In this document: in pieces, positions 1-44,489 of the stretch
Position numbering within the stretch: the stretch's first letter is position 1
Layout: each line of letters opens with the position of its first letter
Virus record (IMG/VR): IMGVR_UViG_3300031992_000041
Location: 64,001-108,489 of that record
Length of the DNA stretch: 44,489 nucleotides
DNA from: a virus
Lineage: Duplodnaviria; Heunggongvirae; Uroviricota; Caudoviricetes
Reading direction: 5' to 3' (one strand)
Notes under the pieces: model-generated
What the model was told of the DNA's origin: nothing
Seen by the model: the letters and a program-made list of their open reading frames with translations, nothing else
The model's database searches: none
Position numbers and translations under genes: made by a program

Positions 1-606
1 GACGCACCGCTGCTTCAGCAGGTCGCCGATGCGGGCATTCATCTCACCGGCGGTGACGAACGCCGACTTTATCCCCCGCTCCTCCAGGAACACCGGCAGG
101 ATCCTGCGGCAGATGAGTGTCTTGCCGAGACCGGGCGTGCCCAGCAGGAGCAGTCCCCTACCCTTGTTGTCGGTGAGCCAGTCGGCCAGACCGTCGTAGC
201 CCTTCAGCCACTGTTCCCCGCCCTTCAGGTAGTAATGCAGTCCATTGCGCAGGCGCTCACGGGCGCCTGTCATCTGTATCGCAGGCACGCCACCGCCCGT
301 GTCGCCGCCCGGCTGCAAGGTGGCGGCGGCCGCCTGTGCGGGCTCGGCCTCATGCCGTATGCGGTAGCGCAGGCTCACGCCCTCGCCGAACGACTCCTTG
401 AGGGCCCATGCCATCAGGCGCAGGCCGCACTGCTCGATATACTCATAGACGTAGTGGCTTGGCACCTGCAGGAGCAGCGTCTTCGCCTGGGGGTCGTACT
501 GCTCCAGCACGATGTCGCCATACCATACGCTGAAGGCATGGTCGTCGCTCATCTTCTCACGGATCATCTGCAGGCACTGCTGCCATCTCTCTCTGTACTC
601 TTCCAT
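1..606 (-). CDS. DnaA domain-I-like N-terminus fused to P-loop ATPase (DnaA/DnaC-like); runs off the left edge
   Basis: Hand translation from ATG at 606: MEEYRERWQQCLQMIREKMSDDHAFSVWYGDIVLEQYDPQAKTLLLQVPSHYVYEYIE...GRGLLLLGTPGLGKT (Walker A); no stop before base 1, hence absent from the ORF track; directly downstream of rep. Confidence 0.75.
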   Translation of the reverse strand, partial: MEEYRERWQQCLQMIREKMSDDHAFSVWYGDIVLEQYDPQAKTLLLQVPSHYVYEYIEQCGLRLMAWALKESFGEGVSLRYRIRHEAEPAQAAAATLQPGGDTGGGVPAIQMTGARERLRNGLHYYLKGGEQWLKGYDGLADWLTDNKGRGLLLLGTPGLGKTLICRRILPVFLEERGIKSAFVTAGEMNARIGDLLKQRCV

Positions 607-646
607 CTTACCATTCAATCAAACCATTCTTTTCATGAATCACACG

Positions 647-1666
647 TCACCACACCTCTGGCTGGTCTGACAGGCCGGCATTGGCTGTCTTCTGGGCCTT
701 CCTCGGCTCAGGCCTGGCATCCACGGCCGCGCCATCGCCTGCGGCGGTACGCTGCAGGATGGCGTCGTGGGCCTCTATCTGCTGCTGTCGGATGTTACGG
801 CCGGTGTCGGTCAGGTGGATGTGGAAGACGACGGCCTCGGGCGTGCCGCGCTTCTTGCCTGCCGGGTAGCGGAACTCGTAGTCGAAGGTGCAGTCGATAT
901 GGTCGGCTGCATCGGCTATCTCGCGCTTGGCAGGCTCCAGCACGCGCTTCTTGAAGTCGTGGATGTCCCTGTACTTGTCGGCCATGTACCTGCCCTTCTC
1001 CTTGTTGAAGGTGGCCAGCAGGATATAGCGCAACTTCTCGTACTCGATGGTCCAGGTGCCCGCGTACTTGTTGGCGTTGATGAGCAGGTAGATGCGGCCC
1101 GCGTAGCCCGAGGAGAAGCAGAACACGGCATCCTTGAGGTACTTCTGGTAGCGGGTGAACGTAAAGAGGTCCTTGGCGGTGCTCTCCGTCATGTAGAGTT
1201 TTATGTCGGTGCGGCGCTCCTTCTTGGTCTCGTCGGGCACGTCGATGACGGGGAACACGACGATGGAGCGCACGTAGCCGTCCTGTTCCTTCTCGTAGAA
1301 CAGGGAGCCCTGCATGGCACGCGCCGCCTCGCTGACATAGCGGTAGTTTGCCGGATCGACGCCCAGTTCGGAATACTTGACCGAGAAGTGCAGGTAATTG
1401 CCAGACACACCCTTGACGGGGCGGAAGTCGTCATCACTGAACAGGCTGCCGGTGAACCCGCCCTCGTGCTGCTTCCTGACGGCACGGGCGATACGATCCT
1501 GCAACTTGTCCATGATGGTGGTCTGGATGCGGGCGTGCATCACCGACATGTCGCCGTTGAGATAGGCGAAGGTGATGGGCTGCGTGATCATCCTGCGCTG
1601 GTCGATGGGCACATTGCTGATAATCTCCTGCTTGCGCAGTTCGGCCTTTTTGCTCTTTCTTGCCAT
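647..1666 (-). CDS. Rep_3-family plasmid replication initiator
   Basis: 339 aa; FSSGYAGRIYLLI and YRDIHDFKKRVLEPAKREI resemble the Rep_3 winged-helix motifs; iteron array immediately upstream. Confidence 0.85.
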   Translation of the reverse strand: MARKSKKAELRKQEIISNVPIDQRRMITQPITFAYLNGDMSVMHARIQTTIMDKLQDRIARAVRKQHEGGFTGSLFSDDDFRPVKGVSGNYLHFSVKYSELGVDPANYRYVSEAARAMQGSLFYEKEQDGYVRSIVVFPVIDVPDETKKERRTDIKLYMTESTAKDLFTFTRYQKYLKDAVFCFSSGYAGRIYLLINANKYAGTWTIEYEKLRYILLATFNKEKGRYMADKYRDIHDFKKRVLEPAKREIADAADHIDCTFDYEFRYPAGKKRGTPEAVVFHIHLTDTGRNIRQQQIEAHDAILQRTAAGDGAAVDARPEPRKAQKTANAGLSDQPEVW

Positions 1667-1699
1667 AGTCTAATATTAATTCGTTGTAACTTTCGGGGA

Positions 1700-1731
1700 C
1701 AAAGTTATAAAATTGTCCGCAAACTACCAAA
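1700..1731 (-). promoter_or_regulatory. Bacteroidetes housekeeping promoter of rep
   Basis: Minus strand TTTG (1731-1728), 20 bp, TAACTTTG (1707-1700); an iteron-like 16-mer (1705-1720) lies in the spacer. Confidence 0.7.
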
Positions 1732-1776
1732 CATTTTTGCATTTATTTTCAGATAGTTACGAAAAAACATTGAAAA

Positions 1777-2352
1777 CTATGAATCTGTCCGAGTTTTGTA
1801 AAACTATAAATATGTCCGAGAAAAACTATATAAACGTCCGAGATTTGCAGATGTTCCTAAACTGTTCCGCCTGACAGGGAACCTATGAATCCGTCCGAGA
1901 AAAACTATGAATCTGTCCGTATTAGCCGACGGAAACCTATGAATCCGTCCGAAAACGGGCAGGAAACCTATGAATCCGTCCGGAACAAAACCGTGCAACC
2001 GCCTGTGAATCTGTCGGAATAAACCTGTGAATCCGTCCGAAAACGGCTGTTAATCCGTCCGTGACCGCCTATGAATCTGTCTGAACAAACCTGTGAATCT
2101 GTCGGACAAAAACTATGAAAACGTCTGAAAACACCACCCTACTCTATTGGTTGTCAGACAGTTGCGCCATGGCTTACTCTATACTCATCCTACTATCCTG
2201 ATATACTCAAAAAAAAAATAAACCCATAAACTCAGACAAATTTATAGGTTTATTATGAAAGAACTAAAATGTAAAACTCGGACATATTTATAACGCGTAT
2301 GCGCTGCGGGGTGACGTAAAAGCGCCTGCGCGAAACTCGGACAGATTTACAA
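1777..2352. repeat. Iteron array / replication origin
   Basis: 13 direct copies of CT(A/G)TGAATC(C/T)GTCCGA-like 16-mers starting at 1777,1804,1826,1883,1905,1937,1968,2003,2025,2047,2069,2091,2113 (mostly 22-bp period), 3 inverted copies at 2232,2278,2337, and an AT-rich tract near 2200-2280. Confidence 0.85.
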
Positions 2353-2379
2353 CTTAGCGCACGGCCCTGTCATGTACGG

Positions 2380-3297
2380 CTATTTGCTTTTTTCGTATTC
2401 CTCGGCCGACAGCGTCGCTACCTGCCAGTCGGCGGTGCTGCCGGAGAAGAGCGGTCCGTATAGTATGGTGACGTGACCTCGGCGGATGGATATCTTCGGC
2501 AGGACGGTGGTGGCCATCGGGCGGCCGTCTTTGCCCATCACCTCGACCTGCAGTTGTATGTTGTCAAGTCCTTCTTTAGGACAGAGTATGCGTCCGGAAG
2601 TGAAGATTCCATGGATCAGTGACTTTGACGGATCTATCTCCATGTTGCCTTCGGCGGTGGCGTCAGACTTCGTGTAGCCGTTGCCGAAGAGTTCTGCCGA
2701 CGTGACGAGCGGCAGTCCCTTCACTTTTGCCACGACCTTGCCGTCGGCACCGGCAGCCGCCTCCGCCGATGGCTTGTCTGACAACATGACCTCCACGCGG
2801 GCGCTGAGCGGCGCATACTCCAGTTTCTGTTTGGGCAGTAGGTATTCTGACACGTTCATACTGCACTCGGCATAGCGTACGTCCGACGGCTCGGTCTGGC
2901 CCTTGCCGATGGTGACGGTCTTCGTGTGCGGGTCGAAGCGGGTCTTGTCGGCGGTCTTGCCGAGCAACTCAAACCATACCACCTGGTGCTCTCCGACACT
3001 CAGGTCTATCTCCACATCGTTAGGGAAACTGCTGCCGTCGGCATAGTACTTGCCGTTGTACACCTCAATGGTGTCCGACCCGGCATACCGTCCTGCCGCA
3101 TAGTCGAACATGTAGGAGATGCCGTTGTTGAGTTGGAAGGTGACCGGCGTGGTCTTCTCAGAGGTGCCTCCGCCGGCGGGTTCGTCCGCCTTTGGATCGT
3201 CGTCGCTGCCGCCACAGGCGGTGAGGGTGATGGCTGTGACACATGCAAGCGCCAGGAGTGCCTGACGGCTCGCGGTAAGGAATGCTTTCGTTTTCAT
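2380..3297 (-). CDS. Lipoprotein, possibly FimB/Mfa2-like beta-sandwich
   Basis: Signal peptide II with lipobox LTAC-GG followed by acidic SDDD; beta-rich body; the family call is tentative. Confidence 0.7.
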   Translation of the reverse strand: MKTKAFLTASRQALLALACVTAITLTACGGSDDDPKADEPAGGGTSEKTTPVTFQLNNGISYMFDYAAGRYAGSDTIEVYNGKYYADGSSFPNDVEIDLSVGEHQVVWFELLGKTADKTRFDPHTKTVTIGKGQTEPSDVRYAECSMNVSEYLLPKQKLEYAPLSARVEVMLSDKPSAEAAAGADGKVVAKVKGLPLVTSAELFGNGYTKSDATAEGNMEIDPSKSLIHGIFTSGRILCPKEGLDNIQLQVEVMGKDGRPMATTVLPKISIRRGHVTILYGPLFSGSTADWQVATLSAEEYEKSK

Positions 3298-3326
3298 TGT
3301 TGTACTGTTTTTAATTGTTTAATTAA

Positions 3327-3380
3327 ATGCTTAAATGCTTGAATACTTAGATGATTGTTTGATTATCTGCTTGTTTGTTT
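3327..3380. repeat. 8-bp-phased ATGCTT-like repeats, cluster 1 (centromere-like)
   Basis: Hexamers at 3327,3335,3343,3351,3359,3367,3375. Confidence 0.6.
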
Positions 3381-3788
3381 GGTTCCCTTGCGCTGTCCTC
3401 TCGGTGGCCGGCTACGCACTTCCGCCTGCCTTCTGGCAAACTCCTCGTCGGTCATCTGTGCGTCGCTGTGCAGTTTCTCGATGATGGCCAACTCGACGAA
3501 GTCCTGGCGTGTCATGTTGGCGAAGGAGTTGCAGTACTGGCTGACCAGGTTGTACTCGGCGAGCGGGATCTGCGGATTGGGGAGCCGCATGAACCTCGGC
3601 TGCTCGCAGGCGGTTGCACTGCTGCTACTGTCGTTCTGCTGGGCTGCCGACAATGTCGGCCTCCCACCCTGTTCTGCCCCCTGCCGCTCGATGGCGGCCA
3701 CTGTGGCTGCAGCCTGTACGAGCGACTCCTGGAATGAGCCCACCACCCCGTCGTGCTGCATCTGTGCGAATTTGTCTTTCTTTGCCAT
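3363..3788 (-). CDS. Small partition partner protein (ParG/omega-like role inferred)
   Basis: 141 aa, downstream of parA, flexible N-terminus, C-terminal helical pair (LVSQYCNSFANMTRQDFVELAIIEKL); flanked by phased repeats. Confidence 0.55.
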   Translation of the reverse strand: MAKKDKFAQMQHDGVVGSFQESLVQAAATVAAIERQGAEQGGRPTLSAAQQNDSSSSATACEQPRFMRLPNPQIPLAEYNLVSQYCNSFANMTRQDFVELAIIEKLHSDAQMTDEEFARRQAEVRSRPPRGQRKGTKQTSR

Positions 3789-3789
3789 A

Positions 3790-3957
3790 ATGCTTATCTA
3801 ATTGAATGCTTAAATGCTTGTTTGATTGAATGCTTGATTGCACAATTGCTTGTATGCTTAAATGCTTAGAAGATTATATGCTTGGATGCTTGTTTAATCA
3901 AATGCTTATATTATTAAATAAGTATATGCTTAAATGCTTGGATAAGCAACTAAGCAA
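3790..3957. repeat. 8-bp-phased ATGCTT repeats, cluster 2 (centromere-like)
   Basis: ATGCTT at 3790,3806,3814,3830,3854,3862,3878,3886,3902,3926,3934 and TTGCTT at 3846, all in the same phase modulo 8; inverted AAGCA at 3944 and 3952. Confidence 0.75.
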
Positions 3958-4783
3958 ACTTCCTGAGATATTCTGCTGCGAGTGCGGTATAGTCTTCTGC
4001 CGCCCTTCCGCCGCCGTAGGACGAGAACACGTCCTCCCTGAGTGCCTGGCTCTCGATGATGTCCTTCGATCGGCGCACGGCGGTGGTGAACGTCTCCCGG
4101 AACGACTGCCTTATCTGTGGCTCGTAGAGTCGGGCGCTGCGCAGTTTGCCGTCGAGTTTGGTAATGAGGATGCCGTGGATGGTCAGGTTCTCCGTCTCGG
4201 CCCCCACCTTGCCTGCGGCCACGGCGATGTTGGCCATGCCCTTCACGCTGGCCTCCTCCAGTTCGGTAGGGATGATGTAGCCGTCGGCGGCGTAGAGGGC
4301 GTTGTAGGTCATGCGCGACATGGCGGGCTGTGTGTCGATGAACACGAAGTCGAAGGCGTCATGCAGGGTCGCTGGCAGTTCCCCGCCGGTGCGGTTGTCG
4401 ATGGGTCGTGCGAGGATTTCCTTCAGGGCCCTGCTCGGGTTGGGGCGCAGCGAGAGGATGGCGTCGATGCCGTTCAGGTTGACGCTTGCGGGCGAGAAGT
4501 AGAGCCCGTTCTGGGCGTGGTACACTGGCAGTCCCTGCTGTTCGCTGCACAGTGCGGTGTAGAGGGTGGGTGACCCTTCGAGTTCGCGGCGGTCGTCCCA
4601 GCCGAGGAAGTAGGAGAGGTTGCGCTGCGGGTCGCAGTCGATGACGAGCACCCTGTAGCCTTCGATGCGCCTGGCGATGGCCGAGGCGAGGTTGAGCACG
4701 GTCGATGTCTTGCCGGCACCGCCCTTGTTGTTTGACACCACTACGACATGGCGCAGTTGGTGTGTCCTGTTTTTCTTTGCCAT
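3950..4783 (-). CDS. parA: ParA/Soj partition ATPase
   Basis: Deviant Walker A KGGAGKTST, IDCDPQRN, DFVFIDTQP; start placed at ATG 4783 because a promoter lies at 4816-4847. Confidence 0.93.
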   Translation of the reverse strand: MAKKNRTHQLRHVVVVSNNKGGAGKTSTVLNLASAIARRIEGYRVLVIDCDPQRNLSYFLGWDDRRELEGSPTLYTALCSEQQGLPVYHAQNGLYFSPASVNLNGIDAILSLRPNPSRALKEILARPIDNRTGGELPATLHDAFDFVFIDTQPAMSRMTYNALYAADGYIIPTELEEASVKGMANIAVAAGKVGAETENLTIHGILITKLDGKLRSARLYEPQIRQSFRETFTTAVRRSKDIIESQALREDVFSSYGGGRAAEDYTALAAEYLRKFA

Positions 4784-4815
4784 AAAAAAGTGAATTAAAA
4801 TGTTGTAACTTGGCG

Positions 4816-4871
4816 CAAAGATATGATTATTTAAGCAAATAAGCAAATAAGCAAATAATTATTTAAGCATT
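4816..4871 (-). promoter_or_regulatory. parA promoter overlapped by repeat cluster 3 (operator-like)
   Basis: TTTG (4847-4844), 20 bp, TATCTTTG (4823-4816); AAGCAAAT x3 at 4833,4841,4849 and AAGCAT at 4865. Confidence 0.7.
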
Positions 4872-4885
4872 ATTAACTTTGTCGT

Positions 4886-4920
4886 TGCCCTTGACTTTGG
4901 AAATCATATATAATATCTTG
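4886..4920 (+). promoter_or_regulatory. Element-specific promoter motif, copy 1
   Basis: TGCCCTTGAC-N18-TATCTTG upstream of ORF 4946. Confidence 0.65.
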
Positions 4921-4945
4921 CTGAAAAGACAAAAACAGAGATGTC

Positions 4946-5959
4946 ATGATACAGAAAATCAAGAGCAACGAGTATCTGAGGCGCATCGACAACATGTCGG
5001 TGGCCGAGAAGGAGAGTTACCTCCGCAGGGTGGGGGAGTGGCTGGAGAAGAAGGCGCCCCTGCTGCTGCCGAGGACGGGCGACGACGCGGCGCGATTCCA
5101 GAACGCCGTGCAGTGCAGTGCCGTGTGGAACGACGCGGAGTGCAAGGCGTGGAACGACGGCGCGGTGCTGATGACGGCGCTGATGAGTACCGCCGACACG
5201 TGGCTGCCAGACCTGCTATATGCGAAGGCTGCCAGGAGAGCCGTCAGGCAGATGGTGGCGGTCTTGAACAGTGCATTGCGCGCCACGAGCGGCAAGGCCG
5301 TGGCACCGGAGGGCGGACCCGCCATGGAGCCCCATGCGGCAGGACGGGGCGGCACACGGGCGGCGGAGCGGCCGGGCGGCAGGCCGCAGGGCGGCAAGGC
5401 CGTGCCGGTGAGGCCGAAGCACATCGACCAGTACGTACACCTGCTGCCGCAGAAGACGCAGGAGAAGGCTGCCACGGTGAGCGGCCTGCTGCGGGAACTG
5501 GACGTGGCGCGGGAGAACGCCCGCATGCTGATGGAGAGCGGTGCGGCGGCAGACCAGACCGGCGCGTGGTCGAGGACGGCCGCCAGGCTCGACGAGAGGA
5601 TAAGAGCCATCTACGACGAACTGGACGCCGAGTGGGAGAGGCTGGTGAAGACGGGCGCGGTGACGGTCGATGACTTCGGCAACGCGCACGTGGTAGAAAG
5701 TGAAGAAGCGAAGAGTGAACGATTTGACACCGCACAGAAACTGACGAGCGAGCAGAAGGCACGGCGCAGGGAACTGCGCAAGTGGCTCACTGACACCAGA
5801 CGCGGCAACGGCGACACGCGCGAGGAGCATTTGGCGAAGTGGAGCGAGAACTTCAAGGAGTACCTGACGCTGGAGCCCAAGGACAAGGCGCTGGCCGACC
5901 AGAAGATCGTGGCGGCGATGAAGCACTACGGGATTGAACTAAACAGTGAGCAGGCATGA
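4946..5959 (+). CDS. Hypothetical protein
   Basis: 337 aa, GC3-rich codon usage, overlaps the next start (ATGA-type coupling). Confidence 0.75.
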   Translation: MIQKIKSNEYLRRIDNMSVAEKESYLRRVGEWLEKKAPLLLPRTGDDAARFQNAVQCSAVWNDAECKAWNDGAVLMTALMSTADTWLPDLLYAKAARRAVRQMVAVLNSALRATSGKAVAPEGGPAMEPHAAGRGGTRAAERPGGRPQGGKAVPVRPKHIDQYVHLLPQKTQEKAATVSGLLRELDVARENARMLMESGAAADQTGAWSRTAARLDERIRAIYDELDAEWERLVKTGAVTVDDFGNAHVVESEEAKSERFDTAQKLTSEQKARRRELRKWLTDTRRGNGDTREEHLAKWSENFKEYLTLEPKDKALADQKIVAAMKHYGIELNSEQA

Positions 5960-6525
5960 CATTCTACAGCATAGTAAGACAGTGGTGCAGGATATACAAG
6001 CCGATGCTTGACAGCGCCACGAACGGCAACAGACGCTTCTACCTGACGGACTCGACGGGCGGCGTGGTGGACATGGCGAAGAGCATCTCCAACAAGTTCT
6101 CGCCCTTCGTGATTATGGAGAGCGACGTCGATGTAAGCGGCCAGTTCGCCAAGCCGACGAGGAACTACCCGATATACTTCTTCGTGAGAGCACGCGACAT
6201 GGCCGACGGCGACGCGGCGGCAGAGGCGAAGGAGGAGGCGTGGTGGCACGCCCGGAACTTCCTGTCGTGGCTCTACGTGAGGCACATGAAGGAGATTGAG
6301 GAGAACATAAGGGGCGACTTCGCCATGATCGACGTGGAGGGCATCGGCATCGACGTGAACACCGTTGGGCCGCTTGAGAATGGGTGGTTCGGCATAGTGA
6401 TACAGTTTGAGCGCATGGAACCGCTGGACCTATGCGTGGACCCTGACCTGTACGTGGACCCCGACCAGCCGTCGGAGGACTCCAGCGACGGGCAGGACTC
6501 AGGCTCGGCACAGGACAGTAACTAA
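5956..6525 (+). CDS. Hypothetical phage protein
   Basis: 189 aa, translationally coupled to the upstream ORF. Confidence 0.75.
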   Translation: MTFYSIVRQWCRIYKPMLDSATNGNRRFYLTDSTGGVVDMAKSISNKFSPFVIMESDVDVSGQFAKPTRNYPIYFFVRARDMADGDAAAEAKEEAWWHARNFLSWLYVRHMKEIEENIRGDFAMIDVEGIGIDVNTVGPLENGWFGIVIQFERMEPLDLCVDPDLYVDPDQPSEDSSDGQDSGSAQDSN

Positions 6526-6536
6526 AACAGCAAGGC

Positions 6537-6689
6537 ATGAGAAGAAACTGTATGAACTGCGCATCGGTCGTGCCGGACGACAACCACAAGACAGGAGAGT
6601 GTCCTCCCAACTGCATGCTGGTGAACGCCCGTATGTGCTGCGAGGAATGGAAGGAGCGTCCGGCTGCCAAGGACAATGCCAAGACGTAG
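6537..6689 (+). CDS. Small Cys-rich protein (50 aa)
   Basis: Hand translation MRRNCMNCASVVPDDNHKTGECPPNCMLVNARMCCEEWKERPAAKDNAKT; fills the gap between neighbouring genes. Confidence 0.55.
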   Translation: MRRNCMNCASVVPDDNHKTGECPPNCMLVNARMCCEEWKERPAAKDNAKT

Positions 6690-6692
6690 GCC

Positions 6693-7028
6693 ATGGAAAA
6701 AGAAGAGAAAGAGAACGACTGGAAGGTGACCGACCTGGACGCCATCAGCGACAACATGGAGGATGCGGTGCTCGCATTCAACGAGCGGTGGATGCCGATG
6801 CCGCACTTCGACATCGGCGTGGAGGTCATGGACCAGGGACAGTTGCGCGACGCCATGGGGCTCAGGGCGACCTTCGACGCCGGCGACCCGTGGCCGGCTG
6901 CGGAGAGGCGACTGCTGGAGTATGGTTTCCGGTGGCACAGCCTCGGAGGGATGCGGGTGATGTACGTCAGGGAGCGCGACGGCTACGTGCCTGACGACGG
7001 CTGGCAGGAGGCCGAGGAGGTGGAATGA
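6693..7028 (+). CDS. Hypothetical protein
   Basis: 111 aa acidic ORF in operon context. Confidence 0.7.
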   Translation: MEKEEKENDWKVTDLDAISDNMEDAVLAFNERWMPMPHFDIGVEVMDQGQLRDAMGLRATFDAGDPWPAAERRLLEYGFRWHSLGGMRVMYVRERDGYVPDDGWQEAEEVE

Positions 7029-7056
7029 ATCACAATTGAATAATATACGGAATGCA

Positions 7057-7791
7057 ATGGCAACAATCTACAAGGAAGGGTCTCGCGGTGAGGTAGTGAG
7101 ACAGATACAGAGGGTGGCAGGATGCTACCCCGACGGCGTGTGGGGCAGACGCACCACCGAGGCGGTCATGGACTGGCAGAAGGCCCACGGGCTCAATGCC
7201 GACGGCCTCGCAGGGCCTGCGACGCTGGCGGCCATGGGTCTGGCGGCGGCGAAGGCGGCGGTGACCACCGTCGCGGCGAAGGACTCCATCCGGCACGGCG
7301 ACATCACGCTGAAGAAGAGCAGGCGGAGGATCGACTATATAGTGGTACACTGCACGGCGACGCGCGAGGGACAGGCGAAGACCGTCGAGGACATCCGCCG
7401 CGAGCACAAGGCACAGGGATGGAGCGACATAGGCTACCACTACGTGGTGGACCTGAAGGGGCATACGCACCTGGGGCGCGACGTGGACATATCAGGATCG
7501 CACGTCAGCGGCTACAACACATACTCCATCGGCGTGGTGTACGTCGGCGGGCTGGAGAACGACCCGAGGAAACTGTATAAGGACCTGAAGGCGAAGGACA
7601 CGCGCACCGACGCGCAGAAGGCAGAACTGCTGTCGCTCCTGATGGACCTGAGGCGGCTGTACCCCAAGGCCAGGATACAGGGGCACCGCGACTTCTCTGA
7701 GGACAAGAACGGCAACGGCGTCATCGACCCGTGGGAGCGCATCAAGGAGTGCCCGTCGTTCGACGCGAAGAACGAGTACCGAAACATTTAG
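7057..7791 (+). CDS. Endolysin: peptidoglycan-binding domain plus N-acetylmuramoyl-L-alanine amidase (T7 lysozyme-like)
   Basis: DGVWGRRT and DGLAGPATL binding motifs; IVVHCTAT, DIGYHY, GHRD, KECPSF zinc-amidase motifs; start set at MATIYK. Confidence 0.92.
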   Translation: MATIYKEGSRGEVVRQIQRVAGCYPDGVWGRRTTEAVMDWQKAHGLNADGLAGPATLAAMGLAAAKAAVTTVAAKDSIRHGDITLKKSRRRIDYIVVHCTATREGQAKTVEDIRREHKAQGWSDIGYHYVVDLKGHTHLGRDVDISGSHVSGYNTYSIGVVYVGGLENDPRKLYKDLKAKDTRTDAQKAELLSLLMDLRRLYPKARIQGHRDFSEDKNGNGVIDPWERIKECPSFDAKNEYRNI

Positions 7792-7794
7792 GAT

Positions 7795-8448
7795 ATGGAT
7801 AAGACGACGCTACCACAGGAACTGATGTCGTGCTCGCTGCTGCACTTCGAGAGCGGCGTGCCCATCGACGACCTGAACCTGCGGCCCGACCAGAGGCGCA
7901 GGCTGGCGAGGGTGCAGCATGTCTACTGGCAGTGGGTGAGGAACCCGTGGCTGGACACCTACCAACTGTTCCGCCAGATGGTGAGGGGCCAGTTCTCCGG
8001 CGCACCGAACGAGACGCGTGCCGCCAAGATGGACGAGATGCTGTTCAAGTTCGTCCGCGACCACGTGGCTCCGCCGAGCCGTGCGGAGTCGCGGGCGAAG
8101 GTGTATGCCGCCGCCGACAAGATGATACAAATAGGCATGCAGAACGACGACGTGATGGCCCTCGACAAAGGCAGCAAGCGCCTGTACGACGTGGCCGGCC
8201 TGGACAAGCCGGAGGAGGACAGAGCCGACATGAACAGGCTTTCGTTCCTGCCGCCGGTGGTTACCACAAGTGCCAGGGAGGTTGACGAGACCAAGGAGGA
8301 CGTTGACGATCCTGAGATGAAGCGCATCATGGCCAAGTACGGCGGTTACGTGGACGATAAAGAGAAAGACATCAGCAGGATGGTCGAGACGATGGAGGCA
8401 CGGAGCGGCGTGACGGAGGAAGAGCGGCATGAGCAGGATAGGCAGTAA
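7795..8448 (+). CDS. Hypothetical protein, possible terminase small subunit (position only)
   Basis: 217 aa helical ORF overlapping the start of the large terminase. Confidence 0.45.
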   Translation: MDKTTLPQELMSCSLLHFESGVPIDDLNLRPDQRRRLARVQHVYWQWVRNPWLDTYQLFRQMVRGQFSGAPNETRAAKMDEMLFKFVRDHVAPPSRAESRAKVYAAADKMIQIGMQNDDVMALDKGSKRLYDVAGLDKPEEDRADMNRLSFLPPVVTTSAREVDETKEDVDDPEMKRIMAKYGGYVDDKEKDISRMVETMEARSGVTEEERHEQDRQ

Positions 8449-10345
8449 CCCGAACGTGAGCAGCGACCTGCTGGAAGCCCGTATGCTACCCAACGTGGAA
8501 GACCCTGATCCGGAATCAGAGTCGGAGGGCGGTTACATGGACTACCAGGGCGACGGGCGCTTCAAGGTGTATATGGCCCCGTGGCAGAAGAAGGTGCGCA
8601 ACTTCGGCTCGCGCTCCACAAAGGTGTTGGCAGGGCGCGCGACGGGTAAGTCGGCATTCCTTGCCTTCAATATGGCGGATGTCACCATCGGACTGCCAAG
8701 GATGATGGGCGGCTTCTGCGGTGCCAGTGCCAAGCAGAACTACACCCGTACCATGCCCAACGTACTGAAGGTGATGAACCTCCTGGGCTTTGCAGAGGGT
8801 TTCATTTATTTCCTCGGTCGGCCGCCCGCCAGGTTGCGATGGCCTATGCCGCTGGCAAAGCCCCGTGTGTGGGAGAACTGCGTCAGTTTTGCCAACGGGT
8901 TTGTCTGGCAACAAATATCACTTGCTGTCAAGGGTAGTGCTAACGGCTTGAACCTTGCTGCCCTGATGGGTGACGAGACCAAGTATATGCCGTGGCAGCG
9001 CGTGAAAGAAGAAGTACTGCCTACACTGCGTGGTGACTTCATGCCGCCGTCTGCACGTAGAGTGGAAAAACGGGAGTGGGGCAGGGGTACAGACCCCAAG
9101 GTGAACAACCACTGGCTCTCTCAGCTCTGGGTGAGCGATGCCGGACTGAACGCCCGCGAATGCCAGTGGGAGAAGGAGGCCGAGTTTGAGACCCACGAGG
9201 TCAACGAGAAGATCAAGGTGATGATGGCAGAACTCCGCTATCTGGAGAAGCACCATCCAAAACAGGCTGCGCTGCTTGCCAAGAACGACAGTTTTCTGAA
9301 AGAACTGTACGCCCTGCGCACTCAGTCTGAGACCTTCTGGCGTTTTAGCAGCATCGAGAATGCGGCACTCTTAGGAGGTGAGGCGTGGATTCGCCAGATG
9401 AAGAGGGAATTACCCGACCTGCTCTTCCGTCTGCAGATTCTGGGACAGCCCCGTGGCAATGCGCGCGAGGGCTTCTATTGTAACTTCTCTGAGTTGAACA
9501 CCTACGTCAGCGAGGAAATCACGGACTTGGTTTTCGACAAATACAGTACACGCATCAAGGGTAAGGCTCTTGACGTGCAGCGGTGGCCGACGGAATATGA
9601 GAGCGAGTCGCTGGACTGGGACCAGATGCAGCAGGACGGCGAGGACTGCTCGCTCGACCTCGACCTGGACTATCAGGAGCCGCTGCGCATAGCGCTTGAC
9701 GCCAACTCGGACATCAACTGCTTTGTGGTCGGCCAGACGCGCATACATCAGGGCCGTGCGGCGGTGATGGTGATGAAGGAGTTCTTTGTGCAGGGTGAGG
9801 TACGCCTGCGCGGACTGTCAAGGCTCTTCGCCCAGTACTACCGCCCGTTCCTGCGCCGTGGCTGCAAGGAGGTTATCTTCTACGTGGCCAGCAGCATCAA
9901 GCAGGGAGCCAGCAAGGCGTATGCCCTGGAGGAGTCTGAGCAGAGCCGTTTCGACATCGTAGTGGCCGACGAACTGACCAGTTTCGGCTTTAAGGTGACA
10001 CGTGCGGAGTTCACGTCATGGCGGCATGAGCGCAAGTACCAGTATATCAACGACTGCTTTGCAGGTGCTGCATCGCCCTCGATATTCATCAACCGCGAGG
10101 CAAACCGCTGTGTCTATCTCCGTGCGGCTATCGAGAACTGCGCCATCGTCCCAGGCACGTTCCGCAAATACAAGGATGCGGAGAAACTACGCTCGGAAGA
10201 CGGCATAGGAGGCGATAAGCGTGAGCGCGCCACGATAACCGACGCTTTCGACGACTTGATATTAGGGATCAAGGAATGTGCTGAGGGGAAGCCGAAGATC
10301 GGCGGCGGGCTGCGCGGGCGGTTCTCCAACCTGAGGACACAATGA
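8429..10345 (+). CDS. terL: Terminase large subunit
   Basis: Walker A GRATGKS, Walker B MGDETKY, nuclease acidic residues LDANSD and TDAFDD; upstream of portal. Confidence 0.85.
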   Translation: MSRIGSNPNVSSDLLEARMLPNVEDPDPESESEGGYMDYQGDGRFKVYMAPWQKKVRNFGSRSTKVLAGRATGKSAFLAFNMADVTIGLPRMMGGFCGASAKQNYTRTMPNVLKVMNLLGFAEGFIYFLGRPPARLRWPMPLAKPRVWENCVSFANGFVWQQISLAVKGSANGLNLAALMGDETKYMPWQRVKEEVLPTLRGDFMPPSARRVEKREWGRGTDPKVNNHWLSQLWVSDAGLNARECQWEKEAEFETHEVNEKIKVMMAELRYLEKHHPKQAALLAKNDSFLKELYALRTQSETFWRFSSIENAALLGGEAWIRQMKRELPDLLFRLQILGQPRGNAREGFYCNFSELNTYVSEEITDLVFDKYSTRIKGKALDVQRWPTEYESESLDWDQMQQDGEDCSLDLDLDYQEPLRIALDANSDINCFVVGQTRIHQGRAAVMVMKEFFVQGEVRLRGLSRLFAQYYRPFLRRGCKEVIFYVASSIKQGASKAYALEESEQSRFDIVVADELTSFGFKVTRAEFTSWRHERKYQYINDCFAGAASPSIFINREANRCVYLRAAIENCAIVPGTFRKYKDAEKLRSEDGIGGDKRERATITDAFDDLILGIKECAEGKPKIGGGLRGRFSNLRTQ

Positions 10346-10572
10346 AAAAGCGAGGGACAAGCCTTACGGCCTGCCCCTCTATTGAATCTCTCGGACGGCT
10401 ATTTGCCTATTCGTCCCGATCTTGTCGGTGTTTGTTTAATGTCGGATGCACAAGCGCTGTCTTCAGAGTCCGACGCGAAGACCCCACCTTTAAGGACTTT
10501 CGGGAACACCGCCACTGTTCGTGGTGCCTTATTTCCAGTGCAAAGGTACGGAGAATTTCCGAATCCACCAAA
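10345..10572 (-). ncRNA. Candidate small RNA of about 190 nt with its own promoter and terminator
   Basis: Minus-strand TTTG (10572-10569), 20 bp, TACCTTTG (10548-10541); hairpin 10352-10379 followed by a U-tract on the minus strand; no ATG-initiated ORF between them. Confidence 0.5.
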
Positions 10573-10618
10573 CTTTTCGGCGATTATTTTTACTACCAAC
10601 GTCCTTCCAGGCCTCGCA

Positions 10619-10653
10619 TGCCCTTGTCTTTCTGACAGGACGTTAATATCTTT
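10619..10653 (+). promoter_or_regulatory. Element-specific promoter motif, copy 2
   Basis: TGCCCTTGTC-N18-TATCTTT just upstream of ATG 10661. Confidence 0.6.
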
Positions 10654-10660
10654 CCAGCGG

Positions 10661-11359
10661 ATGATACAACTCGACACGATACGCAACTGCGACTGTCTGG
10701 AGGGGATGAGAGCCCTGCCGGACGGCTGCGTCGACCTGTGCGTGATGGATCCGCCGTACCAGTTCAAGGCGACGACTGGCGGCGGGGCGTTCGGCTCGCT
10801 GAAGGACGGCGGGAAGGGTAGGGCATACCATGCCGAGTTGTTCCCGATGTCGCAGGGCTTTGCCACCGATGTGCTCGACGAGGTGTGCCGCCTCTGCAGG
10901 ATCCCGAACCTATACGTGTTCTGCAACAAGGACCTGCTGCCGCAGTTGCTCGACTATGCGGTCGCACGCAGGCTGAACTTCGACCTGCTGACGTGGCACA
11001 AGACGAATCCAACGCCGACGTGCTCGAACAAGTACCTGAGCGACACGGAGTACATCGTGTTCATGCGGGGCAAGGGCGCACGGGTGTATGGTACGTATGA
11101 GACGAAGCGCAAGTACTGGCTGCAGCCGACGAACACCGACGACAAGAAGCGGTGGGAGCATCCGACCATCAAGCCGCTGAACATCGTCCGCCAACTGATA
11201 GTGAACAGCAGCCAGACGGGGGGGGTAATTTTAGACCCGTTCATGGGCAGCGGCACGACGGCCGTCGCCGCCCTGCAGGAAGGCAGGCGCTACATCGGCT
11301 TCGAGTTGGATAAGACGTATTACGAAAAGGCGCAGGAAAGAATATCGCTGACTGTATGA
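10661..11359 (+). CDS. DNA methyltransferase (N6A/N4C, beta class), solitary
   Basis: DPPY before ILDPFMGSGTT; start at MIQLDTIRNCDCLEGM; no restriction nuclease adjacent. Confidence 0.93.
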   Translation: MIQLDTIRNCDCLEGMRALPDGCVDLCVMDPPYQFKATTGGGAFGSLKDGGKGRAYHAELFPMSQGFATDVLDEVCRLCRIPNLYVFCNKDLLPQLLDYAVARRLNFDLLTWHKTNPTPTCSNKYLSDTEYIVFMRGKGARVYGTYETKRKYWLQPTNTDDKKRWEHPTIKPLNIVRQLIVNSSQTGGVILDPFMGSGTTAVAALQEGRRYIGFELDKTYYEKAQERISLTV

Positions 11360-11388
11360 CGGTATGCCGCGAGGGATGTTTGCCTTTC

Positions 11389-11422
11389 GCCCTTGACCGC
11401 GCACGTGTGAAACGCTATCTTT
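11389..11422 (+). promoter_or_regulatory. Element-specific promoter motif, copy 3
   Basis: GCCCTTGAC-N18-TATCTTT upstream of portal. Confidence 0.65.
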
Positions 11423-11450
11423 CTGACAGATTATCAACACGAAGACATCT

Positions 11451-13286
11451 ATGGGAAAGAAAGGAAAGAATAGCGGCAAAGGTGGCAGCGGGATAACCAT
11501 CCACAGGCCGAAGACGGAGAAGGAGTTCCGCGAACTGCACAACTCGCTGCTGGCGAAAAGGTACATGGCCATCGACATGCTGAAGCCGGGGCGCGTGAAA
11601 GACATCTCGCTGGCGCTCGGCGACGCTGCCAACGCCGAAGCCAAGGACATGGCGGCTGACATGGGCTGCGGTGCATGGAGCAGCGGCCCGCTGTCGAGGG
11701 TGGCCTGGTCGTTCGACGGGCGAGACAACACCGTGCAGAGCGTGTCAGGCCCCGACGGCAATCCTCTGGGATTGGGCTACGTGAAGTGGGGCGCTGCGAA
11801 CAACATCCCGTCGGTCATCCCCGCACTGGCATGGTCGAGCCCCTACACGGCTGCGCCCCTGCGCTATATCGCCGACCTGATATCGGGTCTCGGCGTAAGG
11901 CTGATGTACCGATTCCCCGACGGGGAACTGGTGCCTTACAAAGATGCCGGAGAGCGGCTGCGCGACAGGGTGGACGAACTGGAGGAGAAGGAGGCACCGA
12001 CGCTTGACGAGACGCTCGGCCTGACTGATGGCGTGGTGACGGGCGAACCGGACAGGAAGCCAGGCAAGGAGAGCAACGCCCTGAAGCGTGCCCGCGAGGC
12101 ACTGCAGGCATGGGAGCGCGTCTGGTACGGCGAGGACGAGCCCGACAGCCCGGAGGAGGGCGAAGGGAAGGAGCCGACCTATACGCACATCCCGGGCGCC
12201 AAGGAGTTCCTGGAGGACAACAACCTCGACCTGCACCTGTCGCAGTGCATGCAGGACCACACCTGTCTGGACATCCATTTCCCGACGGTGGGACTGCAGC
12301 GCGGGCGCAAGGGTAAGTGGAACCCCAGGGTGGTGCAGGTGGGCATGCTGCCCAGCCACAGCACACGCCTGGAGAAGATGAACGAGAACCGGCACATCAA
12401 CCACTGCTACTTCAGCGACCAGTGGCGCACGCTCGGCATCGGCGGCACAAGGACCGTCGGCACCGCCGAGACGCTGAAGGTGAAGATGTACGACGCCGTC
12501 ATGCCGCAGCACCTGCTCTCCGACCTTCGATACATCGTGGACTCAAACCAGAAGACACGCATCAAGAACCGTCCGACGTGGGTGGTCTGCCCGACGTTCT
12601 ACCCGTCGCTCAACAAGACTTACTACCCCCAGCCAGCCTGGTGGAGCGTCTTCACCTCGAAGGCCTTCGACTTCTCGGCCACCATCCTGTACGACAAGTA
12701 CAAGGCGCGCGAGAACTCCACGTCGTGGGGCAAGATCATCTATATCTCACTGGACTACCTCGACATGGTGTGCCACGACATGGGCATCGCCGGCGACAAG
12801 GACAAGATAGACAAGTACATCGACAACCTCGACCAGAGCATCGAGGACTTCCTGCAGCAGCGCGAGAACAACGGCAAGATGATGCGGCAGTTCATGTGGG
12901 AGGGCAAGGACGGCAAGCAGCAGAAGAACGTGGAGGTGGTCGATGTCGTAGAGACCGTCAGGGAGGCTGCGCAGGCCGGCAAGGACGAACTGGAACTGGC
13001 CACCTCGCCGATATTCCTGGCACTGGGCATCGACCCGCGACTCGTGGGCGTGCCGATGGTGAAGACCAGCAACGGCGGCACTGCCGTGCGCGAACTGCAC
13101 CTGCTGAAGCAGCAGCAACTGAACATCCACCAGCGGCTGTACCTGAACTTCCTGAACACGGCCGTCTGCGCCTTCAACGGATGGACCGAAGGCAATGCCG
13201 AGTTCCACATCGTGCAGCAGACGCTCACCACGCTCGACAACTCAAAGACCGGCACCGTGGAGACAATCGCCGGCGAGGAGGCATGA
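11451..13286 (+). CDS. Portal protein
   Basis: 611 aa after terminase; YVKWGAANNIP, YYPQPAWWSV and C-terminal GIDPRLVG..GGTAVREL resemble Bacteroidetes phage portals. Confidence 0.7.
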   Translation: MGKKGKNSGKGGSGITIHRPKTEKEFRELHNSLLAKRYMAIDMLKPGRVKDISLALGDAANAEAKDMAADMGCGAWSSGPLSRVAWSFDGRDNTVQSVSGPDGNPLGLGYVKWGAANNIPSVIPALAWSSPYTAAPLRYIADLISGLGVRLMYRFPDGELVPYKDAGERLRDRVDELEEKEAPTLDETLGLTDGVVTGEPDRKPGKESNALKRAREALQAWERVWYGEDEPDSPEEGEGKEPTYTHIPGAKEFLEDNNLDLHLSQCMQDHTCLDIHFPTVGLQRGRKGKWNPRVVQVGMLPSHSTRLEKMNENRHINHCYFSDQWRTLGIGGTRTVGTAETLKVKMYDAVMPQHLLSDLRYIVDSNQKTRIKNRPTWVVCPTFYPSLNKTYYPQPAWWSVFTSKAFDFSATILYDKYKARENSTSWGKIIYISLDYLDMVCHDMGIAGDKDKIDKYIDNLDQSIEDFLQQRENNGKMMRQFMWEGKDGKQQKNVEVVDVVETVREAAQAGKDELELATSPIFLALGIDPRLVGVPMVKTSNGGTAVRELHLLKQQQLNIHQRLYLNFLNTAVCAFNGWTEGNAEFHIVQQTLTTLDNSKTGTVETIAGEEA

Positions 13287-13305
13287 ACCAAAAGACGACA
13301 GACAC

Positions 13306-13785
13306 ATGGACTTACTCAACAGGATATTCCGGCGCAGGCAGGAGCAGGAGCCACAGCCACTCAGGGTTGAGGGCGTAGCCGCCGCGCCGATGACGGCAGA
13401 GCCCGACGATGCCGAACTGGCGGCCCAGGCACTGCTGGAGAGGATGGCCCGCAAGGGTGAGAAGGAGGCACAGGCACAGGCCGAGCCTGAGAGGAACACA
13501 AAGGAGTACTACCGGACGCTGGTTGAGCGCATGCGCCTGGCGCGTGCCGCTTCGGCACTGCGCACCACGCGCTTCGTGGCCTTCTGCGAACAGGAGTTGC
13601 AGAAGCCCGACATCCCCGTCAGCGGCCCCGGGTCGCTCACCCTGCTCGAAGCCGAACTCTACAAGCGCATCGACACCATCGAGCGCGAGGGCGGAGAACT
13701 GAAGCGCCGATGGCAGCACTGCCTGGCCGAGGTGACGGTCAGGCTGATGAACGTAACGAATGACAGCAAAGAAGGAAATGGCTAA
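13306..13785 (+). CDS. Hypothetical protein
   Basis: Track ORF 13195-13785 with start reassigned to MDLLNRIFRR to avoid overlap with portal. Confidence 0.65.
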   Translation: MDLLNRIFRRRQEQEPQPLRVEGVAAAPMTAEPDDAELAAQALLERMARKGEKEAQAQAEPERNTKEYYRTLVERMRLARAASALRTTRFVAFCEQELQKPDIPVSGPGSLTLLEAELYKRIDTIEREGGELKRRWQHCLAEVTVRLMNVTNDSKEGNG

Positions 13786-14305
13786 CGAGAGATTCAGGGA
13801 AAAAGATCCGTATGCCGATCAGATACTGGCTACGAAGTTCGACTGGAGGGACGAGCAGGTGATGCAGTTAATCCGGCGCTTCATCATGCACGGAAAGACT
13901 GATGCAAAGAGGAACGTCAAGCGACTGTCGGCCATCAAGAGCGGGAAACTGATACGCTCGATAGCCTGGAAGGCGTGGAGCGACTCCGGCGGCGATGCGG
14001 AGGTGTTTCAGGAGACCTACATGAAATACGGCCAGTTCGTCGAACTTGCCGTCGGAAAGAACAACCCCTACACTCCCATCGACCCGATTATGCAGCGGGC
14101 ATGGAAGCCTATACCAGTCCGTGGGCGAAAGCGCAGGGCAAAACCGCACTCCACCGCCGAGATGCGAAAACAAGCAAAGCGGTTTGAACGGCTGCTGGTC
14201 GATCACTTCTCGTTCATGGGCCTGGGCTTCATGACATACGCCGCTGGTGCCAACCGCGAGAACGCCGAGGAGATTAACCGCCTGATGATGGCCCGCAGGA
14301 GATAG
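13778..14305 (+). CDS. Neck/tail-completion-like protein (HK97 gp10-like)
   Basis: Basic; SGKLIRSI and YGQFVELAVG motifs; precedes the tape measure gene. Confidence 0.45.
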   Translation: MANERFREKDPYADQILATKFDWRDEQVMQLIRRFIMHGKTDAKRNVKRLSAIKSGKLIRSIAWKAWSDSGGDAEVFQETYMKYGQFVELAVGKNNPYTPIDPIMQRAWKPIPVRGRKRRAKPHSTAEMRKQAKRFERLLVDHFSFMGLGFMTYAAGANRENAEEINRLMMARRR

Positions 14306-14337
14306 CGCAGCAAACACAAAAAAACAAACATACGAAC

Positions 14338-17300
14338 ATGAGCAACAAGATAACTTTAGCAACCATCCAGTTCCGCGCCGACGCAAAGGGGGCCAATGCC
14401 GCTCTCGAATCGCTGCGCCAGAGTTCAAAGGACGCTCACGACGAGGCCGAACGTATGCGTGAGGCTCTTGACAAAGGCATCAAGACGATGAAGGATGCCA
14501 ACGGAGTGGACTTCGACGTTGCTAGGAAGTTCAGCGAGATGACCAAGCAGGCTAAGAATTTCGACCAGGCCATCCGTGAACTCGTCAAGGGAGCCACCGC
14601 CCTTGAGACGGTGGTAAAGAACATCCGCCTTGGCGAGATAGAGGCAAGCAGCCGTGCAGAACTGAAGGGCGCCATCAATGCCGCCGAAGCCCGCAAGCGC
14701 TCCGTGAGAGAGACCGACCCGGAGGACTTGCAGCAGCAGCGCGAACTGAACATCGTCATCGAGGAAAGCCGCAAGCAGTTGAATAACCTCGACCGCGACA
14801 CGCAGAAGGTCATCGAGACGCTCGACAGAGGCGGCACGATAGCGCAGTCCGTACTCGACAAGGAGATGAAGGGGCTGCGTGAGATCCTCACCATGATACC
14901 CAAGGGCACCGACGAATGGAACAAGTACAACCAGCAGCTGCAGCAGATGGAGACCCACGTGACCAACATCCGCCGGCAGGAGCGTGAGCAGGCAAGCGCC
15001 CTGCTGGGCAGCAAGGACCTCGGACAATACAGCGAGGAGGACATCCGCGCCGCCATCACCAATGCCAAGGAGCTGCTGGCAACCTACAAGACCGCCTCGC
15101 CGGAGGCAAAGCAACTGGCCGACAACATCGTCCGTGCCGAACAGTTCCTGAAGGGCTACGGCGTCGAAGCAGCCAGGCAGGCAGCCCGCGAGGCTGAGCA
15201 ACTGCGCTTGGAGAAGGAACTGGCGACGACGATGAACAAGCGCCTGCGCGACCTGAAGAATCTCTCGGCCGACGCGCTGGAAGAGACGCGCCGCTACTGG
15301 GAGGCGCAGCGCAACGGGGCGGCAGAGGGCACGACCGAGTTCAACAAGGCAGAGGCGGCCCTGAAGAAGATCGACGGCTACACCCGCAGCAGCCGACGCG
15401 CAGAGCTGACGTCTATCCTTGGCGATCCCAGCAAGTTCGGCGTGTCTGAGGTGAAAGCCGCCGTTCAGGAGGCGGAGAAACTGCGCGACTCCGTACAGAA
15501 AGGCATCCCCGTCTGGTTCCAGTACAACAAGATGGTGGAGCAGGGTAGGGCTTACCTTGACCAGATGGCCAAGAGCGAAGCTGCCGAGCGCATCAACCAA
15601 CAGATGAAGAACCTAAACACCACCCTGTCTGACGCCGGCTTGCAGGAGGTGAAGAAATACTGGGAGACGATGGTGGCCGGAGCCGAGAAGGGCAGCCGGG
15701 AACTGGCCGACTACGAGGCAAAGCTAAAGGAGGTGATTGCAGAGGAGCAGAGCCGCAAGACTGCTGCACAGCAGCGGAGCATTGATCTGTTTGCAAGCAG
15801 GGACCTTGGCGGCTATAGCGAGAAGGAAATACGTGAGGCCATAGAGGCGGGAAAGCAGCTTATCCAGACTTATAACACGGCCGACCCTGCAGCCAAACGG
15901 CTGGCGGAGAATATCGTCCGTGCCGAGGAACACCTGAAGCAGTACGGCGTGGAGGCGGAGCGTACCGCCGCGCGTGAACAGAAAACCGTAGAAGAAGCTG
16001 CCAAAAAGCGAGAGGAATCGCATCAGGCTATGGAAGAGCAGTTGCGGCGCGGCACAGGTCTTACACAGTCAGCACTACGAGCACAGGAGCAATACTGGCA
16101 GCGTATGGCAGACGACCCGAAAGCGGCAAGCAACGAAATTGCCCGATACTTCGAGAACCTGAACAAAGTCCGCGCTCTTCAAAAGGAGCAGGAGGCAGAC
16201 TTGGTAAAAGGTCAGGGTATTTCCGCTTTGCAGTTCTTCCGTGGTGACACCAGCAATGCCAGTGCCGACCAAATCATGGAAAATGCCAAGGCACTGAAAG
16301 CCTACCGTAACTCACTCCCGCAGAAGGATCAGGCCAACCTGATTATAGAGATTGACGGCTATCTGGCAAAGTCAGGACAGGTCGCCAAGGAAGCCACCGG
16401 CGAACTGATGAACCTTGGCGAAGCGCTGGAAATGGCGGGCAAGGCCGGCAAGGACGGTTTCTCTGCTACGGAAGACGAGATCAAGAAGGCCATTGCCTCC
16501 ATTGAGAAGGCGATAGAGATTGACCGCGAGCTGGTCAAGCAGCATCGCCGTGCGGGTAATACTCAGATGGCTGAGTACAACGAAGAGGAGATAAAGGAAT
16601 ATGAGAAGGCGCTCAAGGGTCTTAATCTCGAACTCAAGAATGTCGGCATTTCGCACGAGCGGATGCAGAAGATCCTGGATAATCCCATCAACGCCGACAA
16701 CCTCGACGAACTCCGTGCCGCCATCAAACGCGCCAAGGCGGAGCTTAACAGCATGGACGGCGCACTGGGCGAGAACCGCAAACAGTACGACGAAATGGCA
16801 AAGTCGGTGAAACAGGCCGAACAGCAACTGAAGGTCATGGAGGGTCAGGCAAGGGGTACGGCCAGCGCTTTCGAGAAGGCATGGAGCCGCTTGAAGACCT
16901 ACGTCGGCCTTTACGTCGGTGCGAGCGTTGCCATGAACAAACTCGTGGGAACGATGGGCGACCTGATGGACCTGTCGGACAAGATGGGTGAGGTGCGCAA
17001 GACCACGGGCTTCACTGCCGACGAGGTAGGACGGCTGTCGGGAGAGCTGAAGAAGATGGATACGCGTACAACGCTAAACGGGCTTCTCGATTTGAGTGTT
17101 GCCGCCGGACAGCTGGGCCTGAAGACTGAGGAGGATGTGCTGGGATTCACGGAAGCCGCCAACAAGCTGATGGTGGCATTGCCCGAAATGGGTAAGGAGG
17201 GTGCCACGGAGATGCTGAAGGTGGCACTGGCCACGGGCGAGATAGACAAGATACGCAAGCAGATGGAGCAGGGACTCATCGACGGCTCCAGTGCCACGGC

Positions 17301-20300
17301 TGTGGCCATGGAGAAGGTAGGTTCTACCATCGACCGCCTGCGTGCCACCAGCGCCGCTACTGCCCCCGCCATCACCGACTTCGTGAAGCGCGTCGGTGCC
17401 GTCGGTGCCCAGAGCGGCATCACCATCGACCAGGTGGCCGCCCTCGGCTCAACCGTCGATGCCCTCGGTATGCGCGTTGAGATGTCGGCTACTGCCCTTT
17501 CGCGAATGATTCCCGCCATAAAGAACAACGCCTTTGCTCTGGCACAGGCCATCGGCGTGCCACCAGAGACCATCCGCGACCTGTTCGACACAGGGCGAGG
17601 CATGGAGGTGATCCTTATGGTGCTGCAGCGCATCAAGGACAGCGGCATGGATGCCGACTCGATAGAGCAGATGCTTGGCATGGCCGGCATGAAGGACATC
17701 ATGAAGGACTTGAACCAGCAGGGAGCCCGTGCGGGCATCGTGTTCGCCGGCCTGTCACAGAATGTGGACACCCTGCGCCAGCATCTTGTCACCGCCAACG
17801 AGGCTTACGAGGAGAATGTAGCCATACAGAAGGAGTATGACAAGATGAACGAGACCACCGCCGCCAAGTGGGAGCGCCTGAAGAACCAGTTGGAGGAAGC
17901 CTTTGTCGGCGACTCCTCGCAGCGGTTCCTCGGCGGCATCATAGATTTCCTGCGAACGATTGTTGACCTGCTGACAGGCAGTAACGGCATAAGTGTTGCA
18001 ATTCGTACAATCCTCTTATATATCGGACTGGTAAGGCTACAGTTGATAAGCATCGCCACAGGAGCCTTGAAGGGTATCGGAACGGGGCTGCGTAACATCG
18101 GTGTCATGCTCGGCTTTATCAAGGGCGAGATGACGAAGCTGCAGTGGGGCAACATCTTCACCGCCGCCGCCGGTGCCGTGCTGTATCTTGTGATGGCGCT
18201 GAAGGACGCGGCATCAGCCATGTCGGCGGTGTCGAAGGCGATAGCCCAGTTGGAGGAAGACCTTAGGAAGGAGACAAGGACGCTCAGCGAACTGTTCCAT
18301 ACGGTCAGCAAGACCAATGTGGAACTGGAGAAGTCGAGACGAAGGCTGGAAGAGGTGAAGGAGGCTGGCGGGGATGCCGCCAATGCGGAGAACAAGTTGA
18401 AGAAGGCCAGTGCCGACCATGCCGCCGCCATCAGGGAAATAAACTCGAAGTACGGCAGTTATCTCGGCTACATGCTGAGCGAGACGAGCAGCGCAGAGCA
18501 ACTGGCAAGGGCCCGTGAACTGATCAACTCCAAACTGCGCGAAACCATCACCCTGAAACAGAGGGAGGCGGCCCTTGGAGGCATTGAGCAGGAGTTCGGC
18601 GGGAAGGTGAACAAGAAGGCCGCAAGCGTAGAAAGTACCTTGCAGATGTTCTTCGGAAAAGATTATGATGCAGCCGCCCGCGTGTCTGTAGCCATCTCGG
18701 AGGCGGCACAGAAATACGCCAAGGACAGCAAGGAGTACCAGAAGGCTGTAAAGAAGATCCTTGCCGACAATAAAATGAAGGAAGTATCTGAAGGCTATAT
18801 GGAACAGTTTGAGGACTACCGAAAGGCCATTGAGGAATATAAAACCCAAGAGGAAATCGTCAACCGCCGTTTTGTAGCACAGGTAAACGCGTCACGCAAA
18901 GATTCCCGTGAAAAGGCTGTTGCGTCGCTCAATGCTATACAGAAGGACTGGCAGGAACTTGTCACGAAATACCAGAAGGCAGAGGGTGAGGAAAAAGAGA
19001 AACTGGCAGTAGAGGTCTATAAGCAGCAACGCAACTATGCCAACAGTCTTGCCAACAACGCCGACTACTTCGACAACGACAAGCGCAAGGATGTCTTTGA
19101 CAAGAATGTGAAGAACATGGCCACCTACGAGAAAGGCCTGCGCTCCGTGGCCGGAGAGGCCATCCGCACCGTTGACGCGATGGAGCGCGCAGAGACAAAA
19201 ATAACCAACACCGACTTCACCAACGGCGGCAACAGCGCCAAGAACCCGTGGGGCGCCGCCCTCGGAGGAGAGAGCACCGACTGGAAGAACATGACCGCCG
19301 AGCAACTTGTCAATCGCCGTCAGCAGATGAACAAGTTCGTGAACGCCATCCAGACGGACACCGACGTGCAGAGCGTGCTGAAGGAGGACGCTGCGCTGAA
19401 GAAGGCCATCGAGAAGGGCATGTCGAGCGACATGCGCACCGTCATCGAGTGGTACAACACGGAGCGCCTGAAGATACAGGACGAACTGCACGCCCGCCAC
19501 CTGACGAACACGGGCGACTGGCTGGACCCGAAGAAGGAGAGGGCCAGGAAAAAGCGACTCCAGGAGGAGTGGAAATACTATCTGGACGAACTGGACGCCT
19601 ACTACACCGAGCGGAAGAGCCGCATACAGGAGGCAGGCAACGAGGAGGGCGTCACGCAGGGCGAGGTGCAGAGCCGCACGCTTGCCAACGAGGCGGAGTG
19701 GCACCAGCGCCGTGCCGAGTTGCAGGCACTCTACGCAGACAAGAGCGTGGAAGTGACGCAGCAGGAGCAGGACGCCATCTACAGCATCATAGCCGAGCGC
19801 ACGGGCGACGACGCAGACTTCGTGATGAAGACCATCGGCAAGACGGTAGGCTTCATGAAGAAGATCGGCGAGAAGAGCCCTACGGAATACAGGAAGGCCC
19901 TTGGCATACTGGACAAGGGCATGGAGAAGGACTTCCTCCAGCAGCAGCAGGCCATCGCCAGGCAGATGCAGGCCATACAGGACATCATCGACAAGGAGCG
20001 ACCGTTCAACGGCATCACGAAGAACCTGCGCGAGAACCTTGCGACGATGGGCATCCTGACGGCCGACATGGCCAGGGAGCGCGACAGGCTGATGGCTGCC
20101 GGAGAAGACATGGCCGACTTCAACGCCCGTCAGGCGGCGGAGGAGGTCAGGCGCACGGCCTTCATGCTGGGCGAGGCGGAGAACGCCTACTCGGCGACCG
20201 TCGAGGACGTGATGCGCCGCATGGCCGACAAGGGTATGACCGCCTGGGCGGACGAACTGCGCCGGAACCCGAAGATGCAGGAGGGCCTGATGGCTCAACT

Positions 20301-22368
20301 GCGCTCCACCTACGACGCCATCCAGGACGCCATCAAGAAGGAGGCCTCGCTGATAAAGAAGCAGGTGGAGATACAGTGGAACGACGCGCTGACGCCTGAC
20401 GGCAAGAGCATGAAGCAGGCGTTTGAAGGAACGCTGTCGGCTCTCGGGCTGAGGGAAGACCAGGTGAAGCGCGCAAACTCACTTATCAGCGCGGGGCAGG
20501 CCAGCGAGCGCGTGGCCGACAGGATCGCCGTCAAGCAGATGAAGATACGCCTCCAGATGCAGGAGACGTACTACAAGATGCTGCGCAAGATAGGGATGGA
20601 GCGCATAGCCCAACTGGAGGCGGCAGGCAAGCACGAGGATGCCGAGCATGTGCGCAAGAGCCTGAACCTGGCACTCAGCGAGGAACAGAAGAAACTGGAC
20701 GAGCAGCGCGTGGCCATCGCCAACCAACTGGAGGAGAGCCAGAACCGCCTCTACCAGGAACTGCGAGAGTGGGGCGACCTGATGGCGTCGTCGGTACAGC
20801 AACTCTTCGAGGCGAGCAACGCGGGCAACGCCGAGTACTACAACGAGCGGGCGAAGATGAACCTGACGGGCAGGGGAGGGCCCGGGGCAGGGACGTACAT
20901 CGTCATCGACAACGAGGGCACCAGCGACGCACGGGCGCACTACGAGTACCTTGACGAGCGGCAGGCACTGGAGCGCCACCGCGAGATAGAGCAGCAGAAC
21001 GCCGTGGCCGACGCATGGAAGAAGGTGATGGACGACATCAACCAGAAGATGAGCGACATGATCACCGACCAGATCAACGCCATGCTCCAGAACGACAGCA
21101 TCGACGCGAACACCGACGCGCTGGGAGCCAACACGCTTGCCATACAGGCACTGAGCAATGCCATCACCGGGATGGGCATGGGCGGCGCTGAAGAGCCGGC
21201 CGGACTTGCCGGAACGGCAGAAGGCAGCACGCCGGGCGTCAGCCCTGCGGCGCCGGAGGGCCTGACGACCGAACAGGTGCAGGAGTGGAAGGACGCGCTG
21301 GGCGACAACCCGATGCTGTTCTGGCAGGAGCAGAGCGACGCTGCCACGCAGAAGATGCTCGCCAACATGGGCGAGATACAGAAGGGGCAGCAGGAGGCAG
21401 GCGAGAGCATGGCGGCCAGTGCCCAGAGCACCTTTGCCAAGATGTCGCTGGCAGCCAACATGTACGGCGTAGCCTACCAGGCCATGACCAACAGCAACCT
21501 GAGCACGACGCAGAAGTTCGAGATGATGGCCCTGCAGGCCGTCGGCAACTACGCCATCTCAAGCCTCACGGCCTTTATGGCAAAGACGGCGGCGGAGGGT
21601 GTGGCGAACGAGGCCTCGGTGCTCGGCAAACTTTGGAGCCAACTGGGATGGGCCGCCGCACCTGTGTTCGCCATCTTCACGGGACTCCTCGGCGCAGCCA
21701 TGGGCGCTGCGACGAATGCCGTCAGCAAGTCGAAGAGCCAGATCGCGCAGGCCACGGGCTCGTCGGTCGGCGCAGGGCGGCTGGCAACGGGCATGCTCAC
21801 CTATGGCGAGGGTAACGTGAACGAGTTCACCGACCCCGCCTCGCTGACACCTGGCAGGCACTACAACGTGGACGGAGCAGACGGCAGGACGTACCGGGCA
21901 CGGTACATGGGCAAGGATGCCAGGACGCACATCACCAGCGGCCCGGAGTTCCACCTCGTGGGCGAGAAGGGCAGGGAGGCCATCATCGACGCACATACCA
22001 CGCGGAACATACAACTGAACGAGCCGGAGATATGGAACACCATACAGACGCTCTACAACGGCGGCTCGCTGGCCGCACGAAGGAGGCGCGCCGCAAGAAG
22101 GGGCGTCCGTGCCTTTGCCGACGGCAACATCGACGAGTTTACGGAGACCGACGGCCTGACGGGTACCGACGGCGCAGGCGAGACGGCACTGGGCTTCGAC
22201 CCTGCCGCCCTGCAGGCGTCGCTCGACCGCAACAGCGCCGTGCAGGAAGCCCTGCTTGAGCGGCTGGCGAAGCCGCTGACGGTCAGCCCCTACGGCCCGG
22301 ACGGCATCGTGGCGGCCTACGACAAGTACAAGAAGGAGGCCTTGCGCCACGGCGAGAAATACATCTAA
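14338..22368 (+). CDS. Tail tape measure protein
   Basis: 2676 aa, helical Ala/Glu/Lys-rich; TP901-like core (DKMGEVRKTTGF...AAGQLG...VKRVGAVG...ALGSTV...SATALSRM). Confidence 0.9.
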   Translation: MSNKITLATIQFRADAKGANAALESLRQSSKDAHDEAERMREALDKGIKTMKDANGVDFDVARKFSEMTKQAKNFDQAIRELVKGATALETVVKNIRLGEIEASSRAELKGAINAAEARKRSVRETDPEDLQQQRELNIVIEESRKQLNNLDRDTQKVIETLDRGGTIAQSVLDKEMKGLREILTMIPKGTDEWNKYNQQLQQMETHVTNIRRQEREQASALLGSKDLGQYSEEDIRAAITNAKELLATYKTASPEAKQLADNIVRAEQFLKGYGVEAARQAAREAEQLRLEKELATTMNKRLRDLKNLSADALEETRRYWEAQRNGAAEGTTEFNKAEAALKKIDGYTRSSRRAELTSILGDPSKFGVSEVKAAVQEAEKLRDSVQKGIPVWFQYNKMVEQGRAYLDQMAKSEAAERINQQMKNLNTTLSDAGLQEVKKYWETMVAGAEKGSRELADYEAKLKEVIAEEQSRKTAAQQRSIDLFASRDLGGYSEKEIREAIEAGKQLIQTYNTADPAAKRLAENIVRAEEHLKQYGVEAERTAAREQKTVEEAAKKREESHQAMEEQLRRGTGLTQSALRAQEQYWQRMADDPKAASNEIARYFENLNKVRALQKEQEADLVKGQGISALQFFRGDTSNASADQIMENAKALKAYRNSLPQKDQANLIIEIDGYLAKSGQVAKEATGELMNLGEALEMAGKAGKDGFSATEDEIKKAIASIEKAIEIDRELVKQHRRAGNTQMAEYNEEEIKEYEKALKGLNLELKNVGISHERMQKILDNPINADNLDELRAAIKRAKAELNSMDGALGENRKQYDEMAKSVKQAEQQLKVMEGQARGTASAFEKAWSRLKTYVGLYVGASVAMNKLVGTMGDLMDLSDKMGEVRKTTGFTADEVGRLSGELKKMDTRTTLNGLLDLSVAAGQLGLKTEEDVLGFTEAANKLMVALPEMGKEGATEMLKVALATGEIDKIRKQMEQGLIDGSSATAVAMEKVGSTIDRLRATSAATAPAITDFVKRVGAVGAQSGITIDQVAALGSTVDALGMRVEMSATALSRMIPAIKNNAFALAQAIGVPPETIRDLFDTGRGMEVILMVLQRIKDSGMDADSIEQMLGMAGMKDIMKDLNQQGARAGIVFAGLSQNVDTLRQHLVTANEAYEENVAIQKEYDKMNETTAAKWERLKNQLEEAFVGDSSQRFLGGIIDFLRTIVDLLTGSNGISVAIRTILLYIGLVRLQLISIATGALKGIGTGLRNIGVMLGFIKGEMTKLQWGNIFTAAAGAVLYLVMALKDAASAMSAVSKAIAQLEEDLRKETRTLSELFHTVSKTNVELEKSRRRLEEVKEAGGDAANAENKLKKASADHAAAIREINSKYGSYLGYMLSETSSAEQLARARELINSKLRETITLKQREAALGGIEQEFGGKVNKKAASVESTLQMFFGKDYDAAARVSVAISEAAQKYAKDSKEYQKAVKKILADNKMKEVSEGYMEQFEDYRKAIEEYKTQEEIVNRRFVAQVNASRKDSREKAVASLNAIQKDWQELVTKYQKAEGEEKEKLAVEVYKQQRNYANSLANNADYFDNDKRKDVFDKNVKNMATYEKGLRSVAGEAIRTVDAMERAETKITNTDFTNGGNSAKNPWGAALGGESTDWKNMTAEQLVNRRQQMNKFVNAIQTDTDVQSVLKEDAALKKAIEKGMSSDMRTVIEWYNTERLKIQDELHARHLTNTGDWLDPKKERARKKRLQEEWKYYLDELDAYYTERKSRIQEAGNEEGVTQGEVQSRTLANEAEWHQRRAELQALYADKSVEVTQQEQDAIYSIIAERTGDDADFVMKTIGKTVGFMKKIGEKSPTEYRKALGILDKGMEKDFLQQQQAIARQMQAIQDIIDKERPFNGITKNLRENLATMGILTADMARERDRLMAAGEDMADFNARQAAEEVRRTAFMLGEAENAYSATVEDVMRRMADKGMTAWADELRRNPKMQEGLMAQLRSTYDAIQDAIKKEASLIKKQVEIQWNDALTPDGKSMKQAFEGTLSALGLREDQVKRANSLISAGQASERVADRIAVKQMKIRLQMQETYYKMLRKIGMERIAQLEAAGKHEDAEHVRKSLNLALSEEQKKLDEQRVAIANQLEESQNRLYQELREWGDLMASSVQQLFEASNAGNAEYYNERAKMNLTGRGGPGAGTYIVIDNEGTSDARAHYEYLDERQALERHREIEQQNAVADAWKKVMDDINQKMSDMITDQINAMLQNDSIDANTDALGANTLAIQALSNAITGMGMGGAEEPAGLAGTAEGSTPGVSPAAPEGLTTEQVQEWKDALGDNPMLFWQEQSDAATQKMLANMGEIQKGQQEAGESMAASAQSTFAKMSLAANMYGVAYQAMTNSNLSTTQKFEMMALQAVGNYAISSLTAFMAKTAAEGVANEASVLGKLWSQLGWAAAPVFAIFTGLLGAAMGAATNAVSKSKSQIAQATGSSVGAGRLATGMLTYGEGNVNEFTDPASLTPGRHYNVDGADGRTYRARYMGKDARTHITSGPEFHLVGEKGREAIIDAHTTRNIQLNEPEIWNTIQTLYNGGSLAARRRRAARRGVRAFADGNIDEFTETDGLTGTDGAGETALGFDPAALQASLDRNSAVQEALLERLAKPLTVSPYGPDGIVAAYDKYKKEALRHGEKYI

Positions 22369-22372
22369 GGAG

Positions 22373-24793
22373 ATGGAGGAGCAAAGACGAGACATAGACC
22401 TGATTGTGCCGATGGTGTTTCCCGACGACCCTGAGTGGCAGGCGGAGTACCGCCGTGCCAAGGGCGGCGCCGCACCGGAGACACACGTACGATATCGCTC
22501 ATGGGGAACCGAGGAACTGCTGATACGGTGCTGCCTGAAGTACATGCCTTGGCTCAGGCGGATATACATCCTGCTGGCGAGGGAGAGTCAGGTGCGACCG
22601 TGGATGGGCTCCTTGGCCGTGCAGCATGCCGGACTGCCGGAGGTGAGGGTAGTGTTCCACCGGGAGTTCATGCCGCAGAGATACCTCCCGTGCTTTGCCA
22701 GTCCGTGCATGGAGATGTTCCTGCACAGGATCCCGGGGCTGGGCGAGCAGTTCATCTATGCCAACGACGACATGTTCCCGCTGTCGCCGCTGGTGCCGGA
22801 GGACTTCTTCCGCGACGGCCTGCCGTGCCAGAGGATCACGGACAGGGCATACCCTGCCGCTCCTGGCCTGTTCCAGCGCAAGTGCATGTGGCAGCAGAAC
22901 ATGATAGGCAGGCCTTTCGGCAGGCACTTCACGAAGACGTACCCGGACACGGGGCACGTCTTCTCAGCCATCCTGAAGAGCAGTTGCGAGGAGGTGTGGC
23001 GCAGGCACGGTGGCGAGATAGCCATGTACATCTCGCCGCTCAGGCGGACGGACCGGTCGGCCAACAACTGGATATACCAACTCTACCAGCAGTACAGCGG
23101 GCGCTACGTGGACCACAGGCCGCCAAGCCACTATACTGACGACACGACGCCGACGGCGCGGGTGGCGGATATCATACGCGACCCCGGCGCTGGCATCGTG
23201 TGCCTGAACGACAACGAGCACATCGGCGACTGGCAGGTCCGCGCGGCGATAGTGCGAAGGGAGATACGGGCGAAACTGGAGGCGGCTGAAGCCTTGAAGA
23301 CGGAGGACATGACGATGAGGACGGCAGTAGTGGCCATCGGAAGGCGCGAGAACATGTATGCCAGGGAGTTCGTCGAACACTACCTCGGACTGGGCTTCGA
23401 CCACATTTTTATCCTCGACAACAACCATGACGGAGAGGAGCATTTCGAGGATGTGCTCGGAACGTTCATAGATGCGGGGACGGTGTCGGTCCATGACTAC
23501 CGCAACCGCGAGGCCGTACAGGCGCAGGCATACAACGAGACCTACCGTGGATTCCATTCTTCCTATGACTGGATGGCATTCTTCGACTTCGACGAGTTCC
23601 TCGTGATGAAGCAGGGAACGGTGAAGCAGTGGCTCGGCACGTTCGGCAGGGACGAGGACGTGGCCCTTGTGAACTGGATGTGCATGACCGACGGCGGCAT
23701 GATCTACAACGACGGCAGGCCGCTGACGGAGCGCTTCACGGAGCCAATGCCATACGACCGTTGCGTGCAGCGCAGGTTCCCTGAGAACGACCATGTGAAG
23801 AGTATCGTGCGCGGCGGCCTGTCAGAGGTCTGCTTTACGAACCCACACGTGCCGGCGACCCCACACAACCCAAGGCCGTCGCCCTTCCGCCGGTACGACT
23901 TCTCGGCGGCCTGCCTGAAGCACTTCACCACCAAGACCATCAGCGAGTGGATGTCGAACAAGTGCCAGAGGGGCGTAGGCGACAGGAGCAAGGAGGACTT
24001 CGACCGCAAGTACGCAGGCCGGTTCTTCATGTACAACGAGCGGACGCCGGAGAAGCAGGCATACATGGACGGCTTCGTTCGCAACGCGGGGATGACGGCG
24101 GCCATAGTCCACTACAACACGCCGAAACTGACGCGCGCGGCCGTGCTTTCGCTGTGGAAGCACACGCCGGGGTGCCGCGTGGTGGTGTTCGACAACAGCG
24201 ACCGCCTGCCCATCGCGGGATGCAGCCAGTGGGACGACCTGCGCAGCAGCCCGCTGGTGACCGTCATCGACAACACCGGGGGGCAGGTGATAGACTTCGA
24301 CGGGATGCTGGCGCAGTATCCCGACCGTGAGCTCGGCGACCGCAACAAGAGCAACTTCGGCTCCGCAAAGCACACCGCGTCGGTCGACAGGCTCTTCGAC
24401 CTCCTGCCGGAAGGATTCCTGCTGATGGACAGCGACGTGCTCATCACCCGTGACGTCGCACCGCTCATCGACAGGAGCGTTGCCGCCGCAGGCACGGTGC
24501 AGCCGAACGCTGGCGTGATGCGACTGCTGCCGCTGCTCTGCTGGGTCAACGTGCCGGTGCTGCGGGAGCACGGCATACGCTACTTCAACGGAGACAGGAT
24601 GTGGGCGCTCAGCCGGCGGCAGCCCGACAACCGCTACGACACCGGCGCATGGGTGCTGGAGGAGATCAGGCGCCACGGGCTGGAAGTCAGAGAGACGGAC
24701 GTCATGCGCTACCTCATACACCTGGGACATGCCTCATGGCGGGACAGGAAGCCGATGGCGTGGGTCATGGCACACAGGGAACTGTGGGAGTGA
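22373..24793 (+). CDS. Three-domain fusion: Stealth-family phosphoglycosyltransferase plus two GT-A-type glycosyltransferase domains
   Basis: Stealth-like DIDLIVPMV, RYRSWG..ELLIRC..KYMPW, FIYANDDMF, CLND; second domain HYLGLGFDHIFILDNN..WMAFFDFDEF; third AIVHYNTP..VFDNSD..LLMDSDV. Confidence 0.8.
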   Translation: MEEQRRDIDLIVPMVFPDDPEWQAEYRRAKGGAAPETHVRYRSWGTEELLIRCCLKYMPWLRRIYILLARESQVRPWMGSLAVQHAGLPEVRVVFHREFMPQRYLPCFASPCMEMFLHRIPGLGEQFIYANDDMFPLSPLVPEDFFRDGLPCQRITDRAYPAAPGLFQRKCMWQQNMIGRPFGRHFTKTYPDTGHVFSAILKSSCEEVWRRHGGEIAMYISPLRRTDRSANNWIYQLYQQYSGRYVDHRPPSHYTDDTTPTARVADIIRDPGAGIVCLNDNEHIGDWQVRAAIVRREIRAKLEAAEALKTEDMTMRTAVVAIGRRENMYAREFVEHYLGLGFDHIFILDNNHDGEEHFEDVLGTFIDAGTVSVHDYRNREAVQAQAYNETYRGFHSSYDWMAFFDFDEFLVMKQGTVKQWLGTFGRDEDVALVNWMCMTDGGMIYNDGRPLTERFTEPMPYDRCVQRRFPENDHVKSIVRGGLSEVCFTNPHVPATPHNPRPSPFRRYDFSAACLKHFTTKTISEWMSNKCQRGVGDRSKEDFDRKYAGRFFMYNERTPEKQAYMDGFVRNAGMTAAIVHYNTPKLTRAAVLSLWKHTPGCRVVVFDNSDRLPIAGCSQWDDLRSSPLVTVIDNTGGQVIDFDGMLAQYPDRELGDRNKSNFGSAKHTASVDRLFDLLPEGFLLMDSDVLITRDVAPLIDRSVAAAGTVQPNAGVMRLLPLLCWVNVPVLREHGIRYFNGDRMWALSRRQPDNRYDTGAWVLEEIRRHGLEVRETDVMRYLIHLGHASWRDRKPMAWVMAHRELWE

Positions 24794-24818
24794 CGCGGGC
24801 AGCAACGGAGAGCCTGCG

Positions 24819-24858
24819 CCGTCTGCCCTTGACCTACAGCCCTGAAATCACGATATTG
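24819..24858 (+). promoter_or_regulatory. Element-specific promoter motif, copy 4
   Basis: CCGTCTGCCCTTGACCT (17 bp identical to copy 5); TTGAC-N18-GATATTG. Confidence 0.65.
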
Positions 24859-24882
24859 TGAGAAAAAAGCATAATTACGACT

Positions 24883-26148
24883 ATGTTCATCACGACACAG
24901 AACGAGATCATATCGCTGATGCCGACGGCACGCTGGGACCGTCCGTCGCAACTCTTCGGCTATCTGGAGGAGGAGGAGCGCGTGGCGCTGGAGCCGCTGC
25001 TCGGCACGGCACTGTACCAGTACCTCATAGGGGAGTACGACCGCCTGGTCAAGGCGTACGGGGACATCACCGCCACGACCGTGCGGGACTCCGGCAAGTC
25101 GAAGGTGGACGCACGCCTGGCGCACGCCGACGTGACGGAACGGCTGGACCAGATCCGGGAGGGCAAGTACCGTGAGACCTACACCGCACCGGTGGACGGC
25201 GACAAGGACGTGCCGGACGCCGACATGAAGACCATAGCGCTCATCCGCGTCTGCCAGCAGATAGAGTTCTACAAGATGCTGAGCCACAAGGCAGGGCTGC
25301 TGGCCGTGTCGTTCAACGAGGGCGGCGGCATGAACGTGGTGACTGCCGACGGCTACGACCCCGCCGACGAGAAGCGCATGGAGCGCGTGGTGAAGGACGC
25401 CTACATGAGCGCCGGGAGAGCCGAAGACTCGCTGCTGCTGATGCTGGAGGCCGACGCCAAGGGCGACAGGATGTTCACGAAGAAATGGAGCGAGGCCGAC
25501 GCCTACTACCTGCACAAGGACCTGCTCTTCCAGACGGCGAGGGTGCTCAACGAGCACCTCGACATCAAGGGGGAGAGGACGGCATACGTGGCACTGGTGA
25601 GGGACATACGGTTCTGCCAGAACACGTACCTGAAGCCGCGCGTCGGCGCAAGACTGCTGAAGGCAGTGGTGGAATACGCCAACGCCGGGCTGGACCGGGC
25701 CGACAGCAGCACCTCTTCGTCAGGCAGCCATTCGCAGGGCGACAGCAGCAGTTCCGCGCAGGGCGGCGACATGGAGCAGGCAAGCAGAGAGGCTTACGAC
25801 GAACTGCTCTCCATGCTGCGCATGGCTTTGGCCTTCTACGTGGAGAGCCGCCGGACGGAACTGGCCCCGGCAAGGGACAGGCTGGCACGGCGCGACTCGA
25901 TGGGCGACGCGCAGCAGGCGATGGCCACGGCCTGCCAGTTCATAGCCGAGAACCTGGACCTGCTCGGCGAGGCAGCCGTCGACACACCTATATACAGAGA
26001 CGTGCGCGAGCGCGAGGCGCAGGAGGCACGGGACAAGAGACATGCCAAGGAGGCGCACCGGCGCGCATGCTGCCAGCGCATGGAACAGAGCCGCAGGAAA
26101 CTCTTTACGGGATTCCCCGCGACGCACCGGACACCGGAGGTGAAATAG
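24883..26148 (+). CDS. Hypothetical virion-module protein (possible head-tail adaptor)
   Basis: 421 aa helical ORF, ALEPLLGTALYQYL motif, lies between tail and head genes. Confidence 0.55.
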   Translation: MFITTQNEIISLMPTARWDRPSQLFGYLEEEERVALEPLLGTALYQYLIGEYDRLVKAYGDITATTVRDSGKSKVDARLAHADVTERLDQIREGKYRETYTAPVDGDKDVPDADMKTIALIRVCQQIEFYKMLSHKAGLLAVSFNEGGGMNVVTADGYDPADEKRMERVVKDAYMSAGRAEDSLLLMLEADAKGDRMFTKKWSEADAYYLHKDLLFQTARVLNEHLDIKGERTAYVALVRDIRFCQNTYLKPRVGARLLKAVVEYANAGLDRADSSTSSSGSHSQGDSSSSAQGGDMEQASREAYDELLSMLRMALAFYVESRRTELAPARDRLARRDSMGDAQQAMATACQFIAENLDLLGEAAVDTPIYRDVREREAQEARDKRHAKEAHRRACCQRMEQSRRKLFTGFPATHRTPEVK

Positions 26149-26178
26149 GGCCTCAGGCCGCCATTCAACGCCTTCAGT

Positions 26179-26218
26179 CCGTCTGCCCTTGACCTCAAGA
26201 AGGAAAAAACGTAAATTG
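26179..26218 (+). promoter_or_regulatory. Element-specific promoter motif, copy 5
   Basis: CCGTCTGCCCTTGACCT; TTGAC-N18-TAAATTG upstream of the protease/capsid genes. Confidence 0.65.
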
Positions 26219-26246
26219 CAGACGACGACATAAAAAACGACGAGAT

Positions 26247-28193
26247 ATGAACATCGGACTATTGAGAATCCTGCACAACAAGAAATGGGACTTCCGCCAG
26301 GACATGGCGCAGACCTACGCCAACGCGCTGAGGAACGCCATCGAGTTGCAGCTGGACAACGACATCGAGAAGCATCACGGCTACTTCCTCTCCAAGAAAG
26401 GCTATCAGAAGGAGGGCAGGACCGTAGGCGCGAACTTCGAGGAAAAACTCTACGTGGGCAACATCCACCGCATCGAGAACCACCTGTACTGGAACGACGA
26501 GGAACTGGCCGACGACGACGAGATCATCAACGTGGTGGTAGTGGACGGCCCCGTGACGCGCGACGGCGGCGGATGCTCATACGGCTCGAAGGACTGGCGC
26601 GATCAGGTGATGTATGCCAACACCATCCCGCAGGTTGTCGGGCACCTGTTCATCGTGAACACCCCCGGCGGCGAGGCAGAGTGCCGTAACGACTACGACA
26701 TGATGATCGGCGACTGCCGCGAGAAGGGCAAGCCCACCGTGGCGTTCATCGACGGAGGATGCTACTCGTCGGGCGTGAACCTGACCTGCCGCTGCGACTA
26801 CGTGATCGTGATGAACCCCATGGACGGATACGGCTGCATAGGCACCATGGGCGCCTTCTGGACCGTAGCCCACGACACCGTCGACCAGGACGGCTACCGC
26901 TACGTGGAGCTGGTGGGCAAGGACTGCCCTGAGAAGAACGCATGGTGGCGCGAGGCTGCCAAGGGCGAGTATGAGAAACTGCAGGCCGAGCTCGACAAGG
27001 ACACCGAGGAATTCCAACAGACCGTAAGGGAGAACCGCCCGCTGGTGACCGACGACATGCTGAGCGGCAAGGTGTTCGAGGCGCAGGAGTTGATACCCGC
27101 ACTGGTCGACGAGATAGGCGACATGGAGCGAGCCATCGAGTGCGTGTTCCAACTGGCCGACAAGACGCTGACGCCGGCACGCGAGGCAACGGTGGTAGAG
27201 GATCCGGAGAAACATCCCGACGAGCAGCCGGGCGGCGAGGAACCCGAGGAACTGGCCAAGCTGAACGCACAGCAGAAGGCAGCCATCAACAAGGAAAAGG
27301 GCAATCTGACAGTGGTCGATGACGGCCATGTCACCGCCGAGAGAGAGGATATGTTCGGTCCCCGCATGGTAGAAGTAGCAAAACCCCAAAACGAGAATAA
27401 TATGCCAAACGAAGAAGAGAAGAAGGCCCAGGAGGCTGCAGCAGCCCAGGCCGCACAGGAACAGGAAGCCGCAGAGCAGGAAGGTCAGGAGGCCGGAGGC
27501 GCTGCTGGCGAGGGAGCCGCCAAAGGTGCCGATGAAGGCGCCGGAGAAGGCTCTGGTAATGACGCTGGAGAGGGTGCCGGCAACGGCGAAGGCTCTGGCG
27601 AAGGCGAAGGAAACGGCGAAGGCTCTGGAGAGGGTGCCGGCAACGGCGAGGGCTCCGGAGAAGGCGCAGGCGACCAGCCCTCTGACGAAGCCCTGCAGAA
27701 CGAACAGGCCGACATCGACAAGATGACCGAGACACTGCACAACGCAGAGCAGATGATTGCAGACCGCGACAAGCAGATCGCCCAACTGAAGGAGTCGCTT
27801 GCCACGCTCAAAGGCATTGCCGAGGAGCGCGACGCGGCCGTGAAGGAGCGCAACGACATCTCCGCCTCGCTGGAGAAGGCCGGCCTGGACTACGCCGAGC
27901 AGGGCAAGAGGCTGACCGGTGCAGAGGCAAAGATTGCCGAGCACGTGGCCACCATCGAGACGCTGAGGAAACAGGTGGCAGACCTGAGGGCCGAGGTGAA
28001 GGAACTGGCTGAAAAGCCGGGCGACATGACCGACGGCACGTCAGGCATCCCTGCCGGCAACGGCATCGGAGCGCCGCCGAAGGACATGGGCACCGTATCC
28101 AGCACGGTCAGCCCCGACATGACCCCTGAGCAGATCCGCGCCGCACTGCGCAAGCAGGACGAGGAGATGAAGGCTCGTCGCAACAGGAGATAG
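26247..28193 (+). CDS. S49-like prohead protease with C-terminal coiled-coil scaffold
   Basis: VNTPGGE, AFIDGGCYSSG, GCIGT, GKVFEAQE..LVDEIG; Gly/Glu repeat and heptad coiled coil at the C-terminus; upstream of capsid. Confidence 0.8.
   Translation: MNIGLLRILHNKKWDFRQDMAQTYANALRNAIELQLDNDIEKHHGYFLSKKGYQKEGRTVGANFEEKLYVGNIHRIENHLYWNDEELADDDEIINVVVVDGPVTRDGGGCSYGSKDWRDQVMYANTIPQVVGHLFIVNTPGGEAECRNDYDMMIGDCREKGKPTVAFIDGGCYSSGVNLTCRCDYVIVMNPMDGYGCIGTMGAFWTVAHDTVDQDGYRYVELVGKDCPEKNAWWREAAKGEYEKLQAELDKDTEEFQQTVRENRPLVTDDMLSGKVFEAQELIPALVDEIGDMERAIECVFQLADKTLTPAREATVVEDPEKHPDEQPGGEEPEELAKLNAQQKAAINKEKGNLTVVDDGHVTAEREDMFGPRMVEVAKPQNENNMPNEEEKKAQEAAAAQAAQEQEAAEQEGQEAGGAAGEGAAKGADEGAGEGSGNDAGEGAGNGEGSGEGEGNGEGSGEGAGNGEGSGEGAGDQPSDEALQNEQADIDKMTETLHNAEQMIADRDKQIAQLKESLATLKGIAEERDAAVKERNDISASLEKAGLDYAEQGKRLTGAEAKIAEHVATIETLRKQVADLRAEVKELAEKPGDMTDGTSGIPAGNGIGAPPKDMGTVSSTVSPDMTPEQIRAALRKQDEEMKARRNRR
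27534..27672 (+). repeat. Intragenic GEGAGNGEGSG-type repeat
   Basis: GGAGAGGGTGCCGGCAACGGCGA at about 27566 and 27627 within a Gly/Glu low-complexity tract. Confidence 0.85.
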
Positions 28194-28242
28194 CAACACG
28201 AACACATTTTTTTCACCAACCAACACAAAAACTATTCAGATT

Positions 28243-29535
28243 ATGCCAAACGCACTTAATCTATCGCAGGTGCAGACTGTCACCGAACAGTTGCACGTCG
28301 ACCTGGTGGCCCGCGCCTCCATGTTGAACGACAGGATGCTGGAGGATCTCCACATCACTGTCACTACCGATGTTGAGAACATCGACAAGGTGTTCATCTT
28401 CAACGACAAGGGCCTGCTGGCACGTCAGTACAAGCAGGGTGCCGTGAAGAAGGTGCAACTCGGTACGATGGTCGAGAATCCCGCCAAGGTGATCCTCGCA
28501 GTGACACACCCACAGGACAACGTCCAGAAGTATCGTGAGAAGGAGCCCTTCCACGTGAACTCCGACGGCACCAACAATGCCGAGAAGACGCAGTTCCTGC
28601 TCGGCAAGGTCTCTGAGCGCCACGCTCAGGACGTGCGCGCCAACTACTTCTTCGGCAATGAGTCAAATGCCAAGTTGCCGGAGACTGCCGAGAACCAGGT
28701 GAAACTCGGACTGTCGCTCTACGACGGTATCTACACCAAGGTGGCTCAGGCCATCACCAAGGGCTTCATCAGCGCAGCCATCGGAAACCTCGTGACCACT
28801 GGCGACCTGCTGGATCCCAGCGTGACACCGCAGCAGTGCTATGCCAAGTTCAAGGAGGCCTACAACGCCTTGAACGACGACCTGCGCGCCGCCGACGAGA
28901 TCTTCGCCTACGTCAGTTCCGCACTGGCCGACAAGATCGTGGAGGGTTACATGCTGACCCATCCGCAACTCTCGCCGACCACCCTCACCGAGGGATGGAA
29001 GTTCACCCAGATGAAGAACCTGACGCTCATCTCCCATACATCCATGGGTAAGGGCTCGCAGATCATCTTCACCCTTGACGGCAACCTGGAGTACATCTGC
29101 GACATCCGTCCTGAAGGCCAGTCGAGCATCACCGTGGAGCGCAACAGCGACGACCACAACCTGTTTGACTACCAGATCCAGACCGCCCAGGCCACCCGCA
29201 TCCGCGACTACAGCCCGAAGGTGATCTGTGTCAACGAGCAGATCAACGTCCCGAACAACGTGCCTTCAGGCGACTACATCGCCGACGTGTTCACCGTCGC
29301 ATCCAGCGACGAGAGCGAGGGTACGGCAGCCATCACCTCCGGCGAGAAGGACCTCTACCAGGAGGGCGACACCATCACCGTGACGGCTACGCCGAAGGCA
29401 GGCTTCAAGTTTGCCGGATGGAGCGACGGCGCACTGGCCAACCCGTACAACTACATGTTTGGCGGCGGCGTGATGAACCTCGTGGCCATGTTCGAGAGCG
29501 AGTCGGCAAGCAGCGACTCCGGCTCGTCCAACTAA
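28243..29535 (+). CDS. Major capsid protein with C-terminal Ig-like (InlB B-repeat-like) domain
   Basis: Position after protease; C-terminal YQEGDTITVTATPKAGFKFAGWSDG..NPY..VAMFE. Confidence 0.7.
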   Translation: MPNALNLSQVQTVTEQLHVDLVARASMLNDRMLEDLHITVTTDVENIDKVFIFNDKGLLARQYKQGAVKKVQLGTMVENPAKVILAVTHPQDNVQKYREKEPFHVNSDGTNNAEKTQFLLGKVSERHAQDVRANYFFGNESNAKLPETAENQVKLGLSLYDGIYTKVAQAITKGFISAAIGNLVTTGDLLDPSVTPQQCYAKFKEAYNALNDDLRAADEIFAYVSSALADKIVEGYMLTHPQLSPTTLTEGWKFTQMKNLTLISHTSMGKGSQIIFTLDGNLEYICDIRPEGQSSITVERNSDDHNLFDYQIQTAQATRIRDYSPKVICVNEQINVPNNVPSGDYIADVFTVASSDESEGTAAITSGEKDLYQEGDTITVTATPKAGFKFAGWSDGALANPYNYMFGGGVMNLVAMFESESASSDSGSSN

Positions 29536-29627
29536 ACCCATCGGAGGTGAGCGGCGCGAGTAGCATACGCCAAAGCGCCGCCCTCTGACTTCTCTTAAAA
29601 ACAACAACACAAAAAAACAATACGACT

Positions 29628-30188
29628 ATGCTGAATTGCGTACCAAAAAGCGTTCTTTCCTCGGCTACCTGCCAGGAGAACCCCGCTGGTCTGAGCAACC
29701 ACCTGTTTGCCGTTCCCGTCGACAGCAACCATATCACCGAGATGGTACCCAACGACGAGAAGAACCAGTATGACATCACCCCAGCCGGCGGCGCACAGGC
29801 CGCCCTGAAGGGCATCCGAATCGACTACAAGTCCCAGACGGGCCAGTACACCTCTGAGGACAACGGCACCGGCAAGGGCTGGAGCGCATCCGCCACAGGC
29901 CGCGTGGAACTGAACGAGGACGGCATGGCTCACACCAGCCGCGTCCTGCACAACTCTGACAAGTTCCTGTACTTCTTCCCCACCGGCAAGAAGGTTGACG
30001 GAAAGACTGAGTTCATCGTCGTTGGCAACGAGAACGGCGAGGCCGAGTGGGCAGTGGCTTCCGACACGGGCGCCAACCGTAACGACGACCACGGACAGAC
30101 CTTCACCGTGACCTGCGCCTACCAACTTTATCCCATGACCAAGTGGTACGGCACCATCGAGGTAGAGGATGAAGAGTCAAGCGACTAA
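29628..30188 (+). CDS. Tail tube (major tail)-like protein
   Basis: 186 aa; CQENPAGL, FIVVG, SDTG..DDHGQTFTV pattern of Bacteroidetes siphophage tube proteins. Confidence 0.55.
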   Translation: MLNCVPKSVLSSATCQENPAGLSNHLFAVPVDSNHITEMVPNDEKNQYDITPAGGAQAALKGIRIDYKSQTGQYTSEDNGTGKGWSASATGRVELNEDGMAHTSRVLHNSDKFLYFFPTGKKVDGKTEFIVVGNENGEAEWAVASDTGANRNDDHGQTFTVTCAYQLYPMTKWYGTIEVEDEESSD

Positions 30189-30215
30189 TGTCATTTTGCT
30201 AATATCCATCCACGA

Positions 30216-30249
30216 GGCTCAGGCTCCGCAAACGGGCCTGGGCCTTTTT
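30216..30249 (+). terminator. Rho-independent terminator
   Basis: AGGCTCAGGCTC/GGGCCTGGGCCT hairpin followed by a T-run. Confidence 0.7.
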
Positions 30250-30281
30250 AACTAAGAAGTAAAAACCAAGGAACAAGAGTC

Positions 30282-30896
30282 ATGCACATTATAAATCCAT
30301 GCTGCGCCAAGAAGGATCTGATGATGCTTCGCGACGCATTAGGAAAGAGTGGAACAAGGCAGTTCGAGGGCTACGGCGACCTGTCGCTGACGGAACTGCT
30401 GCCTGCGCTGCTGACGCGCTATAGCGAGACTGAGATGATGATTGTCGCCCCCTCGCTGCCAGACCAGGCCGCCGAGGTCATCGCCAGGTGGATGAAGCGC
30501 CAGTGGGCACGTATGGACGGCAAGGGCAGGTTGGACGTCATCAGCCATCTGACCATCGTTGCCGACATGGATGCCGGGAAGTCGCCGCTGGCTTCCGGAT
30601 GGCTGAGTGAGAATCCGTTCGGAGGGTGCCTGACGCTCTGCGACAGGAAACAGGCAGACACGGCCATCCTGCTTCCGGACTTCGTCATCACCGGTCCCGT
30701 GAACATGCAGTACGGCCATCGCTTCACGGCCACGGCCACGACCGATCCGGCACGTGTGGCCGACGCGTGGAGGCAGTTCGCCTCTCTGGCAAGTCCAGAG
30801 GAAACGGCGAAGACGGAGGAGGCCGAGGAGCATCTTGCGGCGAAAGAGGCCCAGACGGCGGGCGGGCGTAGGCGCAGGCCGTCGTTCAGGCGATAG
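30282..30896 (+). CDS. Hypothetical protein
   Basis: 204 aa, GC3-rich, AT-rich leader. Confidence 0.7.
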   Translation: MHIINPCCAKKDLMMLRDALGKSGTRQFEGYGDLSLTELLPALLTRYSETEMMIVAPSLPDQAAEVIARWMKRQWARMDGKGRLDVISHLTIVADMDAGKSPLASGWLSENPFGGCLTLCDRKQADTAILLPDFVITGPVNMQYGHRFTATATTDPARVADAWRQFASLASPEETAKTEEAEEHLAAKEAQTAGGRRRRPSFRR

Positions 30897-31371
30897 GCTG
30901 CACGCCCATCAGGTCCTGTATGCGGAACGTGACGGAGGTCTTGCTTCCGTCGCGCTCGACGGTGCATACATAGGTATCCCTGTCGGCCTGTACGAAGGCC
31001 CGTGTCAGTCCGTCGCGGAAGGTGAGGATCAGGTGGCTTGGCGTGCGCTCCAGGGCAAGCAGGTGGTTGCAGACCACGAAGTCGCGGTCGTCCACCTGGC
31101 ATGTCACCTTGACGGTATGCAGGCGTCCGGCCACGCTGTCCGACTCGTCGTCGACGGCCTTCCCCGTGTGCAGCACGATGGGTATGAGCACGCCTCCGGC
31201 GACTGCCGCCCGCCGCCCGATGGTGACGGCGTTGGTGAGGGTGGGGGAGAACCCGCCGGCACCGATGACCGGCGTGAGTTGCCATTCGGCGAGGCCTGGC
31301 ACGAAGTCCGTGACGGGGACGGCCACGATGGCCGTCAGGTCGTCCAATACAAATTCCTTGCAGTTGTTCAT
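30886..31371 (-). CDS. Hypothetical beta-rich protein
   Basis: Start reassigned to MNNCKEF (31371), just downstream of promoter motif copy 6. Confidence 0.7.
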   Translation of the reverse strand: MNNCKEFVLDDLTAIVAVPVTDFVPGLAEWQLTPVIGAGGFSPTLTNAVTIGRRAAVAGGVLIPIVLHTGKAVDDESDSVAGRLHTVKVTCQVDDRDFVVCNHLLALERTPSHLILTFRDGLTRAFVQADRDTYVCTVERDGSKTSVTFRIQDLMGVQPIA

Positions 31372-31388
31372 CTTTGCGCTTTTTATGG

Positions 31389-31423
31389 TAATATCGGTGT
31401 TTCTGGGGCCATCGTCAAGGGCA
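31389..31423 (-). promoter_or_regulatory. Element-specific promoter motif, copy 6
   Basis: Minus strand TGCCCTTGAC-N18-GATATTA. Confidence 0.65.
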
Positions 31424-31500
31424 GGGCTGGCAGGTGCAAGGCAGAAAGGGGGAGACGGGCAAGGCCCGAATCCCCCGACCAACACGGCGATGATGGTATG

Positions 31501-31782
31501 TCATACAAGTCTGGCAAGCCTGCTTGTCAGCCACAGCACGCCGCTCCATAGCGCATTGCCTGCGATGTTGCTCGCGAAGTCCTCGCCGAAGGTCTGCTGG
31601 TGCCTGCGCAGGTCTGCGATCTGCGCCGACTGCCGCTGCAGTGCCTTCAGGATATCGTCCGTGCTCCGCTGCTGCATGGTCATCTGAATGAAGAGCCTTT
31701 TCTCTTCATCTGTCATGCGGTCGTACATCTCCTCCAGGACCTTTCGACGCATGAGCGCTTCTGCGGCGGCGGCATAGTCCAT
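31501..31782 (-). CDS. Hypothetical protein
   Basis: 93 aa, coupled to the upstream ORF; GNALW motif and hydrophobic tail. Confidence 0.7.
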   Translation of the reverse strand: MDYAAAAEALMRRKVLEEMYDRMTDEEKRLFIQMTMQQRSTDDILKALQRQSAQIADLRRHQQTFGEDFASNIAGNALWSGVLWLTSRLARLV

Positions 31783-32285
31783 TACCAGAGGAAGTACTTG
31801 CGGATGTCGTAAACAGCATCCTTGTCCTTGAGGTTCTTCAGCGCCATCTTGTAGCAGGCGGATATAATATCCTCGTCGGCGGGCGAGAGCGGCTTGCCGA
31901 GAAGCGCGGCTATCTCATCCCCGAAGTCGGAGTATATCTTGTTCATCTCCACCCACAGTGCGCAGCGGTTGTAGTACGGCGCATCCTCCAGCGGCAGGCC
32001 GAACGACTCCATGGCCGCTTTCCACTGGTCGCGCGGCCACGGTGCCTTGGGATCCATGCCGGCGACAATCTTCTCTGCCTCCTTCGGCGTGAGGTACTGC
32101 TTCCACCTGATGCTCTCAAGTTGGCTGATCATCTCCTCTGCCACCTCGGGCTTGGACTGGATGAGATAGTCCATCATCTCGGTCATCACGCAGCCGAACA
32201 CCTTCATGTTCCTCGGGTCGCGGCTTGTGGCCATGTAGTCGTACAGACCGTCGTAGCGGTCTTTCATCTCTTCTGCTGATGTCAT
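31782..32285 (-). CDS. Hypothetical protein
   Basis: 167 aa, coupled on both sides. Confidence 0.8.
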   Translation of the reverse strand: MTSAEEMKDRYDGLYDYMATSRDPRNMKVFGCVMTEMMDYLIQSKPEVAEEMISQLESIRWKQYLTPKEAEKIVAGMDPKAPWPRDQWKAAMESFGLPLEDAPYYNRCALWVEMNKIYSDFGDEIAALLGKPLSPADEDIISACYKMALKNLKDKDAVYDIRKYFLW

Positions 32286-32491
32286 TTCCTTGTCTTTTTA
32301 GGGTTTGTCTTTGTAGGATTCTTACGGATTGCGACCCCTGACGGCTTTTTCCCTTCCGTCGGGGCCTTTGCCCCTGGCTGCTCCTGTGGCGCGGCCACCG
32401 GCTGGGCCTTCCTGCCGCATCCCGGGCACGGGGCCTCAGGCACCTGCCGCGTCGTCTGCGGCGGTATCTGCTGTTGGATAAATCTTCCCAT
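32282..32491 (-). CDS. Small hypothetical protein with CPGCG motif
   Basis: Start at MGRFIQQQ; basic tail; coupled to the next gene. Confidence 0.55.
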   Translation of the reverse strand: MGRFIQQQIPPQTTRQVPEAPCPGCGRKAQPVAAPQEQPGAKAPTEGKKPSGVAIRKNPTKTNPKKTRK

Positions 32492-32810
32492 AGATCTGAT
32501 CGTAGAGTCTGTCGATAAGTCCTTCGATAAGTTCAAGCCAGATGGCGAGGTACGAACAAGAGAGGGATATTGCGAGCAACCGTGGCAGGACTGAGGGAAG
32601 GGCGGCCAGGAGGCCGTCGCCGCTCAGGCCTGTCGAAGTGGCAGTCACGTGGCATGCCAGACAATAGGCGAAGACGCTCCAGCACGTGAAGCACTTCGGA
32701 CAGTTGATGATGGGAATCCGATGCTTGATCAGTTTCTCTACGTCCGCTATCAGACTGAGGTGATTCACAGTCGTGCAGACGAACACGATTGCCGCAATAT
32801 CCATCCACAT
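32436..32810 (-). CDS. Small membrane protein with CPKC motif
   Basis: 124 aa, 2-3 hydrophobic segments, CPKCFTCW. Confidence 0.65.
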   Translation of the reverse strand: MWMDIAAIVFVCTTVNHLSLIADVEKLIKHRIPIINCPKCFTCWSVFAYCLACHVTATSTGLSGDGLLAALPSVLPRLLAISLSCSYLAIWLELIEGLIDRLYDQIYGKIYPTADTAADDAAGA

Positions 32811-32823
32811 ACGGTATCCTTGT

Positions 32824-33297
32824 TTACGTTCCAGCCGTCACCTCGATGCTCGTTGTGATGGCAATCTGGTTTGTACACGGTTTGGTGCCGCGGCAGCACC
32901 CGCAGCCGTTGTTCAGGTAATAGGTGATGGGCTTTGGTGATGCCTTCACCTCTCCGAGGGTCAGCGTCGGCTGTGTCGCCGACGTGCATAGCACACAGTC
33001 CTGAAGGGTGACATACTCCGTCGCCGGCCTGCAGGATCCGCACGGGCAATAGGTCACGGTGCCGGCCAGCAGGAACTCCTGACAGTAGATGCCGTTGCCG
33101 AGATCGACCGGCTGTCCGACGGCCTGGAGGTCGAGACTGCACTGGACGGGCCGCGAGGGGTCGCTGAGCGCCATCTTCTGGTTCCCGCAGGTGTAGTGGG
33201 TCAGGCCCAGTCCGTACACCCCGGCGGTCTCGGACGCAAGCAGGAAGTCCTTCACGTCCGATCCGTTCTTGAAATTACAGTTACATTTACAACTCAT
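32824..33297 (-). CDS. Cys-rich hypothetical protein
   Basis: 157 aa with CKCNC, CPCGSC and CGCC. Confidence 0.75.
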   Translation of the reverse strand: MSCKCNCNFKNGSDVKDFLLASETAGVYGLGLTHYTCGNQKMALSDPSRPVQCSLDLQAVGQPVDLGNGIYCQEFLLAGTVTYCPCGSCRPATEYVTLQDCVLCTSATQPTLTLGEVKASPKPITYYLNNGCGCCRGTKPCTNQIAITTSIEVTAGT

Positions 33298-33375
33298 GAT
33301 AGTTTTGTTTTTGTGTTGTTGATTGTCTTGGGGCCCTACTTATGCGCCAGCCCCTTATTGCGCTATGGTGGGCCG

Positions 33376-33702
33376 CTACTCCTGTTCCTCAAACAGGTTG
33401 CCCTCTATGGGCTGCGGGCTGCTGAACTCCGCCTCCGACGACTGGATGGCCGCGATGCGCGCCTCCATGTCGGTCAGGCGCTGCGACTGTATGTCAAGAC
33501 GCTGGATGACGGCGTTCATCACATCGAACATCTGGAACGACATCCTTGCCGCGCAGAAGGCGTGCTGCTGATAGCCGCACTTCGTGCAGTCCTTCGGGCA
33601 CGGGCGTGCCTGCTGCTGACTCCCTGCCGGGGCCTGTCCTTGCTGTTTAGGATCGGCGGCACCTGCCACCCGCTCCTGTGGTTTGTTGTTTGTCTCTGCC
33701 AT
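33376..33702 (-). CDS. Hypothetical protein (CxxxCxxC..C plus coiled coil)
   Basis: 108 aa, AT-rich leader. Confidence 0.7.
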   Translation of the reverse strand: MAETNNKPQERVAGAADPKQQGQAPAGSQQQARPCPKDCTKCGYQQHAFCAARMSFQMFDVMNAVIQRLDIQSQRLTDMEARIAAIQSSEAEFSSPQPIEGNLFEEQE

Positions 33703-33708
33703 GTTGTT

Positions 33709-33927
33709 CTATTGTTTTGATAAAAACTTAACCATTTCATACAATACGAAGGGACTGTCCTTCAGTCTGCCGAATGCCTCGGCTATCTTGTCGCCAGACA
33801 CCATGACGCCCTTCTCGCACATGAGCGCGATGAAGTCCTTGATGGCCTGCTCCCCGCGCCTGGCCTCGTCATCATCCCTTGCGAAGATGTTGAACGAGAT
33901 GTTCCTGATTCCTTTATTTACATCCAT
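33709..33927 (-). CDS. Hypothetical protein
   Basis: Start at MDVNKGIRN; 72 aa. Confidence 0.65.
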   Translation of the reverse strand: MDVNKGIRNISFNIFARDDDEARRGEQAIKDFIALMCEKGVMVSGDKIAEAFGRLKDSPFVLYEMVKFLSKQ

Positions 33928-33992
33928 TTGCCGTGTCAATACATTTTTTAACTCAGTTTTTCAACATATCTATGCGCACTTTTTCAGTATGA

Positions 33993-34379
33993 TTATGCGT
34001 TGATGTCTGGGATGGGCTTCACGGCCCCTGCTTCTGCAGGCCCCGGCATGGCGTTGAAGCCAAGCGACAGCGGTGGCAGGCGGTTGCCGGTCATGCCGCG
34101 CACGAACTCGTAGGCCTGCGCCAGCGTGTCCTTGTTGTTGCCGAGCCACGAGACGATGCCGTTGGCCACGTCCTTCGTCGAATCGACCCACGTCTGCGGT
34201 GCCGGGTCGAAGTCGGGCAGGTTGGGCATGTCCTTCGCGAAGAAGTCATACAACTTGCTTGCCTCGTCGATGTCGGCCTTGCATATTATGAGGCACTGCA
34301 TCTTCAGGGTGGCCTTGCTGGTGGGTCTGAGCGCTTGTATCATCTCTGCCTGTCTCTTTCTGTTAGTAAACCATTTCAT
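33993..34379 (-). CDS. Hypothetical protein
   Basis: 128 aa with GC3-rich codons. Confidence 0.75.
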   Translation of the reverse strand: MKWFTNRKRQAEMIQALRPTSKATLKMQCLIICKADIDEASKLYDFFAKDMPNLPDFDPAPQTWVDSTKDVANGIVSWLGNNKDTLAQAYEFVRGMTGNRLPPLSLGFNAMPGPAEAGAVKPIPDINA

Positions 34380-34398
34380 GTCGCCGTGTGGTTAAGAT

Positions 34399-34494
34399 GG
34401 CCGGAATGTGCTTAATTGTACACTTTTGTACATTGAAAGTCTGCCGAAGCATCTTTATTCAGACGTTTTTGTACAAATAAGCACAATCACGGCC
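34399..34494. repeat. Long imperfect inverted repeat
   Basis: GGCCGGAATGTGCTTAATTGTACA (34399-34422) pairs with TGTACAAATAAGCACAATCACGGCC (34470-34494); inner GTCTG/CAGAC stem. Confidence 0.8.
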
Positions 34495-34505
34495 AAATTT
34501 ACACC

Positions 34506-35057
34506 TTAGCCGTTGCAGCCACAGCCAGGGCAGTTACAGGGCTGGGGAGCCGAGTAGATGCAGACGGGCTGTGCATCGAGGCTGGAGCGGCCTGTCAGAC
34601 GGTCGGAGACAATCTGGTTCATGGCCGTGGCGTAGGCCGAGTTCTCCACGGTGGTAGCCTGGGTCTGAGCCGCGCTCTGCTGGCCGCTGATCGTGTCGGT
34701 GATGGTCTGCGTGATATTCAGGTCGCCGTTGATGCGACGGGTCACCTCAGACTCCAGCAATGCGCCGATGTTGTCCAGACGCTTGTCAACACCGTTGTAG
34801 TAGGCGACTGCCAGTTCCTTGGCTGACTGTGCAGCCTCCTTGGCTTCCTTGCCCTTTGCGCTGGCCTGCATGCCTCCGAAGATCCACGCGGTAACGCCAG
34901 CCACGACGGCAACAGAGCCAACAGTCAGTCCGGCGATGGCCACGCCTGACGGTTTCTTTGCGGACAGGTAGTCCAATTTCACTTGCTCATAGGGAGTCAT
35001 CCCTTCCTTCTCGCCCATCGAACGGAGGGCCATCAGGTCTTGCATTTCTAATGCCAT
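34506..35057 (-). CDS. Hypothetical membrane-anchored protein with Cys-rich C-terminus
   Basis: 183 aa; hydrophobic GVAIAGLTVGSVAVVAGVTAWIFGG; ends CNCPGCGCNG. Confidence 0.8.
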   Translation of the reverse strand: MALEMQDLMALRSMGEKEGMTPYEQVKLDYLSAKKPSGVAIAGLTVGSVAVVAGVTAWIFGGMQASAKGKEAKEAAQSAKELAVAYYNGVDKRLDNIGALLESEVTRRINGDLNITQTITDTISGQQSAAQTQATTVENSAYATAMNQIVSDRLTGRSSLDAQPVCIYSAPQPCNCPGCGCNG

Positions 35058-35179
35058 AGTGGTTTTGTTTTTGTGTTGTTAATAATGTGGTTATTTATCT
35101 CGCGGGTTCCTTGCAGAATCCACGGGCAAATTTAGACATTAAAACAATGCGCTCCAAAGTTTACAGGGAAAACAGGGGG

Positions 35180-35401
35180 TCACACCGTGACCCGCCTCGA
35201 AAGCCTTTTCACCACGCGCTTCACGGTGCTTTCGCTGACGTGGTACTTCTTCCTGAAATGCTGGTATATGCGCTCCTTCGGCACGCCGTCCCTCAGCAGG
35301 GATAGGTATTCCTCGTACATGGGCACGTGTCTGGCGTCATCGACTGACAGGCCAAACTTTGACATGAGGCTGACTTGACATAGATTAAGTTTTAGCACCA
35401 T
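35180..35401 (-). CDS. Small helix-turn-helix DNA-binding protein
   Basis: IYQHFRKKYHVSESTVKRVVKRL; start placed at MVLKLNL. Confidence 0.65.
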   Translation of the reverse strand: MVLKLNLCQVSLMSKFGLSVDDARHVPMYEEYLSLLRDGVPKERIYQHFRKKYHVSESTVKRVVKRLSRRVTV

Positions 35402-35502
35402 ATAGCCACTTATCTCGTCTATGTTGCCGGGATTTTCTTTTGAATTATTATAACTTTGCATCGGCGATTAATGATTTGACATGTTACTACCAAGGGCTTA
35501 TA

Positions 35503-35578
35503 GTCCCCCAGCCAGTCGGGTAACATGCCATTTAATCGCCAAATTAAATATCGACTGGCGGGGACTTTTTCTTTTTTC
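35503..35578 (+). terminator. Long-loop hairpin with U-tract (leader or small-RNA end)
   Basis: AGTCCCC..GCCAGTCG / CGACTGGCGGGGACT followed by TTTTCTTTTTT; TAACTTTG (-7 box) at 35451-35458. Confidence 0.6.
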
Positions 35579-35580
35579 CG

Positions 35581-35615
35581 CAAGATACTGGAAAAATGGT
35601 CGTAAATCAAGGGCA
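35581..35615 (-). promoter_or_regulatory. Element-specific promoter motif, copy 7
   Basis: Minus strand TGCCCTTGAT-N18-TATCTTG heading the minus-strand operon. Confidence 0.65.
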
Positions 35616-35702
35616 ACAGGATTTGCGTGACGGGTGGCGTATATGAAGGACGATACTCGCGTGCAGACATTTTTTAGAATATAACAATACTATCAGTCTA
35701 AA

Positions 35703-36854
35703 ATGGAAAAAGCAAAACGACCGAAAATCAGGTACCGGCTGACCTGGAACTACGGCAACCGACTTGACAGGCAGGGTCGATCGCCGGTGGCCCTGGAGTG
35801 CAGGCAGGGAACAAGGAAGATATACATATCGTCGAAGGTTATGCTCGCGGCAGGGCAATGGATGGACGGCAGGGTGGTCAACCACCAGAACGCAGACAAA
35901 CTGACCGTCTGGCTCGTGCGATGGATGAACTCCATCGAGGAGATCGAACTCGACGCGCTGCTGGCAGGCTCGCAGATGTCGCTCGCGCAACTGAAGTCGG
36001 CCGTCAGCGACAGCGCGCACCGGTCGGCCTCGCTCAGGGACTTCACGGAGAGGTTCCTCGACGGCGACTCCAGCCGCTGTGAGACCACGAAGCGGTCGTA
36101 CCGCTACATGGTGAACGACCTGGAGAAGGAGTACGGCAGCCTGACCGTTGGCGACGTGAACTACGACCTGATCGTGCGATGGCGCGAGGTCATGCGGCGC
36201 AGGAATCTCAGCGAGAACACCATCAGAGGCCGCCTGAAGGCATTGCGCTGCCTGATGGAGCAGGCGCGGCTGCGCGACATCATCGAGAGGAACCCGTTCG
36301 ACAGCATCACCATCGGCAACATAGGGGGCCGCAAGGGAGGACTGACCGTCGGCGAGGTTCGCAGGCTGGAGAGGCTCAACCTGTCCGGCAAGGAGGAGAA
36401 GGTGCGCGACCTCTTCCTGGTTGGATGCTACACGGGCCTCCGCTGGGGCGACCTGTCGTCGCTTGAAGAGTCGGAGATCCACAACGGCATCCTGCGCAAG
36501 ACCATGCACAAGACGCACCACGAGGTGGCCATTCCGCTGGCCACGCTCTTCTGGGGCAAGGGAATGCGTATCATGGAGAAGTACCCCGACATCCGCGTAC
36601 TGTCTAAATGCGTGTGCAACACCACCGCCAACCGCATCCTGAAAGACTTGGCCGAAAGGGCGAAGATCAAGAAACGCGTGTACATGCACCTGGCCAGGAA
36701 GACGTTCTCGCAGATGCTCAACTCACTGGGCATGGAAAGATCTGACATCACCATGCTCATGGGCCACCGCGACGTACGCACGACACTCACGCACTACATC
36801 TTTAACGACACTGACCGCATCAAGAAATCCGTGAAGAAAATCTTTAAGACATAG
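35703..36854 (+). CDS. Tyrosine recombinase (Bacteroidetes integrase type), probable shufflon recombinase
   Basis: Catalytic set YTGLRWGD (R), MHKT (K), HLARKT (HxxR), MGH..TTLTHY (H,Y); N-terminal arm-binding-like and SAM-like domains; ends 56 bp before the first array site. Confidence 0.93.
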   Translation: MEKAKRPKIRYRLTWNYGNRLDRQGRSPVALECRQGTRKIYISSKVMLAAGQWMDGRVVNHQNADKLTVWLVRWMNSIEEIELDALLAGSQMSLAQLKSAVSDSAHRSASLRDFTERFLDGDSSRCETTKRSYRYMVNDLEKEYGSLTVGDVNYDLIVRWREVMRRRNLSENTIRGRLKALRCLMEQARLRDIIERNPFDSITIGNIGGRKGGLTVGEVRRLERLNLSGKEEKVRDLFLVGCYTGLRWGDLSSLEESEIHNGILRKTMHKTHHEVAIPLATLFWGKGMRIMEKYPDIRVLSKCVCNTTANRILKDLAERAKIKKRVYMHLARKTFSQMLNSLGMERSDITMLMGHRDVRTTLTHYIFNDTDRIKKSVKKIFKT

Positions 36855-36909
36855 CACAGGCATCCATAGCGGCCACATCACGTTCCTGATCTGTCTTGTC
36901 ACGGCTCAG

Positions 36910-36926
36910 GCAATTCGTGCTGGGCG
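36910..36926 (+). repeat. Left terminal 17-bp inverted repeat / recombination site
   Basis: GCAATTCGTGCTGGGCG equals the reverse complement of 44473-44489. Confidence 0.9.
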
Positions 36927-37192
36927 TTGGAACTCGTATATATAGTTCCGCTGACTTGGATAGTTTGTCTAATGGCGTATATGGATGGAATACCAACGGC
37001 GAGACGCCTACTCACTCTCCATTTACTGGCGGTGGCACTGTATTGCAATATGGAGATTGGGTGAAGACACAGATTTGCCAATCCTATGGTGGAGCAACGT
37101 ATAGCAGGAACAAACAAGGCTCTGGGGACTGGACTTCTTGGGTGCGTTGCGATAACTATGGAACATCGACACCTGCCGACCTCGCTTCACTG
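36920..37192 (+). CDS. Cassette C1 (knob-like domain plus linker, read-through into C2)
   Basis: LGVGTRIYSSADLDSLSNGVYGW...SRNKQGSGDWTSWVRCDNYGTSTPADLASL; no stop. Confidence 0.8.
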
Positions 37193-37480
37193 CTGGGCGC
37201 GTTATGCTTTAACAAGATTGGTAACACTAATCCAGACAACGTCCATCATACTATGTTTTTTAGGTTTGGAGGCTATACGGTAAAACACTCGTCAGGTTCT
37301 TATGCTGGAGCCTATGGTCTCGGTGTGTCTTTTGTGGAGGAAGGTGTAAGCGATACATACTATGACGAATTTATTTTGGTTCACAACACCGACACCATCT
37401 ATTATCGTAGTGCGACTATCGCCAATAATGGTACTTTGGATTGGAGTACCATAAATTGGAAAACAGTGACAAGTGTATAA
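37193..37480 (+). CDS. Cassette C2
   Basis: Starts at CTGGGCG; LGALCFNKIGN...IYYRSATIANNGTLDWSTINWKTVTSV*; hairpin 37491-37508 follows. Confidence 0.8.
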   Translation: MGALCFNKIGNTNPDNVHHTMFFRFGGYTVKHSSGSYAGAYGLGVSFVEEGVSDTYYDEFILVHNTDTIYYRSATIANNGTLDWSTINWKTVTSV

Positions 37481-37509
37481 CAAAACAAGAGGGAGGCTCA
37501 GGCCTCCCA

Positions 37510-37737
37510 TTATTGCGTCACTTTTGTTGCTTGTATACTTGCCCAAGAAATCCACGAGCCATTTAAACCAAATCTCGTCCTAAATAGCACATTAGGGTTG
37601 CCTGCATAGTCGTTTGGTACATATACTTGCAAAGTAATTATATTGTTTGTTGCAGCAATTACTATAAACATCCCCCATTTGTAGATAGCCCCCGGTATTC
37701 TGACGTCTGCATTATCCATTCTATAAACTCCTGGGCG
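37510..37737 (-). pseudogene. Cassette C3, 5'-truncated by the site at 37731
   Basis: RPGVYRMDNADVRIPGAIYKWGMF...FRTRFGLNGSWISWASIQATKVTQ*; in-frame stop just upstream, no site of its own. Confidence 0.7.
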
Positions 37738-37991
37738 GAATAGTTACAGAACTTGGTTCATCAGATGATCTATTCGACCTGCCTTACCCAGGCTATTATT
37801 ATTGGAATTCAATATCCCAGGCACCGGCGAATACACCAAATGGAGGACCCCAAGGTAGTTATGTCGAGTATCGTGCTTACATGTCTATCAAAACACTGAG
37901 AGTATACAACAATGGAGGAAGGATTTACACCAATATCTATTGGAACGGATGGAAAGGTTGGAATCAAGTCACATTGACACCGGTTTCGTGA
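37731..37991 (+). CDS. Cassette C4
   Basis: Hand translation LGGIVTELGSSDDLFDLPYPGYYYW...IYTNIYWNGWKGWNQVTLTPVS*; hairpin 37996-38016. Confidence 0.8.
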   Translation: MGGIVTELGSSDDLFDLPYPGYYYWNSISQAPANTPNGGPQGSYVEYRAYMSIKTLRVYNNGGRIYTNIYWNGWKGWNQVTLTPVS

Positions 37992-38019
37992 TAAGAGGTA
38001 GGGCCAAGCCCTACCTTTT

Positions 38020-38298
38020 TTATTGAACGGTTGGGATTTCAATCCATGTAGATGGCCACACAAAATCTTGCCCCTTTGGAGTGTACTTACACCTATAATA
38101 TTTCTTTCCGTTACCAATATATGTTATTTCTTGATAAGCATAGTCTCTAACAATTATACACCTGCCCAAACCATAGCAACCGATTAACCCATTGATAGTC
38201 TGCTGACCAAACCGAAACAAGGTATTTTGCTCACCTGCCATATCATCTAAATTTGTAATAGGATTATTTGGGGCAATTACGATAGAAATTACGCCCAG
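38020..38298 (-). CDS. Cassette C5
   Basis: LGVISIVIAPNNPITNLDD...YYRCKYTPKGQDFVWPSTWIEIPTVQ*. Confidence 0.8.
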   Translation of the reverse strand: MGVISIVIAPNNPITNLDDMAGEQNTLFRFGQQTINGLIGCYGLGRCIIVRDYAYQEITYIGNGKKYYRCKYTPKGQDFVWPSTWIEIPTVQ

Positions 38299-38306
38299 AA
38301 TTCGCG

Positions 38307-38579
38307 CTGGGTGGCACAATACAAGGAATAGTTACTCCTGATACCTATGATAGTGCGGACAAAAACGGCTTATATCAAGTAAATGGGTCAAGCGCAACAG
38401 ACCCTATTCTTGACTGGGGACGTCTATTCACGGCTGTTCAAGGTGTAACCCATTGTCTTCAAATCAAATATTGTGCCAATGCTAAAACAATTATTATAAG
38501 GTACAAATACAAAACCTCTTCCATGAGTGCTGCCGAGTGGACTGCGTGGAGTAAAGTAAATGTAACCGCTCTCACATAG
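38307..38579 (+). CDS. Cassette C6 (site variant CTGGGTG)
   Basis: Hand translation LGGTIQGIVTPDTYDSADKNGLYQV...IRYKYKTSSMSAAEWTAWSKVNVTALT*. Confidence 0.8.
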   Translation: MGGTIQGIVTPDTYDSADKNGLYQVNGSSATDPILDWGRLFTAVQGVTHCLQIKYCANAKTIIIRYKYKTSSMSAAEWTAWSKVNVTALT

Positions 38580-38595
38580 AGGGCGGTTATTACAT

Positions 38596-38928
38596 CTGGG
38601 CGTTCCTGATATTAGTGGATTATTCAATGCATTCAATATTCCAGCAAACTCAGACTTAAATGATTTGACTAGTTATCCTTGCTACAAAAGTCCAGGACAA
38701 TCGGTAAGTTCAACATTGTCAAACATACCATCTGACTTAACCACATCGGTTGGCTTTATTCTTCTTAACTTTAAGCCTTATACAGGTGTATCATATTCAG
38801 TCCAAGTCATATTGCAAACTGTATTCGATAGGACAACAACTCCGAAGATTTGGGCGCGTGGACAGACCGACCATTTGGATAATAGCAAGTGGACCGTTTG
38901 GGGGCGTGTATCATTGACAACAGTATAA
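38596..38928 (+). CDS. Cassette C7
   Basis: LGVPDISGLFNAFNIPANSDLNDLTSYPCY...IWARGQTDHLDNSKWTVWGRVSLTTV*; hairpin 38931-38956. Confidence 0.8.
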   Translation: MGVPDISGLFNAFNIPANSDLNDLTSYPCYKSPGQSVSSTLSNIPSDLTTSVGFILLNFKPYTGVSYSVQVILQTVFDRTTTPKIWARGQTDHLDNSKWTVWGRVSLTTV

Positions 38929-38954
38929 AAAGAGGTAGGATTAATTTTCTACCT

Positions 38955-39233
38955 CTATAATGTTCTCCAATCGGTCCACACTGAGTTATATCTGTACCTT
39001 GTATATATCATCCCGTTTCTGTCATAAAGAGTTTGCGTAATGTAATAATCCGATATATTGGCTACATCAAGGAAGAAACGTGTTGTGTTAAGAAAGCCTG
39101 TCGGAAGATTATTTGGAGCGGTTGTTAGGACATAAAACGTACTTGTTTTATATCCATCATTTCCTATCTCATTGTCTAAATCGGACGTTGCAGATGATTG
39201 AAATATCCGTGTCTTTATACCAACTGCGCCCAG
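38955..39233 (-). CDS. Cassette C8
   Basis: LGAVGIKTRIFQSSATSDLDN...IYTRYRYNSVWTDWRTL*. Confidence 0.8.
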   Translation of the reverse strand: MGAVGIKTRIFQSSATSDLDNEIGNDGYKTSTFYVLTTAPNNLPTGFLNTTRFFLDVANISDYYITQTLYDRNGMIYTRYRYNSVWTDWRTL

Positions 39234-39241
39234 AATTCGCG

Positions 39242-39535
39242 CTGGGCGGAATAAGCACAACTATAACATCAGATAATGACCTTGATAATATTACGGGAAC
39301 TGGTATCTACAAGTTTACTAATTCTACCCCTCAGAACAGTCCTGTTGAACTTGGTGTTGTTGTTGTTTTTTCAGCGCGTCTATCAGGAGATATCTATGGT
39401 GTCATCCAGTTTGCATCAGACACAAGAGGAGGGCGTAACAAAGAAAGAATAGTAAACATATATTACAGGGTCGCATGGACTAATGCTACTAACGGATGGA
39501 GTAAGTGGGCAATGATTAATACCACTGAGGTCTGA
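39242..39535 (+). CDS. Cassette C9
   Basis: LGGISTTITSDNDLDNITGTGIY...YYRVAWTNATNGWSKWAMINTTEV*; hairpin 39542-39564. Confidence 0.8.
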   Translation: MGGISTTITSDNDLDNITGTGIYKFTNSTPQNSPVELGVVVVFSARLSGDIYGVIQFASDTRGGRNKERIVNIYYRVAWTNATNGWSKWAMINTTEV

Positions 39536-39568
39536 TAATAAGAGGTGGGCTAACAACCCACCTCATTA

Positions 39569-39883
39569 TTATGATACAAATGCTATTTTCTTCCATTCAG
39601 TCCAAGTATACGGAGTTGACATATTAGTCACGTTCCTAATCCATATACCATCTAACTGAATGAATATCTGTGTCTCGAACGCAGTGATATCGCCATAAGG
39701 CTTAATGTTAATTACACTGAATCCATAATTTGTTGATGCTGTTTTTGGCATATTTACAACAGTCTTTGATATAGAAGCGGATTGACATCTGTAGGATGCC
39801 CTTAATGTCAATTGGTTCAAGTCATCATTACTGTTGATTTTTTCATCCGCTGCAATAGAGCCTACGACACATGCCACGCCCAG
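39569..39883 (-). CDS. Cassette C10
   Basis: LGVACVVGSIAADEKINSNDDLNQL...IWIRNVTNMSTPYTWTEWKKIAFVS*. Confidence 0.8.
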   Translation of the reverse strand: MGVACVVGSIAADEKINSNDDLNQLTLRASYRCQSASISKTVVNMPKTASTNYGFSVINIKPYGDITAFETQIFIQLDGIWIRNVTNMSTPYTWTEWKKIAFVS

Positions 39884-39885
39884 AA

Positions 39886-40155
39886 TCAAGAAAGAGTAAA
39901 CGTCTTCCAAGGTGAGAATGTTCCACCTACACTCCAAACATTACGAATCTTTATATAACGAAGTTGATAATCAAATTTTACCTGAATACCCCTTTTTGAT
40001 GTAGGGTAACCGGAAACACGACCAACTTTGACGTTGGTGTATAGAAGGAATATATCGTCTGTTATTCCTTGGTCATAACAATACCATCCAGGTTCGAGAG
40101 AACCTAAGAATTCGTCACTCTTATCTGTTATTGCGGTGTATATCACCCCGCCCAG
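39886..40155 (-). CDS. Cassette C11
   Basis: LGGVIYTAITDKSDEFLGSLEPGWY...KIRNVWSVGGTFSPWKTFTLS*; stop 2 bp before the next site. Confidence 0.8.
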   Translation of the reverse strand: MGGVIYTAITDKSDEFLGSLEPGWYCYDQGITDDIFLLYTNVKVGRVSGYPTSKRGIQVKFDYQLRYIKIRNVWSVGGTFSPWKTFTLS

Positions 40156-40163
40156 AAGGGGTT

Positions 40164-40454
40164 CTGGGCGGTATTACTACACCAATATCTCAAAATGACA
40201 ACATTGATAATTATCGAAATTGCGGGAGATTTGCATGCGCATCAAATGCAATAGCATCGACACTAACAGGGCTCCCGTCTGGCTATAATAGTGGAGGATT
40301 CATCTTATTCGTTCTTCCAAGTTCGCAATCTGATAACGGTTTTAGGATTCAGTTGATGGTTAATTATAGGTGTACTGCTGTATACATACGTGCTTATCAA
40401 AGCAATGTTTGGGAAGGTTGGCGTACAATAACAACAAATGCCGTAACAGCATAA
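40164..40454 (+). CDS. Cassette C12
   Basis: LGGITTPISQNDNIDNYRNCGRF...YIRAYQSNVWEGWRTITTNAVTA*; hairpin 40455-40480. Confidence 0.8.
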   Translation: MGGITTPISQNDNIDNYRNCGRFACASNAIASTLTGLPSGYNSGGFILFVLPSSQSDNGFRIQLMVNYRCTAVYIRAYQSNVWEGWRTITTNAVTA

Positions 40455-40519
40455 AGGATGTTAGCGCATACCAACATCCTACACAGACAAAGCAAATGGG
40501 AGGTATAAGCCTCCCTTTA

Positions 40520-40626
40520 CTATACTGGTGTATTTGTCAACTTGTACCAATCAGAAACAATGCTTGAACCTCCATTGATATCCCTGCAATATATTCTTAA
40601 AGTTGAATCTCGCACATAGAATTGCA
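40520..40626 (-). pseudogene. C13: orphan 3' fragment paralogous to C18
   Basis: LQFYVRDSTLRIYCRDINGGSSIVSDWYKLTNTPV* versus C18 VQFYVRDTSLNTYCRDINGGSGTISSWFKFTNTPVQ*; own hairpin 40498-40515. Confidence 0.75.
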
Positions 40627-40696
40627 AAGTTATGGTGTGCTTGTGTACGCTCTTCCGCATCGTCCTCCTTTGAACAGTGAACGAACAATAGAACCT

Positions 40697-40849
40697 CTTG
40701 GCGGTGAGGCTGATTTCGCAAATGTCACTACCTTAAAAATAATCAGGGGTTCAGATGGTTCGGCAGATATTGGTCATATCACCTTAACTAATTCATGTTC
40801 AGAACTAAGACAATTTCTCTATTCTTACATTCCAGTAAGAACAACATAA
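40697..40849 (+). pseudogene. C14: short cassette at variant site CTTGGCG
   Basis: LGGEADFANVTTLKIIRGSDGSADIGHITLTNSCSELRQFLYSYIPVRTT*; hairpin 40862-40882. Confidence 0.45.
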
Positions 40850-40895
40850 GTTAAGAAAAAGAAGGGAGGTACTTCCTCCCTTTTTTACACTGTCA

Positions 40896-41225
40896 TTAGA
40901 ACGACACTTTCTTTACGCTTAAAACTGCGGTTTTCCCGTTTTTTATGGTCACTGCAATAGTAAATCCGTCAGTCTGTGAGTTATTTTTTTCAATACTAAG
41001 CGTGGATGATGACAATGCCCCATTGCTCCATAAGACCTGTACGTCTTTCTGCCATGTCGCCCTGTCGCATACGGCCACAAGCAAATAGTTTTCTATGTTT
41101 TCTCCAATTAAATTGATGCTATATATCTTTATAGCAGACCCACCTCTTGCGCTTGTCCATTGATAACTCCCAGACACGCTAACAGAATCAGAAATAACCT
41201 CTGTCGTGTTGCCCACTCCGCCCAG
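40896..41225 (-). CDS. Cassette C15 (non-knob, beta-rich)
   Basis: LGGVGNTTEVISDSVSVSGSYQW...TAVLSVKKVSF*; lacks the terminal W-x-x-W. Confidence 0.75.
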   Translation of the reverse strand: MGGVGNTTEVISDSVSVSGSYQWTSARGGSAIKIYSINLIGENIENYLLVAVCDRATWQKDVQVLWSNGALSSSTLSIEKNNSQTDGFTIAVTIKNGKTAVLSVKKVSF

Positions 41226-41238
41226 CAATAATAATAAA

Positions 41239-41526
41239 TTATGTAATTAATGTCAATGATACTTGGTACCAGCCATCACTCCATCTTGTACCATTCCAAG
41301 TACGGATATATTCTTGAGGAAAAATATTGTTTGGATAGATTTTCTGAATCAATCGTGTACCATTTATATTGCTTGTTGGTAGTACTTCAAGCCTAAAACC
41401 AGAACCAACAACAGGACAATTTGCAAGCGTCGCGGCAGTAGCGGAATCAGTACAATAGTACGCTCCAATACCAATAATATCATTAAGATCTTGATTGGCA
41501 CTAATCTTTGTTGCTGTCCCGCCCAG
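41239..41526 (-). CDS. Cassette C16
   Basis: LGGTATKISANQDLNDIIGIGAYY...GFRLEV...YIRTWNGTRWSDGWYQVSLTLIT*. Confidence 0.8.
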   Translation of the reverse strand: MGGTATKISANQDLNDIIGIGAYYCTDSATAATLANCPVVGSGFRLEVLPTSNINGTRLIQKIYPNNIFPQEYIRTWNGTRWSDGWYQVSLTLIT

Positions 41527-41535
41527 CACGAGATT

Positions 41536-41811
41536 CTGGGCGTGTCGTGGATAACGATTTTTAAAAGTGGGGCTCTTTCTGAATGCTATCGAAACGGTTT
41601 GTATGCTATACAGTACAACAATGTTGCAGATATCACGGACATTCCTTGCAATGGACATGGATATATGATCACCCTGAGTGCTACGAACGTATCTTCCACA
41701 ACGTTTGCGCAACTATATGTCTCAATTGTTGGTAGAGCGTTTTTTCGTGTTAGAAATGGTGCTGTTGTTCTGTCTAACTGGAAAGAATTGACAGCAACGG
41801 GAATATCGTAA
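41536..41811 (+). CDS. Cassette C17
   Basis: LGVSWITIFKSGALSECYRNGLY...FFRVRNGAVVLSNWKELTATGIS*; hairpin 41813-41838. Confidence 0.8.
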   Translation: MGVSWITIFKSGALSECYRNGLYAIQYNNVADITDIPCNGHGYMITLSATNVSSTTFAQLYVSIVGRAFFRVRNGAVVLSNWKELTATGIS

Positions 41812-41836
41812 AAAAGGGAGGTTTTTTAGCCTCCCT

Positions 41837-42133
41837 TTACTGTACTGGTGTATTTGTAAACTTGAACCAGGAAGAAATTGTGCCTGAACCACCATTGATA
41901 TCCCTGCAATATGTATTTAAACTTGTATCTCGCACATAGAATTGCACAGAACTTCCACTAATAAATAGATTTATAAGAAAGCCAAAAGCACGTTCAGGCA
42001 TGTCTTGGAACTTACCTGTATTAATAACAGCCGTAGGCACAGCCATTAATATATTCTTTCTCAAACTTGCAATACCTTCAAATGTATCTGGCGTCGAGGA
42101 ATCGGAGGCTGCAAGTGTTACAAATGCGCCCAG
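41837..42133 (-). CDS. Cassette C18
   Basis: LGAFVTLAASDSSTPDTF...YCRDINGGSGTISSWFKFTNTPVQ*. Confidence 0.8.
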   Translation of the reverse strand: MGAFVTLAASDSSTPDTFEGIASLRKNILMAVPTAVINTGKFQDMPERAFGFLINLFISGSSVQFYVRDTSLNTYCRDINGGSGTISSWFKFTNTPVQ

Positions 42134-42213
42134 CGCACCAAAATATATCATAGTATTAGATTTAGAAATGATTGACAAGGCTCACTGTGGTGGGCCATTT
42201 TTCATATAAATAA

Positions 42214-42245
42214 TTTGGTAGTTTCAGATATTATTCCTATCTTTG
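42214..42245 (+). promoter_or_regulatory. Housekeeping promoter inside the array
   Basis: TTTG (42214-42217), 20 bp, TATCTTTG (42238-42245); preceded by a hairpin plus T-run at about 42179-42202. Confidence 0.7.
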
Positions 42246-42262
42246 CTGGCAAATAAAACATA

Positions 42263-42517
42263 ATGAATATGCAAACAGACATTAGTAACAAAGTACCACA
42301 AGGGACTTACGAAGTAGCCACACGAGAAACTTTTCCTGGAAAAGTAATGTTTTCTGATGAAAGTATAATACTGACCCCTGAGAATGATAGTAACAAACAA
42401 ACGAGGCTATATTCCGACAATAATAAACATGAGATAAGGATTTCCACTCGTCACAGGAAAGATGAAAAGCATCCTTGGAGTGAGTGGGAATTGAAGTCTA
42501 CTATATCTAATAGATAA
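42263..42517 (+). CDS. Stand-alone small protein with its own ATG and promoter
   Basis: 84 aa, no CTGGGCG site; ends ISTRHRKDEKHPWSEWELKSTISNR; hairpin 42519-42545. Confidence 0.7.
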   Translation: MNMQTDISNKVPQGTYEVATRETFPGKVMFSDESIILTPENDSNKQTRLYSDNNKHEIRISTRHRKDEKHPWSEWELKSTISNR

Positions 42518-42559
42518 TAAAAGGAAGGCGATGAGCCTCCCTTTTATCTATTATAAATC

Positions 42560-42823
42560 TTACTGTCTTAATGTTACTTCCACTTTGTACCAAGGCTTCC
42601 ATTCGTTGTTCCACATAACTCTAAATCCAAGGCCTGAAACTTCAATATTGTTTGGCCACTGAAGTTGAAAAATTTGTGTCCCTGCTTTCCAAACTAAGAG
42701 CAGCGAGCCTTGTGGTCTGAAATTATTTAATGGAGCAGTACCACTGCCAGACCACGAATATACACCTGCACTTACAATATTATTTAGGTCGTTTTGATTT
42801 GTAATGATAGTTGCTTCGCCCAG
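42560..42823 (-). CDS. Cassette C19
   Basis: LGEATIITNQNDLNNIVSAGVYSW...FRVMWNNEWKPWYKVEVTLRQ*. Confidence 0.8.
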   Translation of the reverse strand: MGEATIITNQNDLNNIVSAGVYSWSGSGTAPLNNFRPQGSLLLVWKAGTQIFQLQWPNNIEVSGLGFRVMWNNEWKPWYKVEVTLRQ

Positions 42824-43007
42824 AACTTCCACCAATAAATAGATTTATAAGAAAGCCAAAAGCACGTTCAGGCATGTCTTGGAACTTACCTGTATTAATA
42901 ACAGCCGTAGGCACAGCCATTAATATATTCTTTCTCAACCCTGCAATACCTTCAAATGTATCTGGCGTCGAGGATTCGGAGGCTGCAAGTGTTACAAATG
43001 CGCCCAG
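42824..43007 (-). pseudogene. C20: 3'-truncated near-identical copy of C18
   Basis: 4 mismatches to 41950-42133 over 184 bp; joined out of frame to the C19 site. Confidence 0.85.
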
Positions 43008-43016
43008 AACCACAAT

Positions 43017-43196
43017 TCAAGGCAGCGCGATTCCTTCATGTTTAATCCATGGCCCCCATATTTCTCCATTGAGAGTCCTATGGTAAAACGTATTTTTTGC
43101 AGTTGTACCAGCCGTCAAACGTTGCACAATATGAGTAGTAGTCGTACCCATGACAAGAACCTCTAAGACGAAGCCATCTCGGGTTAACTCTTCTGG
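43017..43196 (-). pseudogene. C21: 5'-truncated cassette
   Basis: Hand translation PEELTRDGFVLEVLVMG...FYHRTLNGEIWGPWIKHEGIALP*; cut by the plus-strand site at 43193. Confidence 0.75.
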
Positions 43197-43489
43197 GCGG
43201 TATTCCTCAAACTATCATTAACGACGGTAGCCCAAATTTAGATCTCAATACTTTATTTACATGTGGTATCTATGCGGTAGCAAAATCATCCGCTTGGCCA
43301 AATATTTACAACAAGCCTACAGGCGTTTTGACAGGTGGTAACATTATAGTACTTGTTGGAGGAAACAACAGTTACAGATTACAGATTATCATATCGTTAA
43401 ACGGCATGATTTTCTTAAGATACATCCATACCGATTCTGCCAACAACACCCACTGGTTCAAGATTCAACTGACAGATGACGGACAATAG
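43193..43489 (+). CDS. Cassette C22
   Basis: Hand translation LGGIPQTIINDGSPNLDLNTLFTCGIY...FLRYIHTDSANNTHWFKIQLTDDGQ*. Confidence 0.8.
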   Translation: MGGIPQTIINDGSPNLDLNTLFTCGIYAVAKSSAWPNIYNKPTGVLTGGNIIVLVGGNNSYRLQIIISLNGMIFLRYIHTDSANNTHWFKIQLTDDGQ

Positions 43490-43508
43490 AAGAGGAGGGC
43501 AAAGAAAC

Positions 43509-43562
43509 TTAAACGAGGTAAAAGGTTGCACCTTCATTAATAAGAAAGTTTTTAACGCCAAG
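43509..43562 (-). pseudogene. C23: 17-aa mini-cassette at variant site CTTGGCG
   Basis: LGVKNFLINEGATFYLV*. Confidence 0.55.
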
Positions 43563-43572
43563 CACGAGATTT

Positions 43573-43836
43573 CTGGGCGTGTTGCCTATCCTTAATAGCA
43601 ATGGTACAATCACTGACTTGGATACTTTGAGTAACCCAAGTGGGTGGTATAAATTTAACGCTTCACAGAATGTTGCCAATGTCCCAACTAGTTTTACTGA
43701 TGGATTCGTTTGGATAATGAGAACTTCTGACAACAACATTTTCCAAATGGCTCTTAAATATGATTTTTCTATGTTTGTGATTAGACTTAAATGGGGACAA
43801 AATTGGACTAATTGGAAGAGTATATCATTATCATAA
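43573..43836 (+). CDS. Cassette C24
   Basis: LGVLPILNSNGTITDLDTLSNPSGWY...IRLKWGQNWTNWKSISLS*; hairpin 43840-43863. Confidence 0.8.
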   Translation: MGVLPILNSNGTITDLDTLSNPSGWYKFNASQNVANVPTSFTDGFVWIMRTSDNNIFQMALKYDFSMFVIRLKWGQNWTNWKSISLS

Positions 43837-43864
43837 ACAAGAGGTGGGTTAATGCCCACCTCTA

Positions 43865-44173
43865 TTATGCTTTAACCCAGTCTGTCCATTCAGAATTTAA
43901 ACCAGCCCTATAGACGCGCAGATAAACGCCGTTATTTCCAAAAGACTGCATACCGACACCCGTAACGAATAAAACTTGAACCGACCTTGAATTGACATTC
44001 CATCCATAGGAAAGCAAAAGTGCCTGGTCTTTGGTAATACCTGTAGGGCCGTTAACCCAATTGTTCTCGTTGGTAATATAATATAAACCGTAGTCTATGG
44101 CTTGGTTGAAGTCAAAGTTTGGGACAGGACCTCTTCTCTTGAGATAGCCCGTTATAAGATTATCCCCGCCCAG
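43865..44173 (-). CDS. Cassette C25
   Basis: LGGDNLITGYLKRRGPVPNFDFNQAIDYGLYY...YLRVYRAGLNSEWTDWVKA*. Confidence 0.8.
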   Translation of the reverse strand: MGGDNLITGYLKRRGPVPNFDFNQAIDYGLYYITNENNWVNGPTGITKDQALLLSYGWNVNSRSVQVLFVTGVGMQSFGNNGVYLRVYRAGLNSEWTDWVKA

Positions 44174-44479
44174 CGCGGAGGCAAGTTGTGCTAAATATGT
44201 TGGTCTTGTAAGAATGTCTGTTGAATAATCCATAATCCAATCACTCCAAGTTGGAGTTGGAGCGTTAGTTACCATAGTTCTTTTATAGGTAATTCCTTCT
44301 GCCATCTTTATAAAGTACTGTATAGTATAATTATTTGCGACTTCTACATACAAAACTCCATAGGTGTTTACAGGCCAATAAGTACCTTGGTATGCATATA
44401 TTCTATATTTACCTTGCGTCCGTAATGCGTCAATGTCAGCATCTGTCTTGTTCCCATAATCAATTGTGTTAGCGCCCAG
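44174..44479 (-). CDS. Cassette C26 (knob-like domain plus linker, read-through into C25); frame stays open to the right edge
   Basis: LGANTIDYGNKTDADIDALRTQGKY...YKRTMVTNAPTPTWSDWIMDYSTDILTRPTYLAQLASA; upstream codons CAA TTC GTG up to the window end. Confidence 0.8.
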
Positions 44480-44489
44480 CACGAATTGC
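44473..44489 (-). repeat. Right terminal 17-bp inverted repeat / probable expression-site junction
   Basis: Reverse complement GCAATTCGTGCTGGGCG, identical to 36910-36926; the match is cut off by the window end. Confidence 0.85.

Follow-up and report, generated by a model that had tools for sequence, protein, structure and literature searches.

The rightmost 7.6 kb of the window, i.e., of the whole 44,489-nt stretch of viral DNA that was analysed (positions 64,001 to 108,489 of IMG/VR record IMGVR_UViG_3300031992_000041), likely form a multiple-inversion shufflon in which a tyrosine recombinase feeds about 20 knob cassettes to a constant N-terminus, with a trimeric tail-fibre tip as the presumed product. 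The host is probably a rumen member of the Bacteroidales (Prevotella-type) and the phage genome should measure roughly 120-140 kb. Feature coordinates are collected in Table 1.

If this reading is right, each phage genome carries about 20 ready-made receptor-binding tips, i.e., a host-range library far beyond the textbook two-state switches, and many more tip combinations are perhaps possible. Such stored tips could help to explain how phages keep pace with Bacteroidales that vary their surface capsules. The cassettes would also lend themselves to studies of glycan recognition, being a compact collection of knob domains that are related but highly divergent. Furthermore, arrays of this kind break metagenome assemblies: the window's contig terminates within its array, as do several relatives, and virome catalogues are thereby biased.

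Sites and layout of the array

The window contains 29 copies of the heptamer CTGGGCG, of which 20 (9 on the + and 11 on the - strand) are located within 36920-44479. Given the array's own composition, a first-order Markov model yields an expectation of 0.34 copies (maximum 4 in 500 simulations), which agrees with the first-pass annotation, where 20 copies had been counted and fewer than one estimated by chance. The variant heptamers listed there are present as well, i.e., one CTGGGTG (38307) and two CTTGGCG (40697, 43556), and each site indeed opens a reading frame as Leu-Gly without a start codon. Among the about 22 sites counted in all, the core is usually preceded by T, then T or G. Only 7-9 bp are conserved per site, such that CTGGGCG has no conserved extension and a comparison of the array's sites revealed no obvious binding arms beyond these positions.

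The frames tile the region nearly without gaps, with head-to-head sites spaced by 8-10 bp. Twenty site-led frames comprise 86-110 codons, or 186 and 204 codons in the case of the two nested double units. Some units need correction: the cassette at 43001 is a frameshifted chimera arising from a 190-nt duplication and the units at 40697 and 43556 are dead. The array shows a GC content of 39-40% inside a phage of 55-64%. It holds 17 terminator-like hairpins compared to 6.6 +/- 2.8 in shuffled sequences. These are shared by convergent cassettes, as had been proposed with the layout of two cassettes facing each other across a hairpin; this layout is not general, however, and several units lie in tandem.

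One stretch of the array (42134-42559) is a non-cassette module with 97.7% amino acid identity to the related locus L003, and its flank reads MIYFGA followed by LG into site 42127. A 32-nt piece of it (42214-42245) reaches high copy numbers in each of the four sequencing runs considered (X1-X4), where it is surrounded by unrelated sequence.

Table 1. Coordinates of the recombinase, the array boundaries and the array units within the window.
Feature	Position	Strand	Remarks
Tyrosine recombinase, 383 aa	35703..36854	+	transcribed towards array; Pfam, PHROG and PDB matches
Fixed left flank of array, recombinase side	36896..36919	+	last 10 nt = GCAATTCGTG
Proximal 'extender' cassette	36920..37192	+	knob + linker ...TPADLASL into internal site 37193; knob HMM 3e-16
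Cassette, 95 aa	37193..37480	+	site-led frame; HMM 1e-14; X1/X2 unitigs branch at its site
Terminator-like hairpins, between/after cassettes	37491..43863		37491-37508, 37992-38019, 38929-38954, 39542-39564, 40498-40515, 40862-40882, 41812-41836, 42519-42544, 43840-43863
Cassette, 86 aa	37731..37991	+	site-led frame, knob HMM; run X3 joins to 43008-43196 spacer, opposite orientation
Cassette, 92 aa	38020..38298	-	site-led frame, knob HMM
Cassette, 90 aa, site variant CTGGGTG	38307..38579	+	site-led frame, knob HMM
Cassette, 110 aa	38596..38928	+	site-led frame, knob HMM
Cassette, 92 aa	38955..39233	-	site-led frame, knob HMM
Cassette, 97 aa	39242..39535	+	site-led frame, knob HMM
Cassette, 104 aa	39569..39883	-	site-led frame, knob HMM
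Cassette, 89 aa	39886..40155	-	site-led frame, knob HMM
Cassette, 96 aa	40164..40454	+	site-led frame, knob HMM; X3 joint of 40172 with 44166
Cassette (site 41219), 109 aa, different tip type	40896..41225	-	site-led frame; no knob-profile match
Cassette, 95 aa, the modelled one	41239..41526	-	AF2 + Foldseek
Cassette, 91 aa	41536..41811	+	site-led frame, knob HMM; run X4 joins to 42145-42512 module
Cassette (site 42127), 98 aa	41837..42133	-	site-led frame, knob HMM; 5' 190 nt duplicated at 42818-43007
Non-cassette module in array	42134..42559	.	includes 84-aa ORF 42263-42517 (+); homologous to L003 left array boundary
Cassette (site 42817), 87 aa	42560..42823	-	site-led frame, knob HMM
Broken cassette (site 43001), 75 aa	42780..43007	-	duplicated 5' part of 42127 cassette, out of frame into 42817 cassette
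Cassette, 98 aa	43193..43489	+	site-led frame, knob HMM
Cassette, 87 aa	43573..43836	+	site-led frame, knob HMM
Cassette (site 44167), 102 aa	43865..44173	-	site-led frame, knob HMM
Proximal 'extender' cassette (site 44473)	44174..44479	-	knob + linker ...YLAQLASA into internal site 44167; frame, knob HMM; joined to constant N-terminus in L124, L125
Contig end, 10 nt	44480..44489	.	reverse complement of 36910-36919, not constant gene

Identity of the cassettes

A single knob-domain profile matches 19/20 site-led ORFs. The shared but divergent pattern reported in the first-pass annotation (D-L-N..G.Y..P..Q..Y.R..W..W) is genuine, with L1, G2 and one W invariant and a median pairwise identity of 20%; only the 41219 cassette falls outside the profile. 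The suspected likeness to pyocin knobs is borne out by both profile and structure. That is, the profile matches the R1/R2 pyocin fibres 6cl6 (E 1.5e-11) and 6cl5 as well as the phi812 RBP, and the AF2 model of the 41239-41526 cassette (pLDDT 92, pTM 0.82) has 6ct8 (R2 pyocin fibre; probability 1.00) and 6cl6 as top Foldseek hits with TMq 0.75, followed by phage RBPs. By profile and predicted fold, the cassettes are thus pyocin-knob homologues, i.e., domains of the receptor-binding type. The profile also matches 11,542 library representatives, the best of which are long proteins with 3-13 tandem copies.

To judge oligomerization, we consider the trimer model of the variable protein from the related locus L002. 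It shows an ipSAE of 0.87 (best control 0.00), a mark that is reached by 21/30 proteins solved as same-chain pairs and 0/23 single-chain ones, where the calibration concerns two copies rather than three and a pass may also reflect resemblance to solved knob trimers. At least 78% of the contacts agree among runs, the partner pLDDT is at least 74 and the N-termini are intertwined.

Recombinase and constant gene

The recombinase matches Pfam's Phage_integrase (4.6e-12) and Phage_int_SAM_5 (3.3e-9), the PHROG integrase family (8e-29), and XerA and Tn1549 Int among PDB sequences. A comparison of three orthologues shows no variation at R247, H329, R332, H355 and Y365. The tyrosine type is the only one found here, i.e., we found no serine recombinase as in Gin, Cin or Min. 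The initial assignment, in which a tyrosine recombinase adjoins a multiple-inversion shufflon, is supported. This linkage is conserved in relatives, with homologues of the recombinase next to arrays of knob cassettes at more than 50 other loci. The same architecture is seen in L002, L045, L046 and L004; within this family, L045 (25 site-led ORFs) and L004 (24) exceed the window's array in size.

The constant gene is absent from the window because the contig stops at the last site. The final 10 nt are the reverse complement of GCAATTCGTG from 36910-36919, and X1/X2 unitigs end exactly at 44479. In near-identical contigs, a 54-residue N-terminus (...MPNLASV followed by LG) is encoded after tail genes. 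Two of them (L124, L125) join it to a cassette start identical to 44479->44354 of the window, while L126, L127 and P0159 bear three other C-termini behind it, i.e., at least four different C-termini are found among samples across L124-L128. The assignment of this gene to the window's phage is based on two observations, namely the identity over 126 nucleotides and the agreement of gene lengths with an ENA contig listing. There, a 99-kb contig shows the order tail genes, 149-aa variable gene, 6.4 kb without called gene, 296-aa gene and 383-aa recombinase, with an array span of about 7565 nt compared to 7560 nt in the window. A constant gene entering from the right, as anticipated from the window, is hence found, but its constant part of just 54 residues is not a long fibre gene. 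For these residues, no family match was found. The variable protein is small (~150-260 aa) and is encoded by the last gene following the tail module.

Proposed mechanism

About 20 cassettes without promoter or start would each provide a ~90-residue pyocin-knob-type domain followed by a hairpin. All sites lie in one frame, read as Leu-Gly, and one copy would terminate the 54-residue constant N-terminus. The gene of the latter is expected just beyond the right border of the window, pointing into the array and closing the tail module. Inversion between the constant-gene site and any oppositely oriented site would place a new knob behind the constant N-terminus, and sites of the same orientation would require two inversion steps. 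Since the 36920 and 44473 cassettes finish in their own linker and site, knobs can be chained; as extenders, both would enable products with one, two or three knobs. The product would be a trimeric tail-fibre tip that determines receptor specificity.

Joining all of this, one might see rumen Bacteroidales phages with the largest natural inversion libraries known (20-25 cassettes), organized in two tiers, whose extender knobs repeat the constant gene's linker and site and thereby allow for chained tips, such that 7.6 kb could encode on the order of 90 one- to three-knob tips as a programmed answer to the hosts' phase-variable capsules. We put this full picture forward tentatively, with the balance tipping slightly against it.

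Evidence for switching

Rearranged arrays with alternative joins at CTGGGCG, as expected for a shufflon, are found in proteins and contigs. The database protein P0003 is a fusion of the 36920 knob to the 44473 cassette, i.e., it corresponds to sites 37193 x 44473. Contigs from two other studies show joints on opposite strands, namely 40172 with 44166 and 37730 with 43009 in run X3, and 41536 with 42145 in run X4. In X3, the 40164 cassette replaces the 44167 cassette behind the 44473 proximal knob, for which four distinct distal partners are observed. Each recombinant join coincides exactly with the 7-bp site, and the Leu-Gly frame is preserved throughout. In the possible source runs of the window (X1/X2), unitigs fork at 37193 as well as at 44479, i.e., at one matching site pair, and the unitig of the reference junction shows a depth of 5.9 compared to 12.3 and 9.3 for its flanks. 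The 149-aa fusion predicted from one inversion was not recovered in a search with the 37193 cassette. All of this evidence is drawn from contigs and unitigs, such that part of the variation between samples could reflect rearrangements that have become fixed. The recombinase presumably catalyses the joins, and switching may be frequent.

Alternative explanations

Most of the rearranged joins stem from other samples or studies, strains differ in their repertoire, and dead and chimeric units are present. These observations would also fit a fossil array, i.e., a duplicated knob pool that recombines over evolutionary time (e.g., by homologous exchange during co-infection) with one fixed arrangement per strain. 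We consider this unlikely, given that the joins are site-exact and frame-preserving, that the X1/X2 assembly graph forks at the two sites that would recombine in one predicted inversion, the junction having partial depth, that a conserved recombinase accompanies the arrays, and that the homologous BV01 array switches according to reads (PMC13596623). An artefact, in which the assembly stitched cassettes of several related phages at the shared 7-mer, is most improbable: independent Logan unitigs from two runs tile the entire array at 99-100% identity, with a 4.8-kb piece spanning eleven sites, the ENA contig places an equally long array between the same genes, and L045 and L004 hold larger arrays wholly within longer contigs. 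What speaks for stitching is that the array is cut by the end of the window's contig, where 10 nt of the left flank reappear in inverted form, and that relatives' assemblies often break at the array.

A genuine shufflon could also serve a protein other than a virion tip, e.g., a decoy or a lysogen protein that is secreted or displayed on the cell surface. The very short constant part, a small membrane protein encoded directly upstream of the constant gene, and the upstream tail-module genes, which are almost without annotation and among which no annotated baseplate partner was found, are compatible with this. On the other hand, the domain is that of pyocin and phage fibre knobs and forms tandem repeats in thousands of long proteins that resemble fibres, the gene stands last in a module with tail-like proteins in L002, L125 and L046, the predicted trimer has intertwined N-termini, and no obvious signal peptide was seen in the constant N-termini when reading the sequences by eye. 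We thus rate a non-virion product as improbable, marginally more so than the fossil array, and retain the shufflon of tail-fibre tips, whose protein would be located on the virion and change the host range.

Relation to known systems

The R64/IncI1 shufflon uses the Rci recombinase and 19-bp sfx sites to provide PilV, a conjugative-pilus adhesin with a constant part of about 360 aa, with seven C-termini. It resembles the array studied here in its single tyrosine recombinase, the many short sites in two orientations, nested segments and alternative C-termini of ~70-110 aa; it differs in its target, i.e., the PilV adhesin rather than a phage knob. Gin (Mu), Cin (P1) and Min (p15B, with six crossover sites) likewise switch phage tail-fibre C-termini through site-specific inversion, but they are serine invertases with enhancer and Fis that yield two to a few states. 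The knobs of R-type pyocin fibres (6cl5, 6cl6, 6ct8) belong to the same domain family by profile and fold and are trimeric and tandem; they are permanently built into a 700-aa fibre, in contrast to the movable cassettes of the window.

The first-pass annotation had claimed a library several times larger than those of R64, Mu and P1. The 20 cassettes uphold the size, but relatives hold 24-25, and phage shufflons with tyrosine recombinases have been published (PMC6109161, PMC13596623). That is, the window's array is several times larger than any published phage example of a kind of switch that is already known. The Rin shufflon, described for Bifidobacterium prophages (Mavrich et al. 2018), comprises five cassettes and uses an 11-bp site termed rix (TTCCCTAACCC); the hosts are Actinobacteria, and the constant part shows a relation to the RBP of phage 1358 (PMC6109161). 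Both systems combine a phage-encoded tyrosine invertase, a constant RBP N-terminus and promoterless C-terminal cassettes, each headed by a short asymmetric site. The window's site differs from rix, and the 54-aa constant part gave no family match.

The tail-fibre shufflon of BV01-like Phocaeicola vulgatus phages holds three cassettes with six variants in 1.7 kb and the directional motif TGGGAGAACT (Research Square preprint 2026, PMC13596623). Judged by sequence, the window's shufflon is homologous to it. Here, we compared the loci L037 (contig label P. vulgatus ATCC 8482), L098 and L019, whose recombinases are homologous to that of the window with 30% identity over about 360 aa (residues 8-370) and whose cassettes match the same knob HMM. 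The host order is Bacteroidales in both. The site is CTGGGAGAAC there, which contains the published TGGGAGAACT, and CTGGGCG here, both encoding Leu-Gly after ...V; TGGGAGAACT is not seen at the cassette heads of the window, such that only the CTGGG.G core and Leu-Gly are common. BV01-type loci also have a short constant N-terminal part (at most 98 aa). They differ in the placement of the recombinase, which is found at the other side of the array, and the window features 20 cassettes in 7.6 kb plus extenders that permit chains.

Sites and cassettes of the array

The array holds 20 exact copies of the heptamer CTGGGCG, where its own composition predicts 0.34, as well as one CTGGGTG and two CTTGGCG variants, i.e., the recount agrees with the first-pass annotation. 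Leu-Gly is read from every site without a preceding start codon, and the 20 resulting frames of 86-110 codons each, which had also been anticipated in number and length, tile the region almost completely. Head-to-head sites are separated by spacers of 8-10 bp, while convergent cassettes have G+C-rich hairpins in common (17 terminator-like sites vs. 6.6 +/- 2.8 expected). Conservation around the site is limited to the 7-mer and the two bases preceding it (T, then T or G). Three units (40697, 43556, 43001) are dead or chimeric. Rfam and tRNA scans of the array gave no match, and neither did a megablast search of the array against GenBank phages. Coordinates of all features are listed in the table.

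Coordinates of the features discussed, for the window and for related loci (L)
Sequence	Position	Strand	Feature
Window	14338-22368	+	Tape-measure gene
Window	22373-24793	+	Glycosyltransferase fusion gene
Window	34506-35057	-	Gene with leader similar to that of the constant gene
Window	35054-35094		Leader of that gene
Window	35703-36854		Recombinase ORF
Window	36920-44479		Cassette array
Window	36920-37192		Knob of cassette 36920
Window	40896-41225	-	Unit 41219
Window	41239-41526		Cassette modelled with AlphaFold2
Window	42134-42559		Embedded boundary module
Window	42214-42245		High-copy stretch
Window	44479-44354	-	Cassette start shared with L124
L003	6802-9378		Two tandem recombinases
L045	11300-19800		Cassette array
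L124	285-324		Leader of constant gene
L125	7387-7728		113-aa gene
L126	~5460-5500		Leader of constant gene

The array's G+C content is 39-40%, compared to 55-64% in the genome. This AT-richness could stem from phages with different hosts exchanging cassettes, or from a structural requirement. In L045, the G+C content of the array likewise lies about 20 percentage points below that of the phage (36-39% vs. 53-66%). In all four metagenomes compared, a 32-nt stretch of the embedded boundary module reaches a depth of 42-51 and is bordered by many unrelated sequences. It is therefore an element present at high copy in these communities, and neither Rfam nor tRNA models match it.

The adjoining ORF encodes a tyrosine recombinase with Phage_int_SAM_5 and Phage_integrase domains and the conserved residues R247, H329, R332, H355 and Y365. 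At least one match to the knob profile described below lies next to the recombinase homologue in 56 of the 122 loci fetched through such homologues. In L003, two tandem tyrosine recombinases (449 and 390 aa) precede the array; the window's enzyme has its orthologue in the second, while its identity to the first is only 28-31%.

Evidence for inversion

If the array is a shufflon, alternative joins should be found at CTGGGCG, and they are present in several data sets. The 296-aa database protein P0003, from this or a very near genome, consists of knob 36920, LG and the double cassette 44473, an order that identifies it as the recombinant of sites 37193 (+) and 44473 (-). Runs X1/X2 are a possible source of the window, and their Logan unitig graph branches exactly at the same two positions. 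At 37193, the 52-nt reference junction is covered to a depth of 5.9 compared to 12.3 and 9.3 at its flanks, and a second junction unitig has 2.1. Furthermore, the window closes with 10 nt that repeat the array's own left flank in reverse complement, which gives a third partner of the 44473 cassette. Runs from two other studies contain alternative opposite-strand joins exactly at sites, namely 40172/44166 and 37730/43009 (X3) as well as 41536/42145 (X4).

Not every break was counted. A 190-nt duplication accounts for the unitig breaks at 41989 and 42133, and the X3 joint 38298/42667 was set aside since it is not at a site of the window. The remaining joins argue strongly for site-specific exchange at CTGGGCG and make a fair case, at the level of assembled sequence, that the array is still switching. 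The shufflon of receptor-binding knobs put forward in the first-pass annotation is right in kind.

Knob identity of the cassettes

The cassettes are homologous yet highly divergent, with a median identity of 20% and only L1, G2 and one Trp invariant. Single cassettes and the small protein gave no match in Pfam, PHROGs and NCBIfam. A profile built from 44 cassettes, in contrast, matches the R1/R2 pyocin fibres 6cl6 (1.5e-11), 6cl5 and 6ct8 as well as the phi812 receptor-binding protein and the F2 pyocin side fibre. The AlphaFold2 model of one cassette (pLDDT 92) has pyocin fibre knobs as its best Foldseek hits (TMq 0.75), followed by phage receptor-binding proteins and fibres, such that the pyocin-knob likeness suspected from the sequence pattern was correct. 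The profile finds 11,542 proteins among the 1.84 billion representatives of a library, with the top matches being long proteins with 3-13 tandem copies.

Unit 41219 is intact but is not recognised by the knob profile. Among site-led cassettes of relatives (many in L045, L004 and L098; residues 55-156 of the database protein P0159), about half fall outside the profile. These and the one in the window form several other small families, so the arrays mix different tip folds.

The constant gene beyond the right end

The contig of which the window forms the final 44.5 kb (IMG/VR virus record, 108,489 bp) is classified as linear with ~91% completeness and ends 10 nt past the last array site. The constant part is absent from the window and from the rest of the contig; tblastn of the constant N-termini of L045 and L002 against the whole contig found no match. 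In relatives, the canonical layout is recombinase, array and then, on the far side, a short constant N-terminus read towards the array. It ends in ...ANLASV/LG (slash marking the join), comprises 43 aa (L046), 46 aa (L002) or 104-111 aa (L045, L004), and has large tail-like genes and the gene of a small membrane protein upstream of it.

L124 was identified by using the 32 nt that open the last cassette of the window as a search pattern. In L124, a 54-aa N-terminus (MGLLSNALDALFKK...MPNLASV) continues at the site into a cassette whose start is identical to that of the window's last one. The same N-terminus carries the same cassette in L125 and three other C-termini in L126, L127 and P0159; a search with it returned only one further variant. 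A 99-kb ENA contig, known from its gene list alone and not as DNA, has the order tail genes, 86-aa membrane protein, 149-aa variable gene, 6.4 kb uncalled, 296-aa gene and 383-aa tyrosine recombinase, with a site-to-site span of ~7565 nt compared to 7560 nt in the window. Layout and span place the whole array inside the window and the start of the constant gene just past 44489. Thus, the constant part does enter from the right as had been proposed, but as a 54-aa N-terminus instead of a long fibre gene. The tail module of L125, syntenic with L002 and L046, is absent from the window's contig and therefore lies in the missing tenth of the genome.

Two other placements were considered. Circular closure of the 108-kb contig would bring its start next to the array, but this start is an unrelated truncated membrane-protein gene and the joined ends are out of frame. 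The embedded boundary module has a site flank of its own (MIYFGA/LG) and could serve as the main expression site. We rejected it because the same module forms the array's left boundary beside the recombinase in L003, and because a proper constant N-terminus is found on the array's other side in the canonical relatives and in L124-L128.

With the 37193 cassette as query for the 149-aa fusion predicted from one inversion, only the window's own ORF was found. The cassette of the ENA contig has 95 aa, a length also found in cassette 41520.

Just upstream of the constant gene start, L124 and L126 carry a 41-nt A-rich leader that is 85% identical to the leader of a minus-strand gene in the window; the two leaders could represent a start or promoter context common to this phage group. 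In L125, a 113-aa gene matching PHROG 15610 'protease' (3e-34) lies between a 1122-aa tail-like protein and the membrane protein.

Two tiers and likely function

At the end of cassettes 36920 and 44473, a linker (...ADLASL and ...QLASA, respectively) plus site copies the end of the constant gene, so that the frame continues into the next cassette. The proximal knob LGA(N/D)TIDYG occurs with four different distal cassettes (window, X3 and the database proteins P0004 and P0006), and P0003 comprises three chained knobs. About 18 terminal tips would thereby allow up to ~90 combinations.

A trimer is predicted for the small L002 protein, its chains being in contact both in the knob and along the N-terminus (ipSAE 0.87 vs. 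0.00 for the best control; contact agreement of at least 78% and partner pLDDT of at least 74 across runs). In the calibration, which used two copies rather than three, 21 of 30 proteins with solved pairs of one chain attained the ipSAE mark, compared to 0 of 23 with single-chain structures. The pass of L002 may reflect likeness to solved knob trimers. Given the predicted trimer, the knob homology and the position after tail genes, the small protein is best read as a putative trimeric fibre tip with an exchangeable receptor-binding end.

Comparison with known shufflons

Published phage tyrosine-recombinase shufflons of receptor-binding proteins were overlooked in the first-pass annotation. Rin, known from Bifidobacterium prophages, combines five cassettes with an 11-bp rix site (PMC6109161). 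In BV01-like Phocaeicola phages, the shufflon comprises three cassettes with six variants and the motif TGGGAGAACT, and its switching is proven at read level (PMC13596623). The recombinases of the BV01-type loci L037 (contig labelled P. vulgatus ATCC 8482), L098 and L019 are 30% identical to the window's enzyme. Their site CTGGGAGAAC is read Leu-Gly after ...V, as the window's sites also read Leu-Gly, and their cassettes match the same knob profile. By sequence, these loci are homologous to the window's system.

BV01-type loci have up to 10 site-led ORFs of at least 70 aa, compared to 25 in L045, 24 in L004 (a rumen Prevotellaceae MAG) and 20 in the window; the latter three stand apart in array size. 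Our literature search found no paper describing shufflon arrays of such size. The window's array represents a known kind of shufflon, but a much enlarged and two-tiered one.

Genome and host setting

Relatives of the recombinase occur almost only in Bacteroidales MAGs and in gut or rumen viral contigs, and both runs that hold nearly the whole stretch originate from sheep gut. Structural phage genes of the window include a head protease and a tape-measure protein, whose length of 2676 aa implies a very long tail. Directly 3' of the tape-measure gene, an 806-aa protein is encoded that combines Stealth CR2 (6.9e-25) with glycosyltransferase family 2/92 domains, an unusual position for a capsule-type sugar-phosphate transferase/glycosyltransferase fusion.

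Follow-up and report, generated by a model that had tools for sequence, protein, structure and literature searches.

The window, that is the whole 44,489-nucleotide stretch analysed here (positions 64,001 to 108,489 of the 108-kb viral record IMGVR_UViG_3300031992_000041), carries a gene for a 383-aa tyrosine recombinase, the presumed invertase (35703..36854, + strand), identified by Pfam (Phage_integrase and Phage_int_SAM_5), by PHROG (integrase) and by its relatives. The gene is transcribed towards an array of cassettes and stops 55 bp short of the first site. Residues R247, K270, H329, R332, H355 and Y365 are invariant (four relatives compared), and relatives with 61-62% identity adjoin similar arrays. 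We infer that this adjacent recombinase is the enzyme of the inversions described below. Among GTDB genomes, recombinase relatives reached at most 38% identity and none had a knob array; judged by sequence, they point to a Bacteroidales host and nothing finer. The phage comes from rumen or gut and probably infects Bacteroidales, and the switched gene would encode a small tail-fibre tip protein.

Each end of the array is formed by an open reading frame that holds two knob domains. The left one (C1; 36920-37480, + strand, 186 aa) starts with a proximal knob without a stop codon (36920..37192; translation, knob profile E 5e-17), whose linker ends ...TPADLASL. Translation continues through an internal in-frame core (37193..37199, +), recognised from contig breaks and from its junction to the 44479 cassette, into a distal knob with 95 aa and a stop (37193..37480, +; translation, knob profile and family D3). 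A hairpin (37483-37514) follows directly. The right one (C26; 44479-43865, - strand, 204 aa) has the same layout: a stop-less proximal knob (44174..44479, -; translation and knob profile) with the linker end ...TYLAQLASA, an internal in-frame core (44167..44173, -), recognised from a joint in run X5 and from the divergence of two sister assemblies at the homologous site, and a distal knob of 102 aa and a stop (43865..44173, -; translation and knob profile). Between them, the inner array (37516..43862) occupies both strands. It has 16 complete cassettes with a single knob each; two further knobs are partial, and one duplicate is truncated. Its sites include five pairs arranged head to head, hairpin terminators are shared, and the GC content is ~40%, against ~60% elsewhere in the phage. 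A cassette profile run against the whole 108-kb record found 22 knob domains, all within 36920-44479, two of them in each end frame. The second in-frame cores, at 37193 and 44173, occur in the end frames only, so that the arrangement singled out by an earlier note on this DNA (stop-less first knob, ...LAS-LG linker, in-frame CTGGGCG and second knob) is indeed confined to the two end cassettes. That note numbered its cassettes up to C26; the count here is ~20 intact ones plus remnants and not 26.

The two end frames are led by exact, inverted copies of the 17-mer GCAATTCGTGCTGGGCG, the only two in the window. The recombinase-side arm (36910-36926, +) contains the core 36920-36926 and has a silent upstream half, with only 10 open codons before it. 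The expression-side arm (44473-44489, -) leads a reading frame that is open to the record end; the record terminates on the final base of this arm (44489), so the identity of the repeat can be read only to there. Near-matches have at least three mismatches, the best being at 39232 (+) and 41520 (-), while ~0.25 matches with up to three mismatches are expected by chance. This bears out the statement that the exact repeat belongs to the leading sites of the end cassettes only. Searching viral contigs for exact GCAATTCGTGCTGGGCG returned nine matches; these are unrelated, lie in contigs of high GC content and are ascribed to chance. For the exact 17-bp identity of the end sites chance is an unlikely source, and a special status of these sites, for example preferred pairing, is therefore possible. 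However, 14 of the 17 bases are also present in other array sites, so that the outer pair is the best-matched pair without clear standing as a separate class. Common to all sites is the core CTGGGCG, of which the array contains ~20 half-sites, translated in frame as Leu-Gly. Exact cores number 20 (9 on the + and 11 on the - strand; the expectation for the whole window is 9.4). All are in frame with a knob reading frame, and each core half-site leads a frame of 86-110 aa.

Throughout the array, the ~20 cassettes code for one and the same receptor-binding domain, of the pyocin-knob type. The cassette profile matches the R2 pyocin fibre 6cl6 (E 7.5e-9), and the knob model (pLDDT 91) superimposes on the R1/R2 pyocin fibres 6ct8, 6cl6 and 6cl5 with TM 0.75-0.76 and on staphylococcal phage receptor-binding proteins with TM ~0.6-0.7. 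Tandem knobs are usual in this family, the top profile matches holding 3-14 copies. The linker may be helical, a reading taken from a single-sequence model with pLDDT <50; the two-knob C26 model has a pLDDT of 32.

The constant N-terminus to which the cassettes are joined, of ~54 aa, is probably encoded on the minus strand just past the record end. This assignment draws on the gene map (without DNA) of an ENA contig of the same phage (ERZ27257202, 99,082 nt) and on the relative L011. In the ENA map, the far end of the array is occupied by a gene of 149 aa. If locus position 10001 is set equal to window position 36917, joining a 95-aa cassette at 44479 puts the end of that cassette at locus 17276. 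The 149-aa gene ends at exactly this position, leaving 54 aa for the constant part. By its position and length, the gene matches the constant part fused to the C1 distal knob, which would be the reciprocal product of an exchange between 37193 and 44479. No protein consisting of the constant part and the C1 distal knob was found among searched proteins of 102-326 aa, despite the expected size of the 149-aa ENA gene. L011 presents a simple form of the same arrangement, in which a single knob follows a 46-aa N-terminus that ends ...ANLASVLGG, and one silent knob adjoins the recombinase. Constant parts of human-gut relatives end ...LATILGG, ...LATLLGE and ...LASKLGG. The 108-kb record has no homologues of the genes next to the L011 tip gene, the record start contains no continuation of the tip gene, and the record has no terminal repeats.

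We looked for recombined forms of the array in assembled metagenome contigs, which represent populations and not single molecules. Two sister assemblies, L012 and L013, show no difference as far as the final base of the linker core, after which they continue into different distal knobs. Similarly, P0003 and P0004 differ in the distal half while the proximal half is kept. X5, a run from another study, has the C26 proximal knob joined to the 40164 cassette, with the joint at 44166/40172 and eight shared bases; X5 and a further run, X3, come from related phages and not from the same phage (they hold 13-16% of words). These joints demonstrate that the inner sites are active and choose the distal knob, as the earlier note had supposed. 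Both internal sites were found to recombine, 44166 being joined to 40172 in X5 and 37193 to 44479 in contigs of the phage itself. The latter junction generates a 296-aa reading frame (P0001 in a JGI contig, P0154 in the 99-kb contig from ENA) that reads C1 proximal, C26 proximal, C26 distal. It demonstrates a junction between an inner and an outer site, and it places a three-knob frame, a form absent from the scheme of the earlier note, at the silent, recombinase-side position. Bases shared at the joints number at most eight and sequence divergence begins directly after the core, which suggests that 7-8 shared core bases suffice for exchange. Scanning viral contigs at the protein level with C26 yielded no relative, and no protein of more than 363 aa containing C26 was found.

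Contigs from the source sample, which is of sheep gut, break at 37193-37200, 41225 and 44479, and the piece that bridges 37193-37200 has a depth of 5.9, compared with ~12. At 37193 and 44479, the breaks are 2-3 bases closer to the core than would be expected if only the two known forms existed, which hints at further minor partners.

We think it likely that the array is a shufflon of the Rin/R64 type, driven by a tyrosine recombinase acting on one promiscuous class of sites with a 7-bp core, in which two read-through cassettes vary the number of knobs. The constant N-terminus would be fused at an in-frame ...CTGGGCG (Leu-Gly) to whichever cassette is located there, and the recombinase would swap DNA between any two inverted 7-bp cores. 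The C1 and C26 proximal knobs each close, without a stop, on a duplicate of the ending that is usual for constant regions of the family (...LAS-LG), complete with a core, and would serve as adaptors onto each of which a further cassette can be flipped. Possible tips would then be the constant part followed by any cassette, by one proximal knob and a cassette, or by both proximal knobs and a cassette. If all cores form one compatible class, one-, two- or three-knob tips become possible, ~90 by simple counting, where the earlier note had arrived at about 2 x 18 two-domain tips, plus conditional single-domain ones, without three-knob forms. Multi-knob forms would presumably be assembled on virions and may alter host range. 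A kinetic hierarchy may be added, in which the 17-bp pair flips fast and toggles the two adaptor knobs while sites sharing only the 7-bp core react more slowly, so that tips vary in identity, number (1-3) and order; we regard this addition as rather doubtful.

Could the nested sites be mere by-products? A knob may have captured the end of the constant region together with its site, with only single-knob tips functional and the fusions being tolerated or dead intermediates. The linkers do copy the constant-region ending of relatives, all relatives examined have single-knob cassettes, and a product with just one knob (149 aa) is apparently expressed by one of the major forms in the source sample. 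However, at least four further assemblies or runs keep the read-through module at 92-98% identity, with frame, linker and site intact, and an intact distal knob follows in each of them (relatives P0002-P0004 have 92-93% identity over the C26 proximal half). Moreover, static fibres of the knob family often hold many tandem knobs, and in the reference arrangement, that of the present record, a two-knob form occupies the expression site. We judge this explanation improbable.

Very unlikely, in our estimate, is a strict division of labour as drawn up by the earlier note, in which the 17-bp pair flips the whole array and so chooses the proximal knob, while the inner sites recombine only with each other and choose the distal one. 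The exact inverted repeat unique to the end sites would suit such a scheme, as would the distal swap with the C26 proximal knob kept. The record also ends where the 17-bp identity ends, which would fit an assembly that branches there towards the constant part or the recombinase flank, and in X5 the C26 proximal knob lies downstream of a recombinase gene, an outcome to which routes other than whole-array inversion could also lead. The strict rule is contradicted by the joining of 37193 to 44479 in two assemblies, with a reciprocal gene of fitting length, so that outer sites do not pair with each other only. Exchange between outer and inner sites had been allowed for as a side possibility; the exchange does occur, but as a major form in the source population and not in a minor role. 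Nor are the proximal modules fixed at the outer position, since relatives of the C26 proximal knob stand behind other upstream sequences, namely the upstream half of 42133 and a pseudo-site, and the 14 outer bases found in other sites also speak against a separate class. Inversion of the whole array between 36920 and 44479 was not seen: the source-sample contigs are unbroken at 36926, though contigs drop rare variants. For X3, likeness to a 98% identical relative stops exactly at 36926. An origin of the junctions in chimeric assembly, or in general homologous recombination of co-infecting relatives, is hardly credible even with population evidence wholly from metagenome contigs, given joints on 7-10 bp of shared core (below the k-mer length of assemblers and well below what RecA-type exchange requires), the fit of both reciprocal products, the tyrosine recombinase adjoining every such array and the breaks of source-sample contigs at sites.

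To our knowledge, the phage shufflons described so far replace a terminal module by an alternative one. In the present array, two cassettes have a downstream crossover site in the natural linker between knobs, which means that the recombinase can change the number of knobs; by counting, the read-through design raises the repertoire from ~18 to ~90 tips. If the kinetic beads-on-a-string reading is true, no shufflon before this one would be known to vary its number of domains, and 7.6 kb would yield ~90 receptor-binding tips. Bacteroidales hosts use inversion to vary their own surfaces. Provided that tips with several knobs work, the array would represent a compact natural combinatorial host-range scheme in Bacteroidales phages and a possible template for phages engineered with programmable receptor-binding tips. 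The minimal 7-bp core common to all sites is of interest for target recognition by the recombinase.

The general mechanism resembles that of the R64 plasmid shufflon (Rci/sfx), in which a tyrosine recombinase acts on asymmetric sites with a 7-bp conserved core and a 19-bp conserved repeat, and exchange takes place between inverted sites only. Its four segments supply seven C-termini to the constant N-terminus of the PilV pilus adhesin. We know of no in-frame site within an R64 cassette, and the R64 product is a pilus adhesin of a plasmid and not a phage fibre. A counterpart in phages is the Rin shufflon of Bifidobacterium prophages, with five cassettes, each with a stop, 11-bp sites and isomers found in populations (Mavrich et al. 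2018, PMC6109161). Both Rin and the present array are phage-encoded, have a tyrosine recombinase at one end and a constant receptor-binding-protein N-terminus (here a probable one) at the other, and place short asymmetric in-frame crossover sites before each variable C-terminal cassette (PMC6109161). Unlike Rin, the present array has ~20 knob cassettes, a 7-bp core, a probable and very short constant part of ~54 aa and a Bacteroidota SAM_5-type recombinase, and two of its cassettes run on into another site, which allows domain number to vary. The tail-fibre shufflon of BV01-like Phocaeicola vulgatus phages (1.7 kb, three cassettes, six isoforms, 10-bp motif TGGGAGAACT), for which every configuration is present in reads, likewise belongs to a phage of a Bacteroidales host and inverts multiple recombinase-flanked cassettes over the distal end of a tail-fibre gene (2026 preprint, PMC13596623). 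Nested read-through cassettes are not reported for that system (PMC13596623), whereas two are present here.

Independent exchange of two domains is known from the hsdS invertons of S. pneumoniae (SpnD39III/Spn556II), where repeats inside the gene allow both target-recognition domains to be exchanged; of the repeat classes, which measure 15, 298 and 85 bp, the 15-bp class alone depends on the tyrosine recombinase (PMC4190663, PMC4948785). As in hsdS, distal exchange with the proximal part kept is found here (L012/L013, X5, P0003 versus P0004). The hsdS repeat classes differ in sequence and length, whereas the present sites share one core and cross-react; recombination is not restricted to a class, 37193 being joined to 44479. 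The product here is also a phage receptor-binding tip, in which domain number varies and not identity alone. The R1/R2 pyocin fibres (PDB 6cl5, 6cl6) have the knob fold in common with the cassettes, and tandem knobs in one chain are usual there; static multi-knob fibres carry a small ...G motif in the linker before each knob (P0104, P0121). Unlike in the present array, domain order in the pyocin fibres is fixed and their linkers are without recombination sites.

The anatomy described in an earlier note, with an exact 17-bp inverted repeat at the array ends and a second in-frame core and second knob in the two end ORFs only, was borne out. The window contains two exact copies of the 17-mer, inverted relative to each other, at 36910-36926 and 44473-44489; no further copy comes closer than three mismatches, and other sites match 14 of the 17 bases. 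The record stops on the last base of this repeat; ending just where the 17-bp identity does, it may, we infer, reflect a branch in the assembly between the constant part of the tip gene and the recombinase flank. Exact CTGGGCG cores number 20 in the array (9 plus, 11 minus; about 9.4 expected in the whole window), and every one lies in frame as Leu-Gly and heads an ORF of 86-110 aa. Second in-frame cores were found only in the ORFs from 36920 (end cassette C1, plus strand, 186 aa; core at 37193 after ...TPADLASL) and from 44479 (end cassette C26, minus strand, 204 aa; core at 44173 after ...TYLAQLASA). Outside the core, conservation is limited to T(T/G) immediately 5' of it, and 7-10 bases around the core are the maximum shared at any observed junction. 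Five head-to-head site pairs (38292-38313, 39227-39248, 40149-40170, 41520-41542 and 43556-43579) form near-palindromes, CGCCCAG-N8-10-CTGGGCG, serving cassettes on both strands; the spacers AATTCGCG in two of the five are one base off the 8 bases 5' of the outer cores, AATTCGTG.

That note had also proposed two tiers, in which the outer pair picks the proximal knob by whole-array inversion and inner sites pick the distal knob. If the tiers were separate, then outer and inner sites should not be joined to one another. Two identical proteins, P0001 on a JGI contig of 8,443 nt and P0154 on an ENA contig of 99,082 nt, contradict this separation: both consist of C1-proximal, C26-proximal and C26-distal knobs, the join running from the upstream half of 37193 into the downstream half of 44479. 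On the ENA gene map the same recombinase (383 aa) is followed immediately by a 296-aa ORF; after a stretch of about 6.4 kb in which no genes are called come minus-strand genes of 149, 86, 113 and 1,122 aa. With ENA locus position 10001 set to window 36917, a 95-aa cassette and stop joined at window 44479 is predicted to end at locus 17276, the exact end of the 149-aa gene, leaving 54 aa for the constant part by these map coordinates. Judged by its length and end coordinate on the gene map, the 149-aa gene would be the reciprocal product, a one-knob tip of constant part and C1-distal. Logan contigs of the source sample break at 37193-37200, 41225 and 44479, and the piece bridging 37193 has a depth of 5.9 versus about 12 in its flanks; both forms at 37193 are therefore common in the source population.

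The other half of the proposal, nested active inner sites that swap distal knobs, was upheld by relatives. L012 and L013, ENA assemblies that both come from one relative, agree in every base through the last core base of a C26-proximal-like linker and carry different distal knobs after it (inner by inner). Run X5, which belongs to another study, has 44479->44166 fused to 40172->40503 across 8 shared bases. Relatives of C26-proximal were also found behind the upstream half of 42133 in L012, downstream of a diverged recombinase gene in X5, and in locus L014 behind an off-target ATTCTG pseudo-site within the antisense of another cassette. At this last joint (L014:1120-1145) the antisense of a 43573(+)-like cassette breaks off at ...ACATTCTG and the C26-proximal knob follows; the corresponding window positions, 43662-43672 on the minus strand, read ...ACATTCTGTGAAG. 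With only ATTCTG in common with real sites, it looks like an off-target exchange. For outer by outer exchange there was no direct evidence, the source-sample contigs being unbroken across 36926, although contigs drop rare variants. The 17-bp pair may be kinetically favoured.

The 383-aa tyrosine recombinase (35703-36854, plus strand; Pfam Phage_integrase and Phage_int_SAM_5) lies directly upstream of the array. Its catalytic residues (R, K, H, R, H, Y) do not vary among four relatives, and its closest relatives in genomes, at most 38% identical, are integrases encoded by herbivore-gut MAGs of Bacteroidales. A JGI contig (L015:8200-11145) carries a 61% identical recombinase and, after it, at least ten knob cassettes in a low-GC array whose core is CTCGGCG, still Leu-Gly and mostly after ATT; the core seems to have changed along with the recombinase. 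This contig too ends within its array. In the L012/L013 relative (L012:6802-9378), tyrosine recombinase genes of 449 and 390 aa stand in tandem ahead of the array, and the first of the proximal sites is a degenerate CTGGGTG. In the sfx sites of R64, a conserved heptamer is the strand-exchange region. By analogy, and because junctions share at most 7-10 bases, little is conserved outside the core and the L015 core is CTCGGCG, the heptamer here is most likely the strand-exchange region, with flanking arms that would be only weakly specified. With one compatible site class, a single inversion from the present arrangement could place any of ten plus-strand cassettes behind the constant part or, alternatively, behind C26-proximal, and the outcomes would be one-, two- or three-knob tips. 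The possible tips come to 18 + 36 + 36, which is a count and not a measurement.

The C26 ORF stays open to the record end, whereas stops lie ten codons upstream of the recombinase-side site. In L011 (recombinase 62% identical) the recombinase-side cassette is silent and the far cassette is part of a 133-aa gene, in which a single knob follows a 46-aa N-terminus that ends ...ANLASVLGG. More distant arrays on human-gut contigs L051, L055, L057 and L075 (recombinases about 31% identical) follow the same plan, with constant parts ending ...LATILGG, ...LATLLGE and ...LASKLGG. Each of these four (about 7500-10000) has a small tip gene whose 20-100 aa constant part ends ...LGGL/LGEL, followed by 4-6 silent knob cassettes that lie on the other strand and then by a tyrosine recombinase in divergent orientation. 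Since the relatives' constant parts end in this LAS/LAT..LG manner, the C1 and C26 linkers are copies of the constant-region ending usual in the family, and a proximal cassette amounts to a knob with an acquired copy of the expression site. These linkers may be helical (model pLDDT <50).

Proximal and distal cassettes all fall into a single alignable domain family with the pattern LG..I...DL.....G.Y.....N.P....G......Q......Y.R....W..W. Their profile matches the knob of the R2 pyocin fibre (6cl6, E 7.5e-9) as well as further receptor-binding proteins of phages, and a single-knob model (pLDDT 91, 20-sequence alignment) gave TM 0.75-0.76 to R1/R2 pyocin fibres and about 0.6-0.7 to staphylococcal phage receptor-binding proteins. 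Among 1.84 billion representative proteins the profile had 8,926 matches, the best being long proteins in which it recurs 3-14 times in tandem. A knob-linker-knob chain is therefore the usual layout in this family, and the unusual feature of this array is that a recombination core sits in the inter-knob linker. Multi-knob tips may be functional on virions.

Tyrosine-recombinase shufflons act on phage receptor-binding proteins in Rin of Bifidobacterium prophages (PMC6109161) and, with three cassettes, in BV01-like Phocaeicola phages (PMC13596623). The hsdS loci undergo two-module combinatorial inversion, but their repeat classes differ and behave separately (PMC4948785), whereas here the internal sites belong to the same class as the others. 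The novelty lies in the array size, in how short the constant part is and, most of all, in read-through cassettes that contain an internal site of the same class and thereby make domain number variable.

The 108,489-bp record, of which the window is the last 44.5 kb, is linear, 91% complete (CheckV) and siphovirus-like, with a 2,676-aa tape measure protein. Sheep-gut runs contain its sequence, and relatives are represented by fragments in bovine, goat and other gut runs. Between 36910 and the record end GC is about 40%, down from about 60% before it. A profile built from the cassettes found 22 knob domains in the record, all inside the array and two in each end ORF. Since the array's GC is also about 20 points below that of the phage backbone, the pool of cassettes looks as if it had been acquired from phages of lower GC or exchanged with them. 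A 190-nt direct duplication (41944-42133 and 42818-43007, 97% identity) lies within the array; its second copy is a truncated 75-aa cassette running into the next one, and source-sample contigs break at both copies. The X5 relative lacks 706 nt (window 41828-42533) between two similar terminator hairpins of the TAAAAAAGGGAGG...CCTCCCTTT family, a deletion that takes out the 42133 cassette and a small stand-alone ORF at about 42263-42517.

Follow-up and report, generated by a model that had tools for sequence, protein, structure and literature searches.

We identified, in the receptor-binding cassette array of a phage, broken cassettes whose junctions probably record rare secondary-site events, in which the recombinase would have joined a cognate heptamer to look-alike DNA. 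At all three testable junctions, the two partners share, in register, the CTG with which the heptamer begins at its 5′ end. The window, by which we mean the whole 44,489-nucleotide stretch analyzed (IMGVR_UViG_3300031992_000041:64001-108489), comes from a large rumen Prevotella-type phage with a switchable array of tail-tip receptor-binding domains.

Organization of the array and its sites

The array (Table 1) spans 7560 bp and holds 20 of the 29 exact CTGGGCG heptamers of the window; a further site, at 38307, has the variant CTGGGTG. The 21 array sites are all in frame 0 (Leu-Gly-Gly/Val/Ala/Glu), occur in both orientations and head alternative C-terminal coding segments, each an ORF of 75-204 aa; the content is about 20 intact cassettes plus two-module ones. 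The present contig, which stops 10 nt past the last site, contains no constant 5′ gene part; relatives L001, L002, L003 and L005 carry constant N-termini of 45-52 aa, and in L005-type phage five different cassettes are found attached to this part. The layout is best explained as a shufflon (a multiple-inversion switch) by which a small tail-tip protein changes its C-terminal receptor-binding domain and which is presumably driven by the adjoining tyrosine recombinase. The enzyme matches PF13102 (E 3.3e-9) and PF00589 (E 4.6e-12) and has the Bacteroidota integrase layout of a SAM_5-type N-terminal domain and a catalytic domain. Residues R247, K270, H329, R332 and Y365 are invariant across five relatives. 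Among phage proteins, the enzyme comes closest to integrases of Bacteroides and Porphyromonas, with identities of 30% or lower. We saw no serine recombinase next to the array, and a serine invertase system (Min, Cin, Gin) was rejected because the adjoining enzyme is a tyrosine recombinase. An integron was rejected on the basis of the 7-bp in-frame sites and an NCBIfam integron-integrase score of 31 bits against a cut-off of 265.

Table 1. Recombinase, array, cassettes and sites discussed in the text (positions in the window)
Feature	Coordinates	Strand	Remarks
Tyrosine recombinase, 383 aa, presumed shufflon invertase	35703-36854	+	Pfam PF13102 + PF00589, PHROG integrase
Cassette array	36920-44479	.	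~39% GC; surrounding phage ~60% GC
C3, headless cassette body, 72 aa	37513-37730	-	ends against plus-strand C4 site
C4, intact heptamer 37731-37737, partner in C3 scar	37731-37991	+
Tandem site after C6 stop and full hairpin	38596-38602	+	common to L005, downstream cassette different there
Tandem site, 2 nt past stop of preceding cassette	39877-39883	-
C13, last 36 aa of C18-type cassette	40523-40630	-	cut at same point as C20
C14, headless cassette, class other than C13	40631-40849	+	abuts C13, zero spare bases
Tandem site, 13 nt past stop of preceding cassette	41219-41225	-
C18, intact 98-aa cassette	41837-42133	-	pseudo-site TTCTGTGCA on minus strand at 41943-41951
Cassette-like domain, own ATG, without site	42263-42517	+	129 nt from C18 site
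C19, intact heptamer 42817-42823, cognate partner in C20 scar	42560-42823	-
C20, first 61 codons of C18-type cassette	42824-43007	-	own site 43001-43007
C21, last 57 aa and stop codon of 91-aa cassette	43017-43192	-	cut at TTCTGG
C22, intact heptamer 43193-43199, partner in C21 scar	43193-43489	+
Stub, degenerate site CTTGGCG (43556-43562) heading 17 codons	43490-43562	-	runs into half terminator 43490-43500

Across 63 sites from five arrays, the heptamer alone is invariant, with T at -2 in 51 and at -1 in 41 of the 63; we found no conserved flanking arms (no information in either arm) and no conserved inverted repeats around these sites, which are 7-bp words inside coding frames. One upstream flank is found with three different cassettes and one cassette with three different flanks, and in these natural recombinants the sequence switches precisely at the heptamer edges. 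Such comparisons show that the normal crossover lies within the invariant 7-bp CTGGGCG, which would therefore be the overlap (strand-exchange) region. Relative L011 uses a CTGGGAG heptamer. Inside the cassettes of three arrays, the left-half word CTGGG is depleted (10 seen, 24.6 expected) and the right-half word GGGCG is not (11 seen, 9.7 expected). An identical set of 10 cassettes fills 3207 bp in each of nine contigs of the L005-type relative, and five arrangements of it occur; thus, normal recombination in this related array is inversion-only. Directly repeated cognate sites have not led to the loss of any cassette there, and deletions made by the recombinase are therefore expected to be rare.

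The single sites that follow stop codons had been listed in the original prediction among the traces of off-target recombination. Those at 39877, 41219 and 43001 had been placed correctly (the last one, the C20 site, lies 9 nt after the stop codon). The site at 38596, said to follow half a terminator, instead follows a complete hairpin (12-bp stem, -19.8 kcal/mol, z -5.2), the half terminator being the one that the stub runs into. The single sites after stops are old and functional, occur in a distant phage as well, and are not recent scars.

Scar junctions and intact alleles

A complete census of the uncovered stretches in the array gave five fragment junctions. Three of them coincide exactly with the 5′ boundary of an intact heptamer and a fourth with the C18 pseudo-site; the stub scar lies away from any heptamer, which shows that ordinary deletions also take place. 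A random breakpoint would fall on one of 20 heptamer edges in 7560 bp with a probability of about 0.3% each, or ~2% with tolerance. The proposal that C3, C20 and C21 are cassette fragments, each ending at an intact CTGGGCG, is borne out, coordinates included. An intact C21 allele (P0001, L005 10145-10420; 96-97% identity) occurs in a related phage and reads, antisense, TTCTGGagc at the breakpoint (L005 10238-10246), against TTCTGGGCG at the window junction; the CTG homology expected there is thus present, as TTCTGG in register. C21, whose 57 aa are encoded at 43020-43190, abuts the heptamer at 43193, and its scar is a net deletion because no N-terminal C21 remnant is left in the contig; given the rarity expected of recombinase-made deletions, this counts against the recombinase as its maker.

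C20 is 97.4% identical over 190 nt to C18 (41944-42133) and ends at the C19 heptamer, to which it is fused one base out of frame. Where intact C18 has TTCTGtGCa (41943-41951), the C20 junction has TTCTGGGCG; the sequences anticipated for the two places, ttgcacagaac (41942-41952) and tcgcccagaac (42816-42826), read as claimed. C13 breaks at the same base, and the homology expected in an intact C13-type allele is found in C18 as TTCTG at the C20 and C13 breakpoints. The C13 junction itself reads CTTTGCA, i.e., CTT instead of CTG. By blastn C13 is 84% identical to 41812-41949, and by blastx it matches C18 residues 62-97; with C13 84% and C20 97% identical to C18, the two fragments are maybe not halves of one event. 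The neighboring C14 matches L014_11397p residues 35-109 (blastx, 41% over 75 aa). We regard the CTTGGCG at 40697 inside C14 as a coincidence. An independent scar was found in L009 and L010 (two assemblies, two samples), where a 131-aa cassette breaks off after 30 aa and the native gtCCTGatgc has become gtCCTGGGCG, fused to a homologue of C19 (C19 itself is 96% identical to L005 12750-13045).

C3, whose 72-aa body covers 37513-37728, matches the cassette profile from position 69 to 132 of 132 (E 1.5e-9) and is without only about 10-20 residues and its own site; we searched for an intact C3 allele or the native sequence at its breakpoint and found neither. The same headless geometry occurs at 37731 and 43193 in the window and probably also at L003 19129 and 14554. 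The headless ORF at 42263-42517 matches profile positions 57-124 (E 1.2e-4).

Comparison of the scars with intact alleles gives three concrete pseudo-sites, TTCTGGAGC, TTCTGTGCA and TCCTGATGC. The shared sequence at the junctions is 3-6 nt long, and the cognate heptamer is fully kept at every junction, without lost or filler bases. The chance of three scars sharing CTG in register is about p = (1/64)^3. The minimal homology had been given as (T/G)CTG or TTCTG; the CTG end stands at three scars, and the preceding base is T or C, not T or G. The pseudo-sites that were used belong to the best near-cognates on offer: in about 15,000 array positions, only four non-cognate 9-mers, that of C18 among them, combine an intact CTG with 7/9 or more matches, and that of C21 is one of nine at 6/9 in its own array. 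The backbone (60% GC) carries nine exact heptamers at chance frequency, one of them with a TT flank (TTCTGGGCG at 4509-4517), and CTG alone therefore cannot suffice. The backbone also holds more than 50 near-cognates with CTG, and we saw no sign there that heptamers or near-cognates are avoided; thus, other determinants must restrict the reaction.

Origin of the scars

In the secondary-site reading, the recombinase would cross over inside CTGGGCG, with the flanks free except for T at -2 and -1, and would occasionally join a cognate heptamer to DNA matching at the 5′ heptamer end alone, T(T/C)CTG, with everything 3′ of CTG deriving from a single parent. The first strand exchange would need 2-3 paired bases beside the cleavage point, with heterology permitted in the remainder of the overlap, in which case scars that share only the CTG end are expected. 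Sense-strand events would produce tandem out-of-frame fusions (C20 to C19, the L009/L010 scar), with C13 as a leftover C-terminal piece abutting C14; antisense-strand events would produce headless cassettes diverging from an intact site (C21-C22, probably C3-C4). Both tandem fusions are out of frame, and the suggested capture of new domains by off-target recombination finds no support in them. From the junctions we infer that the recombinase itself catalyzed them, and also which strand exchanges first and how the heterologous junction resolves.

Illegitimate recombination independent of the recombinase, with replication slipping or switching templates between short direct repeats, is a possible but doubtful alternative, in which the heptamer would be involved as the most repeated short word of the array and events that keep a site would be tolerated. 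The C21-C22 junction resembles a ~150-bp deletion between two TTCTGG direct repeats with the reciprocal product absent, the interval missing from C3 is short for recombinase synapsis, the stub is a deletion away from a site, and deletion between direct cognate sites is absent from the related array; slippage of this kind could also account for the headless class (C3, C21). Yet slippage cannot yield the C20-to-C19 or L009/L010 fusions, which need an inversion-type join with 3-5 nt shared. The single register of the three testable junctions at the 5′ boundary of an intact heptamer, the recurrence of the headless geometry and the high rank of the used pseudo-sites also argue for secondary-site recombination over slippage.

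Less probable still is abortive cleavage, whereby the recombinase cuts a cognate heptamer, the exchange stays incomplete and host microhomology-mediated joining repairs the break, the enzyme setting one scar end and not choosing the other. Such a path would account for net deletions without a reciprocal product and is consistent with the short microhomology and with an intact cognate heptamer as one partner of every scar. The independent fragments C13 and C20, however, break at the same pseudo-site of C18-type cassettes, and near-cognate sequences are enriched beyond CTG; both observations favor enzyme recognition of the second site, and the complete retention of the cognate heptamer at each junction also counts against abortive cleavage. 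That the scars are assembly chimeras, formed because the population mixed several array arrangements, is very improbable: such mixtures clearly exist in relatives, and the contig stops 10 nt beyond the last heptamer with 10 nt that repeat the left boundary flank, so the array did confuse the assembler, but the sequence shared at the junctions falls far short of the k-mer of any assembler, L009 and L010 show an identical scar in assemblies of two samples, the C21 tail-to-site junction occurs in six further contigs, and the same C3 ORF is present in two Logan contigs from other runs (known there from the ORF alone, with the state of C3 unseen).

Related systems and significance

The array resembles the R64/IncI shufflon (Rci, sfx), in which a tyrosine recombinase also adjoins an array of C-terminal segments with asymmetric in-frame sites, recombination is by inversion only and one site flank is free. 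The sfx site consists of a 7-bp core and a conserved 12-bp arm (19 bp), and the R64 shufflon has four segments. Here the target is a phage tail-tip protein instead of the PilV pilin, with ~20 cassettes instead of four segments, and we rejected the Rci/sfx family in the strict sense, the sites having 7 invariant bp, a weak T at -2/-1 and no 12-bp arm. Secondary-site recombination is an old idea, which the present case refines without overturning known biology; lambda secondary att sites and the quasi-sites of phage P1 Cin are other cases. Secondary sites of the integron IntI have a GTT triplet (PMC2811028), and off-target integron activity has been described (PMC10127599). As in the scars, a cognate site and DNA with few bases shared at the cleavage point recombine in these systems at low frequency, leading to rearrangements and gene fusions, but IntI acts on attC as a folded single strand, Cin belongs to the serine invertases, and our evidence consists of natural phage-array scars instead of selection experiments. 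In this sense, the scars would be a naturally occurring example of a familiar type of enzyme sloppiness.

IntDOT of the Bacteroides element CTnDOT, which was shown biochemically to need no more than 1-2 identical bp adjacent to the first cleavage (PMC2034462, PMC2817482), is likewise a Bacteroidota tyrosine recombinase with a 7-bp overlap and an ordered exchange that tolerates mismatch elsewhere in the overlap, a tolerance that fits scars sharing the 5′ CTG alone. The two enzymes have the PF13102 and PF00589 layout in common, as judged from domain and integrase matches and not from direct sequence comparison. IntDOT, however, integrates and excises an element with arm-type sites and accessory factors, whereas the present enzyme would drive multiple phage inversions with an exchange order read from junctions alone. 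The available parts of two further reports describe the tyrosine-recombinase shufflon Rin of Bifidobacterium prophages, with the 11-bp site TTCCCTAACCC (PMC6109161), and the tail-fiber shufflon of a BV01-like Phocaeicola phage (PMC13596623), with three cassettes and the 10-bp site TGGGAGAACT, a motif that resembles the CTGGGAG of L011. As portrayed there, a recombinase flanks variable receptor-binding C-termini with short asymmetric sites in both, as in the window, but the cassettes number a few and three, respectively, against about 20 intact and additional two-module ones here; those parts make no mention of secondary-site scars for either system.

Receptor-binding shufflons allow phages to hedge their bets against variable host surfaces, and the growth and decay of their arrays are hardly documented. 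Cassettes are 91-98% identical between otherwise dissimilar backbones, the arrays have about 39-43% GC inside genomes of 56-65% GC, and recombinases that share the heptamer are only 37% identical. Tentatively, a family of Bacteroidota phage recombinases could require no specific sequence in their sites other than the 7-bp heptamer, which would serve as a common currency for cassette swaps between unrelated co-infecting phages, with an integron-like shared pool in which CTG-anchored events would lose, split and occasionally create cassettes. Off-target activity is also relevant to the use of short-site invertases as engineering tools. The broken cassettes reveal how such arrays decay, and the scars suggest a directional rule, with identity at the 5′ CTG and heterology tolerated 3′. 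If true, this rule would extend relaxed homology of the IntDOT type from integrative elements to a phage invertase and would explain why the array is more eroded than those of its relatives.

Organization of the receptor-binding array

The GC content of the window, the final 44.5 kb of one 108-kb phage contig, drops from about 60% over most of its length to about 39% in the last 7.6 kb, where a cassette array follows a tyrosine recombinase gene. We counted 29 exact copies of the heptamer that heads the cassettes (CTGGGCG), 20 of them inside the array, together with a CTGGGTG variant at 38307. All 21 array sites are read in a common frame (Leu-Gly-Gly/Val/Ala/Glu) and each starts an ORF of 75-204 aa. 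A small gene across the array in four related loci (L001, L002, L003 and L005) encodes a constant N-terminus of 45-52 aa that stops just 5' of the heptamer, the cassette continuing in frame. This constant gene is absent from the window's contig, which ends 10 nt beyond the last site. In reverse complement they repeat the sequence to the left of the first site (GCAATTCGTG; 36910-36926 vs 44473-44489), and the assembler probably broke on this repeat. Either the array ends in a 17-bp terminal inverted repeat, or mixed arrangements caused the assembly to break. Two-module cassettes with an in-frame internal heptamer lie at 36920-37480 and 43865-44479 in the window and at 17886-18443 in L003; the linker before the internal heptamer looks like the last part of the relatives' constant region (…DLAS-L/V-LG…).

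The AlphaFold model of P0001, a 139-aa protein from the L005 locus in which the constant region is fused to an intact C21 cassette, has a confident C-terminal six-strand beta-sandwich (mean pLDDT 76.5; 80-92 over most of the domain). Its best structural matches are phage receptor-binding protein tips and pyocin fibres (rmsd 2.3-3.0 A over 83-93 columns; E-values 2e-3 or weaker). The closest genome matches are rumen Prevotella and Prevotellaceae MAGs. An integrase scan of JGI metagenomes gave no matches; ENA ERZ27257202 and Logan SRR9006729/30, contigs of the same phage, share the integrase or the C3 ORF with the window. Phage tyrosine-recombinase shufflons acting on receptor-binding proteins are already known, among them Rin of Bifidobacterium prophages, which has an 11-bp site (PMC6109161), and that of BV01-like Phocaeicola phages, in which a tail-fibre shufflon has three cassettes and a TGGGAGAACT motif (PMC13596623). 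The window's array is unusually large and unusually eroded.

The normal reaction and a possible exchange of cassettes

The L005-type phage carries ten identical cassettes in nine contigs from eight samples, in five arrangements and with five different cassettes joined to the constant region. Because the cassettes are the same ten and the array keeps a constant 3207 bp through all five arrangements, this is an active, inversion-only shufflon. When we compared flanks and cassettes across the window and L005-L010, three different cassettes followed one shared upstream flank, C19 stood behind three different flanks, and the sequence changed exactly at the heptamer edges. Such switches place the crossover inside the 7 bp, with the heptamer behaving as a tyrosine-recombinase overlap region. 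Beyond it, the 63 sites of five arrays conserve only a T at position -2 (51/63) and another at -1 (41/63). Recombinases with just 37-62% identity use the same heptamer, whereas that of L011, 53% identical, uses CTGGGAG instead. The L011 array (5523-12798; Prevotellaceae MAG RUG12019) holds 25 CTGGGAG copies, and is similar in size to that of the window; between its cassettes a terminator hairpin (AAAGTGGGGAT / ATCCCCACTTT) is strongly conserved. We also considered back-to-back pairs as one palindromic site. Sites that stand singly recombine too, and the spacing within pairs varies (8-10 bp in the window, 2 bp in L012, about 20 bp in L003), so the pairs are not single palindromic sites.

Six cassettes are 91-98% identical in nucleotide sequence between the window and L005, in two phages whose recombinases share only 37% identity and whose backbones barely align. 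Because the homology blocks begin at heptamers and finish near terminators, they suggest that cassettes pass between phages as units. In four phages the arrays have 37-43% GC within genomes of 56-65% GC (window 36920-44479; L003 10991-19746; L005 10145-13337; L011 about 5500-12800); a common foreign cassette pool and a need for AT-rich flanks around a short site are candidate causes. In several contigs of the L005-type phage, a second integrase-like gene (L005 14708-15865) has neighbours that look bacterial (TetR, short-chain dehydrogenase, pseudouridine synthase); in others its neighbours are phage genes (YopX, methyltransferase), which suggests both integrated and free forms.

Scars in the array and their native counterparts

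We surveyed all stretches of the array outside site-headed ORFs, and profile and homology searches accounted for every one.

Recombinase, broken cassettes and other features of the array, with the blocks shared with locus L005 (window positions)
Feature	Position	Strand	Description
Tyrosine recombinase	35703-36854		383 aa; PF13102 + PF00589; array follows
C3	37513-37728	minus	headless 72-aa body (lacking its site-bearing start) against plus-strand site at 37731
C13	40523-40630	minus	last 36 aa of C18-type cassette; 84% nt identity
C14	40631-40849		headless cassette of another class than C13; 41% identity to L014_11397p residues 35-109
Siteless ORF	42263-42517		cassette-like, 84 aa, own ATG, no site
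C20	42824-43007	minus	own site and first 61 codons of C18-type cassette; 97.4% nt identity
C21	43020-43190	minus	last 57 aa of cassette, against site at 43193
Stub	43556-43562 (degenerate site)		17 codons running into half a terminator
Blocks matching L005 cassettes	38289-38602, 40163-40445, 41536-41838, 42534-42829, 42992-43196, 43573-43865

C20 is fused to the C19 heptamer with the frame off by one base. Its break falls on the same base as that of C13, which directly abuts C14 with zero spare nucleotides. C13 and C20 may nevertheless be separate events at one hot spot, because they differ in identity to C18 (84% vs 97%) and C13 reads CTT, not CTG. At two L003 sites, 19129 and 14554, the heptamer directly adjoins the C-terminal end of a cassette that is short or decayed; judged from translations only, these gaps may be scars of the antisense type considered below. 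As originally noted, the single sites at 39877, 41219 and 43001 follow stops, by 2, 13 and 9 nt; the hairpin before 38596, which had been taken for half a terminator, is complete. The tandem junctions at 38596 and 43001 are old working sites, not scars, since L005 keeps both with a different cassette downstream. For the stub (43490-43556), alignment to the L005 cassette at the same position showed homology limited to the site. CTTGGCG at 40697 was rejected as a degenerate site; it falls within a headless cassette, and the homologue of that cassette lacks Leu-Gly at this point. A look-up of the 84-aa ORF gave no record. A TAnnTTTG-like word of Bacteroidota type (TAATTTGG) lies upstream of this siteless domain (42134-42517), which might be expressed independently.

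Intact alleles allowed us to read the native sequence at three breakpoints. A word-indexed search with C21 retrieved P0001, which is 96% identical over the fragment and present on six contigs. This intact allele carries TTCTGG antisense, in exact register with the TTCTGGGCG site: on the strand bearing the C22 site the native allele reads ...GGGTTAACTCTTCTGGAGCATCTG... and the C21|C22 junction of the window ...GGGTTAACTCTTCTGGGCGGTATT.... At the C20 break, the intact copy has GGAAGTTCTGTGCAATTC where the junction has GGAAGTTCTGGGCGAAGC. The third scar is independent and comes from L009 and L010, two assemblies from two samples, in which a 131-aa cassette is cut after 30 residues (native ACATGTCCTGATGCG vs junction ACATGTCCTGGGCGCAGC) and fused, also out of frame, to a C19 homologue. 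Neither this scar nor its predicted reciprocal (a flank ending ...GCGAATTA then CTGATGCGTAC) was present in IMG/VR. No intact C3 allele, and hence no native sequence at the C3 breakpoint, came out of two word-indexed protein searches, a full HMMER scan covering 1.84 billion representatives, or scans for peptide patterns in IMG/VR and JGI metagenomes; apart from the ORF of the window itself, they returned solely distant relatives (≤35% identity). Partial duplicates sought in the L003 and L011 arrays as further native and scar pairs were repeats of site flanks and terminators only.

Proposed off-target pairing at the CTG end of the site

The homology in all three scars consists of the first three or four bases of the heptamer with T or C before them, and all sequence 3' of the shared bases comes from the cognate partner. 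Three independent in-register CTG matches have a chance probability of about (1/64)^3. The pseudo-sites, the non-cognate partner words (TTCTGGAGC, TTCTGTGCA, TCCTGATGC), are not arbitrary CTGs: that of C18 is among only four non-cognate array 9-mers that keep CTG intact and match at 7/9 positions or more, and nine in the C21 allele's array, its own pseudo-site included, reach 6/9. CTGGG is depleted inside the cassettes of three arrays (10 observed vs 24.6 expected), CTGG and TTCTGG are likewise under-represented, and the right half, GGGCG, shows no depletion (11 observed vs 9.7 expected).

The original prediction held that minimal CTG homology lets the heptamer recombine off-target. The shared, in-register CTG of the three scars is in line with this; as a sufficient signal it fails, for the GC-rich backbone holds nine exact heptamers (4509-4517, 1360, 9829, 16765, 20167, 20244, 21298, 22739 and 29184) and more than 50 near-cognates with CTG, both at about chance frequency. 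The exact copies lie in structural genes, one (4509-4517) with the full TTCTGGGCG. The heptamer alone thus cannot define a recombination site, and context must matter, be it AT-rich flanks, proximity or accessory factors. CTG sets a lower bound to the observed homology. The capture of new domains by the same route is without support, as neither of the two fusions keeps the reading frame.

The most economical explanation has the recombinase bring together, on occasion, a cognate site and a near-cognate sequence and complete an exchange in which base pairing is required solely next to the first cleavage, where the CTG lies. A sense-strand pseudo-site, inverted relative to the cognate, would yield a tandem of site, N-terminal fragment, heptamer and other cassette, and as second product a leftover C-terminal fragment. 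C20|C19 and C13|C14 match these two products, and later legitimate inversions could produce the present arrangement. An antisense-strand pseudo-site would leave a headless cassette that points away from an intact site; C21|C22 and probably C3|C4 would be such cases. Replication slippage, or repair after abortive cleavage, competes seriously with this account of the headless scars. Nothing of the C21 N-terminus is left in the contig, so that this scar amounts to a net loss of about 150 bp lying between two direct repeats of TTCTGG, and the related L005-type array never deletes between direct cognate repeats; neither process, however, can explain the tandem fusions. Assembly chimeras are unlikely, given the 3-6 nt of shared sequence at the junctions and a scar that recurs in two assemblies (L009/L010).

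Recombination at secondary sites is a classical trait of site-specific recombinases. Pairing at the CTG end only, as proposed here, would match the behaviour shown for IntDOT of the Bacteroides element CTnDOT, for which 2 bp (even 1 bp) of identity by the first cleavage suffices and mismatches are tolerated in the remainder of the 7-bp overlap (PMC2034462, PMC2817482). Integron integrases follow a similar rule of three bases (PMC2811028) and are also active off-target (PMC10127599). What the phage array newly offers is a record left by nature, and verified on intact alleles, of the positions at which such an enzyme slips and of the direction of its need for homology.
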